Assembly: GCA_907165135.1 (NCBI GenBank)
Contig: OU015568.1
Location: forward strand, 16,317,208 to 16,381,207
Direction: 5' to 3'
Origin: Oikopleura dioica
Lineage: Eukaryota; Animalia; Chordata
DNA length: 64,000 nucleotides
Shown here: positions 1 to 64,000 of the stretch, one piece after another
Position numbering within the stretch: the first letter of the stretch is position 1
Layout: the number at the start of each line of letters is the position of its first letter
Program-made: the position numbers and the translations under genes
The notes under the pieces: generated by a model
What the model was told of the DNA's origin: nothing
The model's input: the letters and a program-made list of their open reading frames with translations, nothing else
Databases searched by the model: none

Positions 1-648
1 AGCAACGGATATTGACCCGGTTAAAAAGTTACAGTTACAAATTCAAAGAGTAAAAAGTACACTTTTTGAAAAATCTTGAAAAAGAGATCAAGAATTCAGA
101 AGTTTTAATTCAAAATTAAGTTTCTCTTTTTTCTGATACAAGTTTGAAATTTCAATTCGGCTAGAACTTGAAAGAGAGCAGGAATTTCGCTAGTAGTTGA
201 ACAGAATATTTTCGATAAATAGCTTGTTGAATATTGCAATATTTTTTAAATAAACTAGAAGAAAAGTAAGTAAGAAAGGAGAGAGAGAAAGTGCTCGTTC
301 TTTTTTTGGCATCTACGGCAATTTTGAATTTTGGAATTTTTTGAGACTTTTGACTTACGCAGATGAATTCATCTAGTAAGCGAACCTTTGATACATGTTT
401 TCGCCCTGAACCAATTAGTGTTAGTTTACTTCCGAAAGATTTAGATTAAGAGTGATTAGTTTTCATGCATTCCAAGGTTCATTTCCTAGACGTAAATTCT
501 CGAACAAATTTGATTACGAATTCGAACTTTTAAAAGGAAGTGTTGATGGCAGTGAATTAATCTTTAAAATTTGAAAGCGAGAAGAAGAGAAATTAATAAT
601 TACTTATTAGCACCAAGTTTTTATTTATTAACGACCTTTAATTCTCAC

Positions 649-2024
649 CTTTCGAGCGGCGTAAAGGTCAGCCAGATCGTCATTTTCTTCCTTACGTCGA
701 GAGAAAGAGCCCATCGACTCTTCGTCAAGAATAGACGGCTCTTTGAAAGTAGTGGAAGCTTCGACTTGCCGGATTTCTTGGAAATCCGTGTCATGAGTAA
801 CAGTCCTAAAACAGCGCTAGAATCAGCCAAAAAGAGAAGGAACGGACCTCATTCCGCCAAAGCCCATTCCAAGACGAGCAGCTGACTCCGCTTTCTTGCC
901 GGATAGATTCGCCGAAGCTTTCTTTTGATCTCGCTCGATCTAAAAATAGAAGAAGAAGTTATGGGCGGTCACCTTTATGGTCATATTTACCTGTTTGTAA
1001 GTGAGTCGCGCAGCAGCTTCTGTCGAAAGAGTTGCTTCTCCTGAATCCATCTTCTGCACAACCTATAATTTATAGGCTATAAACCGTTCTGAAAAAACTC
1101 CAGAAAGAGAAAATTTACCTTTTCTTCTTTCTCGACGCGTTCAGCCGCGGAAGAAGCAGCTTTGAAGGCAGTTTTGTCGACCTTTTTGGCTCCTCCAAAA
1201 GCGCTCTTCTTTCCTGTTTTCTTCGCTCCCAGCTGAAAGAATCGATTTCATTGAGCGTGATCGCGGACTTTAACAAACCTTTGCAACTTTGACGGGTTTG
1301 GCTGGTTTCGTCTCGAGGTTGACGGACAACTTGTCCATTCCGTTTGAAACTTCGGCAAGGGTCTTTTCTGGTTCAACTGGAGTGACGATAATCGCTTCTT
1401 GTTTCACTTGGGCGGGGACGGGAGCTTCTTGCTTCAAGTCTGCGTTGTCGAATTTACTGAAAAACGATTCTAGCACAAAAGAATTATTTTCTCATTTTTT
1501 ACCTGAAGAAATCGTCATGTCGATTCTTCGCTGGGGCACTATCATCAGCAGAAGCGACGGCTCCAATGTGTGTTTCTCCGGCGTATTTTCTCACTGCTTC
1601 GAGCGCCAATTTTTCGATCTTCGCTTTGTATAGCGTCGCCGCTCGGGACGAATATTTCTTATTCTTGTCCGAAGTTTCTCCGCCATTTGCTCGGAAGAAG
1701 GCGCGTGCTTTCGCGTTTCCACCGACTTGCATGCATCGAAGCTGCTTCCAAGTCCATGCTCCGTCCAAATCTAGTTAAAAACTAGTTTTAAAACTAAAAG
1801 AGCGGCTTCCTGAGCTAACCTGAGCTTCTGATAAAAGTCAAATGAGTTCCCAGACTCCTGTGAACTCCGGAACACTCAAGGCAAACATACGCGCCGTAAG
1901 GAATCGTGCACCAGGACGGATTCTTCGTGCAACAGTCGAAACAGACTTTGTTTTCCGGAAGACTTCGCAGTTTTCGGAAAATCGCTTTCGTCGTTTCTAC
2001 CGGGGCAACTGTATCTGCTGACAT
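649..2024 (-). CDS. ARFGAP2: ADP-ribosylation factor GTPase-activating protein, ArfGAP2/3 (Glo3) type; multi-exon, 3' end not resolved
   Basis: ArfGAP zinc finger [38 protein letters not shown] (1815-2024), [17 protein letters not shown] (1499-1768) and Glo3-type [10 protein letters not shown] motif near 850-870. Exons are separated by ~40-nt introns. ARFGAP2 vs ARFGAP3 cannot be distinguished. Confidence 0.9.
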
Positions 2025-2122
2025 TCTAGGAAAACACCGCGTTGCGAAGGATATTCATGGAGGAAGGGTAAAAAATTTAATATTTACTTATAATATTTAC
2101 GGTTTTCGATTCATCGAGTTTC

Positions 2123-2242
2123 AGCAACCTGTGTAGGAAACCTGAATCAGGGTCCTGAAAAAGCGAAGTCGCATTCGCGGCTTTTTGTAATAGCTTTCTC
2201 AGGACCCTGACTCAGGTATTCTATACAGGTTCCTGAGGCCAG
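2123..2242. mobile_element. MITE family A copy (palindromic; CCTGAGTCAGG boxes, internal AAGCCGC..GCGGCTT motifs)
   Basis: GCAACCTGTGTAGGAAACCTGAATCAGGG ... CCCTGACTCAGGTATTCTATACAGGTT inverted arms; same arms recur about 15 times in the window. Confidence 0.8.
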
Positions 2243-2782
2243 ATTTTGAAATTCACGAAGCTATCGCCATTTTGACGGATTTACGAGCCCCAAAAATGTG
2301 AAAGAAGACTACCTGAATTCGAGTGGAAAAAATCTGTTAAAATTCAGCACTGAGGCATATTGAATGCGTTAGAAATTGCAATTATAAGAAAAAACTTGAG
2401 CATATTCAGAATAAAAATAAGGCGATAAGTCTTTTTAATAAATACAGTATTTAGGAAAATAAATTTGAAAAAATGAATCGTAGGATTTCTAGTTTGTTTT
2501 CCTCCAATTTTTCTCTTCTGGTTTTCATTTTCCGCACAAATAAATTTCCCCCAATCTTTCTCTATCAACAAAAAGGAGCGCGTAACAGCCAAAATCAGAA
2601 GGTTCAAAAAGACAAAAAACGGGATCGCCGGGTGCCCCTCCGGCCGGCCACATCACCAAAGAGCTCGGAGCTCAAGCGCTCAGGCGCCGATTCGATTGGC
2701 CAGAATTGAAAAAGACTTTCCCACGGCCACGAATACGAGAAATGACTTTTTCGGAGTGAGAGTGAAATTTTGAGAAGAAAGA

Positions 2783-3991
2783 ATGGCGGAGAGAATTTTT
2801 TGCGAAAAGACGAAAATTTGGTGCATTTTTAGTTGGAGCTTGGTTTTGGGATTGTCGACTTTGAGCAGCGTGGTTTTTGTTCCAAGGTGATTTGCTCTAT
2901 AAAATATTTTTAAACTTTAGGGAAGATTTTCATAATGAAAAAACACAAATTTCTCCTAAAACTATGCTCGGGAACCTGCGAAAAACCTGAGTCAGGGTCT
3001 CAAAGATCTTCAAAGTCAGAAGTCGACTCGCGGCTTTTTTGGTAAAAGAAGCCGCGTTGCGGTTTCGCCAGAATTTAAAATAGAGAATCTCTATTAGAGA
3101 TGGTTATTTCGTTCAAGATCATTCAGACCCTGACTCAGGCATTCTATACAGACTGCCGAGCCAAGTCCTGTAATCGCCTGTTAAAATGTATATTTTAGCT
3201 CATTTTTCTCCAACGCGGAAAACATTCTGAATGTTCTGTTTGTCAAGTGGGCTTGGGGATGGACGCTTTACTCGCTTTTTCCCGCGGTGGTGTTAGTCAG
3301 CTGGGCGCTCAGGGACGATTTTCGACAAAACTCGATCAGAGCGATTTTGAAAATTGGCGTTTTTGGAACCCTTGTGTGGTTTTTAGGAACCCAGTTCACT
3401 TTCAAGCTCGGCGATTTGACTGGCACCTGTCGAGACGCTAATTTCAGTGCTGTCAGGTAAGAGAAAGGGTGATTTTTGTATTTTGATTTAAAATTTAAAA
3501 TTCTAGCTCTTATGCGACAAAACGGTTGTGCCGCTCAAATGGCCATACTTGGGATCATTTCGACATTTCCGGACACACTTTTCTGCTCTCCTGGTGCATT
3601 TATTTGACCATCGCCGAACTGTTTTATCCTGCTAGAGAATTCTTCAAAAGAACGCATTCCTTCATCCTCGAAGTTTTAACCGTCCTGGCGATTGCTTGGA
3701 ATTTTCTTCTAGTACTACTGTGGCTTGTTATGCTTGGTAAGCTGATCATTGGAAAGTCTTTCTTACTGACCGATTTCAGTCGCCACCCAGCTTTATTTTC
3801 ACACCTTTGCGGAAAAAGTCCTGGCGAAGCTCCTGTGCGACGTTTTCTTCATTTTCTACCGCCTGGCCGGTGATCTCGTGAATCGACTTTTGCCCTTGTC
3901 AAAAGGAAGGAGTGAATCTTTTGCCTATCTTGCCGAGAATCAAAATAACAAGCCTGCCAATGATTTTGAAAGTGAAACTAATCAAAGCTGA
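2783..3991 (+). CDS. FITM2: Fat storage-inducing transmembrane protein (FIT family)
   Basis: Joined exons give SFFSNAENILNVLFVKWAWGWT, WDHFDISGHTFLL (FIT signature) and QLYFHTFAEKV. Exact exon boundaries are approximate. Confidence 0.85.
2966..3165. mobile_element. MITE family A copy in the first FITM intron
   Basis: GCTCGGGAACCTGCGAAAAACCTGAGTCAGGG ... CCCTGACTCAGGCATTCTATACAGACTGCCGAGCC inverted arms. Confidence 0.8.
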
Positions 3992-4182
3992 TTTTTAGCT
4001 TCAAAAATTTAATTTCAATTTTCAATCAGGCATCTACCAATCACAGCCTCATCACCCCTCTGAAAGCCAAGAACTACTAGAATATCCACTGTGACTTACT
4101 TTTCTTCAAGACTCGAAATTTCCTGCAGCTGCTTCAACAAACTCTTTTTGCATGAAATCTCCTCCTTGATTCCAATTTCAGA

Positions 4183-6407
4183 ATGAGTCACCAAGGCTTC
4201 GAAGACTACTCGAACTACTACAACCCGGGCCAGTTCGACCAGAATTCCGGATATCAGACAAACCTTAACAATCCCTATGAAAACCAGCAGCAACAGGGCT
4301 ATTCCCAGAACCAATACCAGCAGCAGCCACAACAGCAGCAACAGCAAGTTCAACAGACTCCAACAACTCAAGCCAGTTTTGCGCCGAACCCGATGTACGA
4401 GTATTTAATTGCTTTCACTATTCAAAAAGAGTTTCAGGAATTTCATCCCGAACCAGCAAATTGGAGAAATGGGTCTCCAGATGGGCCAGCAATTCCTCAA
4501 CCAACACACCGACCAATTGAAGGCAAAAGCTCAACGTAAGCGCACTCCCTCCCCTTACCCGCAGCTTTCTTACTTACAGTTACTGTTTGTACAACTATCC
4601 TTTTAGAGTACATTCCAACGACGCGGCTTCGATACCTGTTCGCAGTGGACAACGCTTACGTGGCGAGTAAACTAAAGTCCATTCTGTTGCCCTTTTTCAA
4701 AAGCGAGTGGCACACGAAATTTCAAAATGACGCAAATAATCCTGTCTGCCCAAGGTTACTTTTCAATCGTCATTTTTTCGGTATAATTTTTAAACTTCAG
4801 GGATGACGAAAACGCACACGACATGTACATTCCGACAATGGGCTTCATCACATACATCCTTCTCGCTGGCTACAGTATCGGTCTTCATGGCGAGTTCAAC
4901 CCCGAACAGCTTGGCGAATATGCCAGCGGTGCTACTGGCTGGATTGTTCTTGAAGTTTTAGTTACTCTTATGGTCATTTTCTTGTTACAGGTTCAAATCA
5001 TCCTAGCTCATCCAAGTAATTTTCAATTGTTGTTTTAGATTCAATCAGATCTCGGTTATTTGGACATCATCGCATTCGCTGGCTACAAATTCGTCCCGAT
5101 TATTCTAGCGCTTACTTGTGGATTGGTCTCAAATAGCCACGCAGTCTTCCTTGGAGCGTTGATTTACGGATCTATTGCTCTTTGCACATTTTTGGTGAGA
5201 TCGCTCAAAGTCCGCGTCCAGTCGAACTCGGCCGCCGCGCACGGACAATACGCCGCTGGGGACACTAGGAAGTAAGTTTTATGCCTTGACGTGCTTTTTT
5301 TAAGGTTAACGAAGTTTTCCAGCCCACTTCCGCCTTGTAGACCCCCTATCACCATACGTTTTTAGAATCAGCTGAAAATTCTAAGAATTTTGACCATTTA
5401 AAATTCTAGAAAACTCCACTTCCGGTCGATTCTAGAGCCGGAAGTTGTCGAAATTTAGGTGTAAGGGCGAAGTGTGGCCTATCAAATTGATGCTCAGACG
5501 ATTCCCTATCATTTAAGAAAAGAATCGACACCAACGAGAATCAAACCAACCGAAAAAAACTGAAAAAAATTTGATGATTTTATGCCTTTTTTACATAATT
5601 TTACCGGTCGGTTTGACCACGTTTGGGACTTTATCTTCTGATATATTGATTAGAGGGTGAATCAAAATCTTCTGAGCATCAATTTGATAGGTCGCACTCT
5701 AATATTACTCCCAAATTTCGTCGACTTCCGGCTCTAGAATCGACCGGAAGTGGAGTTTTCTAGAATTTTAAATGGTCAAAATTCTTAGAATTTACTGCTG
5801 ATTCTAAAAAGGTATGGTGTTAGGGGGTCTATAAGGCGGAAGTGGGCTGGAAAACTTCGTTAACCTTAAAAAAAGCACGTCCTTACTACTTGTCAGATTG
5901 TAGAGTTGAAATATTAACTGAAATTTAAAAAGTAGAGACATTCTTAATAATGACACGCCCCCAATAAATTGTCATATTCGAAGGAAAACTTGGTAAGCTT
6001 CTATCCATCATCGTACATGGGTACCGATCAGTTCTGTTTTTCTTAGAGGAGAATAATTGAACTTCTCGGTATTTGTATTTTTTTTTCTTGAGACTGATGG
6101 TGATTCCGGCATGGGAATGAGCATTGAACTGCCTGTTTTATCTGTCAACTTGCTAAGATGCTGGGCTCGTTAACCTGTGTAGAAGTCCTGAGTTAGGATC
6201 CTAATAGATCTACGCTGCCTTTCATAGAAAATCTTTTAGGGCCCTGACTCAAGATTTCTACTCAGATTGCCGTACCCAGATGCATGTTTTTATTTTCTTC
6301 AAATATTCTTAACATTCAATTTCAGGCAATACTTAACGCTTGGAATCGCCGTCGTGCAGCCCCTTCTCTGCTACGTCCTGACCCGCCACCTCTCGCCCTC
6401 GGACTAG
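4183..6407 (+). CDS. YIF1: Yip1-interacting factor YIF1 (ER-Golgi membrane trafficking protein)
   Basis: RYLFAVDNAYVASKLKSILLPF, DMYIPTMGFITYILLAG and DIIAFAGYKFVPII motifs. Last exon 6326-6407 (KQYLTLGIAVVQPLLCYVLTRHL) follows a ~1-kb MITE-filled intron. Confidence 0.92.
5288..5881. mobile_element. Foldback/MITE family B with long terminal inverted repeats (about 180 bp or more) and an apparent 3-bp CTT target duplication
   Basis: GACGTGCTTTTTTTAAGGTTAACGAAGTTTTCCAGCCCACTTCCGCC... is mirrored by ...GGCGGAAGTGGGCTGGAAAACTTCGTTAACCTTAAAAAAAGCACGTC; CTT flanks both ends. Confidence 0.85.
6161..6279. mobile_element. MITE family A copy, degenerate
   Basis: CTGGGCTCGTTAACCTGTGTAGAAG ... CTACTCAGATTGCCGTACCCAG termini. 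Confidence 0.7.
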
Positions 6408-6692
6408 TGTCTCTTGCATCGTTCCTTGCAGACGCCACCTGTTTTTTAACTAAAATTATTTAAAGCTGCTTCTTCATATTCTTTTCATTTTCCTTTCTGT
6501 CGACTACACGCGAAATCTACTATTTTAACTATTCTAGACTAAAAATAATCCGAAACACTTGAATTGTCCATTTCTTAAGTTTTTGAGTTCCTGCTTCTCC
6601 AACAAAAAAAAGTCGCAATATGTAAACTTACGTGCAATATGCTTTGAAAAGAGTCCGAAAAAGAAGTTCAGTAAAAGTGAGTAAAATTAAGC

Positions 6693-8993
6693 ATGAGTGC
6701 AAAGTCGGAAAAGCGAGTAGTGGCGGTTGTTTCTCCCAAAATGGTGATCTCGGCGGCCGAGGAGCTGAATTTGAAATTGGCGAACGAGGAGAAATTAGCT
6801 GCTCTTTTGGTGAGGGATTTCCAAGGGTAGTACTACTACCGTAGTAGAAGGTTATCGGCCGGGCACCTCCCTGAAAGTACCTTTCAGACAGGTATTTCCG
6901 GTCCCCTAGCCCCAAACCGAGAAAAGGGTTCAAGCGAACAGGCATTTTTGGGTGCCCGATCGATAGCCCCGCTAAACCTTTCCAGGCATCTTTTAATGTA
7001 TATATGCGGCTTCTTTTTTTTAATACTCGAAGCCGCAAGCGGCTTCTCGCTTTTTGTTGACCATATTTCTTCATTTTTGAAATCCCTTGAAAAGCAGAAG
7101 ACTTGACTTACAGACTCCAAGTGCTTGTAAAAAAGAGCGTCAAACATGCTTCTCGCTGCCGCAGAAAGAATTTACAGTCCGACGACTTGGAGCATATTTT
7201 GGAAGAATTCGGAGAAGCTCCTTTTCTAGCCGCTCATGAGCCAGAATACGGAGTTGTAAATTACGAAGGAAACGCGTTGCATTTCCACGTCCCAAAGTCG
7301 ATAGATTTGAGCGAATTGTCCCTTGAAGAAGAAAGACCTGAAATGCTCTTTTCTTCTTTTTCGATGGAGAAATATGCTATCTTGGTTGATGGAAAACCGA
7401 CCGCCAAATTTCTAAAGGAAGAGATCTAAATCAAGATTTGTTTGTCTTTCCTACGCCCGTGGCTCCTTTTTATAAACCAAAAATAAATTCCTGATCTCTA
7501 AAATTCAGAAGCAACCAAAAGTCTTCCAACACAAGTCTCGCTACTACCCCGGCCACTGGGACCTCTACTTGATTCATCTCACGCACGGACTTGGCGACGA
7601 GTACGAAGACGAACGTGTTGCTTTTTTCGCCAAAGACTTCGAAAGCAATCCCCATCTGAACGAAATCCTCCCCCAACTAAGATTCATCATTCAACAATGC
7701 TCGATGTGTTCTGTCGCGGAGAGACAGCTGAGAATGTTGCAACTGCTCCGGGGACTTCTTCTGAATCCTTTCGTCGATGTGGCGAGATTAGGAAACGGTC
7801 GGCCGATTTATAATTACGTTTTTGCTTCTCCCTCCCATCCGTGTTAGTATAGTGGTGAGTATTCCCGCCTGTCACGCGGGCGACCGGGGTTCGATTCCCC
7901 GACACGGAGTACTTTTTTCTGTATTCTCAAGATTTTCTCCGTAAAAACCTGTGTAGAAAACTGTGTAGGGACTAAAAACCTGTGTGCTCTACTCAGATCT
8001 TAGTTAGCCTGACTCAGGAAAAGAAGATTAATTCTTCACAGGCGCTCAGTCTAAACCCTAGCCTGTGTTTGGCTCGAAAACCAGCGTAGAAAACCTGAGT
8101 CAGGGTTTTAAAGATATCCAATGAAAAGCCACCGCGGCAAGGCTGTTTTAAAACCGAAGTCGCTAATACCCTGACTCAGGTGCTCTACACAGGTTTCGGA
8201 ACCCATAGTCTGCATACACAGGAAATAGAGTCTTTGTGAGTCTCCTGTCAGAATTTCAAGCTTGAAACTAGAACCAGAATTTCGTGAATTTTAAAGCTGA
8301 ACAAAGTCAAGAGGTTGTGAGTAAATTTGTATGTTCAAGCTTTTGTTCTTTCTTTTTTTGGCAGCTTGTTCAACACAAGCTTACACACGAACACTTCCTT
8401 CTCCAGTTTTTTTTTCTAGAGAATATTTTTCGACGAATTATTTTTGATGTAAACTTTGGCCGAGCGTAATGGAAAAGAAGATGAACTGATAAAAATGGCG
8501 CAGTTTAGCTTGAGAGATACTGGACCAGAAATGATACCTGGAAAAGAGGGCCTCGAAAGCGCAGTTCAAGAAAGAGCTACGAGCTTTTATAATTTGATGT
8601 TTAAACATGGAAGTATTTGTCAGGAAAGGTTGAAAAGCAGCTACGCAATGGCTTTCAAGATAAAAAATAGGGGTCCCCATTTTACGGGCGCGAGACTCAA
8701 GTATTTCTTCAACCATTCATCAGGAAAAACTGATTTCCAGTCTCCGGGACATTCATCCAAAAGATGGAAGCATGTTCAGCCTTCTCTCATGCGGCGAGGC
8801 TTTCCTTCCAGCTGTGCGAAAAGGAAAGAGTATTCTAGCTCGTGTTGCCTTCCTCCGCCGCAACATTCATTGTCTCACGGAATTGATTATCAGGGACGAT
8901 GAGCCAGCAGCGAGCATGATGCTTGTCGAGCCCGTCGGTGTTTTTCCGACATCTCTCGCATCCCAGACGCTTCTTTTTTTCAGGATCGGATGA
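6693..8993 (+). CDS. TAF6L: TAF6-like histone-fold protein (TAF6L/TAF6 family); 3' end approximate
   Basis: Exon 1 MSAKSEKRVVAVVSPKMVISAAEELNLKLANEEKLAALL joins AEDLTYRLQVLVKKSVKHASRCRRKNLQSDDLEHIL, the TAF6-family histone fold. A later exon has HEAT-like LRMLQLLRGLLLNP. Confidence 0.75.
7838..7909 (+). tRNA. trnD-GUC: tRNA-Asp (GUC)
   Basis: TCCGTGTTAGTATAGTGGTGAGTATTCCCGCCTGTCACGCGGGCGACCGGGGTTCGATTCCCCGACACGGAG: canonical A and B boxes, GTC anticodon, closely resembles metazoan tRNA-Asp. A T6 Pol III terminator follows at about 7913-7918. Confidence 0.97.
8070..8207. mobile_element. MITE family A copy (a further partial copy lies at about 7945-8020)
   Basis: AAAACCTGAGTCAGGG ... CCCTGACTCAGGTGCTCTACACAGGTT arms. 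Confidence 0.7.
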
Positions 8994-9215
8994 CGCGGAA
9001 ATTGACGCTAATGGAAATGTTAAGTTAACATCTGTTACCGCAAGGTTTCATTCGGGAAAAGAAAAATTCATTGCAAGGACTTTGGCGACAGGATAAGAAG
9101 GGACAGTAATGGACAACCGAAATCAAAGAAAAAGAGAAGAACGAAGAATGTTCACGACTGGCTGTGGGGTTAAAAATAATCTATTCACGATCAGTCTTTT
9201 TCTTTTAACTCTATG

Positions 9216-9277
9216 CTGGGCTCGAGAACCTGTGTAGAATGCCTGAGTCAGGTTTTCACACAGGTTGCCGAGCCCAG
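9216..9277. mobile_element. Minimal 62-bp MITE family A hairpin
   Basis: CTGGGCTCGAGAACCTGTGTAGAATGCCTGAGTCAGGTTTTCACACAGGTTGCCGAGCCCAG: both termini around a single CCTGAGTCAGG box. Confidence 0.8.
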
Positions 9278-9629
9278 ACTCTACCGATAAAAGTTATCTT
9301 TTCATATTTTGATCCCCAAAATAAGGGCTATCCCAGAGCCATCAACGAATCTGTCCTCAAGCACTTCGACCATGAAAAGATGTCGGAGCCAAAAGTGATG
9401 AGGATCGCATATGGCAAGCCCCGATCCGTCAATTCTCCAGTGAAAGATCGCCGGTTCTTTAGTCAAAAATTTCCGAGCTTTGAAAGCGGAACCATATTTT
9501 CCGGAATCCGAAGATTTAATTTGCGCTCGACCAGCTTTCTCCACTGATTTCTTCTCATTTTCTCGGAACATTCCACTGCCATTCCACTAGATTTAAATAA
9601 TCAAGAATTGTCGATTTCAGAAAGTTGAC

Positions 9630-10849
9630 ATGCGTTTTGCACGAAAACTCTCGACCCGTGTTTGGAGTGCTACTGAATATGGAAACCCCTCAAAAGTACT
9701 GTCATTGAGAGAAGTCGAGATTCCCACTACACCGCTGATCAAATGTGACAATAGCCACGTGACTGTGAAAGTAAACGCCGTATCGTTGAATCCGATCGAT
9801 CACTGGATGGTCAACGGGCGCGGAAAGAATCTCCGAGAGATTTGGGAGAAGCTCGGCAATACGTTTGGGCTCTCTACGCACGACGCATCTGTCGGCGTCA
9901 TCCCTGGTCGAGATTTCCATGCGACTGTGATGAAAGATGGAGAAAGATTCAAAAAAGGCGATCATGTTGTCGGTGTCAGACATCCTTTCGACTCGGGCTC
10001 CTTGCAGGAGAGAATGGTCTTGAATGAAAAGGCACTCTTTCCGGAGAATGGGCAGCTTTCACCCGAGGAGAATGCCTGTCTTCCGTTCGTCACTTCTACT
10101 ATCATGTCGTCTCTTGGTTAGATTATAAATCTTAATAGAGTTGGATTATTGATTTTCTAGGGATAAGCGGTGGAATATCACTTTTCGGATGTCCTACTGT
10201 GAAAACGCTTGCTGACGTAAATACGAAAAAAATCCTGATAGTTGGTGCTACAGGAGGGCTTGGGACCGTCCTAACACAGCTCTTGCTTCAAGACGGGGCG
10301 ACAGTTGACGTAATCGGCGGAAGAGAAGTATGGAAAATCGAGAACGCGGGGAAAGTCTTGGATTATCACGATGAAGAGTATAGGAAGAGATTGGTGGACG
10401 ACGACTATGATTTTGTATTCGACTGCGCGGATGGAAAAGCGTAAGTAACAGGGCTTCTTATCTAAAGCTTATCTTCTAAAGAAGAAAATATACCCATGAA
10501 ACTTTTCTTTAGCCACGAATGGGTGGGTCGCTTTATGAAGCACGAGAAGTCAACTTTAATCAGCTACTCCTCGCCACTCCTACAAATGCTCGGTTCAATG
10601 TCGGCGATGAGTGTTCCCGAGTTCATCCTTGTCCACCAAAAAGTTCAGTCCGATCTGAGAAAAGAAGCGGGCGCCGGCGCCGAATTCCGCTTTGGCTTTT
10701 TCTCCGAAAGACAAGCTTATTTTGAGCAAATTTCTAAAATTTATTTCAAACCGACTATTTCGAAAGTTTTTGATTTTGAAAGTGTTCCGGAGGCTTTTGA
10801 AAGTATGGTCTCAGAATCGCACTTTGGAAAAATTGTCATAAGACTTTAA
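9630..10849 (+). CDS. RTN4IP1: Reticulon-4-interacting protein 1-like NADPH quinone oxidoreductase (MDR family)
   Basis: VKVNAVSLNPID, IPGRDFHATV, nucleotide-binding ILIVGATGGLGT and C-terminal HFGKIVI; three exons. Confidence 0.85.
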
Positions 10850-11026
10850 ATTGAGTTTAAAAGATTTGTTGTTATTCTTATTCAAAAATTATTCTCCTGC
10901 CTATTCAATTAAAGTTCACAGTCTTTTGAAAAGCTCTATTTTTTAGAGCGGACTTCCTCGGGCAGTAGAAGAAGCGTCCGGAAGAAAACGATATCCGGAT
11001 AATCCGATTAGTAGAAAATCGTTTCC

Positions 11027-13690
11027 ATGGATTCGGCAGTTGAGTTTATGGGTGAGTTTGGCGAAAGTTAAAAAGTTTTTTTAATAAGAGGAAAAATGAC
11101 TATGATCTTGTTGGACGATCTTGAGATTCATTACGATTCAGAAAACAACTGGCAGCGCTTTCTGAAGAAAAAGAAGAAAAAGCCAGAAAGTGAAGAAGTG
11201 CCAGCGCCGTCTGCGAAAACGAGGAAGAATTCGGAAAGTTCCGTTGACGGTACGTTTGAATTTTTCTTCGTCCGACATCTTTGATTTTCTTAGAAAATAA
11301 TAATAATTACGACGAACCAGCAGATTCCGACGAAGATGCCCCGAAACAGACCAACACCGGCGCGTTAACATGGGGTCAAAAGATCTTCCGGACAAAGTAC
11401 ACGTGCCCTGGGACGAATCGAACGAACGAATTCATTTTCCGAACATGGCTCAACGAAGTCATCAAATACATTTGCTTCCTGACTTTGTTGACTATCTGCA
11501 CATTTTCGTACACAAATTCCGACAGTTTTTATTTGACAAATGCGATGAAGACACTGTACGTCGAAGACACAGGAAAGGGTCTTATTCATCACCTAAAGAA
11601 TTCACTAAAACAGACTCGACCCTGACAAAAAAGGATTTCACGACGTAACGACTGAGAAAGAAATTTGGGACTGGCTCGAAGGGCCCTTTCTCAAAGCAGT
11701 TTACGAGAACCAGCTCCTTTATAACGATATGAGCACGCCGCCGCGGATCAGAATGCAGCGAGTGAACGCGAAAGACTGCGACATGCCTGGCTTTGTCGAC
11801 GAAGGCGAATTATGCTACGACGAGTATCACAAAGCGCGTGAAAACAAAGACGACCTGATTGTCGGATCGGATTTGCCGCAGCCAGCAAGATATACGGAAA
11901 TTCCAGGCGCGATCGCTGGTTTTGATTACTGGGGACAAGCGCTGCCCTATTTGAGAATGTACTGGGCGGGAGGATACCTCTTGCATCTCCCTGTTCCAAG
12001 CGACGAAGTTTTTGAAGTGCCAGCCAAAGCGATCGAGGACATTCGATATTTGAAGGATGAGCTACAATGGCTCTCACGTGGCGCTAGAATTCTCCTAATC
12101 GATTGCCAGCTTTACAACAAGAATGTGAATCTATACACAATCATTAGGATGTCTTTCGAACTACCAGCTTCCGGCGGCGTCATCACCCTCGACAAATTCA
12201 GCACGATCCATATCTACAGCTCTACCAGCACTCTCGACATTACCACTGTCGTTTGCGAGATTCTGTGGCTAATCTTGATCGGCTACTACTTTGGCGAAAA
12301 AGTGTATGAAATGAAAATTCTTGGATTTGGAGGCTTCTTCAAGCATCTTGCTCTTCGAACGCAATTCTTCAATTTGGTCTTTTCTATCGGAGTCGTCATC
12401 TTCAAATTGGTCAAGTATGCGATCATCGACACGGATGAAATTAGCAGCTGCGATCCTCAAACAGAAAATGATTGCTACTTGGCGAACTTTGTCTTCTGGC
12501 AGAATCAGTTCAACTATTTCCTCGCCATCGTCACTTTCCTTTCCTGGATCGAGCTGAACAAGTTCTTCACCGACTTCGAGAGCACGGCTGTTTTCACAAA
12601 AACTCTTCGACGTTGCAGCACGTGAGTCTACTTGACTTCAAGTACAGAACCAGCCGTTTTTTTTTAGTGACTTGACCGCCTTCATCATCGTTTTCTTGAT
12701 GGTTTTCTTGGCCTACGCCGAGCTCGGAGTGCTCATTTTCGGCGGCGAATTGGACGATTTTAAAAACATGTTCCACGCGACTTACACACTCTTTCGTATC
12801 ATTCTTGGCGACTTTGATTTCCATGCTATGGAAAGCTCGAATCGCATTTTGGGACCCACTTACTTCATTTGGTAAATCTTCGATTGTAAATATCCCCTTG
12901 ATAAAAGCTGAATCAGTTATGTCTTCGTGGTCTTCTTCATTTTGGTGAATATGTTCATTGCGATCATATCCGACACTTACTCGGAAGTTCGCGCGGAATT
13001 ATCTGTCCCTGGGGAGCATCACTATCCGGTTTCCGAGCAAATCGCGGTTCTTAAAGGTAAGCTTTAGTGGAAAAAGCCACTGAACGGCTTGCCTTGAGAT
13101 GAATCTTTACGTTATCATAACGTCAGATTACTTTATTTCTTCATAAGAGCGTTTCTGGGGTAAACTTGGCTGGACTTCAAATTCCGACGACGATGATTCC
13201 GACGATGGTAAGCCTTTCCGTTAGAAAAAAATCATGATTCCGCTGATTCAGAAAACCAAATCGACTGGCATAGCTTCAGAAAAGAAATGGAAAAGTCAGG
13301 CTTGGAAGAGGACGAGATTCAGTCTTACTTTCAAAAGTATGATGAGAATGGAAATCTCTTGCTCGACAGGAAGGAGTTCGCTAAGCTGGAGGAATCGTTG
13401 ACCAAATTGAAAACTCAAAAGGTCAGCCATCAGCGAAGAAAATCATAGGAACATTCTTATTTCTTTAGGATCTAGACACAGTCTCTCAAAAATCAGCGGC
13501 AGCTCCGAGTGTAGCTGCTGGAGACGTCTTTGGCCAAGCGCGAGAGACGTTTGTTGATAACGAGAACTTCGATCTTCTTCGAAACCGAGTTGCCAAAATG
13601 GAATCTGCCTTTGCCGATTTGACATTGAAAGTCGACGGAATCATCGTAAAATTGGATCAACTTGGGCAGCGACAGAAGCAGGTTTCGTGA
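11027..13690 (+). CDS. PKD2: Polycystin-2 / PKD2-like TRPP cation channel
   Basis: [11 protein letters not shown] (S1), [37 protein letters not shown], pore region [33 protein letters not shown]-hand [14 protein letters not shown] and a C-terminal coiled coil. PKD2 vs PKD2L not resolved. Confidence 0.9.
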
Positions 13691-14029
13691 AAACTTCTTT
13701 AACCCATGCATACTCATGATTTAGGCCCGAATTCCTCACATGGAAAACGCATCAAAAACAAAATAAAAAATGAAATACTTCACAGTGCCTTTATCTTCAG
13801 AAATCTGTTCTTTTCTTTCGTTCATAACTTCCCACTGTTATTGTTTGTTTTAACGACGGTTCCCCTTCTAACCCGATCACCTACCTCATTTATCTTTCCA
13901 TTCCCCCGTTCGCACGTTTTGTTGCAATAGTAGTTCAGTGCCATTTCGCTTCAAATTTCTGAATAAACTTCAATTAAACAAAAATATCAGTCTTTTTCTT
14001 CAAAACAGCAGTGAAAACATTAAACAAAG

Positions 14030-15842
14030 ATGGGTTTCGAATCGGACGTTCGTGAATACCACCGTCGAGCAGGCCGCAGACCCGACGAGGATGACAGTAA
14101 AAGAGGCAGTAGACGACCTGCCCAGGCAGGAAACTTCCAACCAAGACAAATGCGCGTCAAAAAGGAGGAGCCCGAAATCGATTTCAAGACGAGAATGAAG
14201 AATCTGACCAAAGTGAGTCATTTCTTGTCTCTGGTTGATGCGAGATTTGATTTTAGACGGCGGCAAAAACGCACTCTTGGATAAAGAAGGAAGATCCAGA
14301 CACCAAGCCAGTCAAGGTGAAGAAGGAAAGAAGGCGGAAATCGTACGACAGCTATTCGGAAGATTCTGAGGAGGAAGACAGGCGGTTAACGAGGAAAGCG
14401 AAGAAGAAACTCGGCCTATCGGATTCCGACGAGGAGCTCGAGCTTTCCGCCCGCGAGCGGGACGCTAGAACAGTAATCGCCATGCAGCTTGCTCACGAGA
14501 TCAGGTGAGCATCTTCCGGAAATAGACGATAGATAGGAAAAGTGATCCTAATTCATTCTAATTTTCTCTCCTAGAGAATTCGACCTGAAGGACTTTTTCT
14601 CCTCGGTTGGAGATGTTCGCGCAGTCAAGCTGATAAAAGACGAAAGGCACAAAACGCAGGGACTGGCGTATATAGAGTTTAAACATGTTCAATCCGTTCC
14701 CTTAGGAAAGTGTTCAAGGCGATAATATAACCCTATCTTTCTGCAAAGCTTTTGAACAAATTAAAAGCGATGGGTCTGACGGGACAGAGAGTATTGGGAA
14801 GAGCGATCGTGGTCCACCACGCTCAGGCCGACAAGAATCGACACTCGGAAAAGCTAGAGCAGGCGAAAAAGAATCTGATGAAAGCTGGCACCGGGCCATA
14901 CAAAATCAGAGTCGACAAATTGCACAAAACTGTCACCGAAGAACAGCTCAAAATGATCATGGGTAAGTGGATTGGTATAATTGCCTGAATTTGACGAATT
15001 TAAAGAGCCATTTGGCCGCGTGGAAAAGGTTCAAATAATCAAGGATGGCTTTTCTGGCGGCTCTTCCGGCACAGCGTTCGTGACCTTTGTCGACTGCGAG
15101 GGCGGTGAAGATGCGATCCGGCATTTGCACAACTTCGATTTGGGAGGACTTAACCTTATTCTCAGAATGGTCGCGAAAGGCAAAGCTGCCAGAGAGGTGA
15201 ATCTCCAATTTTAACTTCTCTAGTAAGCACTGTCTAGCACGAGCACGATATGCGCCAGTTGATGATTGAAAGCAGCCACAATCCAAACGCGATGAAGGCA
15301 ATGCTAGACTATCAACCTAAAAAGGCTATCGAGGGCGTCCAGTATACTCCTGTGAAATCAGAAGGTAGTATCTGATTGCTTTCTGCTTGACATTTTAGTT
15401 TTTAGTCTCGGCGGCTGGTTCCGGATACGGCAACTCGAAAGCGGCCCAGCGTATGATGGCCAGACGGCAAGCTGCTCCGATCAGTACGCAGTGCTTCCAA
15501 ATCGCCAATGCATTCGATGTCAATTCTGAAAAAGGAAAGTGGCCAGAAAAAGTGCGAAAAGAAGTTATCCAACGAGTGTCCAACTTTGGAGATGTGTATC
15601 ACGTCCATGTGGACCAAAACAGCTTGGCGGGCAACGTCTTCGTTAAAGTCGCTTCAGGTTCGAAAACTCCAAGACTGACTTCTCTCACCAACTGTTTTAT
15701 AGCCGCTTCTTGCCAATCCGCTGTGAACTCGCTGCACGGGCGACAATTCCGCGGCCGAAGCGTAACCGCCGCGTATATTCCACTGCCAAATTATCATCAA
15801 TTGTTTCCTGCTTCTGTTTCTGCTTCCGCAGCACTCAAATAG
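14030..15842 (+). CDS. RBM39: RBM39/RBM23 (CAPER) splicing factor: RS region, two RRMs, C-terminal UHM
   Basis: ERDARTVIAMQLA, LKDFFSSVGDVRAVKLI, GLTGQRVLGRAIVV, TQCFQIANAFD and VYHVHVDQNSLAGNVFVK. Confidence 0.9.
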
Positions 15843-16105
15843 AACGTATTTCTTCAAAAATATTTTCGATTGTCTAAGCATTTATGTGCAATAAAAGAAT
15901 AAATTGGAAATTTTTTTAAATAGATGATCTATCAAGGCGTCAATATGTTAATGAATTGACGTTATTTTTTTGCCATATTGGATAAGAGTTGCCCCGTTGG
16001 AAAGGGCACAGGACGAGAATCATCGTCCTAGCGCGCTTGAGATGGAAAATTATTTCCATTTTTATGTTTCCATATCCGCCTAGTTGCCTCTTATGTCCTC
16101 TAAGA

Positions 16106-18585
16106 ATGGTTACTCTCGGTTTTCCAGAAGATGTGAATAATGAAGATAAATTCCGGCTTAGCAGATGTTTTTTTCCTTCAAAAATTGGTGGTGCTCCAGG
16201 CAGCGTGTTATTCATTCATACAATCCTAGGGGGCTTAGTCTTAGCCTTTCTCGTTCAGCGTTTTTTTTTTCATACTTTTACATAACTGCTTCGAAGCCTG
16301 GCTTATTCCTCACGGCGATTTTCCTCGAGAATGTAGTACTTGCAAGTCGAGCATGCGCTTTTTGATGCAAATGTACAGCCCCGGAGACTCAACGGGTACA
16401 CACTTCTGCTTTTAATTCTTCCCATCATTTTCAAATTAAGATTCATTTCACCGCACAATTTATGTGTTCATCTGTTCGTCAAAAAATGGCTGCACCGCTG
16501 CTCCACTGGTGCTAAGGCAGCAACTGCCCTTGAAAAACGCGTTCTATCCCGAAGAACCGCCCAGTTACGATGATCCGATTGAGGCAATCAAGTTCAAAAA
16601 CAACTACCCTAGTCCAAACATGTGCGTTGTCTGCGGCTACCCAGGCCCGAATAGATGCGCCAAGTGCAAAAAGACGTTTTACTGCTCGCGGGAACACCAA
16701 CTAGCACATTGGAAGGAAGGTCACAAGAAAAGATGCAACATTGAAAAGGGCGACCTGGAGTCAGGTGAGTTCCTCTTTGACGAGTTCGAGCTGGTATCGG
16801 AAGAGTTTGACGATCAACAACTGACAGGAGGCAAAGAGTTTGAAGAAGATGATGGAGAGGAAATCGCCGACCTGGAATCTGCGCAACGGCAAGCTGGTAA
16901 ATCCTGAATATTTTGCTATATAAAATGTACCTATAAATATCAAATGAAAGTTCATCTGGTCTCATTATTATCTAGAGAGCGTCGAGCAAACTTTTGAAAA
17001 CGACGAGAAAGAGCTGGGAAATGATAAAAATGAAGATGTGGAGGAACTAGTACAGGTAGAGAGTTTGTTACATTCGAAAAATCCGGGAAGCAGGATAATT
17101 GAGGCGGATATGGCTTACCTATAAAGACGATTCATACGTTACCAAGTATAACGCTGAATAAATTCTTTTTCCTTCCGCATCATTCGACCTGATTCATGTC
17201 AGTTGACTAGGATCAGAAGGGAGCGTCCTAAATGCTCCATTTTCGGAGCGCTGGCGTCCTCTACCCGGGCTATATAAGCTTCTGTTTCCTTCTGCTTTTC
17301 ATTCTTCGAAAAGCAATGTTTATCAGCACTGTAATAATCGAAACGCAGAGTTACGGCTCGTACGTTTGGAAAAACGTATGCCGTGTTATTCGAGGCGTTG
17401 ATCTCAGTCGCGAAATAGTCGAATTTCTAAAAAGTCGGAATTCTTGGGAATCAATGACGACTTTTCGGCTGCTCTACAAAGGGGTTCGAATCAACGAAAA
17501 CTTGCCGTTCTTTCAAGTCTTCCCCTCGATTCTGCATCCTGCAGAAGAAGTGCTTCACATTTACGCTGCTGAAATCGAGCAACCCAGTGCCGTCTCCCGA
17601 CAGCTACGAAATATACGCGTTCTAGCGCGTAACGTCTCCTCCTGTGCCGAGGCATACGAAAGCGGACTCGTTCCCGCCCAGCGAAAAAGGTTCAACTTCC
17701 CCGAAAGAGAGCCTCGAGCAACTATCGCCGCCGAATCGCTTGTCGCCGCCGTCGGTGAAAATTCCGAAGTATTTGGACGCACGAGCTCGACTTTGAAGAG
17801 CTTCGCAAAACGCCTTCGTGACCCCGCGACTGTTGGTGTTGAGTTGGTAAAAATGCGCGCGGAGGTTCAAAACACAATGGATATGCTGCGATATGCGAGC
17901 AATATGCACAACCTTCAGCGAAAATTATTTGGGCAGCAGCAACTCAACAATTTTTAATGATGATTCCCCTGACAAAAAAAAATACATTTTTAACTGCCTT
18001 GAAAATATAAAAATGCAAACAAATTGAGATCTCTTTGAAAATTTTGAAATTTTAGATGTTCTTTGAAAATATTATTTTTTTCGCGATAAATTTCTAATTA
18101 TATTTAGGAGTTGAGCGATGAAAAATTCCAAAGATGGGTTGGATACTTCAAGAAAGAGCCAGAACAAGTGGTCAGATATCAACGAGGTGGAAAGTACTTG
18201 ACTCCGAAAGGATGGAAAAATGTCGATTTCGGCAAGTGCAAAGCTTGTTATTCAGGGCAGTTGTTTTCATTTGTTTGCCAGACAGAATGATTTGGTTACT
18301 CACTGATAATAGCGAAGCAGTTACAATTAAATGAAACCGTTATAAGAACGCGAATTCGAATTTCAGCTCACACCGCACTTGTTCACTTTATGTCAAGGAA
18401 GAGTTTATAAATCTGTATTTATATGCTCAAATATGAATTCTCTGATACACGAATTAAAAAAAAAACTCAAAAAAGTCGAAGAAGATATTGCAACAATCCT
18501 TGTTGCCGTTTGTAAGAATGACTGTAAAACGAGCGTCGATGGATTTGTGCGCGAATATGCTGTTACTATTTGTAACGAAAAATAA
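16106..18585 (+). CDS. PDCD2: Programmed cell death protein 2 (MYND finger + PDCD2_C)
   Basis: N-terminal VTLGF..RLSRCFFPSKIGG and MYND CVVCGYPGPNRCAKCKKTFYCSREHQLAHWKEGHKKRC. After a 1052-nt intron (17056-18107) come EPEQVVRYQRGG, REFEFQLTPHL and IATILVAVCKNDC..FVREY. Confidence 0.9.
17316..17957 (+). CDS. Intronless 213-aa protein nested in a PDCD2 intron; possible N-terminal ubiquitin-like domain plus helical domain
   Basis: Long uninterrupted ORF with TATATAA 45 bp upstream (17271-17277). FRLLYKGVRINENLP resembles the ubiquitin-fold beta3-beta4 motif (inference). Confidence 0.65.
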   Translation: MFISTVIIETQSYGSYVWKNVCRVIRGVDLSREIVEFLKSRNSWESMTTFRLLYKGVRINENLPFFQVFPSILHPAEEVLHIYAAEIEQPSAVSRQLRNIRVLARNVSSCAEAYESGLVPAQRKRFNFPEREPRATIAAESLVAAVGENSEVFGRTSSTLKSFAKRLRDPATVGVELVKMRAEVQNTMDMLRYASNMHNLQRKLFGQQQLNNF

Positions 18586-18751
18586 TAAATTTCAAGCATA
18601 TGAAATAAACTCCGACTGTTTTTTTGCAGTGGAATTTCATGAAAGAATTTTTTATCCAAAAAGAAAAGCGTTTCTGGCGGCAAATGCGATGGTGGAAGCT
18701 CTGCTCCCTGAAAACTTGATAGCATGCAAGTGTGATTAGTTTGCTTACTAT

Positions 18752-20940
18752 TTATTTTCGTGTAAGAGTTATTGAATAAGCTCGAGGCAGAAGATACCAT
18801 TTTTCTTTTTCCATGTTGTAATTTTCGTTGACTAAAAGAAGAAACTCGTTGTTGTCTCCGTAATAAACAAAATCGTTGAAGCGGTTGAAGCATTCTTTCA
18901 TCATTTCTTCAGAAGCGTAGAATTCGCGAAAAAGAGGAACTCTGATTTGAGAGCCGGAATGGGCGATTAAAGTGTTTTGGAGAATGAATTCGGAGTTTTC
19001 GATTCGGTCCAGCACCATTTGGTGGAAAATTATTAAGCCATCGGGATTCAGGTAGGCGCCGGTGACGGTTAGGGGACGGGTGAAGACGATTTTGTGGTGG
19101 AGGAGGACTAGAGCAATGATTTTATTTAAAATCACGAGATATTTTCATAAAAACCTTCTTCAAAATAAAAATCGCCTTTAATTTGATAGCAAAATTTTTT
19201 GATAATGTCCCATCCACTTTCATTTAAATAAGTTCCCAGTTTCATTCTTTTGAGAAGCAAGTCAACGTTATTTGTTTGAAATTGTTGCTCTTCTTCTCTC
19301 GGATTCAGATTCAAGCCAGCCAAACTGCGGGGGTAAATAATCATCGTCATATGAGTGAAGATGTTTTCGAGAGTAAAATTTTGTTCCATTATATAGTCAT
19401 CAATTTTCAAATCATTTTTGAGTGCCCATCTCAAAAGAACAGAAACTGAAATGGGGACACAAAGATTGCTTTCTTTTTGGTTTAAAACTCTCTTCGTCAC
19501 ATTTTTGAAGTCGAAATTGATCTGTCTCGTCAGTTTTTGTTTGAGATTGGCCATTGCCGAGGATTTCGTCAAATTTGGATCGTCCAGGCAAAAATCAGGA
19601 GCCGCGTTCTTCAAAGAAATTATTTTGGACAAGTTTTCGATTTCTTTGTTTGATGGTGGATGTTTTGTGAGCCACTCAGCATTACAGGACTTAAAACGGT
19701 AATTTATAAAAGGCTAAGAAGACTTTCCTTCAATTCTTCTTCGATTTTTTCTCGTTCATTCTCTTCGATTGGCTTGAACAGAAGACTCCAAGCTGTTTTC
19801 CAATCACACAGAATCAGAATGTGAAGTGGTGATGCATATTCGTCGCCTCCATATTCCCCACAAAGTTGATGGCCTTTCGAAAAAGCAGCAGATCCAGCAT
19901 CTTAGAAAATTAATGAACACAGAAGCAATCTATGTTCAAATAACTTGAATTTAAAACTTACATAAACATTCCATATCTCTATATTTGCTCCCTCTCCTCG
20001 CGTAGCCCATTCTTTGATAGCTCTCTATTCCAGTAATTTCACAAATAGTTCCAAAATCTATCCATTTGCATTCTCCATTTTTCAGTAAAATATTTTCCGG
20101 CTTCTGATCGCAATGCCAAATTCCAACCCTTCCTAAATACTGCTCTCCCACTCTCACTTCAATCGCGATTTTCTTCCTTTCTTCCAAATTCAAATTCTCT
20201 TCTTTTAATCTTCTTCGCAAATCGCAGTCGCACTTTTCCATAATTGTAATCCATCCAAGGCAGTCCTCTCTTTTTCCGTCTTTGCTCGAGTAAATTTCGA
20301 TGTTGCAGAAATTCTTGATCACGTTTGTGTGCACTGGGATTACTTCGTCGTCTTCTTTGTCGTTTGTCGCGGATCCATAATCTTGAAATTCTAGAATATC
20401 AAATTGTCGAATTATTCGATGATGAATTTAAAAACCTTTCAAAAGATGAATCCCAAACTCCAACTCCTCATTCTCCTCCACAAAAAGCGCGGAGTCAAAA
20501 ACCTGAACCCGAACAGCCACTTCTAATTCTCCAAATCTCTCTTCCAAAACAACCGCTTCTCCTCCAGAAGAAATAATTCTTCGTTGAAGAAACTCATCGA
20601 GAATCCATTCTCCAGTTTCTTCTTTTAATTCCGAACGTTGAATTTTTCGCCCTTCGAATTGAGGATTTTTTTCGAGGATCATTTTTTGAAATGAAGTTAT
20701 TTCCCATTCTTCCGATTCTTTTTCTCCGTATTTAAGGTAAAAAACTTTTCCTTTTCCATTTTCAAAAATAACCTCCTCCCATCCAGCACACCCATCATCT
20801 TCAAACTCGCTTCTCTCCACCGACAGAATCAGTCTATCCAAATTATCTCTGCTCGTCGTTCTTTTCAATTTCCTTTTAAAATCTTCCAACCATTTCTCAA
20901 TGACGTCTCTGGTCAATTCTCTTGGATGAAATTCGTTCAT
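18752..20940 (-). CDS. Protein kinase + papain-like (C1-type) peptidase fusion protein, copy A (5 exons)
   Basis: Exons splice into one frame. Kinase motifs HTNVI, IMEKCD, HCDQKPEN, WIDFG. C-terminal FDFKNVTKRVLNQKESNLC, FHQMVL and FILQNT. Third intron (19690-19727) has a GA donor. Confidence 0.8.
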
Positions 20941-21113
20941 TCTTGCTTTGATGGGGAAAGGAACTTTGGTTTTTAGAATGTTATGGAAGAATTGAGTTTT
21001 CTGCGAAATAAAACAAGCGAGATTCCCGCTGAAAGAGAGAAAATCAAATATTGAAATAGTATCGAATGTCAGTTAAGTAAATCCAGAAAAAGCGAAAGTC
21101 CAACCTTCAAAAA

Positions 21114-21266
21114 TCTGAAGACGATAACCGCAAGAATGACCGCATTATATTTTACTTGCGAGGACACATGTTGAATATTTACACCGGAAATGCTTCCGAC
21201 GAGATTGCAAAGATGACCGACATCGCTCTCGAGATAAAATGGTCGAAGATTCTGTGCGCCGATTGA
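21114..21266 (+). pseudogene. Orphan copy of the last exon of the coiled-coil gene at 44.3-47.7 kb
   Basis: Translates as SEDDNRKNDRIIFYLRGHMLNIYTGNASDEIAKMTDIALEIKWSKILCAD*, versus SEEEKRKNDRIIFNLRGHMLNIYTGNVSDEMAKMLDIALELERSKIPCAN* at 44265-44459. No upstream exons are evident. Confidence 0.7.
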
Positions 21267-21698
21267 TTAACAATAGTCTATTGTCAATAGAGTCCCAAAA
21301 TTAAGCCGCCTCTTTGATCCGAAATCGCTAAAAACCGGCCAAATTTGGATCCTTTTGCGATAAAAAGCCCGTTCACTTATCCTACCACGAATCTTTATTA
21401 ATTGAATCGAATATGAAGAAGGGAAACAGAAAGTATTCGATAAATCTCGTTTATCGAAGTGACGATGACAATTTGAAAGAAAAAGTATAATTTGGTTTGT
21501 ACAGTTAAAACGGAAGTATGAGATTAACCAGGTTGATCAAACTGACGATGATAATTTGAAAGAAGAAAAAAATTTATATTGTAAATCAAGTTTGAGCGGG
21601 AAGCGCGTTAGAAATCTCATGGTAAAGTTTCAGAATTGGGGTTCGCGCAAAGCCAATGTATTCTCGCGAACCTCAGATTCTGCCATCCTCCTCAATGG

Positions 21699-24600
21699 TT
21701 ACTTCGATACCCACTGATCGGCCGCCGAGGTGTCAAGATAGACGAAATTTCGCACAGTGTCAGATCCGGAAGCATCGTAGAAGTTGTCAGAAACGAAGAA
21801 ATCGAAATTTCCGGTCGACGGAGCAGATGCCACTGGGTAGCTATCCGTAAATAACGATTCGTTGTCAACAACAATTTGGGTATACATAAGGCCCGAAGCC
21901 TGATTAATGAATTGTTCGGCAACGATGGTGTACCATTGGCCCGGCGTGCATGGCTTGTCAACGTATGAGTGATGGTGAGCGCCGTTAGGATTGTTGACGC
22001 CGATGTAGAATTTGCTTTCATTGGGGTAGTGGAATATGATGAATTGCCGATCGCCAACTGCGCCTCTGTTTTCGGATGTAGACGTAACTCGGAGAATATT
22101 CTGCCATTCAGTTGTCGAAGATGAAGAGCAAAGAACATCGGCGACAATTTGATAGGATTGAGAAACAGTAACAGATTTCAAGAGATTGTTTCGGCTTGGA
22201 TTGACCCCGCAGCCATCAATTATGTTCGTACAGATAACTGGATCCCCTATAGATGGATCCAAACATCTGTCGACGGCGCATTGAGCAACTTCTGGTAATC
22301 GTTGGTAGACGAAGTTCTTGACTGTGAATGCGGTTCCGGCAACGTACCAGTCGTCAGCCACGAAGGCTTTAAGCTCTTGGCCTGCACCGAAGGCCTGAGC
22401 GTAAGCGTAAATCTTCGAGGAAATTTCAACTCCGTCATGAGTGACAGTGAACTGAACATTTTCTGGATCACCAGCAACTTGATGGACGTCGACGGCGATG
22501 TTGAACCACTGGCCATCAGTGCAGGTGAAATCTGTGTGGTGCTCGCCGTCTGAATCAGTCGGATCATTGACACCGATCCACATTTTTTGCTCGTCTGGGT
22601 ATCGGAAGAGGGCGAAGGTTCGATCACCAAGGCTGGTATCGTCCTCTCCTTTAGTAACGTGGAAGATATTTATCCATTCTCCGACAGGCATGCTGTGATC
22701 GCAGTATACGTCTGCAGAGAATTGGTAGTTGATGGAAGAGGTGAGGGTGGCGGCTTGGACATTTCTGACCGGGACGGCGGCGCAGGCGTCGACGATGACA
22801 TCGCAGTTGTCAAGTCCGGCACAAGGATCTTCAGAAACGCACGGATCTTCCGTGGTTGTTGTCGTAGTCGTTGTTGTGGTTGTAGTTGTAGTGGTTGTTG
22901 TTGTAGTTGTGACATCTTCGAATCGTTGATAGACGAAATTTTTGACAAAATACGTGGACGCTGCAGGATACCAATCGTCGGAGACGTATGCTTCAAGATT
23001 GCCAGCGAATGCTGAGCTGAACGGGTACGAACCAGATCCAAGAGATTCTCCGTTCTTAGTTACGGTATATTCAACAAGTTCTAGATCAGCAGCATTTTGG
23101 TTGGCTTCGACAGCGATGTTGAACCATTCTCCATCAGTGCAAGTGAAAGTCATGGCATGTCCGAAATCTGAGTCATTTGGATCGTTGACTTCAATCCACA
23201 GTCTGTCATCGCTAGCATATCGGAAAAGAGCGAAGGTTCGATCGCCGAGGGTGGTATCGTCGGTTCCTTGGGTAACGTGGAAAATGTTCAACCAGTCGCC
23301 GGTTGGCATGCTGTTGTGAGCACAGTAAACATCAGCGGAGAAGCGGTAGTTGACGGCGGAATTGAGAGCTCGGAGTTGAGTGTTTCTGACGGGTTCTACT
23401 GGGCAGGCACCAACGATTGCCTCGCAGCTGTCAAGGCCAGCGCAGGAATCTTCGGAGTGACATGGGTCTTGGGTGGTTGTCGTCGTTGTTGTAGTGGTGG
23501 TCGTGGTTGTTGTGGTTGTGGTCGTTGTTGTTGTGGTTGTGGTCGTTGTTGTCGTGGTTGTTGTTGCGTCTGCAAATCGCTGGTAAACGAAATTTTTGAC
23601 AAAATACGTGGACGCTGCAGGATACCAATCGTCGGAGACGTATGCTTCAAGATTGCCAACGAATGCTGAGCTGAACGGGTACGAACCAGATCCAAGAGAT
23701 TCTCCGTTCTTAGTTACGGAATATTCAACAAGTTCTAGATCAGCAGCATTTTGGTTGGCTTCGACAGCGATGTTGAACCATTCACCGTCAGTGCAAGTGA
23801 AAGTAATAGCATGCCCGAAATCAGTATCTTGTGGATCGTTGACTTCAATCCAGAGTCTGTCATCGTTAGCGTATCGGAAAAGAGCGAAGGTTCGATCACC
23901 AAGGGTGGTATCGTCAGTTCCTTGGGTAACGTGGAAAATATTCAACCAGTCGCCGTTCGGCATGCTGTTGTGGGCACAGTAAACATCAGCGGAGAATCGG
24001 TAGTTGACGGCAGAATTGAGAGCTCGGAGCTGAGTGTTTCTGGTGGGTTCTACGGCACAGGCACCAACGATTTCCTCACAGCCATCAAGGCCAGCGCAGG
24101 AGTCTTCGGAGTGACATGGGTCTTGGGTGGTTGTCGTCGTTGTTGTAGTGGTGGTCGTGGTTGTTGTTGTAGTGGTGGTTGTCGATGTGGTGGTAGTTGT
24201 TGTTGTTGCGTCGGCAAATCGTTGGTAGACGAAATTTCTGACCACATAGGCTGAACCAGCGGGGTACCAGTCGTCAGAAACGTAGGCAAGAAGATTGCCA
24301 TCAAAAGCTTGGCTTGTGGCGTATGAGTTTGTGGCGATTTCAGCACCGTTATGAGTGACAGAGTACTGAACAGTATCAAGGTCTCCTTCGACTTGTCGTT
24401 GTTCGACAGCAATATTGAACCATTCACCGTCGGTGCAGCTGAAAGTTGTGGCATCCTCGAAATCAGTGTCAGTTGGGTCGTTGACACCGATCCACATTCT
24501 GTTGTCGTTTGCGTATCGGAAGAGAGCGAAGGTTCGGTCACCAAGGCTGGTATCGTCAGTTCCTTTAGTGACGTGGAAGATGTTCAGCCACTCACCAAAT

Positions 24601-25418
24601 GGCATACTGTGGTCGCAGTAAACGTCAGCAGAGAAGCGGAAGTTGACGGCGGAGTTGAGAGCTTGGAGTTGGGTGTTTCTGATCGGGGTGGTCGCGCATC
24701 CGCCAACGATCACCTGGCAGCCGTCAAGCCCAGCGCATGAGTCTACGGAAAGACATGGGTCTTCAGTGGTTGTTGTCGTCGTTGTTGAAGATGTGGTAGT
24801 TGTTGTCTTCCCGACGCAGGAGCTCTCCCAATCTTCTTTATTCCAAAATGGCGGTCGGAACTCGCCGTCGACGCAACGCACTCGGCCGTTAAAAGTTCCA
24901 TCTTCGCAGAAGACATCGTAACTGGCTCGCTTTTTGTTGATCAGCCTGGCAAACGTGAGCGATCCGTCCTGGATGCTTGTGGCGGCAGCTGCGGCGTCGC
25001 AAGGATGAGCTGGTTTTGGTGAGCATCTCAAGGTGGTTCCAGCGGGAAGATTTCTTGAGTAGAGGGTTAGAACGATCTTTTTTGTGTAGACTTACTTTCT
25101 AGCGATCGTAGCTGGATCTCCACATCGAGCCATAAATCGGACGCCGTCCTTTTTTGGCTTCGAGATTGATTTCTCGGTCCATTCCGGGTCCATTCCCTGA
25201 TTACAGATCGGATGGCATCTGACCTTGGATCTCAATTTGCCGTAACCTGGGCAAAGCCACGATCCATTCTCTACGGGAAACAGATCCTGTGTCTCGTCGA
25301 TTTTGGCATCGCAGAGAACTCGTCGAGCTTCTCTCTCGTCCTGAGTCAGCTGGTTGTACTGCTGAAAGTAGCCTCCTTGGACAACTCCGACGGCTGGAAG
25401 GTATTGGATGAGCTTCAT
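21699..25418 (-). CDS. Secreted ~1225-aa modular protein: Cys-rich N-terminus, five ~190-aa ConA/LamG-like modules with poly-Thr linkers; oikosin (house protein) candidate
   Basis: Exon 1 (25418-25096, MKLIQYLPAVGVVQG..) joins the 1110-aa ORF through a 42-nt GT-AG intron (25054-25095). Repeat unit ..WLNIFHVT.GTDDT.LGDRTFALFRY..CTDGEWFNIAVE..YVSDDWYPA; Thr runs of up to about 30 residues. Confidence 0.85.
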
Positions 25419-25904
25419 TCTCTTAAGTTGCTAGATAAAAGTTTGAGACTTTATCTAGCTGTTCTTTTCGAAGAAAGCTTGATTTTACGAGTTACGACGA
25501 AGTTTATATAGGATCTCTACATGCATTTTTTTCGTGAAACCGTGTGGTGGCGAGCGCGCGCTGTTTTCTTGAAAATAATCCGCTCGATTTCAGAATCGCA
25601 CAAAAGAAACCCCAAGAGAAAAATCGAAAATAATCCCCCTTTTTTCATTGATATTTTATGATACATTGGAAATAAAAAAAATACATTTTATAAATATTTT
25701 TTAAAAATATATATAATGAAATCTTTCAAAAAATATATTATGCCTATATTTATAATATAAATGTTATATAATATTTTTATATAATATAAATTTTAGGAAG
25801 TATGCACATTATTTAAAATACATGATATTCAAGGCATGTAATCCAGGTTTCACATTGTAGTTGAGAGTCATAGGTTCAATGCTTTAACATAATGAGTTAA
25901 GGGC

Positions 25905-26245
25905 CTGGCCTCGGAATTCTGACCTGTCTAAAAACCTTAAACAGGTCCTGTTTTCTGTTTTTTGGACCCTGTCCTGTTTCCTGTCTTGCATTTCGAGACC
26001 AAAATAAACCTGTAAAAAGGCCTGTTAACAGGAAATACAGGAAATACAGGAAAACACGCCTGTTTACAGGAACAGCCCTAGAAAGTAAAAATTAAAACGC
26101 TGAAATTGGAGTTTACATGCCTGTAAAGCCTGTGAAACCTGTAGAACAGGACCTGTATCCTGTGTTTTTATCCTGTCCTGTTTCCTGCTTTGCAAATGGG
26201 CCAAAAATGAAATCCCTGTTCCTGTTTACAGGATTCCGAGGCCAG
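25905..26245. mobile_element. MITE family C (CCTGT/ACAGG-rich) with CTGGCCTCGGAAT termini
   Basis: CTGGCCTCGGAATT ... GATTCCGAGGCCAG inverted termini; interior built from many CCTGT/ACAGG words. Confidence 0.75.
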
Positions 26246-27286
26246 AAATTACAGTAGACAAGGAAAGAGGGCCCAGTTTTTTATCGGTTCAAAAGAAAGC
26301 CACTTTCAAGAGCTTTTGAATGAGTCTACTTAAATTAAAAATTCATCAGTAAGTAACCTTATTTTTTTACGCCGTAGACTGCACTGGCCTAGATTAACTA
26401 CAGCACTAAAGACTCGGACAAAAGTCTGAACCCTTAGCCCGTTTATTTATGCTGCGGATGCCTTTTTTAAAGAAAGAATACGCCAAGTACTTGAAATCGC
26501 TTGTCGCGCCGTTTATTTACGAAACTCATTAAAACTATGGAATGATGTTTTTCGTGCAATCGACAATTGGTTTCAGCGAGAGTTAACCTTGAGCTGATGC
26601 AATTCGTTTTCGACATAGATTCAATTATTGAAAATATGATTCAGCATTCCGAATAAGAAACTTCGACTTCTCCACTTTTACCACTTTCAAAGAAGTACAT
26701 TCTAAGGTACTCAAGGAGACTTTGAATTGACAAAAGTCGGTAGAGTTGGCAACTGACTATGGCCCATAGAGCACGGGCCTAATAGATATTAAATAATCGT
26801 TCAAATTCGACTTACCCCTTAACAAATTTCGTTAACTTTGACAAGAAATTTTGTCTAATTTTTTTTTGATATTCAAATTTGTGCCGCCGATAGACCTCAG
26901 ATAAAGGAAGATTTATGTTTCCAAAGTAAAATTAGGGTGTTAATTTTTGCAGAAATTTCCGTTTGAAAATCACGATTCTTGATATCTACTTCCTAAGTCT
27001 TAGGACCTAAGATGACGTTTCTAGCGTTTGCTTTATTTTGCTAAATCACAAGGTGATCTTTTACTTTAAAAATTTTTAGACAGCAGCGTGGCTGCTACTC
27101 TCGCTGAAACAGCTCCCCACAATAATTTATCTAACAACAGAGTGCCCGCAAACGTGGCGTCGTAACCACTTTGTTACGAGACGTTCTCATGCATAGCACT
27201 CTGGTACTCTGGTAGATTTTGGAATTTTATTCCGAAAACGGCCAAAATTTTTCTCAAAATAAAAAATCACTTTAATTTTTACCTCA

Positions 27287-27354
27287 ATTATATTATATTA
27301 TATTATATTATATTATATTATATTATATTATATTATATTATATTATATTATATT
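27287..27354. repeat. (ATTAT)n pentanucleotide microsatellite, about 13 units
   Basis: Read directly from the sequence. Confidence 0.95.
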
Positions 27355-27712
27355 AATATTTCAACATGAATTCGAATAGAAGTTTTATTAAGAGAAGCAG
27401 ATCTAAATAGCAACTGTTGAAGAATGTGTCAACTTTGAGTTTTTGTAACTGAGTTTTAAATAATTCTTTAAAATCTGAACTTTGACGGCGAAGGTTGTTT
27501 GATTCCGGGAAGGATTCAAAAATAATAAATATAAAGCGAAGAAGTCTTATTGAACGGAAAATTGGCCCTCTCAGCGCAACGCTGTTTTTCAATCTTTGGC
27601 GCCTTGGAGAGTTTTTTCTTTTTTGAAGTTTCTGTTGAATTTTGAGGTAGCTTTGGCACTCGGCAACAGTTAGTTTTCTTAGCTGGGCAACAAGGCTCGG
27701 CTGCGATGAGGC

Positions 27713-30700
27713 TCATTTCGGTGATGGAGATGGTGGAGGACTGGAAGGCTTCGTTTCACTTTGAGTTGGATTCTGATTTGGTTGCTGGTTATCCTCGTAG
27801 CCCGAGTCATCGGCGAATCGCGAGAGGCGACTGTCCATCGTGAAGACGCCCTGCCGCCGCGGAGAGCCCAGAAAAGCGTCGGATTCAGAGACTGCCGGGG
27901 AGTCTTCGTTGTCTTCTTCCGCGATACCGCCCATTGTCTGGAAAACTGACATTGGGCGCGATTCTTCTAGCGAAGTCTGCCCCTGTATCGACAACTAAGA
28001 GGCGTTTAGAGATAGAGCTAGGAAGAAAGGTCACCTTTTTAGCAGCACCCATGCCGGAATAAGTCGTTTTATCATGATTATCAGTGCCGTTGATCATGTT
28101 TTGAATCTTCGACTTGGCTTTTCGCATCGTGGAAGTTCCACCGATATTTGTCGGTCTCGTACTCAGAAGAGATTCACTGGGGACATCTAAACGGAACTTC
28201 GTTCAATCTTTATACCAGGGTGAGATCTTACATGTCTGCTCAGTCGATCTTCTCTGAGGAACAGAAAAGCTTTGACCCCGGCTAGTTCCGAATATTGATG
28301 ACCTACGACGTCCTTGAGGCCACCAGGTTCCTCCAGACTAAACACAGGATAAATATTTCAATAGTTGTAACTATCAATCGCTCAAACAAGCGACAGTTTT
28401 GCTTGTTGCTGAAAAATTGACGAACCTGTGAATTAGAAAGAGTAGATCTTCTCCGAATCGCATCGTCGCGGACGTCCTTTCCCAGTTTCCAGGCGGCATA
28501 TGATTTTTCCAATTCGTCCTGTCATTTTTTAAATGTTAAATCAGCTTATGTCAGATTCTATCCGATGATTACCTGGACCTCCGCGTTGCAAAAGCAATAA
28601 ATGATGGCAACGAAGAGTCCCTGGAGTGAACTCATAATCGTATTGATGTAATTGCATACTGTATGAAGTGTCGTTTTGTCTTCAGTGGCCAAATACCTGA
28701 GGAAATCATTGTATAATTGCACTCAGTCTCAGTGGCTGAACTTACTTAACGAACATGGTCAAGGAGTAATGAATGCCAAGAAGAGGAATAAGAGCCAAAT
28801 TAGCTCGCAAAAGTCGATAACGAAAGTCTGATTTTCTAAAGAAAAAAATGTCAATGAAGAAAATCAAGGAAGAGAATTCTCTTACCTCAGCGTTGCCCGA
28901 AGCTTGGAGCCGACAATAGTAACAACTGAGACGAAAATGAAGACGTTGATAAGAACTGTGACCATAATTGGTATTTCCAAGATGAGCATGTTTGTGTAGT
29001 CTTTTTCAGTGACACGGCCATTTTCGTCATCGATCCAACATGGCTTGTCGCTCCTTGTGATTAGACTGACAATAATCTGAACCAACAGATGATGCTTAAT
29101 CGACAGAGAGGCTTATCTTATTACCCAAATAAGGATCGGCAGAAGTGGCAATGCCCATCCAAACAATAAATAGTACTTCATATTGCTCATCGCTCTCACG
29201 GAGGACCGTTGAAGTAGCATTTTTAGGTAAAAGCCTTCCACGAGAAACCAAAAATAATTACATAGCTGGAAGTACATAAATAGGGCTTCATAAGTTCTGC
29301 AGACGAAAGCGCTCTTAAAAGATAAATGTGTTCAATTTCATGGAATTATTCTTCAATAAAAAATTGATGCATAAACGATGAACATCTCATGATTACTGCT
29401 GCGGGGTACCCTGTGTAGAAAACCTGAGTCAGGGTCTGAAAATCTTAAATAAAAAGCCGCGGCGCGGCTTCGCGAAATCATTTTTCCGACCATTCTGGAG
29501 GAGCGGCTTTTCATTTGAGATTTTCAGACCCTGACTCAGGTTTTCTCCTCAGGTTGCCGATCGTAGCTATCACTTACAGATGTTTCTGGATCACGGGCCT
29601 CGCAAAATGTCGTATGAGCATCTTTGAGAGCTGGATAATCCGACACGCCGCTTTTCTTATTCAGCAGATCTTTCACCAGATGTTCGAATGCAATTTTGTG
29701 GATTTCCTTCGGATCCGTCGAGTTGGATAGGTTGTTGTCTTGAAAGTACTGCATGACGATTGGGTCGGGCTGAAGAGCTGGCGAATGTGACAGGGAATCG
29801 TCTGCGTCTAAAAGGGCAATTTTATTTTTTGGGGATTAACATTCAATTTTGAAAATGACGTCAATGAAAAACCAAGAATAAAAAGCTTATTGCGGCCTTG
29901 GTAAAGAGTTATTGACAATAACCTTTATATTACCAAGGTAGCAAAATCAGCGTGGGCAGAGACAATATCCCGCCGTTTTATTGTCCCAGTCTACAGATCG
30001 TTGTCTGATAAAATAGACTTACTTCCATATACGGAGCCGTGGAACAACCAGAGCAGCGCGCGCATCATGAATGAAATAAGCAAATTTATGTGGATGTAAA
30101 TGCGCGTGCATCGCAGCCGTCTCAGCATGAGCATCAATATCGAGCCCAGCGTTGTGGCAATTAATGACACCGCATAGCCCGACACCATGATCATTTTGGC
30201 CATCCGCAAGTGCTGGAGCGAGTTGATGATTTGCGCGTTTCCATCAGTCGTTCCATTCACGGACGAAATCGACGAGTTGACATTTTCGACCCCGGCAGCG
30301 GCGCACAACGGATCGCAGTTACAGTGCGGCGGCAGGGAGTCACAGTAATCCTGCTCGAAATTGTTGACATGTTCTTTGCAGATCGTTCTGTCCAAATTGG
30401 TCCAACTGACGGCCAACTTGTACGGATGGATATCGCAGTCGATCGTAGTCCAAGCAGTTTCGTTGAATCCAGGGTGCCCGAAATCAGTAAACGTATGCGC
30501 AGGCCATTTGTCCGGCTCCTTCTGGTAGAAATTATGCCATGGACAGCGAACTTTTGCCGACTCGCCATAAAGATGTCCTGGAACGCACCAGTCGAAAACG
30601 GAAATAGTTGGACATCCAGGGTTTGTTTCGCTTATTGTTTCGGAGAGGACGTTTGCTGGGTTTTTGGGGTTGAGGCATTTGATCGCGTTTTCAAGCGCAT

Positions 30701-31264
30701 AGCAAGGTGTTTTAAGTATATTTTCGGCAATTGCAATCTGAATGAATTTCGGTTAGGGTTAGGGTTGTTCAATTTCATTGAATTATTCTTCAATCAAAAA
30801 TTGATGCATAAAAAGCACTCGGGCTCGAAAATTTTGTAAATTTTGATACTAACACTCGATAATTATTAAAATTTTAAGGACCCCCCCCCGTCAGCTTTTT
30901 TCGAAAAATGAAATTTCGGTTTTTTAAAATTTTGACCCCGGAAATGGATTCTACGGGTCAAAAAACGATTTTGAGGCTCCACTTTTTGGGGGTCTATCTC
31001 GACTCTTTCACCCTCAAAATCGCAATTGAAAATTGGTCTTTTAGCCGAAAATTGACGAGTTTGCCCTAATTTTGGGGGGGGTCCTTAAATGTTCAATCAT
31101 AAATTTGCATTTTATCAATAATTATTGAGAAAACTCGACCAATGAGAGAATCTATGGTAATTGGGGAGACATAAAAATTCAGTCGCCCTTTTACATTTTT
31201 AAAAGCTCAATTCAGAATTGTCAATTGTTACCTGTACTAGAAGAATGGCAATTAGCAAGCCCAT
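27713..31264 (-). CDS. Class B1 (secretin/PTH/calcitonin-family) G protein-coupled receptor
   Basis: Signal-like exon MGLLIAILLVQ; divergent hormone-binding domain (CPT..FDWCVPG..VRCPW); TM1 GYAVSL, RRLRCTRIYIHINLLISF, CNYFWFLVEG, GWALP, LALIPLLGIHY and SSLQGLFVAIIYCFCNAEVQ. Confidence 0.92.
29408..29560. mobile_element. MITE family A copy in a GPCR intron
   Basis: CCCTGTGTAGAAAACCTGAGTCAGGGTCTGAAA ... TTTCAGACCCTGACTCAGGTTTTCTCCTCAGGTTGCCGA. Confidence 0.8.
30878..31084. mobile_element. TTAA-flanked MITE (GG...CC termini, Kolobok-like), family D
   Basis: TTAA|GGACCCCCC ... GGGGGGGTCC|TTAA; a related reversed copy lies at about 46470-46665. Confidence 0.75.
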
Positions 31265-32459
31265 TTGCTCTGTTTTTCATATTCTCTTTGTTGAGCTCGC
31301 CAGTGTGAATGTGTATTTTTCGTAAATTCGGTTTTCCTCTCTCTCTCTTTTCTGTTTTTCGGTCTTTTTTTTATTATTGTCTGGCGCGTTTCTTCCTGCG
31401 GCGGGTTATTCTCTCGTTCTGAAGACTGTCAAATTAGTCGGGTATCAATTTTAAACTGCAGCGGCCGTGTGCCCAAATTGAATACGCATCAAAGCTATCC
31501 TCCTAAAGCGTGCCCAGTTCGGGCAACTATTCCCCAGGTACAAAGGGATCGGGCCCTACAAGTGTAAATCCAGCCTGAGCCCTAACCTGTCACACGACAA
31601 AAGCCAATCTGGCAAACTACTACTATCCACTCAGAAAATTAATTGTTTCATAATCGCCCCCGCGGACAATACAGTCAGCTTCCTCTTTCTTTCCAGGTGC
31701 AAATTTACCAACTCGAATTTCCCATTCATTCAAAAATGAAGTATAAAGGGCTAGGGTTAGGGTTTATCAAAAAAAATCTAACTCTCTAATTTTAAAAAGG
31801 GGAACGATTGTAGCTCAGTGCCTTAATTTCCTCCTAAAAATTAAGGGTATACCTCAAACAAAAACACAAAAAAGGCTTGCTCCTAGCAACCTTACCTTTA
31901 ACGGCCTGTATATCCTTAAATTTGATATCGAGAGATCATCATAAGGGGAATGGTTCTAGACAAGGTTTTGATCTTAAAGCTCCCATTGAAATTAAGGGTG
32001 TATCTACGATAGTTTCGGAGAAAAACTTGCTCCTAACACTAACTTTGATTTTGAGTTAAATATTTCGGGCGTAACTCAATTCTTCGATAAAGAAGAAAGT
32101 AAAAGGTCAACTATCACCTCTACATCCTCTCTTCTGTCAATAAAACCCGCCTTCCTCTTCGAAAAAATCTGTTTATGATTATCAGCGCTGCCAGTCAAAC
32201 AAAATGTTTCTCTTACCAGAGTTCTCAAGTTCTGAAACGCTAAGTCTGACTACTGCTAGTTAGAAAAGATAGCGCTCTAGCTATAAAATAGCGAGGGTCT
32301 TCCGTGACAAATTCCTTCCCTAAGCCTCTTTCATGTGCCCCCCTTTCTTTCGAAAATCAATTAGTAAACGCAATTATCCTCCTCTGGTATTATCCCTAAC
32401 CCAAGTAGGTAGAATGGGGTAGTTCTTTTGGAGAATAAAAAGTTTGAACTCTTTCTAAC

Positions 32460-32685
32460 TCGGCTCAGCCTGAGTAAAAACTCTGAGTCAGGCTCTGAAA
32501 AAGCAAAAATGAAAAGCCGCGTAGCGGCTTTTATAAATAAATATAAGTGTACCCATTTTAATCGATATTGAACTTCTGGCGAAGCCGCTTTGCGGCTTCG
32601 TTTTTAAGAAAGCCGCTACGCGGCTTTTCATTTTTGCTTTTTCGGAGCCTGACTCAGAGTTTTTACTCAGGCTGCCGAGCCCAGA
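32460..32685. mobile_element. MITE family A copy
   Basis: Inverted arms with CTGAGTCAGG/CCTGACTCAG boxes and AAAAGCCGCGTAGCGGCTTT internal palindromes. Confidence 0.8.
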
Positions 32686-33436
32686 TCTCAAATGTACAGT
32701 CTCGAATTAAAAATAATTTGATCCTGAAAGAATCTCCAGACATTCAAGGCCACTAAAATGAAGGGACAGTCGGTCGAAAATAGACAGTAGAAAATCTTTG
32801 AAAAGCAGTTTCTCGCTTCTTTTTTTCAAGAGTTTGTGAAATGTCTAGCCAAAATGAAAATCAAGCTAAATTGAAAGTTTGGCGGTTTTCTTTGAAAAGA
32901 GCGAAATCAAAAGAAAATTAGCGAATAGTGGCGAGAAAGAACAGTGTAATTAAATCGCGCGAGTCTATTCTTTTGGGAAATCTGTGTGTGATAATTTTAC
33001 CACTTTTCTTGTTCAGGCGAGGAAACGGTACATAAATATTGATCCTCCTAAAGCTTCTGCTCAAGTGAGTTTGGAGCCTAACTGATCTGATCAGAATTTG
33101 AACTTTGCAATTTGAAGCCGAATGTACCATTTCTCCTGGCATATGGCTACCTGTCCAAGTAATTATTATTAATACTTGTGCTTTATATTCTCATAGTCTG
33201 AGAACAAGAGTTATCCTCTTTAATAATTAAGGTATAAAAGGGTAGATTTTCGGAGATTTTCACGCGCTGACCAAGATTAGCTTCCTTTTTTCTTATAAAA
33301 ATTCTTGGAAATCCTCAGTTTCTCAGATCAACTGAAGAAAAAAAAACACCTAATTTGTTGAGAAAAATTATTGTTTTTAAAGCTTTTAATAAAAAATCCC
33401 AAATTTGATGCCACTTTTGAATCTGAAAGGGGCCAG

Positions 33437-33640
33437 CTGGTCTCGGCAACCTGTGTAAAAAACCTGAGTCAGGGTTTGGAAGATCTCTACTGAAAAGCCG
33501 CGAAGCGGCTATTTTTTAACGAAGCCTCAAAAATTGCAAAGGAAATTTTGCAAAGCCGCTTTGCGGCTCCGTCAAAAAAAAAGCCGCTACGCGGCTTTTC
33601 AGTAGAGATCTTTCAAACCCTGACTCAGGTTTTTTACACT
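33437..33640. mobile_element. MITE family A copy
   Basis: CTGGTCTCGGCAACCTGTGTAAAAAACCTGAGTCAGGG ... CCCTGACTCAGGTTTTTTACAC. Confidence 0.8.
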
Positions 33641-34559
33641 AACCCTAACGAGCTAAAGGGTCAGAATGAAGAAAGAGGCAGAAAGTATGCAGTATTTTTT
33701 CTCTGACAACCGAAAGAATTGAATTCAATTAGCAAATTCTCCAAAGGAAATGCCGGAGATTACCTTGGAAGTGAGCGATCAGGGATCGCCCTTGCCCTTC
33801 GCGTTATTTTTCTCTCACTCTCTTTCTGACGTATCAAAAAATCAATAATTCAGAGTTAATTTGTCGTACCTTCTATATACGAGTTTCTAAATGAGCTCAG
33901 TATAATCGTTTTTGGTCTCTCTTTTTTTGTTCCTCGAGCGGCAAATTTCACACTTTCAGGCTCCGGCTCCTGTTATAATGACAAAAACAGTTGGGCACAA
34001 TGCCTTCAGCCAAGGCAATTCTTTATTGAACACAATACAGCGCGAAATCACAAGCAGTAAATCATTTATCCGATCATTCTTTCGAAGCTTTTTTTTTTAT
34101 AAATTATTTTTCTCAAAATCACCAATAGCAGTACCTGTCGATTTTGATTGTTTCTCTCTTTTCGAGTAAAAAAAAAGAATGCTAATGCGCCGCTTTCAAA
34201 GCGTTTTTACAGTGCTCCGAGAGCATCTCCTAAGACGGGCTGTATTCTGAGTTTCCACAATAGGCCTGGGATAAGCGCGAAATTAATTTTTCAATAAGGG
34301 TGATCCGATATTAATGAAAACAACGTGTACCTCGAATCCGTCTTACATGCAGAATACAATTTTTCGTTACAAATCCGTCTCCTTTTATAAATCATTTAGT
34401 CTAGGCTTTTTGATCGGAAAAGGATGACGTTAATTCCTAGGACTGTGGTTATATAGACGGTTATTCAGACGTAGACTCTTTCTGATCTAGGTCAAAAATA
34501 TTCACTGATTTTGCAAAGAAAAAAATATTTTCAATTTGTTGAATTTTTTCCAAAAATCT

Positions 34560-34760
34560 CTGGGCTCGGCAACCTGTGGAGAAAACCTGAGTCAGGTTCT
34601 AAAAAGCATTACTACATTATTGTAACGAATGCGCCATTTCAATCAATTTAGCAGTTCAGTGGAAGCCGCTTCGCGGCTTTGTTTAAAATAAAAGCCGCTA
34701 CGCGGCTTTTCAGTTATACTTTTCAGAACCTGACTCAGGCTTCTACAGAGGTTGCTGAGC
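34560..34760. mobile_element. MITE family A copy
   Basis: CTGGGCTCGGCAACCTGTGGAGAAAACCTGAGTCAGG ... CCTGACTCAGGCTTCTACAGAGGTTGCTGAGC. Confidence 0.8.
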
Positions 34761-35261
34761 GCAGATATATGCAAACAGACTTACTTTTCGCCCTATCTTT
34801 TTGGTTGCAAAAGTTTCTTCATTTTACTAGTGAATCGCGTTCGATCCTCTTTTTAGTAAAATCTGCAACTTGAAAATCTCTATTGTTAATTTTGGCGTTT
34901 TTTCTTTCCTTGTAAGTAGACGGGTTAGAATGCAATCAAGGTGCCATTCAGAGCGAGCCTGGGGTCGGCTGGCCCCACTCCCCTGGGGCTATCCATTCTC
35001 ACCTTGCCGCAGATTTTTCATTACTTTGCTTTAATGAGGTCCTTTGCATGCGTATTTGCCAGGTTTGTATATTAAACAATCGCATGATTTATAAACAACA
35101 ACTCGCTTCATAAATCCCTTCTCGTTGATTGAGCCCAAGTCGTGTCAAAATGAAAATAAGGGATGAACAGACACTGACGTAAAAAAGTCGTCACTTTTTG
35201 ACAGAAGCTCCCTTGATCGATTGACTGATAAAATTGAAAAAAGCAAAAGTCAGATTCTTAA

Positions 35262-35639
35262 GGAGGGGGTCGACGAGAATCGGGATTTCCGTGACCAAAA
35301 ATGCGGGAAAACCTGATCAGATAGGCAAAATCTGAATTTACTGGCAAAAAGAAAAGGGTTGAAAAAATTAACCGGCGAGAAGTAGAAAAAATTTTGGCCA
35401 GAAATAATCTGTCAAAAATGCCGTCAAAGTAGGGGCATTTTCGCGAAAATGCACCAAAAATAGTCATTTTTTTTACATTTTTCTTAATTTCACCCCCTAA
35501 ATCTTATTTTTATCGAATAATTTTAGGCTCAACAGATTCAGGAGGATCTGAGGATTCCAAAAATATAAGATTCATACACAGACCATGTGTATACGCGAAA
35601 TTACGATCACCTCTGAAAAAATTCTCGTCGACCCCCCCC
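35262..35639. mobile_element. TTAA-flanked MITE (Kolobok-like), family E
   Basis: TTAA|GGAGGGGGTCGACGAGAAT ... ATTCTCGTCGACCCCCCCC|TTAA. A right-end copy of this terminus lies at about 38780-38808. Confidence 0.75.
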
Positions 35640-36609
35640 TTAAGAGCTTCAAAGAAAAGCCGCGTAGCGGCTTTTTTCAAAACGAAGCCGCAAAGCGGCT
35701 TCGCAAGACTACCATTTCAATTTGTTATTAAATACTGGCGAAGCCGCTTTGCGGCTTCGTCTTGAAAAAAGCCGCTACGCGGCTTTTCATTTAAGCCTTT
35801 CAGAACCTGACTCAAGCTGCTGAAAGTACAGTACTGTTTTCACTAACCGACTTTTTTAATTAAAGTACAAATACGACCTGATTCAATGATAAAATAATGA
35901 AATAGCGATTTTCTGAAAACGGCTCATTCAATTACCCTTGGGTCCGTGCCAGCTGTCAGGCGAGTCTGAGAACTCCAGCTCACTTTACCCTCTATTACTA
36001 TTATTATTTCGACCTTTCTTACCTTGTCCTTGGAAAAAAAAAGAATTCTTCTTTGTTCTTTTTCTTTTCACAAAAATCTCTAAGTCTTCATTCCCGAGTG
36101 GAAGAATCAATCTGATTCTGACGTCTAATCAAAGATTTCTCCAAAATTTCCAAATATTAGTCAAATAATTGTTTTCACGAGCGCGCGAGGTGCCGTGTTT
36201 GGCGTAATTACGGCCCCGGACGCGTGTTACTCTGATCAACTCTTTTTGAACAGGCGCGTTTTTTCGTTTTAACAACTCTGACTCCCTCCCCCGAGGACGA
36301 GGGCGCGTGTCTATTCAACAAAACTCTCTTCTTCTTTCTAATTCCGCTGGATTTAACTACGTACGATCGTAAATAAAGAGTTTCCACCAATTTTGTCGGC
36401 TCATTTCCCGGTGGGTAATTGGATGAAGGGAGCACGGCGGAGATATTACGCAAAGATCAGGTTTAAACTTTCTTTCTTCGTCCGAATTTGACTTTTTTTT
36501 CAGGTTGAAATCAACGAAGACTCTCTGTAAAAAAAATTTTTAGAAAATTCAAGCGAAGGACTTCCTTCTACTTTGTCAATTATTAAGGTAATTTAATTGT
36601 CTGTCAGTC

Positions 36610-36800
36610 CACTGAGCTCAGATCTCCTCTGTGGAAATGCTGAGTCAGGCTCTGGAAAGATCTGAAAATCCGCTGAAATCCTGAGATCGCTTTTCGCCAA
36701 ACTATGATTCGAATCGATTTTTATACTCTACGCGGCTTTTCATTAAAGATCTTTCAGAAGCCTGACTCAGGATTTATACACAGGTTGCCTGGCCTAAGCT
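36610..36800. mobile_element. MITE family A copy, degenerate (a further partial copy lies at about 35645-35820)
   Basis: GCTGAGTCAGGCTCTGGAAAGATCT ... AAGATCTTTCAGAAGCCTGACTCAGG. Confidence 0.7.
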
Positions 36801-38112
36801 AGAGCCAGGCAAAAGAAGAAGGCAAAGGAATGCAGTTCAGCAGGACAAAATTGCCAATTTTGTGATCTGCTGTCCTTATTATCCGACGCAATAAAATGTG
36901 AATGACAATCGTAAAACAGAATTTTCAACCTAACCAGCATCGATAACCCCTGGCTCTAGATTCCTACATTTTTTCTGACGAAATTGTATTTTGCTTTATT
37001 TCAGAAGAATCTGTCAAAAAAACAGTGCGTCATCGAAACCAAGATTTTGAGAAGAGCACGAAATCGTAATAACTGTGGCGGTTTTATGGTCATTATGACA
37101 GTTAAAACAAGAAATCATAACTCATACCGATCTGACTTCAAATATCCCTTAAAAAATCGCAAGATGGCGCAATTTTCAATGAGAAAAGCAGGCACCATAA
37201 AGCACTCATGAATTTTCAGAAATGGGGCTTTTCCCGATGGAAGCGAATCAAGATCATACTTTTAGGGATCATTTCTATAGTATGCGTCTACAAAATGTCA
37301 ACTAACCTTGACACCCACTAACACCCGATGATGCGACAGGGTGGCGTCTCTTGAGCAGGAAGCCGAGGACTTGTGCCTCATTTGAAGACTGCACCGCCTA
37401 GGCGGACGGAGACGTCGCGTTCTGATGGGTTTAGCTAAAAAAACAAACTCCAAAATTCAGCACACACTTGTGCTCGCAACCCATCACAAATCATGGAAAT
37501 ACCGATATGATAAATTATCAGATATCAGTTTCTCGTTCATTCTTGAATGTCACAATAAAGAAAATTGTCTGAACTTTAGTCACGCGCGTCTTCATCCATC
37601 TTCGTAAAAGTCTCGCCGTGGTCAGAAGGATTTCACAGACAATAATTTTTCTTTGTTACGCTGGGAATAATCGATTATGCTGATTTTGTGAAAAATGACT
37701 GAATCGTTTGGAAATAATTGACTTGTACTTTTGGACGATTTGGAAAGATTTGAACAGATTTGGGAAGTTTACGAAATTTATCGTTTCTAGTCAACCATAG
37801 ATTTCTTGGTTTATACAGAAGGAGCGATGCTGCTTGGTCGCTCGCCGTTTTCGATTCGCTGCAAGATATCAACGAAGACAGCTTCATTTCGAAGCTCAAT
37901 CGCGTTTCTCGACCTCCTTCTACCATCAGGGATCCCTGTAGTGCGCTGACTCATCCGCCGCCCCATCAGCGCGCTTTCTAACCCTAACCAAATTCAAAGC
38001 GCCCACGCATTTTTAAGGAAAACCGACGTTTTCATTGAACCGACGTTTTCGCTAAACCGACGTTTTGACCAGTGGCGAGAACGTCGGTTTAGCAAAAACG
38101 TCATGTAGCCCT

Positions 38113-38370
38113 CTAATTCGAACGCCATGTCGAGCATCTTGGCAGTCGATCGAAATACGAGTCGATTCCATTTTCCCACTTTTTGTCGAAGAAAGCGAGT
38201 TCTTCGTGATCTGTAGAGACTTTGACTTTCGGATGCGCTGTCATGTAGTAGTGGAGCGCGATGGTGCCGCATTTCTTTGCTCCTAAGCCGATCACATTTG
38301 GCAGTAATTTGCGCTTTTCTCGCCCGTCCGGGTCTGCTTGGCACTCATCGTGTGAATTCGAAGGTCAAAT
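38113..38370 (-). pseudogene. Truncated sulfotransferase exon (HS 3-O-sulfotransferase-like 5'-PSB motif), copy 1
   Basis: KLLPNVIGLGAKKCGTIALHYYMTAHP..ELAFFDKKWENGIDSY; breaks off into an AAACGTCGGTT repeat. Near-identical to 42390-42610. Confidence 0.7.
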
Positions 38371-38379
38371 ACTACAATA

Positions 38380-39544
38380 CTACAAGAAGAAACTTACAAG
38401 GAATATTCTCAGTTCATCCGAGTCGTCAATAAGTTGTTGACAATAACGAACATGAATTCAACCAGACTTACATGGACTCGAAAATTTGGTGCTCGTCAAA
38501 TTTCTTAAGGTGACATTTTAAAAATTCAAAAAGCAAACTGAAATCAACAACGACTCTTCTATTTCAGGACTCGATGGTCGTGTCTCAAAGTGGACCCCAA
38601 ATCGCTATGTTGGCAATTTTGCGATTTTTTCGCTATTTTTTTATGCCACATTTGGTAATGAAGTGCACGAAATTCCTGCAAAAACTCGTTGCCGCTGTCT
38701 TCTAAATACCCTTCTGTTCTCACCTGATAAGTCAAAATATGTTTACAGAATCGGGTTTTTCGGGAAAATTGGTTTAAAAATTCCGATTCTCGTCGACCCG
38801 CCCCTTAAGGGGCTTGACGGCCCTTTGGGCCGTCTCAGCCCCGTTCCATGATTTTTAAGTTTAAGGGGCTTGACAAAGGCTTTGAACTATGAGTTGATCA
38901 ATCTCAGTTCTTTCCCCAACCCTCTTTCACCCATTTTTTGAAAAATTCAAATTATCACTGTTTCTAGCTCAATTATGGTTTTGATTTAAAGTTTGATCAA
39001 GTTGGGCGAGCGGCGACTTGGACAAACGGAGTCCACTCTTACTACGCCCTATTTTTCGTGTATTTCCATTAATTCACAAGAGAAAAACTTGAAAAAACTG
39101 CTTGAAAATAACCGCAGAATCCGCAGTCTGCGAACTGCGAGATTAATCAAAAACTGCGGAAAATGACTGTGGAAAAATCGCAGTTTTCGAAAATTCTGCT
39201 AAAACTGCGGACTGCGGTGCGATGTGCATACATGTGCTCTGACTGCGCTGCGAAGTGCGAAATTCCGCAGTTCGCAGGTCGCACTGCGAAGATTTCTGCG
39301 ATTTCCCCACTGCGAATGTACATCCCTGGTCGTCCCAAAAGAATCCCCCCACTTTGGCTACTATTCGCCCGGCCAAGATGCAGAAATAATCCCTTACGAT
39401 CAAACAGAACTTTACACAGAAGACCGAATTGGGTTAAAAACGCTCGATACTACCGGAAAATTGCATTTTTTCACCTTCGCTGGGGATCATCTCAGATTTA
39501 CCGACGAAGAATTTACGGGAAACCTCGCGCAATTTCTTGCTTGA
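38380..39544 (+). pseudogene. PPT1: 5'-truncated palmitoyl-protein thioesterase 1 fragments
   Basis: C-terminal exon SLVVPKESPHFGYYSPGQ..QTELYTEDRIGLKTLDTTGKLHFFTFAGDHLRF matches PPT1. An upstream exon (ETYKEYSQFI..LENLVLVKFLK, 38380-38510) needs frameshifts. The N-terminal half is absent and repeats interrupt it. Confidence 0.7.
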
Positions 39545-39727
39545 TTTCTGATTTCAAATACATGTATTACGATTCAAATAAAATCTCAAATGGTTTGATC
39601 TTTGTACTCAAAATGTCTCAATATTTGACTTACTCTCATGCAGCGAGAGTCTATTTTACTGTTTGCAGAAAATTAAATTTTGCCGCAAAAGTCAAAAACA
39701 AAAATATCCTTTTTCGTCAAAGAAAGA

Positions 39728-41975
39728 ATGAACGAGTTTCATCCAAGAGAATTGACCAGAGACGCTGTTGAGAAATGGCTGGAAAATTTCAAAAAGAAAT
39801 TGAAAAGAATGACGAGCAGAGATGATTTGGACAGATTGATTTTGTCGGTCGAGAGATACGAGTTTGAAGATGAACTTTGTGCTGAATGGTGGGAGGTTAT
39901 TTTTGAAAATGGAAAAGCAAAAGTTTCTGGTAAACATAGATATGATTCATATGAAGAATGTAAAATTTCTTCATTTCAAAAAATGCTCCTCGTCAAAAAT
40001 TCGCAATTCGAAGGACGAAAAATTAAACGCTCGGAACTCAAAGAAGAAACTGGAGAATGGATTCTCGATGAATCTTTAAAGCAAAAAATGATTTCTTCTG
40101 GAGGAGAAGCGATCGTTTTGGAAGAGAAATTTGGAGAATTAGAAGTTTCGGTTCGGGTTCAGGCTTTTGACTCGAAGCTTTTCTCGAAAGATGACGAGGA
40201 GTTGGCGTTTTTAATTCATCTTTCAAAAGGTTACTTTAGTTTTTATTCAGTTTTCTTAATCGAATTTAAGATTACGAAATCGCTCAAAACAATATAAGAG
40301 ACGACGCTCCAGTAATCCCAGTTCACCCAAACGTAATCAAAAATTTCTGCAACATAGAAATTTTTTCAAGCAAAGACGAGAAAAGAGAAGACTGCCTTGG
40401 ATTGATTACGATAATGGAAAAGTGCGACACTGATTTGAGAAGCAGATTGAAAAAAGAAGATTTGAGTTTGGAGGAAAGGAAGAGAATCGCGAATGAAGTG
40501 AGAGAGGGAGAAGAGTATTTGAAGGATATTGGAATTCTTCATTACGATAAGAAACCCGAAAATATTTTATTGAAGAATGGAGAATGCAAATGGATTGATT
40601 TTGGCACGATTGAAGAAAGAACTGGAAGGGAGAGCTATCTAAGAATGGGCTTCGCGAGGAGAGGGAGCAAATATAGAAGTCATCAATATTTATGTAGGTT
40701 TTAAATTGAAGTCACTTTATTATGATTTGCTTGCGGTTTGATTTATTCCTAGATGCTGGTTCTGCTGCTTTTTCGGAAAGTTCCCAACTTTATGGAGAAA
40801 TAGGAGGAGATGCATCACCACTTCACATTCTGATTCTTTGCGATTGGAAAACAGCTTGGAGTCTTCTCTTCAATCCAGTCGAAGAGGATGAAAGAGAGAA
40901 AATCAAAGAAGAATTGAAGGCAAGTCTTCGTCGCCGCTTTTGAAATAATAATTTCTAGTCTTGCAATGCTGAGTGGCTCTCAATAAAAACTCCATCAACC
41001 GAAGAAATCGAAAACTTGTCAAAAACAATTTCTCTAAAAAACGCGCCTTCTGATTTTTGCCTTGACGATCCGAATTTGACCAAATCATCAGCTTTGGCCA
41101 ATCTCAAGCAGAAACTGACAAGACAGATAAATTTCGACTTCGAAAATGTGACAAAGAATGTTTTAAATCAAAAAGAAAGCGATCTTTGTGTCCCCATTTC
41201 AGTTTCTGTTCTTTTGAGATGGGCACTCAAAAATGATTTGAAAGTTGGAGATTTGGAAATAGAATATTTTTTCACTCTCGAAAAAATCTTCACTTTTCTG
41301 ACAATGCTAATTTATCCGCGGAGTTTGGCTGGCTTCAATCTAAACCCGAAAAAGGAAGAACAAGAGTTTCAAGAAAACGAGATTGAATTGCTTCTCAGAA
41401 GAATGAAATTTAAAACGTATTTGAATGAAAGTGGATGGGAGATTATAAAAGGCGTACGAGTAAATGGCGATTTTAATTTTGAAAAAGGTTTTTATTAATA
41501 ACCAAAGTTAAGTTTCGTGAATCTGAATCAAATACATATTCTAGTCCTCCTCCACCACAACTTCGCCTTCTCCCGTCCTCTAACCGTCACCGGCTGTTAC
41601 CAGAATCCCGACGGCTCAGTAATTTTCCACCAAATGGTGCTGGACCGAATCGAAAACTCCGAATTCATTCTCCAAAACACTTTAATCGCCCATTCCGGCT
41701 CTCAAATAAAAATTCCTCTTTCTCGCGAATTCTACGCCGAATACCACTTCATGGAAGATTGCTACAATTGCTACAACGATTTCGTTTATTATGGCGACAA
41801 CAACGAGTTTTTAACTTTGACAAATGAACAGTTCGGCATGACAGAAGAAACGTGGTACCTTCTACCTCACGCGTATTCAATAATTCTCACTCCAGCTGAA
41901 GAAGATTCTTCAGATTCGTCAGAAGCATCTAGCTCTGAAAGTTCGGATTCAGAAAACAAGGTGTATTCGGTGTAG
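39728..41975 (+). CDS. Protein kinase + papain-like (C1-type) peptidase fusion protein, copy B (5 exons, about 680 aa)
   Basis: Introns 40230-40270, 40694-40752, 40920-40958 (GC donor) and one near 41490 give a single frame. Motifs HYDKKPEN, DFG, NQKESDLC, FHQMVL and LQNT. Confidence 0.82.
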
Positions 41976-42339
41976 GTTGCTTTGTTTCTGCACTTGATGT
42001 TAATGACTTCTGTTTTCGTTTGCAATTATATTTTATAAAGCTGATACAAAATAACTTTGACATCTGAAACTATTTCAATATTTCGTAGTATGGAAAAATA
42101 TTTCGGTAAGCTCATTTCTGGTTAGTGTTAGGGGGGTTCCAAGGCAGCGAAGCCCCCTAGGTTAGGCTTTAGGGTTAGGAACGAAGTACTTTTACCTAAG
42201 GGGGGTCCCGGGTTAGGGTTAGGTTTTAGGAAGAAACAAAAAGTCTCTTCCTTCTGTACCGAAATATTTATCCCTTCTACCCAATATTTGATTATCTCTC
42301 TCGCAGCGGCAATCTCGCTTTTATTTTGCAGAAAATTTA

Positions 42340-42591
42340 ATTTTGTCTTTTCAAAAGCAATTTCATCTTCCGCAACTTCCGGCAGTCGATCGAGATACCA
42401 GTCGATTCCGTTTTCCCACTTTTTGTCGAAGAAAGCGAGTTCTTCGTGATCTGGAGAAACTTTGACTTTCGGATGCGCCGTCATGTAGTAGTGCAGCGCG
42501 GTGGTGCCGCATTTTTTAGCTCCTAAGCCGATAACATTTGGAAGTAATTTGCGCTTTTCTCGCCCGTCCGGGTCTGCTTGGCACTCGTCGT
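42340..42591 (-). pseudogene. Sulfotransferase exon (HS3ST-like), copy 2; rest of the gene not found
   Basis: LPNVIGLGAKKCGTTALHYYMTAHP..FFDKKWENGIDWYLDRLPEVAEDEIAFEKT. No 3'-PB motif exon is recognisable downstream, so it could be a gene with exons I missed. Confidence 0.55.
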
Positions 42592-44017
42592 CTGAATTTG
42601 AAAGTCAAATTCTGGGAATTTTAAAAATTTGTCTCTAGAACGTTGTTTGTTCTTCGGGCGAAAATTATGGTTTTCTTCAGTCTTCGGATTTTGACAGTCC
42701 GGAAAGCAGCAAATTTAGGTAAAATTCAACGTTCTTTTCTGATTTTTAATCATTTTAAGATTTCTTCAAGAACAAGAAGAAGAAAGTTACCCGAAAGAAG
42801 GTAACAATAGCGATCGGAATAGCATATTCTGAATCAATGTGCTCTTTGCCTTACTGGCCGGTTTTCTTCTTCATTACCTGAATAAAATCAATTTTTATAC
42901 CATCAACTTTGGTGTGTTTTTACTAAAAGGCTCAGTTAGCTTAAATACTACTGTAGGTTTTGTTGTGAGAGAGTTTTGGCTATCAGGAGTTGTTTTTGAG
43001 CTGTCCCTATCTGTGGGGCTCGACAAGTCAGCCCCCACATAACTGGACTAGGCTCCCTGCGTACATATCCTGAGTCAGGTTTGGAAAAGGTTGAATGGAA
43101 ACCTGCAAAGCGGGTTCTTAAAAGAGGATGCCGTCAAATTTGCGGCTTCCTTTTTCGTAGAGCCGCTCTTCGGCTTAGTATTAAGGCTCTTCTATGAGCA
43201 GTTTCAAGTTAGAGCGCTTCCAAGTTAAGTTCATTTAGCGCAAATGGCTCTTGTCAAATTTTATTTTTGCATGAAAGAAGATTTCAGACAGTGAATTACT
43301 TTCTTGATCTTTTTTTGGTTATCCTTGTTAATTTTGTTTTAGGCGATTAACATTCTCAGGTCGGTTTTCGATGCACCGATCGGCACCGACCACCCTTTTT
43401 CAAGGTCACAGTCGGCCAAATGCTGACCAAAACCTACCTGACATTGACCGACCAAAGATCGACCGACCTGACCACGGATCATAACGAAAAAAAAACTTTT
43501 TTGAATTGGCGTCTCGTTGATTGAAATTTTCAAGAAATTTCAGCATCAGAAGACTCTTCTTTATTTTCTTGAGGAGGAGTGAGGGTGATTGAATACGCTT
43601 GAGGAAGAAGAAACATACAGCGAACATATAAGATTGAACACACTTGAGGCAGGAGAGGGCATCTTAGATCTTTCATTTTATTGAATCGCTTATTGCCAAT
43701 AAGTTATTGGTTAATGTAAGAATCTCCTTGTTGTCGCCATAATCGACGAAATCATTGCAGCAATTTTAGCAATCTTCAATGAAGTGTTATTCGTTGTAGA
43801 ATTTTCTGAAAAGAGGAATTCTGATTTGAGAGGCGGAACTTGAAGCGCATATGCCGCATATTAAATAGACTCTTGCTCTGAAATCCTACTACTCCACACT
43901 TTTTCAACTGAGCTGCATCCGGTCTAGCCGTTAAAAATACTTGAACCCTCTAGTGGGTCTATTTTTACCCAACATCTTTATCTGGGGCATTTCCGTTTGG
44001 ATGCTATATTAATAAAG

Positions 44018-44102
44018 AAGCCTCATTCTCCCAGGCTGGGCAGATGAGGCTCTTGGGAGAATGAGGCTCTGGGCAGATGAGGCTTCTGGGCAGATGAGGC
44101 TT
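44018..44102. repeat. Short tandem/inverted array of CTGGGCAGATGAGGCT units
   Basis: Four related ~16-17 bp units, with an inverted copy (GCCTCATTCTCCCAG) at the left. Confidence 0.75.
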
Positions 44103-44264
44103 ACCCTGAATTTACACTGTTATCTAAAAGAACTTTTCTTGATCACAGTCCATGTTTATTATTACATGCTTATTTATTAATGACTGGGATCATACAGAAG
44201 TAAAACTGAAGAAGTAAAGCAGGTGGAGAGATTGTCAAGCAATAGATGCTTTGCTTCTAATAAA

Positions 44265-47200
44265 TCAATTGGCGCAAGGAATCTTCGACCTTTCTAGTTC
44301 GAGCGCAATGTCGAGCATCTTGGCCATCTCGTCAGATACATTTCCGGTGTAAATATTCAACATATGTCCTCGCAAGTTAAATATTATCCGGTCATTTTTG
44401 CGCTTCTCCTCTTCGCTCTCCAGCTTCATTTGTTTGATGTTATCTTGCGCAGATGCCAAGTCAGCGCGGACTCTCTCGAGGTCAGCTGATTTTCGGTTGA
44501 AGTCGCGATTCTTCGATCGAAGCTCAGATATTTCATCGGACTTTTGACGGTTGGACTCTCGTTCTTTTTGGAGTTCTTGGCGAAGTTTCTGAAAAAATTA
44601 TTAAATAAATTGGATAAAAATGGCCTTATAATATGTAAAGATCAACTCGTGGAGCCTAGGATTGTCTCAAATTTGTAAATTTGACCATTTTGGAATGAAG
44701 AGCTTGTCTGTCATTTACCTTGATAGAGTCGTCATTTGCCTTGCCACTATTCGAGGCTTTTTCTATTGCCTCTCGCATTGCTCTCAGTTGTCGTTGATGC
44801 ATGGCTTCAGCGTCTTCCCACTGGCTCTAAAAAAAGTCATCCAGACCACTTCCAGACTAAAGAACTCACCTCGTATCGTTCACTTTCTTCTTTCATTCTA
44901 TACTGAAGCTCGAGAACTTCCCGCTTGAGCGCTTCAATTTCTGCATCTTTGTCGACTCCATCATCGACGACCGCATTTTTGCTCTTTTCCGCTTCCAGCT
45001 GTTTCTTGAGCTCTCGATTTTTCCGCCGCTGTTCTCTAGAAACAATCATATAAAACACTTTACAAATGCCTTTTCTGTCTACCTGAGCTCATTTTCCAGC
45101 GCGCAGACTTTGTCATCGTAGAGCGTCATTTGTTGAATACTTTCAATTTCGCTCTGAAAAGAAAAAGATCAAGCGGTGCCTAAGAGATTTTCCGTGTTTG
45201 ACTTTGCAGCTATTGCGGCCCGGCCAAATACAGAACACCACTGACGTCACCCGTAAAACAAATGCAAATCGTTATTTCAAATAATCACGAGTAAATATTG
45301 AACAACTAAGCCCTGACTTATGTGCTTTCGCTCTTTGAAAATCTGTTTCTAATCTTGGTCAATCCTTCTACCCTTTGAAAGTGCGCCTATCAACTGAAAT
45401 TGAAAGGTACTCTTCTATGATTTCAATGAAAATAAGTATAAAATTTACGAAAGAAAATGAATTTGAAATGGTAAATTAGACCTTGATTTAGTGACTTTTT
45501 TCGAGCGGCTGAGTTTCTCTTTGTAGATCAAGATGACCATTAAGAGGTCATTTAGTATGTATCCCATGGCGACCATTATTAATAATGAGGATGGGGAACT
45601 CTGCGAGTAAGAAAAAATATCACAGTTCCTCTTTCTCCCCAAGTGGTTTTGAAAACACACTTGACTCTTTCGATTATCAGACAATTTTTCCTCACCTCAA
45701 GGGCTTTTATTTTCTCCTGGGCGTCTTCTTTCTCTTGGGCGGAGCTTCGGAGCTGTTTGTGCAAGTCTTCTTTTGCCGAAATTAACGCTGCAATTTCTTT
45801 GTCTCGCGATTTGAGGTCGCCTTTTTGCCTCTCATGGGATTGTTTCAAATCCTCAAGCTCCTTGCAGATGCGGTTCGATTCCTCTTCTTTTTCTCGCTTC
45901 GCTTTTCTCGCAGCTGACTCTGCCCCGTGAGCGCTCTTCAACGACTGAACAAAAAGCAAAATTATTTAACCCCAAAATACTGATCCCAATTCGCTCGAAA
46001 TTGAGATGCCGGGAAAGCGAAAATGGCGAAAATTAATTCGTAATTGGGCGAGAGCTCGCCCGGAAAAAAAATATTCAAAAACCTTGAAGTCTGGCCAAAA
46101 ATGAGTGAATGGATCATTGCAGTCATTATTGTAGGAAAGAGGCAAAAAACTCTTCATAAAACATGAGCTCATTTCCGGAGACAGGTGCATTTGATTCTCT
46201 ACAAAGGATGCTAAAAGTGGATCTGGTAGAGATTGTCCAATTTCAAGTCAACTTCAAGGTTAGGGTTAGGGGGTCGTAGAGGGTTACAATTCGGGCAACC
46301 CCTAACCTAAGGGGCTCTACCCCCTGGGGCCCCCAGTAGTTACCTGCAGTCCCCTGGCCCTAACGGCTAAACGAGATAAGCTCTTATACGAACTTAATGC
46401 GTCCAAAGGTTAAATTTGCTTTAAAAACATGATAAAAGGAATTTTTAACCAAGAAAAATCGATATTTTTGCCAAAATTAGGGCAAATTGGTCAATTTTTG
46501 CCGAAAAGTCCAATTTTCAAATGCGATTTCGGGGGTGAAGGAGTCGAGATAGACCCCCAAAAAATGAAGCCTCAAAATCGTTTTTTTAACCTGAAGAATC
46601 CATTTATTGGGTCAAAATTTTAAAATTCCGAAATTCGATTTTTCGAAAAAGGCTGACGGGGGTCCTTAATCGAAAGCTTTTTCTTATCTGTATCTCGTGA
46701 GCGTTAAATGAAAATATAAAAATAATTATAGAAGTTAGGGGTTCAAAGCAAAAACTCGATTTTCAGAGTTGACACCCTTAATTCAAAACCTATGTAGACA
46801 TTTGGGGAGCAGTCAAGACAGTAAACAGAGATATGGAAACTTGAATTGTATTTACCTCTTGAGCTTTTGCAAGCTTTTCTTTTAACTGCTCGGCGAGTTC
46901 TTTTGATTTCTTCTGCTCCTTTGATTGCTCCTGCAGGTGCACCAACTCCTCCTTGGGCAAAAAGGCCATCGCTTTATTGTTTTCCATTTCATCCTAAACT
47001 GCTGTCAAAACTCAGTAAAAGTGCTGCGCAAACGTTAGCCAGCTATTTTCGCCTCTATAAAAACACATCTGTCTCCAGTTTGGCAAATTAGTTTGCTCAA
47101 GCTTCTTTAATTTCCGCAATTTTACGCGGAATTCAGGAAGACAACGAAGCGCCGCAATTATGCGCTTGTACGTCGCTTGGCACGAAATCCTGTGTACGGA

Positions 47201-47680
47201 ACCTGAGTAAGGCTCTGAAAGACCAAAAATGAAAAGCCGCACTGCGGCTTCGAAAGTTTACTTTTTGAATGTATTTCGAATTCTTTCAGAGCCGCTTCGC
47301 GGCTCTATTAAAAGCCGCTTTGCGGCTTTTCATTTTTGGTGTTTCAGATCCTGACTCAGGTTTTGTTCACAGTTTGCCGAGGCCAGGAAATCCACATTGT
47401 TCAAATTCTGGGGAAATTAGCGGATTATCCAAAAATCTCAATGCAAATATACACACAAGGATTTATAAAAAAGCACTTTACAGTTGGACACGATTTCCTA
47501 GCAGGAAATCATGGATCAACATTTTTTTCAAGTCTTCAAACCATAAGCTCTCAAAACTAACCTGGAGTCGTCTTAGCTCGTGATTAGCTTTGAGCAAGTT
47601 TTTCTGGAGTTCTTGCAGGGCGTTTTCTTTCTCGGAAAGGCGTTTTTCCAGCTCTTGTCGTTCATTTTCTTTGTTCCTAG
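44265..47680 (-). CDS. Multi-exon coiled-coil protein of unknown function; 5' end unresolved
   Basis: E/K/Q-rich heptad exons at 47478-47680, 46790-46987, about 45700-45950, 44837-45058 and 44265-44590. Confidence 0.6.
47180..47390. mobile_element. MITE family A copy in a coiled-coil gene intron
   Basis: CCTGAGTAAGG ... GATCCTGACTCAGGTTTTGTTCACAGTTTGCCGAGGCCAG. Confidence 0.75.
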
Positions 47681-48772
47681 AAGGAGAAAATTGAAGAAGC
47701 TTCAACAATCCCCGCATGGTCTTTTTCTCTCTCTCGTTTTGGAAAACAACCAGTCTTGCGGTGAGAAACGGGCGGTATTTCTCTCAGACGTCAAAGTCGA
47801 TCTCGTGAGTTTGGCTTATTCCGCCGCCGACTCGATAAACTCGAAATAAATCGATAAAAAGTGGATGCCACCAGCCTGGCAAGGAATTTAATCAGCTAAT
47901 TCTCAACCTCTTCTTTATTCCGCCATTTGACAAATGGCCTCGGCGCGCTCACTCGCCGGAGGGCCCGATTTTTTTTTTTCTGACAGGGCTCAGCGATGCG
48001 CTAATGAATTTTCGATGTGGGAAGTCGAAAAAACGGGCAAACTTCGCCGCGGGGCGGTTGAGAGACGCCCGGAAGACGCGTGCCCGGGAGGAATCATCTG
48101 GGAAATATACGGACCTGTTGTGGAAACGAGAGAGAGAGAAGGGGGGACCATCGAAACCGCAGCTGGGAAATGGGATTGTTGGAACAGTGGGTTTTCATGA
48201 CCTTTGGTAAAATGGTCAACTGGGAATTCAATGACTTGTGAGTTCAATTTTATTAATAAAAATTCAAATATACAACCCTAGATTGTCTATAAAATGACAA
48301 AATAAGCAATCTTGGGTCCTATATTTGATTTCTTATCAACAATATTGAAATCTTACCCTAACCCAATTAGGGGCCCCTAAACTCAAAGTTAGGGTTAGGG
48401 TTAAGGGGCCCTAACCCAAACCCAAACCCCTAATAGGGGGATCCTAACCTAGTGCTGGATTTTTTTTTCGGTAGACCGTCTGGTACTTACTGTGAGTCCA
48501 TGACAAGCTCGTCCAGTCTATCCATCGCTTGCTTAGACTTTTCTTCCTGGTGAATAAGTTCTCTTTGTTTCCGGTCGCATTCGTAGCAGCTCTGCTGTTT
48601 TTCGAGGATCAGAATCGATTAAAAATTCTATTCTCTACTTCTCATTTCAAGTTTTGCCGAAAGAAAAAAAGATCGGTTGAGCAAAGAAGAAAAAAAAAAT
48701 CGATACTTTTTTTCTAAACACTTTAGATTCTTTTGAGACTCTCAAAAATGGAAGAATGATAATCCTCCGCGG

Positions 48773-49028
48773 AGGTCAGCGAAAGGTCAACCGGAGCGAT
48801 TGGACATTGTTACGGCCGAAAACCTGACACTCTCTGACTCCGTAAACGCCATTCAAGAGATGATTCTCCCATGAGAGGCGCTTTTATTTTATGAAACGAG
48901 CCGCTTAGTACCGAATCCCATTATTGAGCGTTTGATCCTGCTCGGAAGTCTCAATATTCACTTCCGAGCTTGTCAGAATCGGACGTTTCATATGGCCACT
49001 ATCGCATGATAGGGTCACTGCAAGGTCA
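48773..49028 (+). promoter_or_regulatory. Two DR5-spaced nuclear receptor direct repeats
   Basis: AGGTCA-GCGAA-AGGTCA (48773-48789) and GGGTCA-CTGCA-AGGTCA (49012-49028). The sequence match is direct; function is inferred. Confidence 0.4.
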
Positions 49029-49084
49029 ATTTAAAGTCTGATCAACGTCAATTACAGTTTGCTGATTAAGAATTCCAGCTCCGA

Positions 49085-49345
49085 TTTGGGCTCGGCAATA
49101 AATGTGGAAAACCTGAGTCAGGGTCTGAATAATCTTAAATGAAAGCCGCGTAGCGGCTTTTTCAAAAATCAAGCCGCGAAGCGGCTTTCTATCATTACCT
49201 CTCCAATCTTTTAAATATAGGGTATTGAATAGATTAAAAAGGAAATGATGGAAAGCCGCTTCGCGGCTACTTCTTTGGAAAAGCCGCTACGCGGCTTTCA
49301 TCAAAGATTACTTAGACCCTGACTCAGGTTTTCTACACAGATCTT
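49085..49345. mobile_element. MITE family A copy with four internal AAGCCGC..GCGGCT palindromes
   Basis: TTGGGCTCGGCAATAAATGTGGAAAACCTGAGTCAGGGTCTG ... AGACCCTGACTCAGGTTTTCTACACAG. Confidence 0.8.
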
Positions 49346-49963
49346 TTGACCCCTCTAAAAGTCGAAAATTACATTTATTAGTTAGATAAACTATCCGTTT
49401 TCCAACTTCCGGCAGGCGGGCGGATAATTTGGCGCCAAAGTTATGACGAACATAAAGTTTTTACGCTCACGTAATTGAATTCTCCCACGAGTAAGGTTAC
49501 GCAAGTCAAACTCGCGCAAAAGTAACTCTTTCTCTTGACCGCAAACAGTAGAAAATCATTAGGCAAAGTTCAATCCTCTCATAATTTTGCTTTTGCGGTA
49601 AGTCATAAGAGCTCGAGTTATTCCCCATAACTTCGCCGTTGAGTTTGTCTCTTGAAGGTCACAATTCCAGAATTTCTCGAAGAAAAAAGTGCGAAATTCA
49701 AGGAAAAAATCGCTCAAAATTTAGTCAGCTCTTTCTCTTTTTGCCAAATCATCGCCGATCCGTCCGCTCGCGCAGAAGTCAACAAAGGAGCCGAAGTGAT
49801 TGATTGGGGAAATTTTTAACGAGGGAATTTTTAATAGCGAAATCCCCACCTAAAGATCAGTGACCTTGGCAACAGAGCTCAAGGTCAATGCTACGCTTTT
49901 GTTACGCCGCTATTTTGGATTCAAAGATTCATGAGTGCAGAATTGATGATGTTTTTGAGACAT

Positions 49964-50258
49964 CAAACAATCGAAGTTCGTGAGCTCTAAATTGACAATA
50001 AATACTGTTGCAATTTTCGACTGGGCTTGAAAACCTGTGTAAAGACCTGAGTCAGAGTCTGAGTATTATCTTTTCAATCAATTTTCAAATTCTAGCGAAG
50101 TCGCTTTGCGGCTTCTTTCTCAAAAAAGCCGCTAGGTGGCTTCTCATTAACGATCTTTCAGACCCTGACTCAGGTTTTCTACACAGGTTGTCGAGCACAA
50201 TCCGAAAATTGCAACAGGATTTATTGACAATTTAGAGCTCACGAACTTCGATTGTTTG
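49964..50258. mobile_element. Nested palindrome: MITE family A (about 50022-50198) inside ~55-bp outer inverted repeats
   Basis: CAAACAATCGAAGTTCGTGAGCTCTAAATTGACAATAAAT.. is mirrored by ..ATTTATTGACAATTTAGAGCTCACGAACTTCGATTGTTTG. Confidence 0.75.
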
Positions 50259-50518
50259 TTTTCGTTAAGATTTGTAAGCCCACACCTCCTTTCTGTCAGA
50301 AAATGACATTGAACGGCCACATTTTGCGTAAAAGCAGTGTTTGAATCATTCGAAAATCGAAGTACAGAACTAGCGGGGCTCTGAATCGCCATGCGCACGA
50401 GGTGATTTACATGTTCCGTTGTTTCCGGTTGGCTTTTGGCCATCTGCTCAGACTATTGTCCCCGCTTTTGAGGAAGCCAGTAGAATATAAAGTAATCTTG
50501 TTTAATGCTAAAGATAAC

Positions 50519-50682
50519 GTAAACAATTTATAAACAAATATAAATAAATATAAATAAACATAAATATAAATAAACATAAATAAACATAAATAAACATAAA
50601 TATAAATAAACATAAATAAACATAAAGATAAATAAACATATGTAAACAGTCAATAAACGAAAACAAACAAAAAATAAACATT
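50519..50682. repeat. AT-rich tandem array of ATAAACATAA/ATAAAT units
   Basis: Direct reading; about 10 (A/G)TAAACA words. Confidence 0.9.
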
Positions 50683-51295
50683 TGGTTCGGTGCGCGAATG
50701 GTGTAAAACGAACCATTATAGACTAGTGTCATCACAACAGCGTGACACCAATCGCTCAGTAGAACCATGCGTCTTACGCCCTCTTTGGTGAGACTTATGT
50801 AATAAAAACCCGCTAGGGTTTGCGATTTTACCAAGTCAGAAAAAGCGATTTTTTAAAATGAGTCTGGAACGCAGATAAGAAAAATGAAAAGAATAGCCAA
50901 TAGTGAGCTTGTTGAATTCTAACAAATGAATATGTACTTTTTATAAAATGATGCTCGAAAACGAACTGGAAAAACAACAAAAGGAAAGAGATCTTACCTT
51001 TATTCATATCTTTCTGTCATCTTTAAACAAATAAAAAAAAATCGGAAATTATATCTGTCTCTAAATATTTATCAGCATATGGAAAACTTGAATGAGACAA
51101 TCTCTTTGAACCGAACTCCGTAATCTTCTTTGACCAGGGTTTCGCTAATCTCTTTGAACCAGAATTTTTGTGGTTGATGCATATGATTTATTTACGATAA
51201 AGATTTCCAATTTGTAATCATAGACAATCTTTGAACCAGCTTTTCCGAAAGTAAATAAAAGCAGCGATCAACACTTAAAATAAGTCAAAAATAAA

Positions 51296-52438
51296 ATGAG
51301 TACAGTGATCAGTGGTGAGATTCTTCCCGAGAGACTTTTTGCGTATCCGTTCCGGATTCTTTTAAGCGGCTCGTCTGGGGCTGGAAAAACTTTTGCCGCA
51401 AAACAAATTCTTCTCCGGAGAGATTTATTCCAAAAGAAAACAAAAAGAGTTATTTACTATTATCCATGCTTCTTAGAAGAGAAGCCAGTTGACTGGGAGG
51501 ATCTTACAATACCAGTGAGTTACAGAGTTGGTCTTCCGTCGCAAGATGAAATAGATTCGATGAGTCCTCATACTACTATTGTATTGGATGATCTTTATGA
51601 AGAAGCAATCCAAAGTCAAGCCATCGACCACCTTTTCCGAGTAACGAGTGGGAAAAGAATGTTGAATGTGATGATCATGACACAGAACAATTTCGCATCT
51701 GGAAAGTTTGGTCGAAATATCAGGCTAAATTGCAATGGAATATTTCTCCATAGAAATGCACTTGACAGTTCTATCAATAAAAGAATTTGCGCGCAAGCTG
51801 GACTTCAGAAAGCTTTCAAACGTGCTTCAGAAGACATTAAAGCCTTACAGTATCCGTATATGTTTCTTGACCAGTCGCCGCGGGCCTACGCCTGCAGCTA
51901 TCGGCTTTATACGGATATATTTGCTTGTTATCCAATCGTTTACTCAGTCAACGGAATGAAGGCTTTCATTGTGAGCTCTAACGATTTTAAACAGAATTTC
52001 GACATAATTGAAAAAGGAAACACCTACGAAGCCACTGAGAAAAATGAAGACAAGAGGAACACGGCGTGCAAAACAGTCGAAGTCTCGAGAGTCAGAGCAA
52101 AAGAAAGATGTGACAGCTTTACAGACGACTCGTCAGAGTCAGAGATTGAGAGAAAAAAATCAAAGTCGAAACGTAGAAGAGACAAACGATCACGATCAAG
52201 AAACAAGAAAAAATCAAGAGTCAAGAAAACGAAAAAACAAAAGCGAAGAAGACAGTCAACCTCCTCGGAAAGCGATCCAACAACAGAAAGCTCAATCACC
52301 GAAGAATCCACCTCTCAAGGATCAGAAATCACCGAAGAATCAGAGCTCACTGGAGGATCAGATTCAAGCCCTCTACGAAAACGTAGCAAGTGCTCCAGCC
52401 TTCTCAGCGAAAGTAGCGGAGTATCTCCGGAAGAATAA
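51296..52438 (+). CDS. Maverick DNA-packaging ATPase with a basic, then Ser/Glu-rich, C-terminal extension
   Basis: Walker A GSSGAGKT, Walker B TIVLDDL and motif IMTQNN. Confidence 0.9.
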   Translation: MSTVISGEILPERLFAYPFRILLSGSSGAGKTFAAKQILLRRDLFQKKTKRVIYYYPCFLEEKPVDWEDLTIPVSYRVGLPSQDEIDSMSPHTTIVLDDLYEEAIQSQAIDHLFRVTSGKRMLNVMIMTQNNFASGKFGRNIRLNCNGIFLHRNALDSSINKRICAQAGLQKAFKRASEDIKALQYPYMFLDQSPRAYACSYRLYTDIFACYPIVYSVNGMKAFIVSSNDFKQNFDIIEKGNTYEATEKNEDKRNTACKTVEVSRVRAKERCDSFTDDSSESEIERKKSKSKRRRDKRSRSRNKKKSRVKKTKKQKRRRQSTSSESDPTTESSITEESTSQGSEITEESELTGGSDSSPLRKRSKCSSLLSESSGVSPEE

Positions 52439-53276
52439 AATTCATAGCACCCATCGAAGAATCGTTAAAAAGCGATTTCCTCGAAGAAGAATTATCGTCG
52501 ACACAAAGTTTAAAATCTTCATGGGTGATCTCATAGTCTATAAAGGCTACAAATTTTCCAATCGTCACAATGTCTACATTCTTCTTATAATCGACTGTTT
52601 TTCTCGCTTTGTCTGGACACGACCTCTAAAAACTAAAGGAAAAATTGATGTTGCAAATGCTCTCAATGATATATTTCAAGATTTACCTGAATGGCCCAAT
52701 TCTCTGATAACTGACGAAGGCTTAGAGTTCTACAACTCTAATGTGAAAAAGATTCTTGATCGTTATGGACTCCATCATTACAGTATCAAAACAAAGATGA
52801 AAGCAAGCATAGCGGAGCGTGCAATCCAAACCATAAAGAAAAGACTTCAGCTTTATATGAAGACCAACAAAACAAAAAATTGGATAGATGCGCTGCCTCA
52901 AATTATCAAAGGATATAACTCTACACCACACCGCTCGATTGGAATGGCGCCTAGCCAAGTGACGCAAGAAAACAGAGCACGGGTCTTCGCTAACCTCTAT
53001 CCAGATATCGACTTGAAAGTGAAACCAAGGCTCAAAATTGGAAACGTTGTTCGAAAGAAAATTAAAAAAGACATATTTGAGAAGGGTTATACGGAAAATT
53101 GGTCTGAAGAGATTTACGTCGTTGCAGATATTCGCCAGCGTGCTGGAATCGTTTGGTACAAAATCGCCGACGAAGAAGGCAAACGTCAGCCGGGTATCAA
53201 ATATTACTTTGAGTTGAATTATGTCTGCGAAGATATTGAATCTCTACGGGACAAAAAAAGAGTTGAAAGTGCCTGA
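52044..53276 (+). CDS. Maverick retroviral-type (rve) DDE integrase
   Basis: FMGDL, YILLIIDCFSRFVWTRPLKTK, LITDEGLEF, KASIAERAIQTIK, WIDALPQIIKGYNSTPHRSIGMAP and FEKGYTENWSEEIY. Confidence 0.95.
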   Translation: MKTRGTRRAKQSKSRESEQKKDVTALQTTRQSQRLREKNQSRNVEETNDHDQETRKNQESRKRKNKSEEDSQPPRKAIQQQKAQSPKNPPLKDQKSPKNQSSLEDQIQALYENVASAPAFSAKVAEYLRKNKIHSTHRRIVKKRFPRRRIIVDTKFKIFMGDLIVYKGYKFSNRHNVYILLIIDCFSRFVWTRPLKTKGKIDVANALNDIFQDLPEWPNSLITDEGLEFYNSNVKKILDRYGLHHYSIKTKMKASIAERAIQTIKKRLQLYMKTNKTKNWIDALPQIIKGYNSTPHRSIGMAPSQVTQENRARVFANLYPDIDLKVKPRLKIGNVVRKKIKKDIFEKGYTENWSEEIYVVADIRQRAGIVWYKIADEEGKRQPGIKYYFELNYVCEDIESLRDKKRVESA

Positions 53277-53598
53277 AATCTTCTTTGATAAAAACACCGA
53301 CTATTGTGTTCAAATTATTGACATTGGTTGCAATCTCATGACAACACCTAGAGACTTTGACGCTGTTTTCATAAAATGTACATCAATCGCTTCTTGCTAT
53401 GGACTTCCGAATATACTCATGATTGGTCAAATACGCAAAGGCGATAGGTGGTGTCATTTCCCAGATCAACGCTCCCCTCTTTGCTTCCCGATAAACATAT
53501 ATAACTGGAGGGAAACAAAATTTTCAATTGAGATCGAAGATCCAGCGAACCTTGTTCAGCAATTTTGGATTCAAATCCTGATTAAACCGAGAGAATGA
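53221..53598 (+). CDS. 125-aa beta-rich protein; possible minor capsid (penton-like) protein
   Basis: ORF lies in the capsid module, with alternating hydrophobic strands and C-terminal FWIQILIKP. The assignment is inference only. Confidence 0.4.
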   Translation: MSAKILNLYGTKKELKVPEIFFDKNTDYCVQIIDIGCNLMTTPRDFDAVFIKCTSIASCYGLPNILMIGQIRKGDRWCHFPDQRSPLCFPINIYNWRETKFSIEIEDPANLVQQFWIQILIKPRE

Positions 53599-53810
53599 AA
53601 ACGATTATGACAAGCTTGGAAAATAAACCGCGAAAATGGTTCCCCAAATCTCAAACCGGTGCAGGCAAACGAAAATCAAAAAACGGTCCAACAAAGTTAA
53701 AACTCGCTCCCCCGAGAAATCCACAATCAAAAAAAGGAAAGAAAAAACGAAATACTACAACAAAAGATTTGAAAAAGTCAAAGAAATCGTCGAAAAAGAA
53801 AAAGGCATGA
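53595..53810 (+). CDS. 71-aa Lys-rich basic protein (candidate DNA-condensing core protein)
   Basis: KKGKKKRNTTTKDLKKSKKSSKKKKA; starts and ends in ATGA overlaps with its neighbours. Confidence 0.55.
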   Translation: MKTIMTSLENKPRKWFPKSQTGAGKRKSKNGPTKLKLAPPRNPQSKKGKKKRNTTTKDLKKSKKSSKKKKA

Positions 53811-54226
53811 AGACATATATTATCGTCAAGCGATTGGAACGAATTTATAATTTTTACGGTGTTTTTGCAATTGATACTTTACCTCGTCTTACAAATTATC
53901 CTGTTTTTCTTGTTGTAAATTTATCGCCAGAAAACTCTTATGGATCACACTGGATAGCATTACATATTTTTCAAGATAAAATAGAAATTTTTGATAGCTT
54001 GCGCATTAAAAAATATCCAAGGCAACTGACAGACTTTTTTGGCGATAGAGAAAAAATCTATTTTCAACGTGTGCAGTCAAACTCATCTTTTTTCTGCGGA
54101 CTCTATGTCTGTTTTTTCGTCATTTACCGTTCTCTCTATTCTTTTAAATCTTTACAAACGATATTCTCTAAAAATCTGTCTCAAAATGATAAAATGCTGA
54201 TAGACAGACTGTCTGAAATTTGGTGA
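53807..54226 (+). CDS. Adenain-like (C5) cysteine maturation protease
   Basis: GSHWIAL (His), EIFDS (Asp) and VQSNSSFFCGLYVC (Gln, Cys). Start placed at the ATG overlapping the upstream stop. Confidence 0.9.
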   Translation: MKTYIIVKRLERIYNFYGVFAIDTLPRLTNYPVFLVVNLSPENSYGSHWIALHIFQDKIEIFDSLRIKKYPRQLTDFFGDREKIYFQRVQSNSSFFCGLYVCFFVIYRSLYSFKSLQTIFSKNLSQNDKMLIDRLSEIW

Positions 54227-54275
54227 ATAAATGGTGATAGAAAATATTAAACATAACTCTTTTCAGATTGAAATA

Positions 54276-55578
54276 ATGTCCGAAGTCGAATATTACGACC
54301 AGAAGGTTGTCAAACGACATTATCCAAGGGAACAAGAATCACAAACAGGACGTCTCTGTTTTCAGTTTGATGCAGATCCAAACCTTATGCTCGTGAAAAA
54401 TAAAATTGCCATTCATATAACAATCGAATTGAAAAAAGGCTATATACCATCTAACGGATTTGCAAGCAAACAATTTGGAAAAACTGAAGTCGCTGTCAAC
54501 TCCCAAATCATAGACAGTTCCAACTCAAAGTATATAAAAGAAAGCTTCACTAGTATTATCGAATTTTTAGCTCGCACTATTTTATGGCTGATTATTTGAC
54601 GAAGCGGACAAACTTCGACCCCTTGTACGTTGCAACCGGATTCCAGATAGAAGGATACTATGATGAGTATCACTATGAAACAATACAGGATGAAACCTCG
54701 AAGGAAACTATTCGAACTGGTCGGAGACCTCAGTGCTTTGTCAATGAAGCTGGAAACTATGTTTACGAACTTATTTTCCTGCCTACTCATGGATTCTTCC
54801 TTGAAAATAAGCCACTACCTCTCAACACAGATCTTTCAATCTCATTCTATCGTCTGAAGCACGAATTTTCAACAATATTCCATGGAACTGAGTTTCAAGA
54901 AAAGTATTCACCGGGGGAAGTACTCAAGATCACTGACGCCTATGCACTCGCTGAATATGTCTCATCACCAAGTCTGCGTAATTACTTTTCAAGAATCCGT
55001 TCGAAACCGATCTCCTACAAATTCAACGACACTATGATCACAACTTTGACTCTTCCTAAAGGAAGAAAACATGTCCTTTTGCATAACGCGCTTGGTGGAA
55101 ATACACCAGCATATATTTTCTTTGGCCTTATTGACACTAAAGCTCTGGAAGGAGATGACTCGATGGAATCGACAAATTTCTCATTCAATCCAGATTTGAT
55201 CTCAGTCAATGCGATGCTTAATGGACAATCGCTAAATGGATATCCTCAGGTGAATGAAAATATCGATTATCATAGGGCTCTATTTTTTTTTAGAAAGTAA
55301 CAAATCAGTATCCGATTCTATCGTATTGGAAATATCAAGACGCTCTTGGTCGAATCGCTCAGAGTGATCTTTCCTATGTGCTTTCAATGGAAAACTACAA
55401 AAGCAACACAATTTTCGGACATGAATTCGAGGGAGAAGAAGTTTCTCAAGGCTGGCTCTCATTCTCATTCGATTTCAAAGAAGATCTGACCAAAGACCTC
55501 TCAATTGTCATTTGGTCAATTGTGTCTGTTAAGCTTACGATAGATGAGCATAAACAAGTCGAAAAAACTCTTCTTTGA
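54276..55578 (+). CDS. Maverick major capsid protein (double jelly-roll type), 3 exons, about 405 aa
   Basis: Introns 54530-54570 (41 nt) and 55250-55293 (44 nt), both GT..TTTTAG, join three ORFs in frame. Motifs VAVNSQII..SHYFMADYL, TPAYIFFGLID and AMLNGQSLNGYP. Position beside the protease fits a capsid gene; the fold is inferred. Confidence 0.75.
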
Positions 55579-55699
55579 TTATATGCCAAGGTAAATAAAC
55601 ATAAATACACAGGGTGATAAAAAATGCACTGAATAACCAGCGCTTTAGGACTTCTTGTCTTCAAGTTGACACTTTCCCATTATAAAAAAAAAAGAAAAA

Positions 55700-56026
55700 A
55701 TGCTTGTGACAATCAAAACTTTCACTTTTCGATCCTTTAAAAATGGAGGCTTCTTCAAAGTAAAAGGAACCTACTTACCAGCACACGAGACTGTCAATGA
55801 CCCGTCACAACCTCCAGAGGAAATCAGCTTACAGAAATTTACAATCAATCATAAAGCCACAACTGATTCTTTTGCCACTCTTCTTGCTCATGCTGAAAAC
55901 CAATGTCCAGTCGATGTTATTCTCGTCTCAGACGCAAAGCAAACCGCCTGGGAGAAAGAGAAGAACATCCCTCCATCCTTTGCATTCAAATTCAACGATG
56001 AATTGTTCCAGAAAAAGAACGAGTGA
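55700..56026 (+). CDS. Hypothetical 108-aa Maverick protein
   Basis: ATG-initiated ORF inside the element; no recognisable motif. Confidence 0.45.
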   Translation: MLVTIKTFTFRSFKNGGFFKVKGTYLPAHETVNDPSQPPEEISLQKFTINHKATTDSFATLLAHAENQCPVDVILVSDAKQTAWEKEKNIPPSFAFKFNDELFQKKNE

Positions 56027-56429
56027 AATACTCCTCTGTTCTCCAACTCTGTTTTCATTTTCTAAGTTTCGTTCCCCTGTCATTTTTCTCTATGTTTCCT
56101 TTCTCCTTCTTTTCTGAATTACCTCAATTCGACTTTTTTAAATTACTCGAGTAATAAATTCAAATGGTGCAAAATAATCGTGTTTGTCTATCGAAATATT
56201 GAAAGAATAAAAGTTTTCATGGTAATTACTCTTTTATTAAAATTTGAGAGCATCAGCAACCCTGTCTATGGATGAGCGGTCATCCGTGATCAGAAAGAAA
56301 AACAAAAGCATCTTTATTTCTTGCGCTTAATCTGCTTGCTCAACCTTTTAATTTATGCAGATAAGGCAGTAAAGAGCAATTTTTTTCGGACTTGTCGAAA
56401 AATCACTCTATTTCATTCGCAAATCAAAA

Positions 56430-56729
56430 ATGTTACTTTTTGCACTCGAATCTTACACTTTTCATTCCCAACCAACAGGCGGAGGACTATTCAAGCTCAA
56501 CGGGTTCTACGTCGACACAACACAGAAGTGCTACAAGTCAATACCGATCACTCTCTTGGTAAACTTCGGAGAATCTGCGCTGCGAATGGAATACGTTTTC
56601 GGATCCCTTCGAGTTCGAATGATGAAAAAAGAGCCCTTCCCAATCAAATTGATAAAAGGACCGATGATCAACCGACATAACCTCAACGAACCTCCAGCTT
56701 ACTTCTTTGAATTCTGCGATTCTGATTAA
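56430..56729 (+). CDS. Hypothetical 99-aa Maverick protein
   Basis: ATG-initiated beta-rich ORF inside the element. Confidence 0.45.
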   Translation: MLLFALESYTFHSQPTGGGLFKLNGFYVDTTQKCYKSIPITLLVNFGESALRMEYVFGSLRVRMMKKEPFPIKLIKGPMINRHNLNEPPAYFFEFCDSD

Positions 56730-56835
56730 AATTGATCGTGGTTAGAAGATAACCTGAAATCAGAAATTTCTTCTTTCCATTCAACATGTGACTGTTTCTG
56801 CAATTTTGCACAATATATTCGGTATCAATCAGAAT

Positions 56836-57381
56836 TTATTTCAATTTTGTCACGTAAATTGAACATGTCAGTAATTTGGTAACATTGAAGCCGCTCTTTC
56901 GAAAATTGCTCTGGTTCTGGTGAGCTCGTTCGGTCAGAGAGGGTATATCTTCCCATCTGGGGATGTTTTGGAGAAACTTTTTCTTCGAAGAATTGTCCTT
57001 GATCAAAAAGGGTTCGATCGGTAGCGCGGTAGACCTTTGAGACCAGCAAAATCTGTAGCGATCGTTGACATTTTCTGTGAGCACACTTTCAAGCAGCAGA
57101 CTAAAATCAACAGAACATCGAAAAGGTGGTGAGATTGCTTCGAATAAATCGTCTACGAGATTGTAAAGATTGAAATTCTTATTGATAAGGAGGCGGATGT
57201 GAGCATTCTCAACAACTCGTCCTGGTTTAGGCGGTGGGATGATTACTCTGTTTTGCAGTTGGTCTAATCTTTCTGTCTCCTTGAAGAATTCAAGCTCGGT
57301 TTTCGATAATGGCATGTAGGTTCCTCCATATTCTTTTCGGAGGACTTCTAAGTCTTCGCGCTCTGATTGATAAAAAGGCAT
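56836..57381 (-). CDS. Hypothetical ~180-aa Maverick protein downstream of PolB
   Basis: Uninterrupted ORF with probable start MPFYQ. The C-terminal KSGFNVTKLLTCSIYVTK loosely resembles Polinton/bidnavirus PolB-associated domains (weak inference). Confidence 0.55.
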   Translation of the reverse strand: MPFYQSEREDLEVLRKEYGGTYMPLSKTELEFFKETERLDQLQNRVIIPPPKPGRVVENAHIRLLINKNFNLYNLVDDLFEAISPPFRCSVDFSLLLESVLTENVNDRYRFCWSQRSTALPIEPFLIKDNSSKKKFLQNIPRWEDIPSLTERAHQNQSNFRKSGFNVTKLLTCSIYVTKLK

Positions 57382-57460
57382 GCAAAAAAAAATAATCAAA
57401 CTGGTTTATAAAGAGAGCAAATGTTTATTCAATTGGAAAGAAGGTAGTCAAGCATCGAGT

Positions 57461-60400
57461 TTAGAGTGGTTTACCGTTAAGGGTGAGTGGTTCGCAAGTG
57501 ATTCCGTCTGATTGCACACGCATTTTAACAAAAATGTTTGACAGTAAAATTTTTTCAATCGAAACTCTTTTCACAATATTATCAGATGTTGATCTCAGCA
57601 TTCGTAATGTAAATGAGTTGTTTGATTTTTCAGTTCCATAAAGGCAATCCAAAAATTCTGTCAACCTCAGTTCTACGGCGTGTGGAACTCCTTTGGTCGA
57701 GCGCTTTGTCTCCTTTTTATCGTAGCCTATGTACATTTTATTCCCCAAACAGACGAGAGCACCGTCGTCTGTATACCATTCTTCTTAAAAATAATTTGAG
57801 ATAAAGAATCAATGTCAGTGCTTACTTTTAAGAAGTCCAGGTGTTTTTTCGTTCAAGGTTGTATTTTCAAGGACAAGCCATTTGTGCCATTCTTGTAAAA
57901 ACTCATCTTTTAGCTCCTCTCGAACGCAGGGTAAAAAGGTGGCTTCCATAAGTGATCGATTACTATCTTCACATTCACGGCTTCGAGTAAAGGCTAAAAA
58001 TCGATAATATTTGATTTCTATGAATAAACTTACAGATCGCCAAACTATCGGTATCACAATAGTTAAGTTTGTAGGATCCAGGCTTTAAGTACTTATGAAG
58101 AAAATTGTATACAAATGTGAGAAAGTGTAATTTAGAGTTCTGTAAAATGGCAACGCCCATTACAGTTGGCTTATCGTCTTTGATTTTCATTTTATCAAAA
58201 GTGACTTCTGAAATAGTGTACTCGCCATTCTCCTGACAAAGAGGTTCTGAAGATTTGTATGTTGGCTTAACAATAGATCGCATAAGCTGTTTCTCGTCAT
58301 TGTACTTCATATTTGGTCGGTCAACTTGCTCTATTGCCTTTCCAAAACCTCCGCAATTTCCAATTGTTTTGAAAGCAAGCGCAAGCGAGTCTTTGCCGTT
58401 TACGATTGCATTTACCCGACCGTTTGTGATTGAATCCACGTAGTCTTTCAAGCATGTTGTAGCGCGAAATTGTGTGAAAGATGTTATATTTGTTATTTTC
58501 AAACCGATTTCGAGGTAAAATTTGGCGAGACTGGTCAAAAGAAAAAGACTTTTACCATTAAAAGTCTGAACAACAGTCTCTTGTTGACATTTTTTACCGA
58601 GTTTGGCGAATTGTTCCTTCATGTAGGGACTCAAATATTCGTCAGTTATCATCATTCGTTGAATAACTGGTGGAAAATTGATATAAGATATTTTTTTATA
58701 GATTTCATCGGGGCAACTTACATCAGCCACAATAAATCCGAAGATTCTATTGTTCTTTATACCTTTGAGAATTGAGTCTTCAGTTTCCTTTAGTTTGAAG
58801 ATATGACCCCAGTATTTGGAAACCTTTAGAGTATGGTTAAGTATACGTCTACCCTTCCATTCACACTCTCTCATTACATGCACTTCTCCTGAGGAGCGGA
58901 GTACTTTATACTTTTCTTCCCATCGTAAGTCTCTTTCACCTGGGTTGCAATCTTGGCAATATGTGTGAAAATAACATCCAAGAAATTCAAAATAATGATT
59001 AACTCCATCAACTTGCGCGTATCCATCGATTTTATAGTCACCGATCTGATGCTCACCACGATAATACTGATGCTCGAGAGGGATTCTTTCACCAGTTGAC
59101 GAGACAAGAATCGGACTAAATTCGTCGATGAAAGTAAGCCATTGCAGCGCAGCAAAACTATTGCCGGTTGACATGATAGACTTTCTGAAGAATGTGTCGT
59201 CCACTTTCGTCCATCTTATTCCTATTTCACATGTTAGACTTGAAAATAAATTAAAATCTTACCTGGAGTTGATGGTATCTCCATTTTTGTGAAAATAAAT
59301 AAAGGGCATTGAAGTCGAGAAACACCACTCTGGTAAAAGGATCGCCATTAGGAGCGAACTTTGCGTTTCTCGGAGCTTCTACACCTGGACGAAGTTCGGT
59401 ATAGCGGGAAAAAACATTAACGAGGCCACCAATGACGTTTTCTCTAAGAAGTTTATGCTCCATTCGAAATTTTTCGTGAAACGAGTCTAAGTAAGAGTTA
59501 AATGATTTATAAGATGGTTGACTTACAGATGAATGGAGAAGTCTTCGAGAACTTCTCAAATACACAGGCCATGGCGAATTTCGGCAGGCTCATACAATAT
59601 GATGGATCGATTTTAAAGACATCGAAGAAAACCCGAAACTGGTTGTCGATAGCTTTCGCGAAAGGGTTAACGTCCATTAAATTATAATGCTTTAGCCAAT
59701 GGGCCATGGTAAAGTTTGGATTGATCTTTTGATTATGGTAAAACTCAGCTCTACATTTTTCATACTGCTTTTTATCGCAATGAGAATTATGTAAACTCGA
59801 AAAGAACTCCTCGAATGCAGGAAACTCTCGATCATTTATAATGTCGATAACGCTCGCGTATTTTTCATATGGCCAGATTGATTTTGACTCATTAACCCCA
59901 TATTGCTTCAAGTAACCATCTAATCTTATGGGTGAATTGAAAAGCAACGCGTCTTTGAATTGAAAGTGGGGAGTTGAAATCGAGAAATAGCTCGAGCCTT
60001 TTTTAATGACATTTACTTTGGACTTGTACTTTTCACGCAAAAGTGGTAGTAAATATGGGGCCATCACTTTTAAATCGAATTTAGCTGAATTAAATCCGTA
60101 AACGTCCATCGTCGCATAATTTTGTAATTCACGCTTGAAGTATCGTAATTTCGCTCTTTTCGACGGTGGAACTTGAAAAAAGAATAAAAAGGACACTTGT
60201 CATTAACTAAATACCTTGCTTCATGACAATATTTTCAAGATGCTCGATGACATCTGTCAGTTCTTTTGGTAGGTATTGTCTTTCGCGGAGCGCGAGAGAC
60301 TCAATCTCGTCGACAAACTTGACGACAAGTTGCTTTGCGGCATCATTGCTGTCATCTCTACGTATAAAGAATCGACTGTATCCAAAGTTGCTCCCTATCG

Positions 60401-61392
60401 CGATACAAAGGAGACGTAATTCTGCATTTTCTGTTGTTTTCTTATTCGTTATCTCAATTTTACGCTCGAGGGTTTCGATATCAAACGTGACTTTAACAAG
60501 AAATGATTATTTGTTAAATTATTAAGACTTACGATAACGCGATTTTCGAAAAGAACGCATCTTTTCCGAAAGATACCCAAATTCGATAGCTTCGATGATT
60601 GGATAAACACTTAAGCCATATGGACGTTGTCTCGGTATGATTTCTTTCACTCTTGTCAGACACTTCTTTTCGTGCTTATCCATGTTTGCCTTTTCCTCAC
60701 TTTCATATCCACATTGTTCGTTTGAGCATTGATATATCTGCCCGAAACCTTTTTCATTAAAGATATATCTCAAGTCAAGCGCAGATCTTGAAAGGATCAA
60801 ATCGTCCTTTTACACAAAAATTTAAGACTTGATTTTGCTCATGTTCTTTTGGCTTAAAAGATTGCAAAAGTTTATTTAAAAGCGATTTTGAGCGGATGAC
60901 CTCATAAAACTTTAGCTCATATTTGAGATCTCTTGCAATTTTTGAAAGATCTTTCGCGAAAACCATGCTTGGACCGCCAAAAATTTCGAATCCTTTGATT
61001 TTGAGAGAGTAGTCAAGCTCACATTGGGGTTTCACTGGCTTGTGCAGTAAGGAAATGAAGGAGGAAAACGGATAAAGATAGAGTGAGCTCGGAAGAATTT
61101 CAATAATCAGACTTTCTTTTGTTAAAACAACATCCTCTTTTAATTTTAGTTTAATATTACGTCCTTTGTTAATGTTTTCTACTTCGACTATGTGGAGGTT
61201 ATAGTGATTAATTATTTCAGTTATGTTTCTATCTCCTACTGCATCTGTCAAGTTTTTGCAATAGGAAATGAAATTTCTGGATGCAAGCTTTCCGTCTTTA
61301 AAAAGCTCCTTGTAATTTTGCCCATATTTTTTTATCTCTCCTAAAGTTATCCAGGGATTGAGACCAGGAATCAAAAAACTAAAACGTTTCAT
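57461..61392 (-). CDS. Protein-primed family B DNA polymerase (pPolB), 8 exons, about 1200 aa, with one apparent 1-nt frameshift
   Basis: Splicing rebuilds ExoI YLTFDIET, ExoII YGFNSAKFD, ExoIII-like HYNLMDV, IGGLVNVF, LDFNALY, KTIGNCGGFGK, YCDTDS, PGLLKKEW and KRSTKGVP. Introns 60491-60532, 60172-60214, 59487-59526, 59222-59262, 57994-58033 and 57784-57825, plus an ambiguous one ending at 60807. Confidence 0.92.
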
Positions 61393-61506
61393 GCTCTAAG
61401 GACCATTCTCGGAAATGAGGATAATCCGGATCTTTCACAGTAGACTAAGCTCAATTGATTATTCATGCTCAAATACGCTAGAAGATGGCGCTAGAATGGA
61501 AGAAAG

Positions 61507-62139
61507 ATGAGGACAAAGAATTTGATTGCGTGCAAAATGCGAGAATTTGAGCTTGAGAGCATCACAGACGACATGGCAATTATTTATTGTCGTGTTTGCT
61601 ACAAAAAAACGTCTCTTGCACCGTCAATAAGCGTTATTCGACGTAGCGATCTGCACGGTAATCATGTCCCTGGTGGTCAGTGTCGAGAATGCTCACGACG
61701 ACACTACTATCCATTTACGCCTGCGGAATGGGTTGAATTCAAAAACAATGCGTTTGAAATCAACGATAATCATTATGTCGCTAGAGACGCACTGATTCCA
61801 TCACAATTATGCAGAACATTCACTCGAGGAGCATGTATTGGCAGCATCATCATCAAAGCTCGTCAACTGAAGCTTGCTTCGCGGAAAATAACCCAGGAAG
61901 AAAGGAATCTTTGCGTGGTCTGTTTCGAAACAGACAAACCCATGGTAACATGCTTAGAAATTAGTTTATTATAATGATTTTAGGATCCTATGCCATGCAA
62001 ACATTACGTTTGCGCTGATTGCCATGCACAACTACGATCAATTGACAACGAAGAGATGTCAAATCGATGCCCCTACTGTAAAACTTTCATAAAGTACACT
62101 CATCTTCGTCAGATTACAAAACACGAGCGTCGAATCTAA
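61507..62139 (+). CDS. C3HC4 RING-finger protein with an N-terminal Cys-rich Zn module (2 exons)
   Basis: A 39-nt intron (61945-61983) joins CVVCFETDKPM to DPMPCKHYVCADC..RCPYC, completing C-x2-C..C-x-H-x2-C-x2-C..C-x2-C. Confidence 0.85.
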
Positions 62140-62341
62140 CATCAGTTTCTACCACAACTCTTTTGCTTTCGTCAACATCATTCCATACAAAATTTTATCA
62201 AGAATGCTTATCTGTCATGAAATAAAAAAACAAAAATCAAGGTTTTCGACTTGTCAAAATATATTATGTTTCAAACATGTAAGTCAGTGTAAGAATGTAA
62301 ATCAGTGTGTAGCAGGAGAAGAAAAAGCAAAAGATGAGATG

Positions 62342-62884
62342 TCAATATCGTGCTTGTCCATGATTTATTTGTAGGCGCGCAGGTTGTCGACGATTTCTTC
62401 TAACTAAAAGAAATTCTTTTATATTGAGTGACCATGTCTTCAATTTACCTTGACGATTCTGCGGGGCGTTCGCGATAAGAGGAGCTTCTCGTAGTGGGAT
62501 AGGAGCTTCGCGTAGTGGGATAGGGCCGACGTGGGCTTGTTGATTTTCCAATGGAGGATTTACATGTTCAGGTGCAACAATGTGTGGCTGATTTTCGATG
62601 ACTGGATTCTCCGGATTGTGACCACGAGCGATGTTGAGTTGTTGATTGATTCTTTCTTAATTTTCCAAATTAGCCTTGTTTTCGCCATGATTTTGAAACT
62701 TACGCTGAATGTAGGCGACGAACACAATGTAGACGATCAGGGTTATGAAAAGCGCAATGGCGTCATTGAAGGCTTGTTTTTTCGGTTCGATGGTTGGCTC
62801 TGGAGTTATTGGTTCGATGGTTGGCTCTGGAGTTATTGGTTCGACAACTGAACCATTATTCGGGCCAAGAGGTATATGGATCAT
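62342..62884 (-). CDS. Small single-pass membrane protein with Pro/Thr/Glu repeats (3 exons)
   Basis: Introns 62656-62703 and 62404-62448; (EPITPEPTI)x2, TM AIALFITLIVYIVFVAYI and (PIPLREA)x2. Confidence 0.65.
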
Positions 62885-62992
62885 ACTGAATATTCTTTTT
62901 CTCAATTCTAAGTCAAAATTTCTAACAAATTATTGTTTTATCAGTATGTTCGTCAGACTCGATATTTGCTGTTTTCAGTGAGGGAAAGAGCT

Positions 62993-63421
62993 TCAAATTT
63001 CTTCAGGAAGGGGGCCGCTGATGAGTACTAAAATAATCATTTATAAGGGTCTCAAAGAAGCCAAAACTAACGTGTTGATTTCGGAGCTTTTTTCGTTTTT
63101 CTTTTCTTTGTGACGGTGGAGAGGACAACAATCGTCAGGATCATGTTGAGAAAGACAACAGCGAGAAGGCAGTAAAGAATGAGGGTGTATCGCTCGTCTT
63201 CGATGAGAGTTAATGATTGTTGAGTAAAAACTTCTTATTACCGTTGTTGTTCTCAGAGAGTTGAAGATGCGGTTCTTCTACAGCTGGTTCTTTCGCAGCG
63301 TCTTACGAAGGTTTCAAGAAAAAAAATTGTCCTTGTATGTACCTTTTCTAGCACAGAGCTCTGTGAGGTAATCTGATGAGATGTAATCATATCGGTAGTT
63401 GTCGTAAGAGGAGTCTTCCAT
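62993..63421 (-). CDS. ~99-aa single-pass membrane protein with a polybasic juxtamembrane stretch (4 exons)
   Basis: Introns 63302-63342, 63198-63241 and 63028-63071; TM YTLILYCLLAVVFLNMILTIVVLSTV followed by KKRKTKKAPK. Confidence 0.65.
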
Positions 63422-63506
63422 TGCGAATCAGTCTAATAGAGAAAAAACGAAATATTTAGACACTCAAATTCTTTCTATTCAGTTAAAATAACGCGTTCTT
63501 TCTCTT

Positions 63507-64000
63507 TCATGTCCAATTCCAGCAAGGTCGATCGTCTTCTGTAGTCAAATCGTCATCTGTTCTTTGATCACGCTCGTTGTTCTCGGTCATTTCAACTAGA
63601 TAGTTGTAAACATCTTGATAGAAAATAAAACTACAAACTCACCATTTTGCTCATAGAGCAATCGATTCGCCAAGCTCACTCGTAAATCGAATACGTAGTT
63701 CTCCCATCGTCGTCTTATTGTAAGCGCAAATGCTCGAATGCGTACCGCTTTTTTTCTGATGAGAAATCCAAGCAGTACAAGGAAAATGATGACTCCTAAA
63801 TAACTTTCACTATTGCTAGCCTTTGTCTTTGAAAAAACCTGTAATGCCCGCTGAAACTGCGATAATCTGCTGTCTACTCCAATTGCTGAACATCGATGCG
63901 ATTTCGGTGTCCACATTCGTTGTCTGCTGTGCAGGGTCAGAGGTCGGGTTGGTCATTTTGTCACCGCTTCTTGTCGACACAATCGTTGAATCCACCACAG
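63507..64000 (-). CDS. 3' part of a single-pass membrane protein with a Thr/Ser-rich ectodomain; starts beyond the window
   Basis: Introns 63796-63838 and 63596-63642 join IIAVSAGITG|VIIFLVLLGFLIRKK and an acidic tail. Confidence 0.6.

What the first reader, a model, noticed from the sequence alone, without database searches (positions are those of the whole stretch)
39728..41975. Protein kinase fused to a papain-like cysteine protease with an intact-looking Gln/Cys/His/Asn site
Seen: after a kinase domain (HYDKKPEN, DFG) the C-terminal region reads FDFENVTKNVLNQKESDLC, then FHQMVLDRIENSEFILQN. Gln (codon 41169) lies 6 residues before Cys (41187), and His (41628) lies 16 residues before Asn (41676). 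Knowledge: these are the papain Gln19-Cys25 and His159-Asn175 spacings, and the upstream motif echoes D-W-R..V-T-P-V-K-N-Q. There is no signal peptide or inhibitory prodomain. Inference: a cytosolic kinase-coupled protease, possibly a signalling, defence or cell-death effector. I do not recognise this architecture from known metazoan families.
Basis: partly seen in the sequence, partly recalled or inferred. Interest (0 to 1): 0.85.

Follow-up and report, generated by a model that had tools for sequence, protein, structure and literature searches.

The report
Kinase fused to papain-fold protease
This five-exon gene from an Oikopleura-type tunicate joins an unusual protein kinase to a C-terminal domain predicted to have the papain cysteine-protease fold with its catalytic residues intact; it belongs to a large, undescribed gene family seen only in these animals.

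Summary
A 683-aa, five-exon gene (39728-41975, +) encodes an N-terminal module, a divergent protein kinase, a conserved linker and a C-terminal domain of about 225 aa.

- An AlphaFold2 model of a 48%-identical relative has a core pLDDT above 90.
- All 50 best matches among 48,161 PDB chains are papain-fold (clan CA) enzymes, with best Z 9.6.
- Cys lies at the N-end of the central helix. His and Asn lie on a beta-hairpin in the papain register.
- In an alignment of gene A with 33 relatives, Gln is 34/34, Cys 33/34, His 24/26 and Asn 21/25.

No Pfam, NCBIfam or PDB sequence family claims the domain, so it is a new clan CA-like family, not a C1 member.

The kinase keeps HxD, Lys, Asn and DFG invariant. 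The beta3 lysine is an invariant arginine.

The window also holds an intact inverted paralogue (18752-20940) and a broken fragment (43542-43867). Named relatives are all Oikopleura dioica; the unnamed ones traced are Tara Oceans and other marine metagenome contigs.

Not shown: protease activity, kinase activity, expression of this copy, and the Cys-His distance.

This scan has flagged the same family three times elsewhere in this genome. No paper describing it was found.

The parts
39728..41975 (+). Whole gene A: 5 exons, 683 codons plus stop
   Evidence: Spliced translation without stops. The exon junctions reproduce the contiguous sequence of related proteins.
39728..40229 (+). Exon 1: N-terminal alpha/beta module (aa 1-115) and the kinase N-lobe start. 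Contains the Gly-rich SSGGEA motif and the beta3 strand VSVRV, with Arg143 at 40154-40156.
   Evidence: In the relative's full-length model this region has pLDDT about 90.
40271..40693 (+). Exon 2: kinase core with catalytic loop HYDKKPEN (40540-40563) and DFG (40597-40605)
   Evidence: Pfam Pkinase E 2e-11, 44.2 bits against a cut-off of 31.7. HxD Asp, Lys, Asn and DFG Asp are invariant in the family.
40753..40919 (+). Exon 3: activation-segment end (AGSAAF) and the alphaF helix (LCDWKTAWSLL). Followed by a GC-AG intron at 40920-40958.
   Evidence: The paralogue has a GA donor at the same place.
40959..41487 (+). Exon 4: end of the kinase C-lobe, the conserved linker (about 41073-41177), and the helical lobe of the protease domain with Gln435 (41169-41171) and Cys441 (41187-41189)
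   Evidence: Weak Pfam Peptidase_C1_2 hit, E 0.024. Gln 46/46 and Cys 46/46 in alignment A1. Cys lies at the N-end of a helix in the model. Linker dN/dS is 0.13.
41545..41975 (+). Exon 5: beta lobe of the protease domain with His569 (41628-41630) and Asn585 (41676-41678), then an acidic Ser-rich tail (41892-41972) and the stop codon
   Evidence: His 28/28 and Asn 24/31 in A1. The hairpin register matches papain.
18752..20940 (-). Intact paralogue B: 5 exons, 662 aa, about 75% protein and 80% DNA identity to gene A, with the same intron positions
43542..43867 (-). Broken fragment of a third copy: only the protease C-terminal part, with in-frame stops
   Evidence: tblastn alignment with two stops. 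A further remnant similar to the region upstream of B lies at 44263-44414.

Best explanation
Gene A encodes a cytosolic multi-domain enzyme made of four parts: an N-terminal alpha/beta module, a divergent eukaryotic protein kinase domain, a flexible but strongly conserved linker of about 35 aa, and a C-terminal cysteine peptidase of the papain (clan CA) fold.

Shown or computed: the gene structure, the kinase fold, the papain fold, the papain-like placement of Gln435/Cys441/His569/Asn585, and their near-invariance across paralogues.

Inferred:
- The C-terminal domain is a working thiol peptidase or isopeptidase. Cys441 would be the nucleophile, His569 the base, Asn585 would orient the His, and Gln435 would help form the oxyanion hole.
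- The kinase domain keeps all catalytic-loop and DFG residues but has Arg for the beta3 Lys. It binds nucleotide and either phosphorylates or allosterically gates the protease. This would resemble the way IRE1 and RNase L couple a kinase or pseudokinase to a C-terminal effector enzyme.
- The conserved linker is a candidate regulatory segment or self-cleavage segment.

The family is a lineage-restricted, multi-copy, fairly fast-evolving expansion in appendicularians. That pattern fits signalling or conflict and defence roles, but no such role was tested.
For: - Gene model and translation.
- Kinase: Pfam Pkinase above its cut-off; closest PDB sequences are DAPK1 and others at E 4e-7; Foldseek gives kinases at E 2e-6 with prob 1.00; VIA-align gives kinases at Z 9.3-11.9 spanning model residues 33-420.
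- Kinase residues: HxD Asp 27/27, Lys 27/27, Asn 27/27, DFG Asp 28/28, beta3 Arg 21/21.
- Protease fold: AF2 model of P0090:396-697 has mean pLDDT 80.8, and most of the core from residue 81 is above 90.
- VIA-align against 48,161 chains: all 50 listed matches are clan CA enzymes. Examples are Der f 1 (Z 9.6, 153 aligned, rmsd 3.5), cathepsin B (Z 9.0) and PCAT1 C39 (Z 8.7).
- The best Foldseek PDB rows are mostly papain-fold (C39, staphopain, a viral DUB), though weak. ESM Atlas shape hits with a Pfam label are C39, C1 or C2.
- Cys80 starts helix 80-95, His213 lies in strand 210-221, and Asn229 follows strand 224-228. This is the same register as papain His159/Asn175 (the papain numbering is from memory).
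- Weak Pfam Peptidase_C1_2 hits over the Gln/Cys region in 3 of 51 members.
- Conservation: Gln and Cys 46/46, His 28/28, Asn 24/31.
- dN/dS between copies A and B is 0.34 overall, 0.48 in the protease core and 0.13 in the linker.
- The full-length model has pTM 0.80.
Against: - No activity data exist.
- The Cys-His distance could not be measured because model coordinates are not exposed.
- The segment carrying Gln has low confidence: pLDDT about 65 in the domain model and below 50 in the full-length model.
- The model is of a 48%-identical relative, not of gene A itself.
- Foldseek PDB matches are weak, with best E 0.04.
- Z of 8-10 is only modestly above the usual background for this aligner (note).
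- No sequence family reaches significance.
- Asn is replaced in a few members, and one member has Ser for Cys.
- The beta3 Lys-to-Arg change and a non-conserved alphaC Glu could mean the kinase is catalytically dead.
- RNA reads from runs labelled as the same species matched only short conserved stretches, as paralogues would. Expression and splicing of this copy are therefore not shown.
Confidence: 0.6

Rival explanations
1. The C-terminal domain has the papain fold and a live Cys/His pair but is not a general endopeptidase. It could remove ubiquitin or a ubiquitin-like modifier. It could instead carry out acyl-transfer, transglutaminase or deamidase-type chemistry, as several papain-fold enzymes do.
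For: - The protein is cytosolic, with no signal peptide or prodomain.
- The fold-match lists include UfSP, ATG4, ZUFSP, Josephin-type, viral tegument DUBs, phytochelatin synthase and PeiR, at Z values within 2-3 of the top.
Against: - The top-ranked matches, and the only weak sequence signal, are to C1-type peptidases.
- No ubiquitin-binding feature was identified.
- The tools cannot separate these chemistries.
Confidence: 0.25
2. Both modules are pseudoenzymes. The protein is a scaffold or sensor whose kinase-like and protease-like domains only bind partners.
For: - The beta3 Lys is replaced by Arg in all members, and the alphaC Glu is not conserved.
- The best kinase structural match is the pseudokinase ULK4 (Z 11.9), tied with many active kinases.
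- dN/dS of 0.3-0.5 is rather relaxed.
Against: - All other catalytic residues of both domains are invariant or nearly so across members that are only 30-50% identical overall.
- That pattern is hard to explain without catalysis.
Confidence: 0.1
3. The fusion is a gene-model artefact. The kinase and the C-terminal domain would be two adjacent genes.
For: - No transcript evidence for this copy was obtained.
- The exon 3-4 intron needs a non-canonical GC donor.
Against: - The same five-exon layout, with intron positions and reading frame kept, is found in paralogue B.
- Deposited O. dioica gene models of 640-795 aa carry both parts.
- The full-length model places helices encoded by exons 3 and 4 in the kinase C-lobe (model residues up to about 420). 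The kinase fold itself therefore crosses the supposed gene boundary.
- There is no start codon context or stop between the parts.
Confidence: 0.03

Closest known systems
Papain family C1A (papain, cathepsins, Der p 1/Der f 1) and cytosolic C1B (bleomycin hydrolase, Pfam Peptidase_C1_2)
   Same: - The two-lobe papain fold, with best Z 9.6-9.0.
- The residue order Gln, Cys, His, Asn, with spacings of 6 and 16 residues.
- Cys at a helix N-terminus, and His/Asn on a hairpin.
- A faint sequence echo around the Gln/Cys motif.
   Different: - No significant HMM match (best E 0.004, below the gathering score).
- No signal peptide and no I29 prodomain; the family's conserved disulfide cysteines were not looked for.
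- Family-specific invariant motifs such as YPRSLAGLNLNP.
- Fused to a kinase.
C39 bacteriocin-processing peptidase domains (ComA, PCAT1)
   Same: - Papain-fold core with Gln/Cys/His plus Asp or Asn.
- Z 8.1-8.7, covering nearly the whole C39 domain.
- These are also the best Foldseek and Atlas neighbours.
- They are also fused to an ATP-binding module.
   Different: - C39 domains are about 130-150 aa, bacterial, N-terminal and attached to ABC transporters.
- The domain here is about 225 aa with a larger helical lobe.
- There is no HMM match.
IRE1 and RNase L (kinase or pseudokinase followed by a C-terminal effector enzyme)
   Same: - The layout: a kinase-fold domain followed in the same chain by a hydrolytic effector domain.
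- RNase L appears among the kinase-fold matches at Z 10.3, and IRE1 is the first Foldseek row.
- This comparison is about how the protein might work, not about family membership.
   Different: - Their effector is a KEN-domain RNase, not a protease.
- Those matches are tied with dozens of unrelated kinases.
- No evidence here for dimerisation-driven activation.
Pseudokinases and atypical kinases lacking the beta3 lysine (ULK4; KSR with Arg at that position, from memory)
   Same: The beta3 Lys is replaced, here by an invariant Arg. ULK4 is the top structural match at Z 11.9.
   Different: This family keeps the HxD Asp, the catalytic-loop Lys and Asn, and the DFG Asp, all invariant. Phosphotransfer is therefore not excluded.

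Membership tests
Clan CA (papain-fold) cysteine peptidases | Two-lobe alpha + beta papain fold | tested here: met
   AF2 model of relative P0090:396-697 has most of its core above pLDDT 90. All 50 best VIA-align matches are clan CA, with Z up to 9.6. Atlas neighbours with a Pfam label are C39, C1 or C2.
Clan CA (papain-fold) cysteine peptidases | Nucleophile Cys at the N-terminus of the central helix, followed in sequence by His on a beta-strand and then Asn or Asp | tested here: met
   Cys80 starts helix 80-95, His213 lies in strand 210-221, and Asn229 follows strand 224-228. Cys 46/46, His 28/28 and Asn 24/31.
Clan CA (papain-fold) cysteine peptidases | Gln upstream of Cys contributing to the oxyanion hole | tested here: inconclusive
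   Gln is invariant, 6 residues before Cys. The segment that carries it is modelled at low confidence.
Clan CA (papain-fold) cysteine peptidases | Cys and His side chains within ion-pair distance; proteolytic activity | not testable with these tools
   Model coordinates are not exposed. No biochemistry was done.
Peptidase family C1 (Pfam PF00112 / PF03051) | Significant match to the family HMM | tested here: not met
   Only PF03051, at E 0.024 for gene A and best 0.0036 in 3 of 51 members, below the 22-bit cut-off. No PDB sequence match by single sequence or by profile.
Peptidase family C1 (C1A) | Signal peptide and inhibitory I29 prodomain | tested here: not met
   The N-terminus is a hydrophilic helix, and the domain is preceded by a kinase. 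Pfam finds no I29 domain.
Eukaryotic protein kinase superfamily | Pkinase HMM match and bilobal kinase fold | tested here: met
   PF00069 at 44.2 bits against a cut-off of 31.7. Foldseek prob 1.00. VIA-align Z 9.3-11.9 over model residues 33-420.
Eukaryotic protein kinase superfamily (active members) | Catalytic residues: beta3 Lys, alphaC Glu, HRD Asp, catalytic-loop Asn, DFG Asp | tested here: not met
   HxD Asp, Asn and DFG Asp are invariant. The beta3 Lys is Arg in 21/21 members, and the alphaC Glu is not conserved. The domain is a kinase-fold member, but its activity is uncertain.

The most novel reading that the evidence does not exclude
The family is an appendicularian-specific set of kinase-gated proteases used in innate defence or regulated cell death. 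A signal sensed by the N-terminal module or the kinase domain would switch on the papain-fold protease. The switch could work through self-cleavage in the conserved 'CLDDPNLTKS' linker. Expansion, pseudogenisation and fairly fast evolution of the paralogues would then reflect an arms race.
Probability: 0.15. Interest if true: 0.8.

Novelty: new variant of a known kind. Interest (0 to 1): 0.6.

Why it matters
A protein kinase and a papain-fold cysteine protease joined in one cytosolic chain is not a described metazoan architecture. Four full-text literature searches found nothing on it.

The domain has no Pfam or NCBIfam model. Public records call these proteins only 'protein kinase domain-containing'.

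If both halves are active, the family offers a natural case of direct kinase-protease coupling. It would also define a new clan CA family and give a marker of lineage-specific innovation in a fast-evolving chordate with a very compact genome.

The invariant Arg at the beta3 position, next to an otherwise complete catalytic set, is also a useful test case for how kinases can do without the canonical lysine.

Tried and rejected
- **Sequence searches of the C-terminal exons against PDB.** Single sequences and the family profile gave only chance hits.
- **Family libraries.** Pfam on all 51 alignment members gave only three sub-threshold C1_2 hits. NCBIfam and PHROGs gave nothing useful.
- **Fold searches other than VIA-align on PDB.** Foldseek against viral predicted structures gave no clear match; the best was an uncharacterised mimivirus protein at E 0.0036. 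A language-model look-up in the ESM Atlas gave only weak leads below 0.9.
- **RNA evidence.** One run search and one read-laying run (2,701 letters, within the operators' limit) gave reads that fit only 35-130-nt conserved stretches and run on into unlike sequence. These are paralogues or another strain, so they neither support nor refute the splicing of this copy.
- **Metagenome contigs carrying relatives.** Both contigs looked up are Tara Oceans metagenome records (one explicitly labelled METAG), not cDNA. They show collinearity but not transcription.
- **Spurious hits.** Two distant hits in the representative search, a Chitinophaga repeat protein and a guinea-pig papilin-like protein, look like repetitive, spurious matches.
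- **Mobile-element cargo, considered and rejected.** Similarity between copies A and B ends about 110 nt upstream of the ATG and at the end of the coding region. The neighbouring ORFs scanned (all upstream of 31 kb) are ordinary host genes: a polycystin channel, an ADH-like gene and a mucin/laminin-G-like ORF.
- **Not done.** The exact spliced gene A protein was not folded or searched whole, because it has no single reference and was not typed in. Relatives and exon pieces were used instead.
- **Operator rules.** No toxin or virus sequence was altered.

Full report
**Observation**

- The kinase catalytic loop HYDKKPEN is at 40540-40563, and DFG is at 40597-40605.
- FDFENVTKNVLNQKESDLC has Gln at codon 41169 and Cys at codon 41187.
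- FHQMVLDRIENSEFILQN has His at codon 41628 and Asn at codon 41676.
- The spacings are 6 and 16 residues, as stated.

**Gene model**

Joining exons 39728-40229, 40271-40693, 40753-40919, 40959-41487 and 41545-41975 gives an open 683-codon reading frame.
- The introns are 41, 59, 39 and 57 nt.
- Three introns have GT-AG ends. The third has a GC donor.
- The exon junctions reproduce the contiguous sequence of related proteins.
- The N-terminus is hydrophilic, with no signal peptide.

**Organism and family**

An exhaustive HMMER search with exon 4 against 1.84 billion representative proteins found only 67 clusters, mostly fragments.

A word-indexed search seeded with a 664-aa hit returned 29 proteins.
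- Almost all are Oikopleura dioica entries named only 'protein kinase domain-containing protein' or 'unnamed protein product'.
- Many are 640-795 aa and carry both parts.
- Gene A is about 45-50% identical to them.

The other cluster members looked up come from ENA or JGI marine metagenome contigs; the two contigs traced are Tara Oceans records. Two distant hits, a Chitinophaga repeat protein and a guinea-pig papilin-like protein, look spurious.

So the window is from an Oikopleura-type (appendicularian) genome. The tiny introns and the non-canonical donors fit this. That such donors are frequent in Oikopleura is from my memory, not from a tool.

**Copies in the window**

tblastn of gene A against the window finds two further copies.
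- Paralogue B lies on the minus strand at 18752-20940. It is intact, at 662 aa, with the same five-exon layout. It has a GA donor where gene A has GC.
- A fragment at 43542-43867 (minus strand) covers only the protease C-terminus and has in-frame stops.

DNA similarity between A and B is about 80%. It runs from about 110 nt upstream of the ATG to the end of the coding region and then stops. The duplicated unit is therefore the gene itself, not a larger element.

Nei-Gojobori dN/dS between A and B:

| Region | dN/dS |
|---|---|
| N-terminal module | 0.37 |
| Kinase | 0.30 |
| Linker | 0.13 |
| Protease core | 0.48 |
| Overall | 0.34 |

This is purifying selection, but rather relaxed, with the strongest constraint on the linker.

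**Kinase half**

- Pfam Pkinase matches exon 2 at E 2e-11, above the gathering score.
- The nearest solved sequences are generic (DAPK1 at E 4e-7, then p38gamma (MAPK12), CDK9 and Chk1) and cover only the catalytic-loop region.
- A full-length AF2 model of the relative P0090 (697 aa, 56-row alignment) has mean pLDDT 80.7 and pTM 0.80.
- Foldseek matches that model to kinases with prob 1.00.
- VIA-align gives Z 9.3-11.9 over model residues 33-420. ULK4, PINK1, BRAF, RNase L, IRAK3 and many others are tied, so no subfamily can be named.
- The range shows that helices encoded by exons 3 and 4 complete the kinase C-lobe.

Across the family the HxD Asp, the catalytic-loop Lys and Asn, and the DFG Asp are invariant. 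The beta3 lysine is Arg in 21 of 21 sequences, and the alphaC Glu is not conserved. The domain is a true kinase fold whose activity is uncertain.

**Protease half**

Sequence methods fail here.
- Gene A gives only a sub-threshold Peptidase_C1_2 hit (E 0.024) over the Gln/Cys region.
- 3 of 51 members give similar hits.
- PDB gives nothing by single sequence or by profile.
- NCBIfam and PHROGs give nothing.

Structure methods succeed. I aligned 51 C-terminal domains, including the exon pieces of A and B (A1). I then folded the first row, P0090:396-697, which is 48% identical to gene A.
- Mean pLDDT is 80.8, and most of the core from residue 81 is above 90.
- Foldseek against PDB gives only weak E-values (0.04 and above). 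Many of its best rows are papain-fold proteins: ComA and PCAT1 (C39), staphopain, a viral tegument-like DUB, phytochelatin synthase, a Josephin-type clippase and AvrRpt2.
- VIA-align against 48,161 representative chains lists 50 matches, and every one is a clan CA enzyme. Der f 1 scores Z 9.6 with 153 residues aligned at rmsd 3.5. Der p 1 scores 9.5, calotropain 9.3, xylellain 9.2, cathepsin B 9.0 and PCAT1 8.7. Caricain, falcipain, staphopain, ComA, UfSP and ATG4 follow.
- The tool's own caution is that Z 7-8 is common background. Here the uniformity of the list and the coverage of the whole core (residues 68-302) carry the argument.
- ESM Atlas shape neighbours that carry a Pfam label are C39, C1 or C2 clusters.

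**Active site**

In the model, Cys80 is the first residue of helix 80-95, and Gln74 lies six residues upstream. His213 is in strand 210-221, and Asn229 follows the partner strand 224-228.

With a two-residue turn, Asn pairs opposite His+3. This is the same register as papain His159/Asn175 (the papain numbering is from memory).

Conservation in A1 is Gln 46/46, Cys 46/46, His 28/28 and Asn 24/31. In the alignment of gene A with 33 relatives it is Gln 34/34, Cys 33/34 (one Ser), His 24/26 and Asn 21/25. Some exceptions lie in frameshifted tails of poor gene models.

Other invariant positions, such as YPRSLAGLNLNP, Glu135, Gln139 and Gly-Trp 160-161, are family-specific.

Two caveats apply.
- The stretch that carries Gln is modelled at low confidence.

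**Linker**

Residues 437-471 of P0090, equivalent to gene A 403-437 (LTKSSALANLKQKLTRQINFDFENVTKNVLNQKES), have pLDDT below 50 in the full-length model. Yet this is the most constrained part of the protein (dN/dS 0.13) and is strongly conserved in the family.

A conserved but unstructured segment between the two enzymes is a candidate regulatory or self-cleavage site. This is inference only.

**Expression**

I laid three bulk RNA-seq runs and one single-cell RNA-seq run with the same species label on 39500-42200.
- Only 1-30 reads per run fitted.
- All fitted only in part, over short conserved stretches such as 40833-40867, and ran on into unlike sequence.
- They come from paralogues or another strain.

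Expression and splicing of this copy therefore remain unshown. The single-gene reading rests on four points: the conserved exon structure in B, the deposited two-domain O. dioica models, collinear ORFs on marine metagenome contigs, and the kinase C-lobe crossing the exon 3/4 boundary.

**Comparison with known systems**

- The domain meets the fold-level and residue-order criteria of clan CA.
- It fails the membership test for family C1: no significant HMM match, no signal peptide and no prodomain.
- It cannot be told apart from C39-like relatives by Z-score.
- It is best described as a new clan CA-like family.
- As a working analogy, IRE1 and RNase L also place a hydrolytic effector after a kinase or pseudokinase. 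That is a resemblance of layout only.

Four full-text searches found no paper on this family or on a kinase-papain fusion in Oikopleura.

**Earlier notes of this scan**

- A first-reader note (s1-390213) pointed to paralogue B. I confirmed it.
- Three other notes (s1-330356, s1-331762, s1-406169) report the same family elsewhere in this genome. Two have follow-up reports that reached the same reading.
- So the scan has found this before on other DNA. My conclusions rest on my own calls.

**Verdict**

Protease and kinase activity, the coupling between them and the biological role are inferred.

Novelty is a new variant of a known kind: a new papain-fold family in a new fusion, lineage-restricted.

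Noticed in passing
window 40920-40958 (+) and 19690-19727 (-): The third intron of gene A has a GC-AG boundary. The same intron in paralogue B has GA-AG. All eight introns are 38-61 nt.
   Followed up: partly
window 38141-38373 and 42381-42613: A 233-bp direct repeat (92.7% identical) flanks gene A, about 1.35 kb upstream and 0.4 kb downstream. The downstream copy overlaps a minus-strand ORF (42128-42484) that has no Pfam match.
   Followed up: no
window 42282-42345, 39619-39682 and 20990-21053: A motif of about 64 nt lies just upstream of the start codons of copies A and B. It occurs a third time, on its own, downstream of gene A. It may be a remnant of a further duplication, or a shared promoter or 5' UTR element.
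   Followed up: no
window 44263-44414 vs 21117-21268: A 152-nt stretch, 84% identical to the region upstream of paralogue B, lies beyond the broken third copy (43542-43867, minus strand). This suggests an internally deleted third gene.
   Followed up: no
window 21699-25031 (-): A single 1110-codon ORF in a GC-richer stretch has only faint mucin and laminin-G-like Pfam signals. It lies directly upstream of paralogue B on the same strand.
   Followed up: partly
window 11729-12625 (+) and 9630-10121 (+): Ordinary host genes: exons of a polycystin-type cation channel (Polycystin_dom E 1e-17) and an ADH_N-like ORF.
   Followed up: partly
gene A residues 657-683 (41892-41972): An acidic, serine-rich tail (EEDSSDSSEASSSESSDSENKVYSV) is present in gene A. 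It is absent from paralogue B and from the other members whose C-termini were displayed. It could be a phosphorylation-prone segment.
   Followed up: no
relative P0090 residues 35-135 (gene A about 1-115, 39728-40072): The N-terminal region before the kinase is modelled as a confident alpha/beta module (pLDDT about 90). It has no Pfam match, and its fold was not searched on its own.
   Followed up: no

Follow-up and report, generated by a model that had tools for sequence, protein, structure and literature searches.

Short GT-AG gaps in the capsid and polymerase genes of an Oikopleura dioica Maverick/Polinton are very likely inherited spliceosomal introns

The element and its gene set

The window analyzed here is a stretch of 64,000 nucleotides of the Oikopleura dioica genome (contig OU015568.1). 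Judged by gene content, the part that begins at position 50479 is an integrated Maverick/Polinton, which spans at least 13.5 kb within the window (Table 1). The preliminary description had made the same call, and it is borne out by the presence of a packaging ATPase, an rve integrase, a protease, a double-jelly-roll capsid protein, a penton and a DNA polymerase B of the protein-primed type (pPolB).

Table 1. Features of the element and of its flanks, with positions in the window.
Feature	Positions	Strand	Basis or occurrence
Hexanucleotide preceding the left end; putative target-site duplication	50473..50478	+	sequence
Probable left end: AGTAG, then AT-rich array	50479..50700	+	sequence, end motif
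Packaging ATPase, no intron, low-complexity tail	51299..52438	+	motifs, relatives
rve integrase, no intron, D-D-E motifs	52044..53276	+	Pfam PF00665
Minor capsid protein (penton), 125 aa, single jelly roll	53221..53598	+	predicted fold
Small Lys/Arg-rich ORF, QxGxG motif	53595..53810	+	position, composition
Adenovirus-type cysteine protease, no intron	53807..54226	+	motifs, Pfam, relatives
Major capsid gene, three exons, 405 codons, stop-free chain	54276..55578	+	exons, fold of relative
Capsid intron 1, 41 nt, phase 2, GT-AG	54530..54570	+	
Capsid intron 2, 44 nt, phase 0, GT-AG	55250..55293	+	
ORF of unassigned role, conserved in close relatives	55670..56026	+	32-33% identity to L001/L002
Conserved ORF, unbroken in the window	56836..57405	-	relatives
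pPolB, seven exons, two frame breaks	57461..61392	-	exon chain, relatives
pPolB intron, 42 nt, phase 1, just before Exo I motif TFDIET	60532-60491	-	also in L002, L019
pPolB intron, 43 nt, phase 1	60214-60172	-	also in L002; L019 by eye
pPolB intron, 40 nt, phase 1	59526-59487	-	37 nt in L002, 281 nt in L019
pPolB intron, 41 nt, after polymerase motif A	59262-59222	-	46 nt in L002, absent in L019
pPolB intron, 40 nt, phase 1, directly after motif C YCDTDS	58033-57994	-	L002; L019 by eye
pPolB intron, 42 nt, phase 1, within PGLLK/KEW	57825-57784	-	also in L002, L019
C3HC4 RING gene, two exons	61537..62139	+	gene model P0171
RING intron, 39 nt, phase 0, in-frame stop inside	61945..61983	+	
Short ORFs, two with hydrophobic stretches, more GT-AG candidates; putative part of the element	62200..64000	-	sequence

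The ATPase carries Walker A (GSSGAGKT) and Walker B (IVLDD) motifs and is 69-70% identical to its counterparts in the related loci L001 and L002; its Pfam match to Pox_A32 is weak and below the cut-off (E 0.024). The integrase scores above the cut-off for its domain (E 8.9e-09) and shows 75-76% identity in the same two loci; its start is uncertain, and the conserved part begins at about 52371. The His, Asp, Gln and Cys motifs of the protease are all present, its match to Peptidase_C5 lies below the curated cut-off (E 0.0011), and its identity in L001 and L002 is 47-51%. Both the ATPase and the protease are conserved and syntenic in relatives.

Structure prediction, which had been proposed as a check, yields a double jelly roll for a capsid relative and a single one for the penton. 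The capsid exons of the window (54276-54529, 54571-55249 and 55294-55578) are 54, 38 and 33% identical to the continuous relative P0024, the model of which (pLDDT 94.8) matches the capsids of iridovirus, PBCV-1 and mavirus with E values to 6e-15; judged on this relative, the element is predicted to encode a double-jelly-roll major capsid protein. The penton was not named in the preliminary description and is newly identified here. Its model (pLDDT 85) best matches the penton of mavirus (Z 9.9, rmsd 2.8, 121 aligned), followed by Sputnik chain N (Z 9.1), with a TMq of 0.64 against an adintovirus protein; Foldseek against the PDB returned nothing at E<=0.001. By predicted fold and by position near the capsid gene, this product is a penton. 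A small ORF like the one between the penton and the protease is found at the same place in most of the 13 loci examined and may encode a DNA-binding core protein that is also a protease substrate. The L002 counterpart of the ORF at 56836..57405 holds a 37-nt GT-AG gap, and an atlas search with this ORF gave no usable family.

The largest pPolB exon matches relatives bearing PF03175 at 37-48% identity, and what we take to be the exonuclease and polymerase motifs are visible in the window gene. By eye, the start of this exon resembles a VSR nuclease domain. A Vsr-type pPolB2 subgroup with a VSR nuclease insertion in pPolB has been described (PMC10748475). The window pPolB is broken twice, near 60810 and between approximately 59300 and 59262; the preliminary description had noted a single frame exception. 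A full polymerase would not be producible from this copy as assembled, which would be either non-autonomous or in possession of assembly errors.

The probable left end includes a 10/16-nt, AT-rich tandem array at 50509-50652. An AGT end motif is known from Mavericks (PMC8097293), and in locus L008 AGTAGTA is found about 530 nt before the ATPase. Mavericks/Polintons are recognized by terminal inverted repeats and a target-site duplication of 5-8 bp. No inverted partner of the left end is present among the listed repeats of the window, where the left-end motif alone was seen. On the far side of pPolB, the RING gene has no match in the 20 relative loci and is an accessory or neighboring gene, a putative member of the element. 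It had been counted among the spliced core genes; its 39-nt gap is confirmed, and the same interval is omitted by the public O. dioica gene model P0171 (PF13920), but the gene does not belong to the core. The four ORFs scanned in 62200..64000 gave no Pfam match.

Probable short introns and their counterparts in relatives

The nine clear gaps of 39-44 nt described previously were all found at the sizes given, two in the capsid gene, six in pPolB and one in the RING gene, and the claim that all are GT-AG holds for nine of nine, with an A+T content of 72-81%. The motif joins that had been pointed out (RY-L/TFDIET, PGLLK/KEW and the RING Cys pattern) are present. Restoration of the frame, claimed for all gaps but one, is seen in the match of eight gaps to the phase of both flanking frames; the exception, 59262-59222, is out of phase with its flanks because of the frame break just upstream. 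If retained, each of the nine gaps leads to a stop 2-23 codons from the donor. Next to the six pPolB introns, confirmed at 40-43 nt, an ambiguous seventh had been suggested, for which two candidates turn out to be coding: the 94 nt at 60900-60807 align residue for residue with one continuous L002 ORF, and the 42 nt at 60463-60422 are part of a match to P0015 that runs over 83 residues with no gap. Reading capsid intron 2 as a homopolymer slip is likewise rejected, given that the downstream frame opens after a stop and that relatives have the gap.

With their GT-AG ends, very short length and A+T richness, these gaps match the major-spliceosome introns of O. dioica, being slightly shorter than the host introns (medians 48-51 nt, peak 47). 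The element yielded 8 matches to a strict pattern for short introns, six of which are listed introns, compared to a mean of 1.2 and a maximum of 3 in 10 shuffles, a weak test given that the pattern was written with knowledge of these introns. In a set of 34 introns, from which L013 (same as L012) and the 281-nt intron of L019 were left out, donors are mostly GTAAG and acceptors T-rich; lengths are 37-67 nt, 8 of the 34 being multiples of three, and the 34/34 GT-AG ends are no independent count because the set was picked from GT..AG rows. Interiors of introns at the same position are 0.49 alike (n=26) compared to 0.53 for other positions (n=182). Introners, that is, many similar copies of one intron, do not fit these data, with the identity of interiors staying near 0.5 in every comparison that involves window introns.

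Comparison of intron positions across other Mavericks, another check proposed earlier and a much stronger test than the scan, came out positive. In metagenome relatives whose proteins are 31-70% identical, GT-AG gaps recur at matching codons and in matching phase, with differing lengths and unrelated interiors; in other relatives, some of the introns are missing or private ones are present, and presence or absence differs at no fewer than five intron sites among the 20 loci. This comparison leaves out chance matches in loci lacking pPolB or RING (L001, L008, L010, L013, L015 and L018, and L019 for RING). When gaps were placed by protein anchors, with no splice-site rule, they fell on GT..AG at all six pPolB sites of L002 and, at the site of capsid intron 1, in 15 of 18 locus rows. 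The site of capsid intron 2 has a GT-AG gap in 4 of 16 rows and no gap in 8. In trees, capsid intron 2 is confined to one 14-row clade (support 100/98), and intron 1 is found across a 43-row clade (97/95). Among metagenome capsid ORFs, P0001 has an unrelated in-frame insert at the intron 1 site, and eight (P0001-4, P0007-10) continue into unrelated sequence directly after the intron-2 donor. The metagenome protein P0021 (1230 aa) has no extra residues at any of the six pPolB junctions, in a comparison in which P0019 at the first site and P0020 at the third look misaligned and three rows are one-sided.

Locus L002 has all eight capsid and pPolB introns within a stop-free exon chain (seven pPolB exons, 1249 codons; capsid, 405 codons). 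Between the window and L002, pN is 0.13-0.35 and pS 0.76-0.91 in all eight coding stretches, a pattern by which the exons are evidently subject to purifying selection. Synonymous sites are saturated between the window and the relatives that share its introns. Because diverged relatives share the introns and the L002 chain is free of stops, the introns predate the insertion in the window rather than having been gained by a dead copy. These comparisons support the interpretation that the gaps act like spliceosomal introns handed down within an entire lineage.

Proposed splicing and spread, and the competing explanations

We consider it very likely that the eight short GT-AG gaps in the capsid and pPolB genes, shared as they are with relatives, are introns that the host spliceosome must remove before protein synthesis. 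Transcription of the element would take place in the nucleus, by host RNA polymerase II, and its introns would be excised by the major spliceosome. If, as Maverick biology suggests, pPolB replicates the element at the DNA level, with the integrase in charge of insertion, there would be no RNA step to strip the introns. An intron gained during residence in an intron-gaining host would be copied into all descendants, with selection keeping its ends alone. The conserved introns of pPolB and capsid argue for nuclear expression via host RNA processing, a point of relevance to Maverick replication and to possible movement between hosts. The clade is also a compact setting in which to follow gains and losses of introns.

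Virion formation by this lineage is plausible. The fullest explanation, which we put forward tentatively and regard as rather doubtful in its entirety, is an old, still-spreading, virion-forming polintovirus lineage of larvaceans and perhaps other zooplankton, the capsid and polymerase of which need the host spliceosome, with introns that come and go as in host genes and splicing that serves as a host-range filter or a latency switch; in it, the shared phase 1 of all six pPolB introns would make in-frame exon skipping possible. A version of the main explanation that differs from it just in excluding virions has a substantial chance of being correct, if one short of even: the introns are real and inherited, and the lineage spreads solely within genomes, either by transposition or along with the descent of its host, keeping its capsid genes without infectious particles. 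Scanning of viral_contigs revealed no relative, L002 adjoins host repeats and is matched at ~100% identity by run X7, which is labelled as the window's species, and introns bind expression to a compatible spliceosome, all of which favors confinement to genomes. However, the retention of capsid, penton, ATPase and protease together is hard to explain without particles, and pN is far below pS for the capsid, ATPase and protease.

Far less probable is a domesticated host locus in which the shared introns reflect orthology among Oikopleura populations. With ~70% protein identity, the window and L002 could be counterparts in host lineages, the sequence upstream of the L002 ATPase showed no end motif, and the genes are listed as host gene models in public annotation. 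However, a single O. dioica annotation places several diverged copies on separate chromosomes, introns are common to L002 and L019 despite their belonging to different families with the same metagenome assembly prefix, and the whole viral gene order is kept along with an end motif.

Slightly less probable again is that the gaps are unspliced and represent separate ORFs, recoding or assembly artefacts. In the window, 99 reads of 4 RNA runs are nearly all partial and diverged, with no joints; in L002, none of the 15 listed of 149 joint rows lies at an intron, and a host repeat at 230-390 fills those listed. The L002 intron after motif C is crossed unspliced by an X10 contig (7660-7970, depth 2.8, no gap), from a run that may be DNA, and by two reads of the poly(A) run X5 (position 7803), so that a few unspliced molecules are seen at one intron with no spliced read among those listed, which also weighs against the favored explanation by splicing. 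Against the unspliced account stand independent metagenome contigs in which gaps of varying length, with GT..AG ends, recur at these sites, as well as the effect of retention, which would cut the polymerase before its conserved C-terminal motifs (27 codons to the stop in L002).

The least probable alternative is a fossil, with introns put into the window copy by the host after its integration and death: intron turnover in O. dioica is very high, with 76% of mapped introns at new positions (PMC4122922), the window pPolB has two frame breaks, and dinoflagellate introners mostly entered Maverick-like elements after integration (PMC12166617), but this account is already contradicted by the unbroken, intron-bearing chain of L002 and by relatives at saturated synonymous distance in which the eight introns occupy identical positions and phases, their ends being conserved and their interiors unrelated. 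Of the two options that the preliminary description had left standing, host intron gain after insertion is accordingly rejected for the window copy, and a spliced, still-propagating lineage is favored.

Relation to known systems

Among DNA viruses, adenoviruses and chloroviruses/pandoraviruses use the host spliceosome; these are not integrating Mavericks, and adenovirus splicing mainly joins leaders and alternative ends. [quoted passage not shown] Intronless core genes are how Mavericks are usually described, rather than a formal requirement, and their absence here is a variant trait. One survey uses a prokaryotic gene caller because the elements 'do not contain introns' (PMC10120064), and another scores elements without intronless ORFs as degraded (PMC8097293); given this reliance on intronless ORFs, lineages with spliced genes would escape notice or be taken for fossils. 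No description of conserved spliceosomal introns in Maverick core genes was found in the literature searched, which did not extend to the founding Maverick papers and the Oikopleura genome paper. The proteins of public O. dioica gene models (P0005, P0006, P0015-P0020 and P0171), which are automatic, mostly unnamed and compared here as proteins alone, run on across the intron sites of the window.

Introns in genes of Polinton-type elements are also known from Polinton-like viruses of cryptophytes and other protists (PMC12220804), but those are self-splicing group I introns (309-376 nt), located in a small gene that lies upstream of the capsid gene, not spliceosomal ones. Dinoflagellate eupolintoviral elements with introners likewise combine intron-type inserts with retained capsid genes (PMC12166617). 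There, the inserts are mobile introner copies, mostly acquired post-integration, with ~25% in coding regions and, in the accessible part of that report, no conserved positions described, whereas the introns of the window lineage have mutually unrelated interiors and occupy old, inherited positions.

Gene content and predicted introns

Reading inward from its probable left end, which begins AGTAG, the plus strand of the element encodes an ATPase, an rve integrase (Pfam profile match to PF00665, E 8.9e-09), an ORF of 125 aa, a further ORF that is small and basic, a cysteine protease and the capsid. The minus-strand genes are a conserved ORF and pPolB, and a RING gene lies beyond; a search of the window's repeats yielded no right end. 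Structure prediction, proposed earlier for the spliced proteins, was run on P0024 (397 aa), a continuous capsid relative; its predicted fold (pLDDT 94.8) matches the double-jelly-roll capsids of iridovirus, PBCV-1 and mavirus. The 125-aa ORF is predicted to fold as a sandwich of eight strands; among 48,161 chains compared, the penton of mavirus came first (Z 9.9, rmsd 2.8, 121 aligned) and a Sputnik chain next (Z 9.1), and Foldseek against PDB alone gave no clear result. Given these capsid and penton matches beside the other genes, all six core Maverick genes are present. The nearest relatives that carry a name are gene models of O. dioica; together with the RING match described below, this identifies O. 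dioica as the host. Among sources available in part, PMC4028283 treats capsid and penton, PMC10748475 gives a family definition and a search that left chordates out, and a legend in PMC5240408 places Mavericks in O. dioica already; PMC5718144 was also compared.

The nine clear GT-AG gaps of 39-44 nt announced in the preliminary description (two in the capsid gene, six in pPolB, one in RING) were all found. Each, if retained, leads to a stop within 2-23 codons, and in eight the phase agrees with both flanking frames, the sole exception lying downstream of a frame break. A seventh pPolB intron, marked "ambiguous" in the preliminary description, falls away as coding sequence (Table); this copy's polymerase gene therefore has two breaks, one near 60810 and one between about 59300 and 59262. 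The single exception given in the preliminary description holds for phase; the frame breaks are two, not one. Each has a short A/T run at or next to it, the kind of place in which assembly errors are common, and represents either decay or assembly error. The RING gap coincides with the interval skipped by an O. dioica gene model identical to the RING exons. This model was the sole RING relative (one hit among two candidates), and none of the 20 metagenome loci matched; the gene is either an accessory of the element or a neighbour.

Features of the window and of two related metagenome loci (L002, close; L019)
Positions	Feature	Observation
2100-50260	Miniature inverted-repeat element	Dispersed, about ten copies, one directly ahead of the Maverick
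18752-21268; 39677-41975	Kinase-like multi-exon gene	Two inverted copies, about 82% identical
21699-25091, minus	1130-aa ORF	Four ~210-aa repeats, threonine runs between
50479	Probable left end of the element	
51299-54226	ATPase, integrase, penton, basic ORF, protease	Overlap end-to-start in differing frames on one strand; translation possibly via host operon processing
52372-52462	Integrase start	X4, X5 reads from at least two other Maverick families, one matching 0/7 loci compared
53595-53810	Small basic ORF between penton and protease	QxGxG motif; in near and far relatives; candidate core protein
57784-60532	Six pPolB introns	All phase 1
59262-59222	pPolB gap	Phase exception
60900-60807	Rejected intron	Single ORF through it in L002
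60463-60422	Rejected intron	Inside ungapped match to related protein P0015
	One of the extra GT-AG candidates of L002 and L019 (below), absent from the window	Inside polymerase motif B
62200-64000, minus	Short ORFs with hydrophobic stretches	Candidate GT-AG gaps 63838-63796, 63634-63596, 63071-63028, 62448-62404
L002 7577-10324	Six pPolB introns	All phase 1
L002 6895-6859	Candidate GT-AG gap, ORF after pPolB	No window counterpart
L019 about 6520; about 3889	Two extra pPolB candidate introns	No window counterpart
L019 5258-4978	pPolB intron	Enlarged to 281 nt by 12-nt tandem repeat
L019 about 7717-7986	Similar repeat	Upstream of pPolB gene

The same sites in related elements

One metagenome scan provided 20 loci with capsid identities of 31-70%, in which gaps were located by protein anchors flanking each site, independently of any splice-site rule. 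This comparison of intron positions, of a kind advocated at the outset, revealed a GT..AG gap of 38-67 nt at capsid intron 1 in 15 of 18 rows (no gap in L006, two unresolved). At capsid intron 2, such a gap was present in four of 16 rows and absent in eight, the other four being misanchored (three with both exons in one frame; in L010 the match begins later, also in frame). All six pPolB gaps recur in L002; L019 has three by the anchor test and two further by eye, and lacks a gap at the site after motif A.

Intron interiors are no more alike at the same position (identity 0.49, n=26) than at different positions (0.53, n=182). In coding stretches, compared between the window and L002, pN was 0.13-0.35 against a saturated pS of 0.76-0.91 in 8/8. 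The capsid, ATPase and protease genes are under selection, a sign that the lineage may form particles. The L002 exons are stop-free in running frame over 1249 codons in pPolB (seven exons) and 405 in the capsid gene; retention of the motif-C intron would give a polymerase stop 27 codons on. With every one of the six pPolB introns in phase 1, the internal exons of L002 (276, 645, 225, 1188 and 168 nt) are all multiples of three; post hoc, this uniformity could permit exon skipping or reflect insertion bias. Metagenome proteins point the same way: P0021 (1230 aa), presumably encoded by a continuous ORF, has zero extra residues at 6/6 pPolB junctions, P0001 has in-frame sequence of unrelated origin inserted where capsid intron 1 lies, and eight metagenome capsid ORFs turn into unrelated sequence just past the intron-2 donor.

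A midpoint-rooted tree of 54 capsid rows, built from the exon-2 stretch alone and without L013, L018-L020 or many of the protein hits, restricts intron 2 to one 14-row clade (100/98) that includes the window and the gene models of O. dioica; the sister of this clade, P0042, is weakly placed and may carry the intron too. The rows with intron 1 fall in three parts of a clade of 43 (97/95); L006, P0024, P0067, P0030 and P0035 lack it. An old gain followed by later losses appears the simplest reading of this distribution; repeated gain is possible. In the far clade (L007-L018), another candidate intron lies towards the end of the capsid gene, as a GT-AG gap in nine of 13 loci scanned.

RNA reads

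The proposed mapping of RNA-seq reads to the junctions succeeded only in placing reads: four runs under the window's species label put 99 on the window, mostly partial and diverged, and none of these 99 contained a splice joint. A search for RNA data sets containing the stretch itself listed none. Some of their variant letters are those of L001-L003, and reads were therefore mapped to L002 as well. This locus is tied to the species label because run X7, which behaves like DNA, carries it near letter for letter, unspliced. The poly(A) runs X4 and X5 cover L002 sparsely in both directions, and the best 15 of 149 joint rows all derive from a host repeat. Against inherited splicing, the L002 motif-C intron is crossed unspliced by one contig of X10 (depth 2.8; this run may be DNA) and by two reads of X5. 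Such molecules could be pre-mRNA, antisense read-through or DNA carry-over.

A proposed model of inherited introns and comparison with known elements

Under the model we propose, the integrated element would be transcribed in the nucleus and the host major spliceosome would remove the predicted introns. Because Mavericks, in the established model, copy themselves as DNA, no step would strip a gained intron, which would be handed down to all descendant elements. Such heritability fits intron ends that are conserved around freely varying interiors, and gains and losses peculiar to single clades. The element introns, all GT-AG, are host-like but slightly shorter than the host medians of 48-51 nt (PMC8008620); host lengths peak at 47 nt, and 76% of mapped host introns are at new positions (PMC4122922). 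From sequence comparison, we conclude that a Maverick/Polinton lineage with inherited predicted introns in capsid and pPolB is a real feature, and predicted splicing in this lineage is very probably both inherited and obligatory.

Nothing in the available text of the sources searched, which did not include the founding Maverick and O. dioica genome papers, reports Maverick core genes with conserved spliceosomal introns, and that of bioRxiv 10.64898/2026.07.28.741278 had no relevant content. As the preliminary description had it, Maverick core genes are usually described as continuous: in the portions available, intact vertebrate elements lack introns (PMC8097293), core genes are intronless with introns in cargo (bioRxiv 10.1101/2022.07.12.499685), and introns are assumed absent (PMC10120064, PMC9356565). 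The corresponding parts of two further sources describe group I introns (PMC12220804) and introners within dinoflagellate elements, mainly post-integration (PMC12166617).
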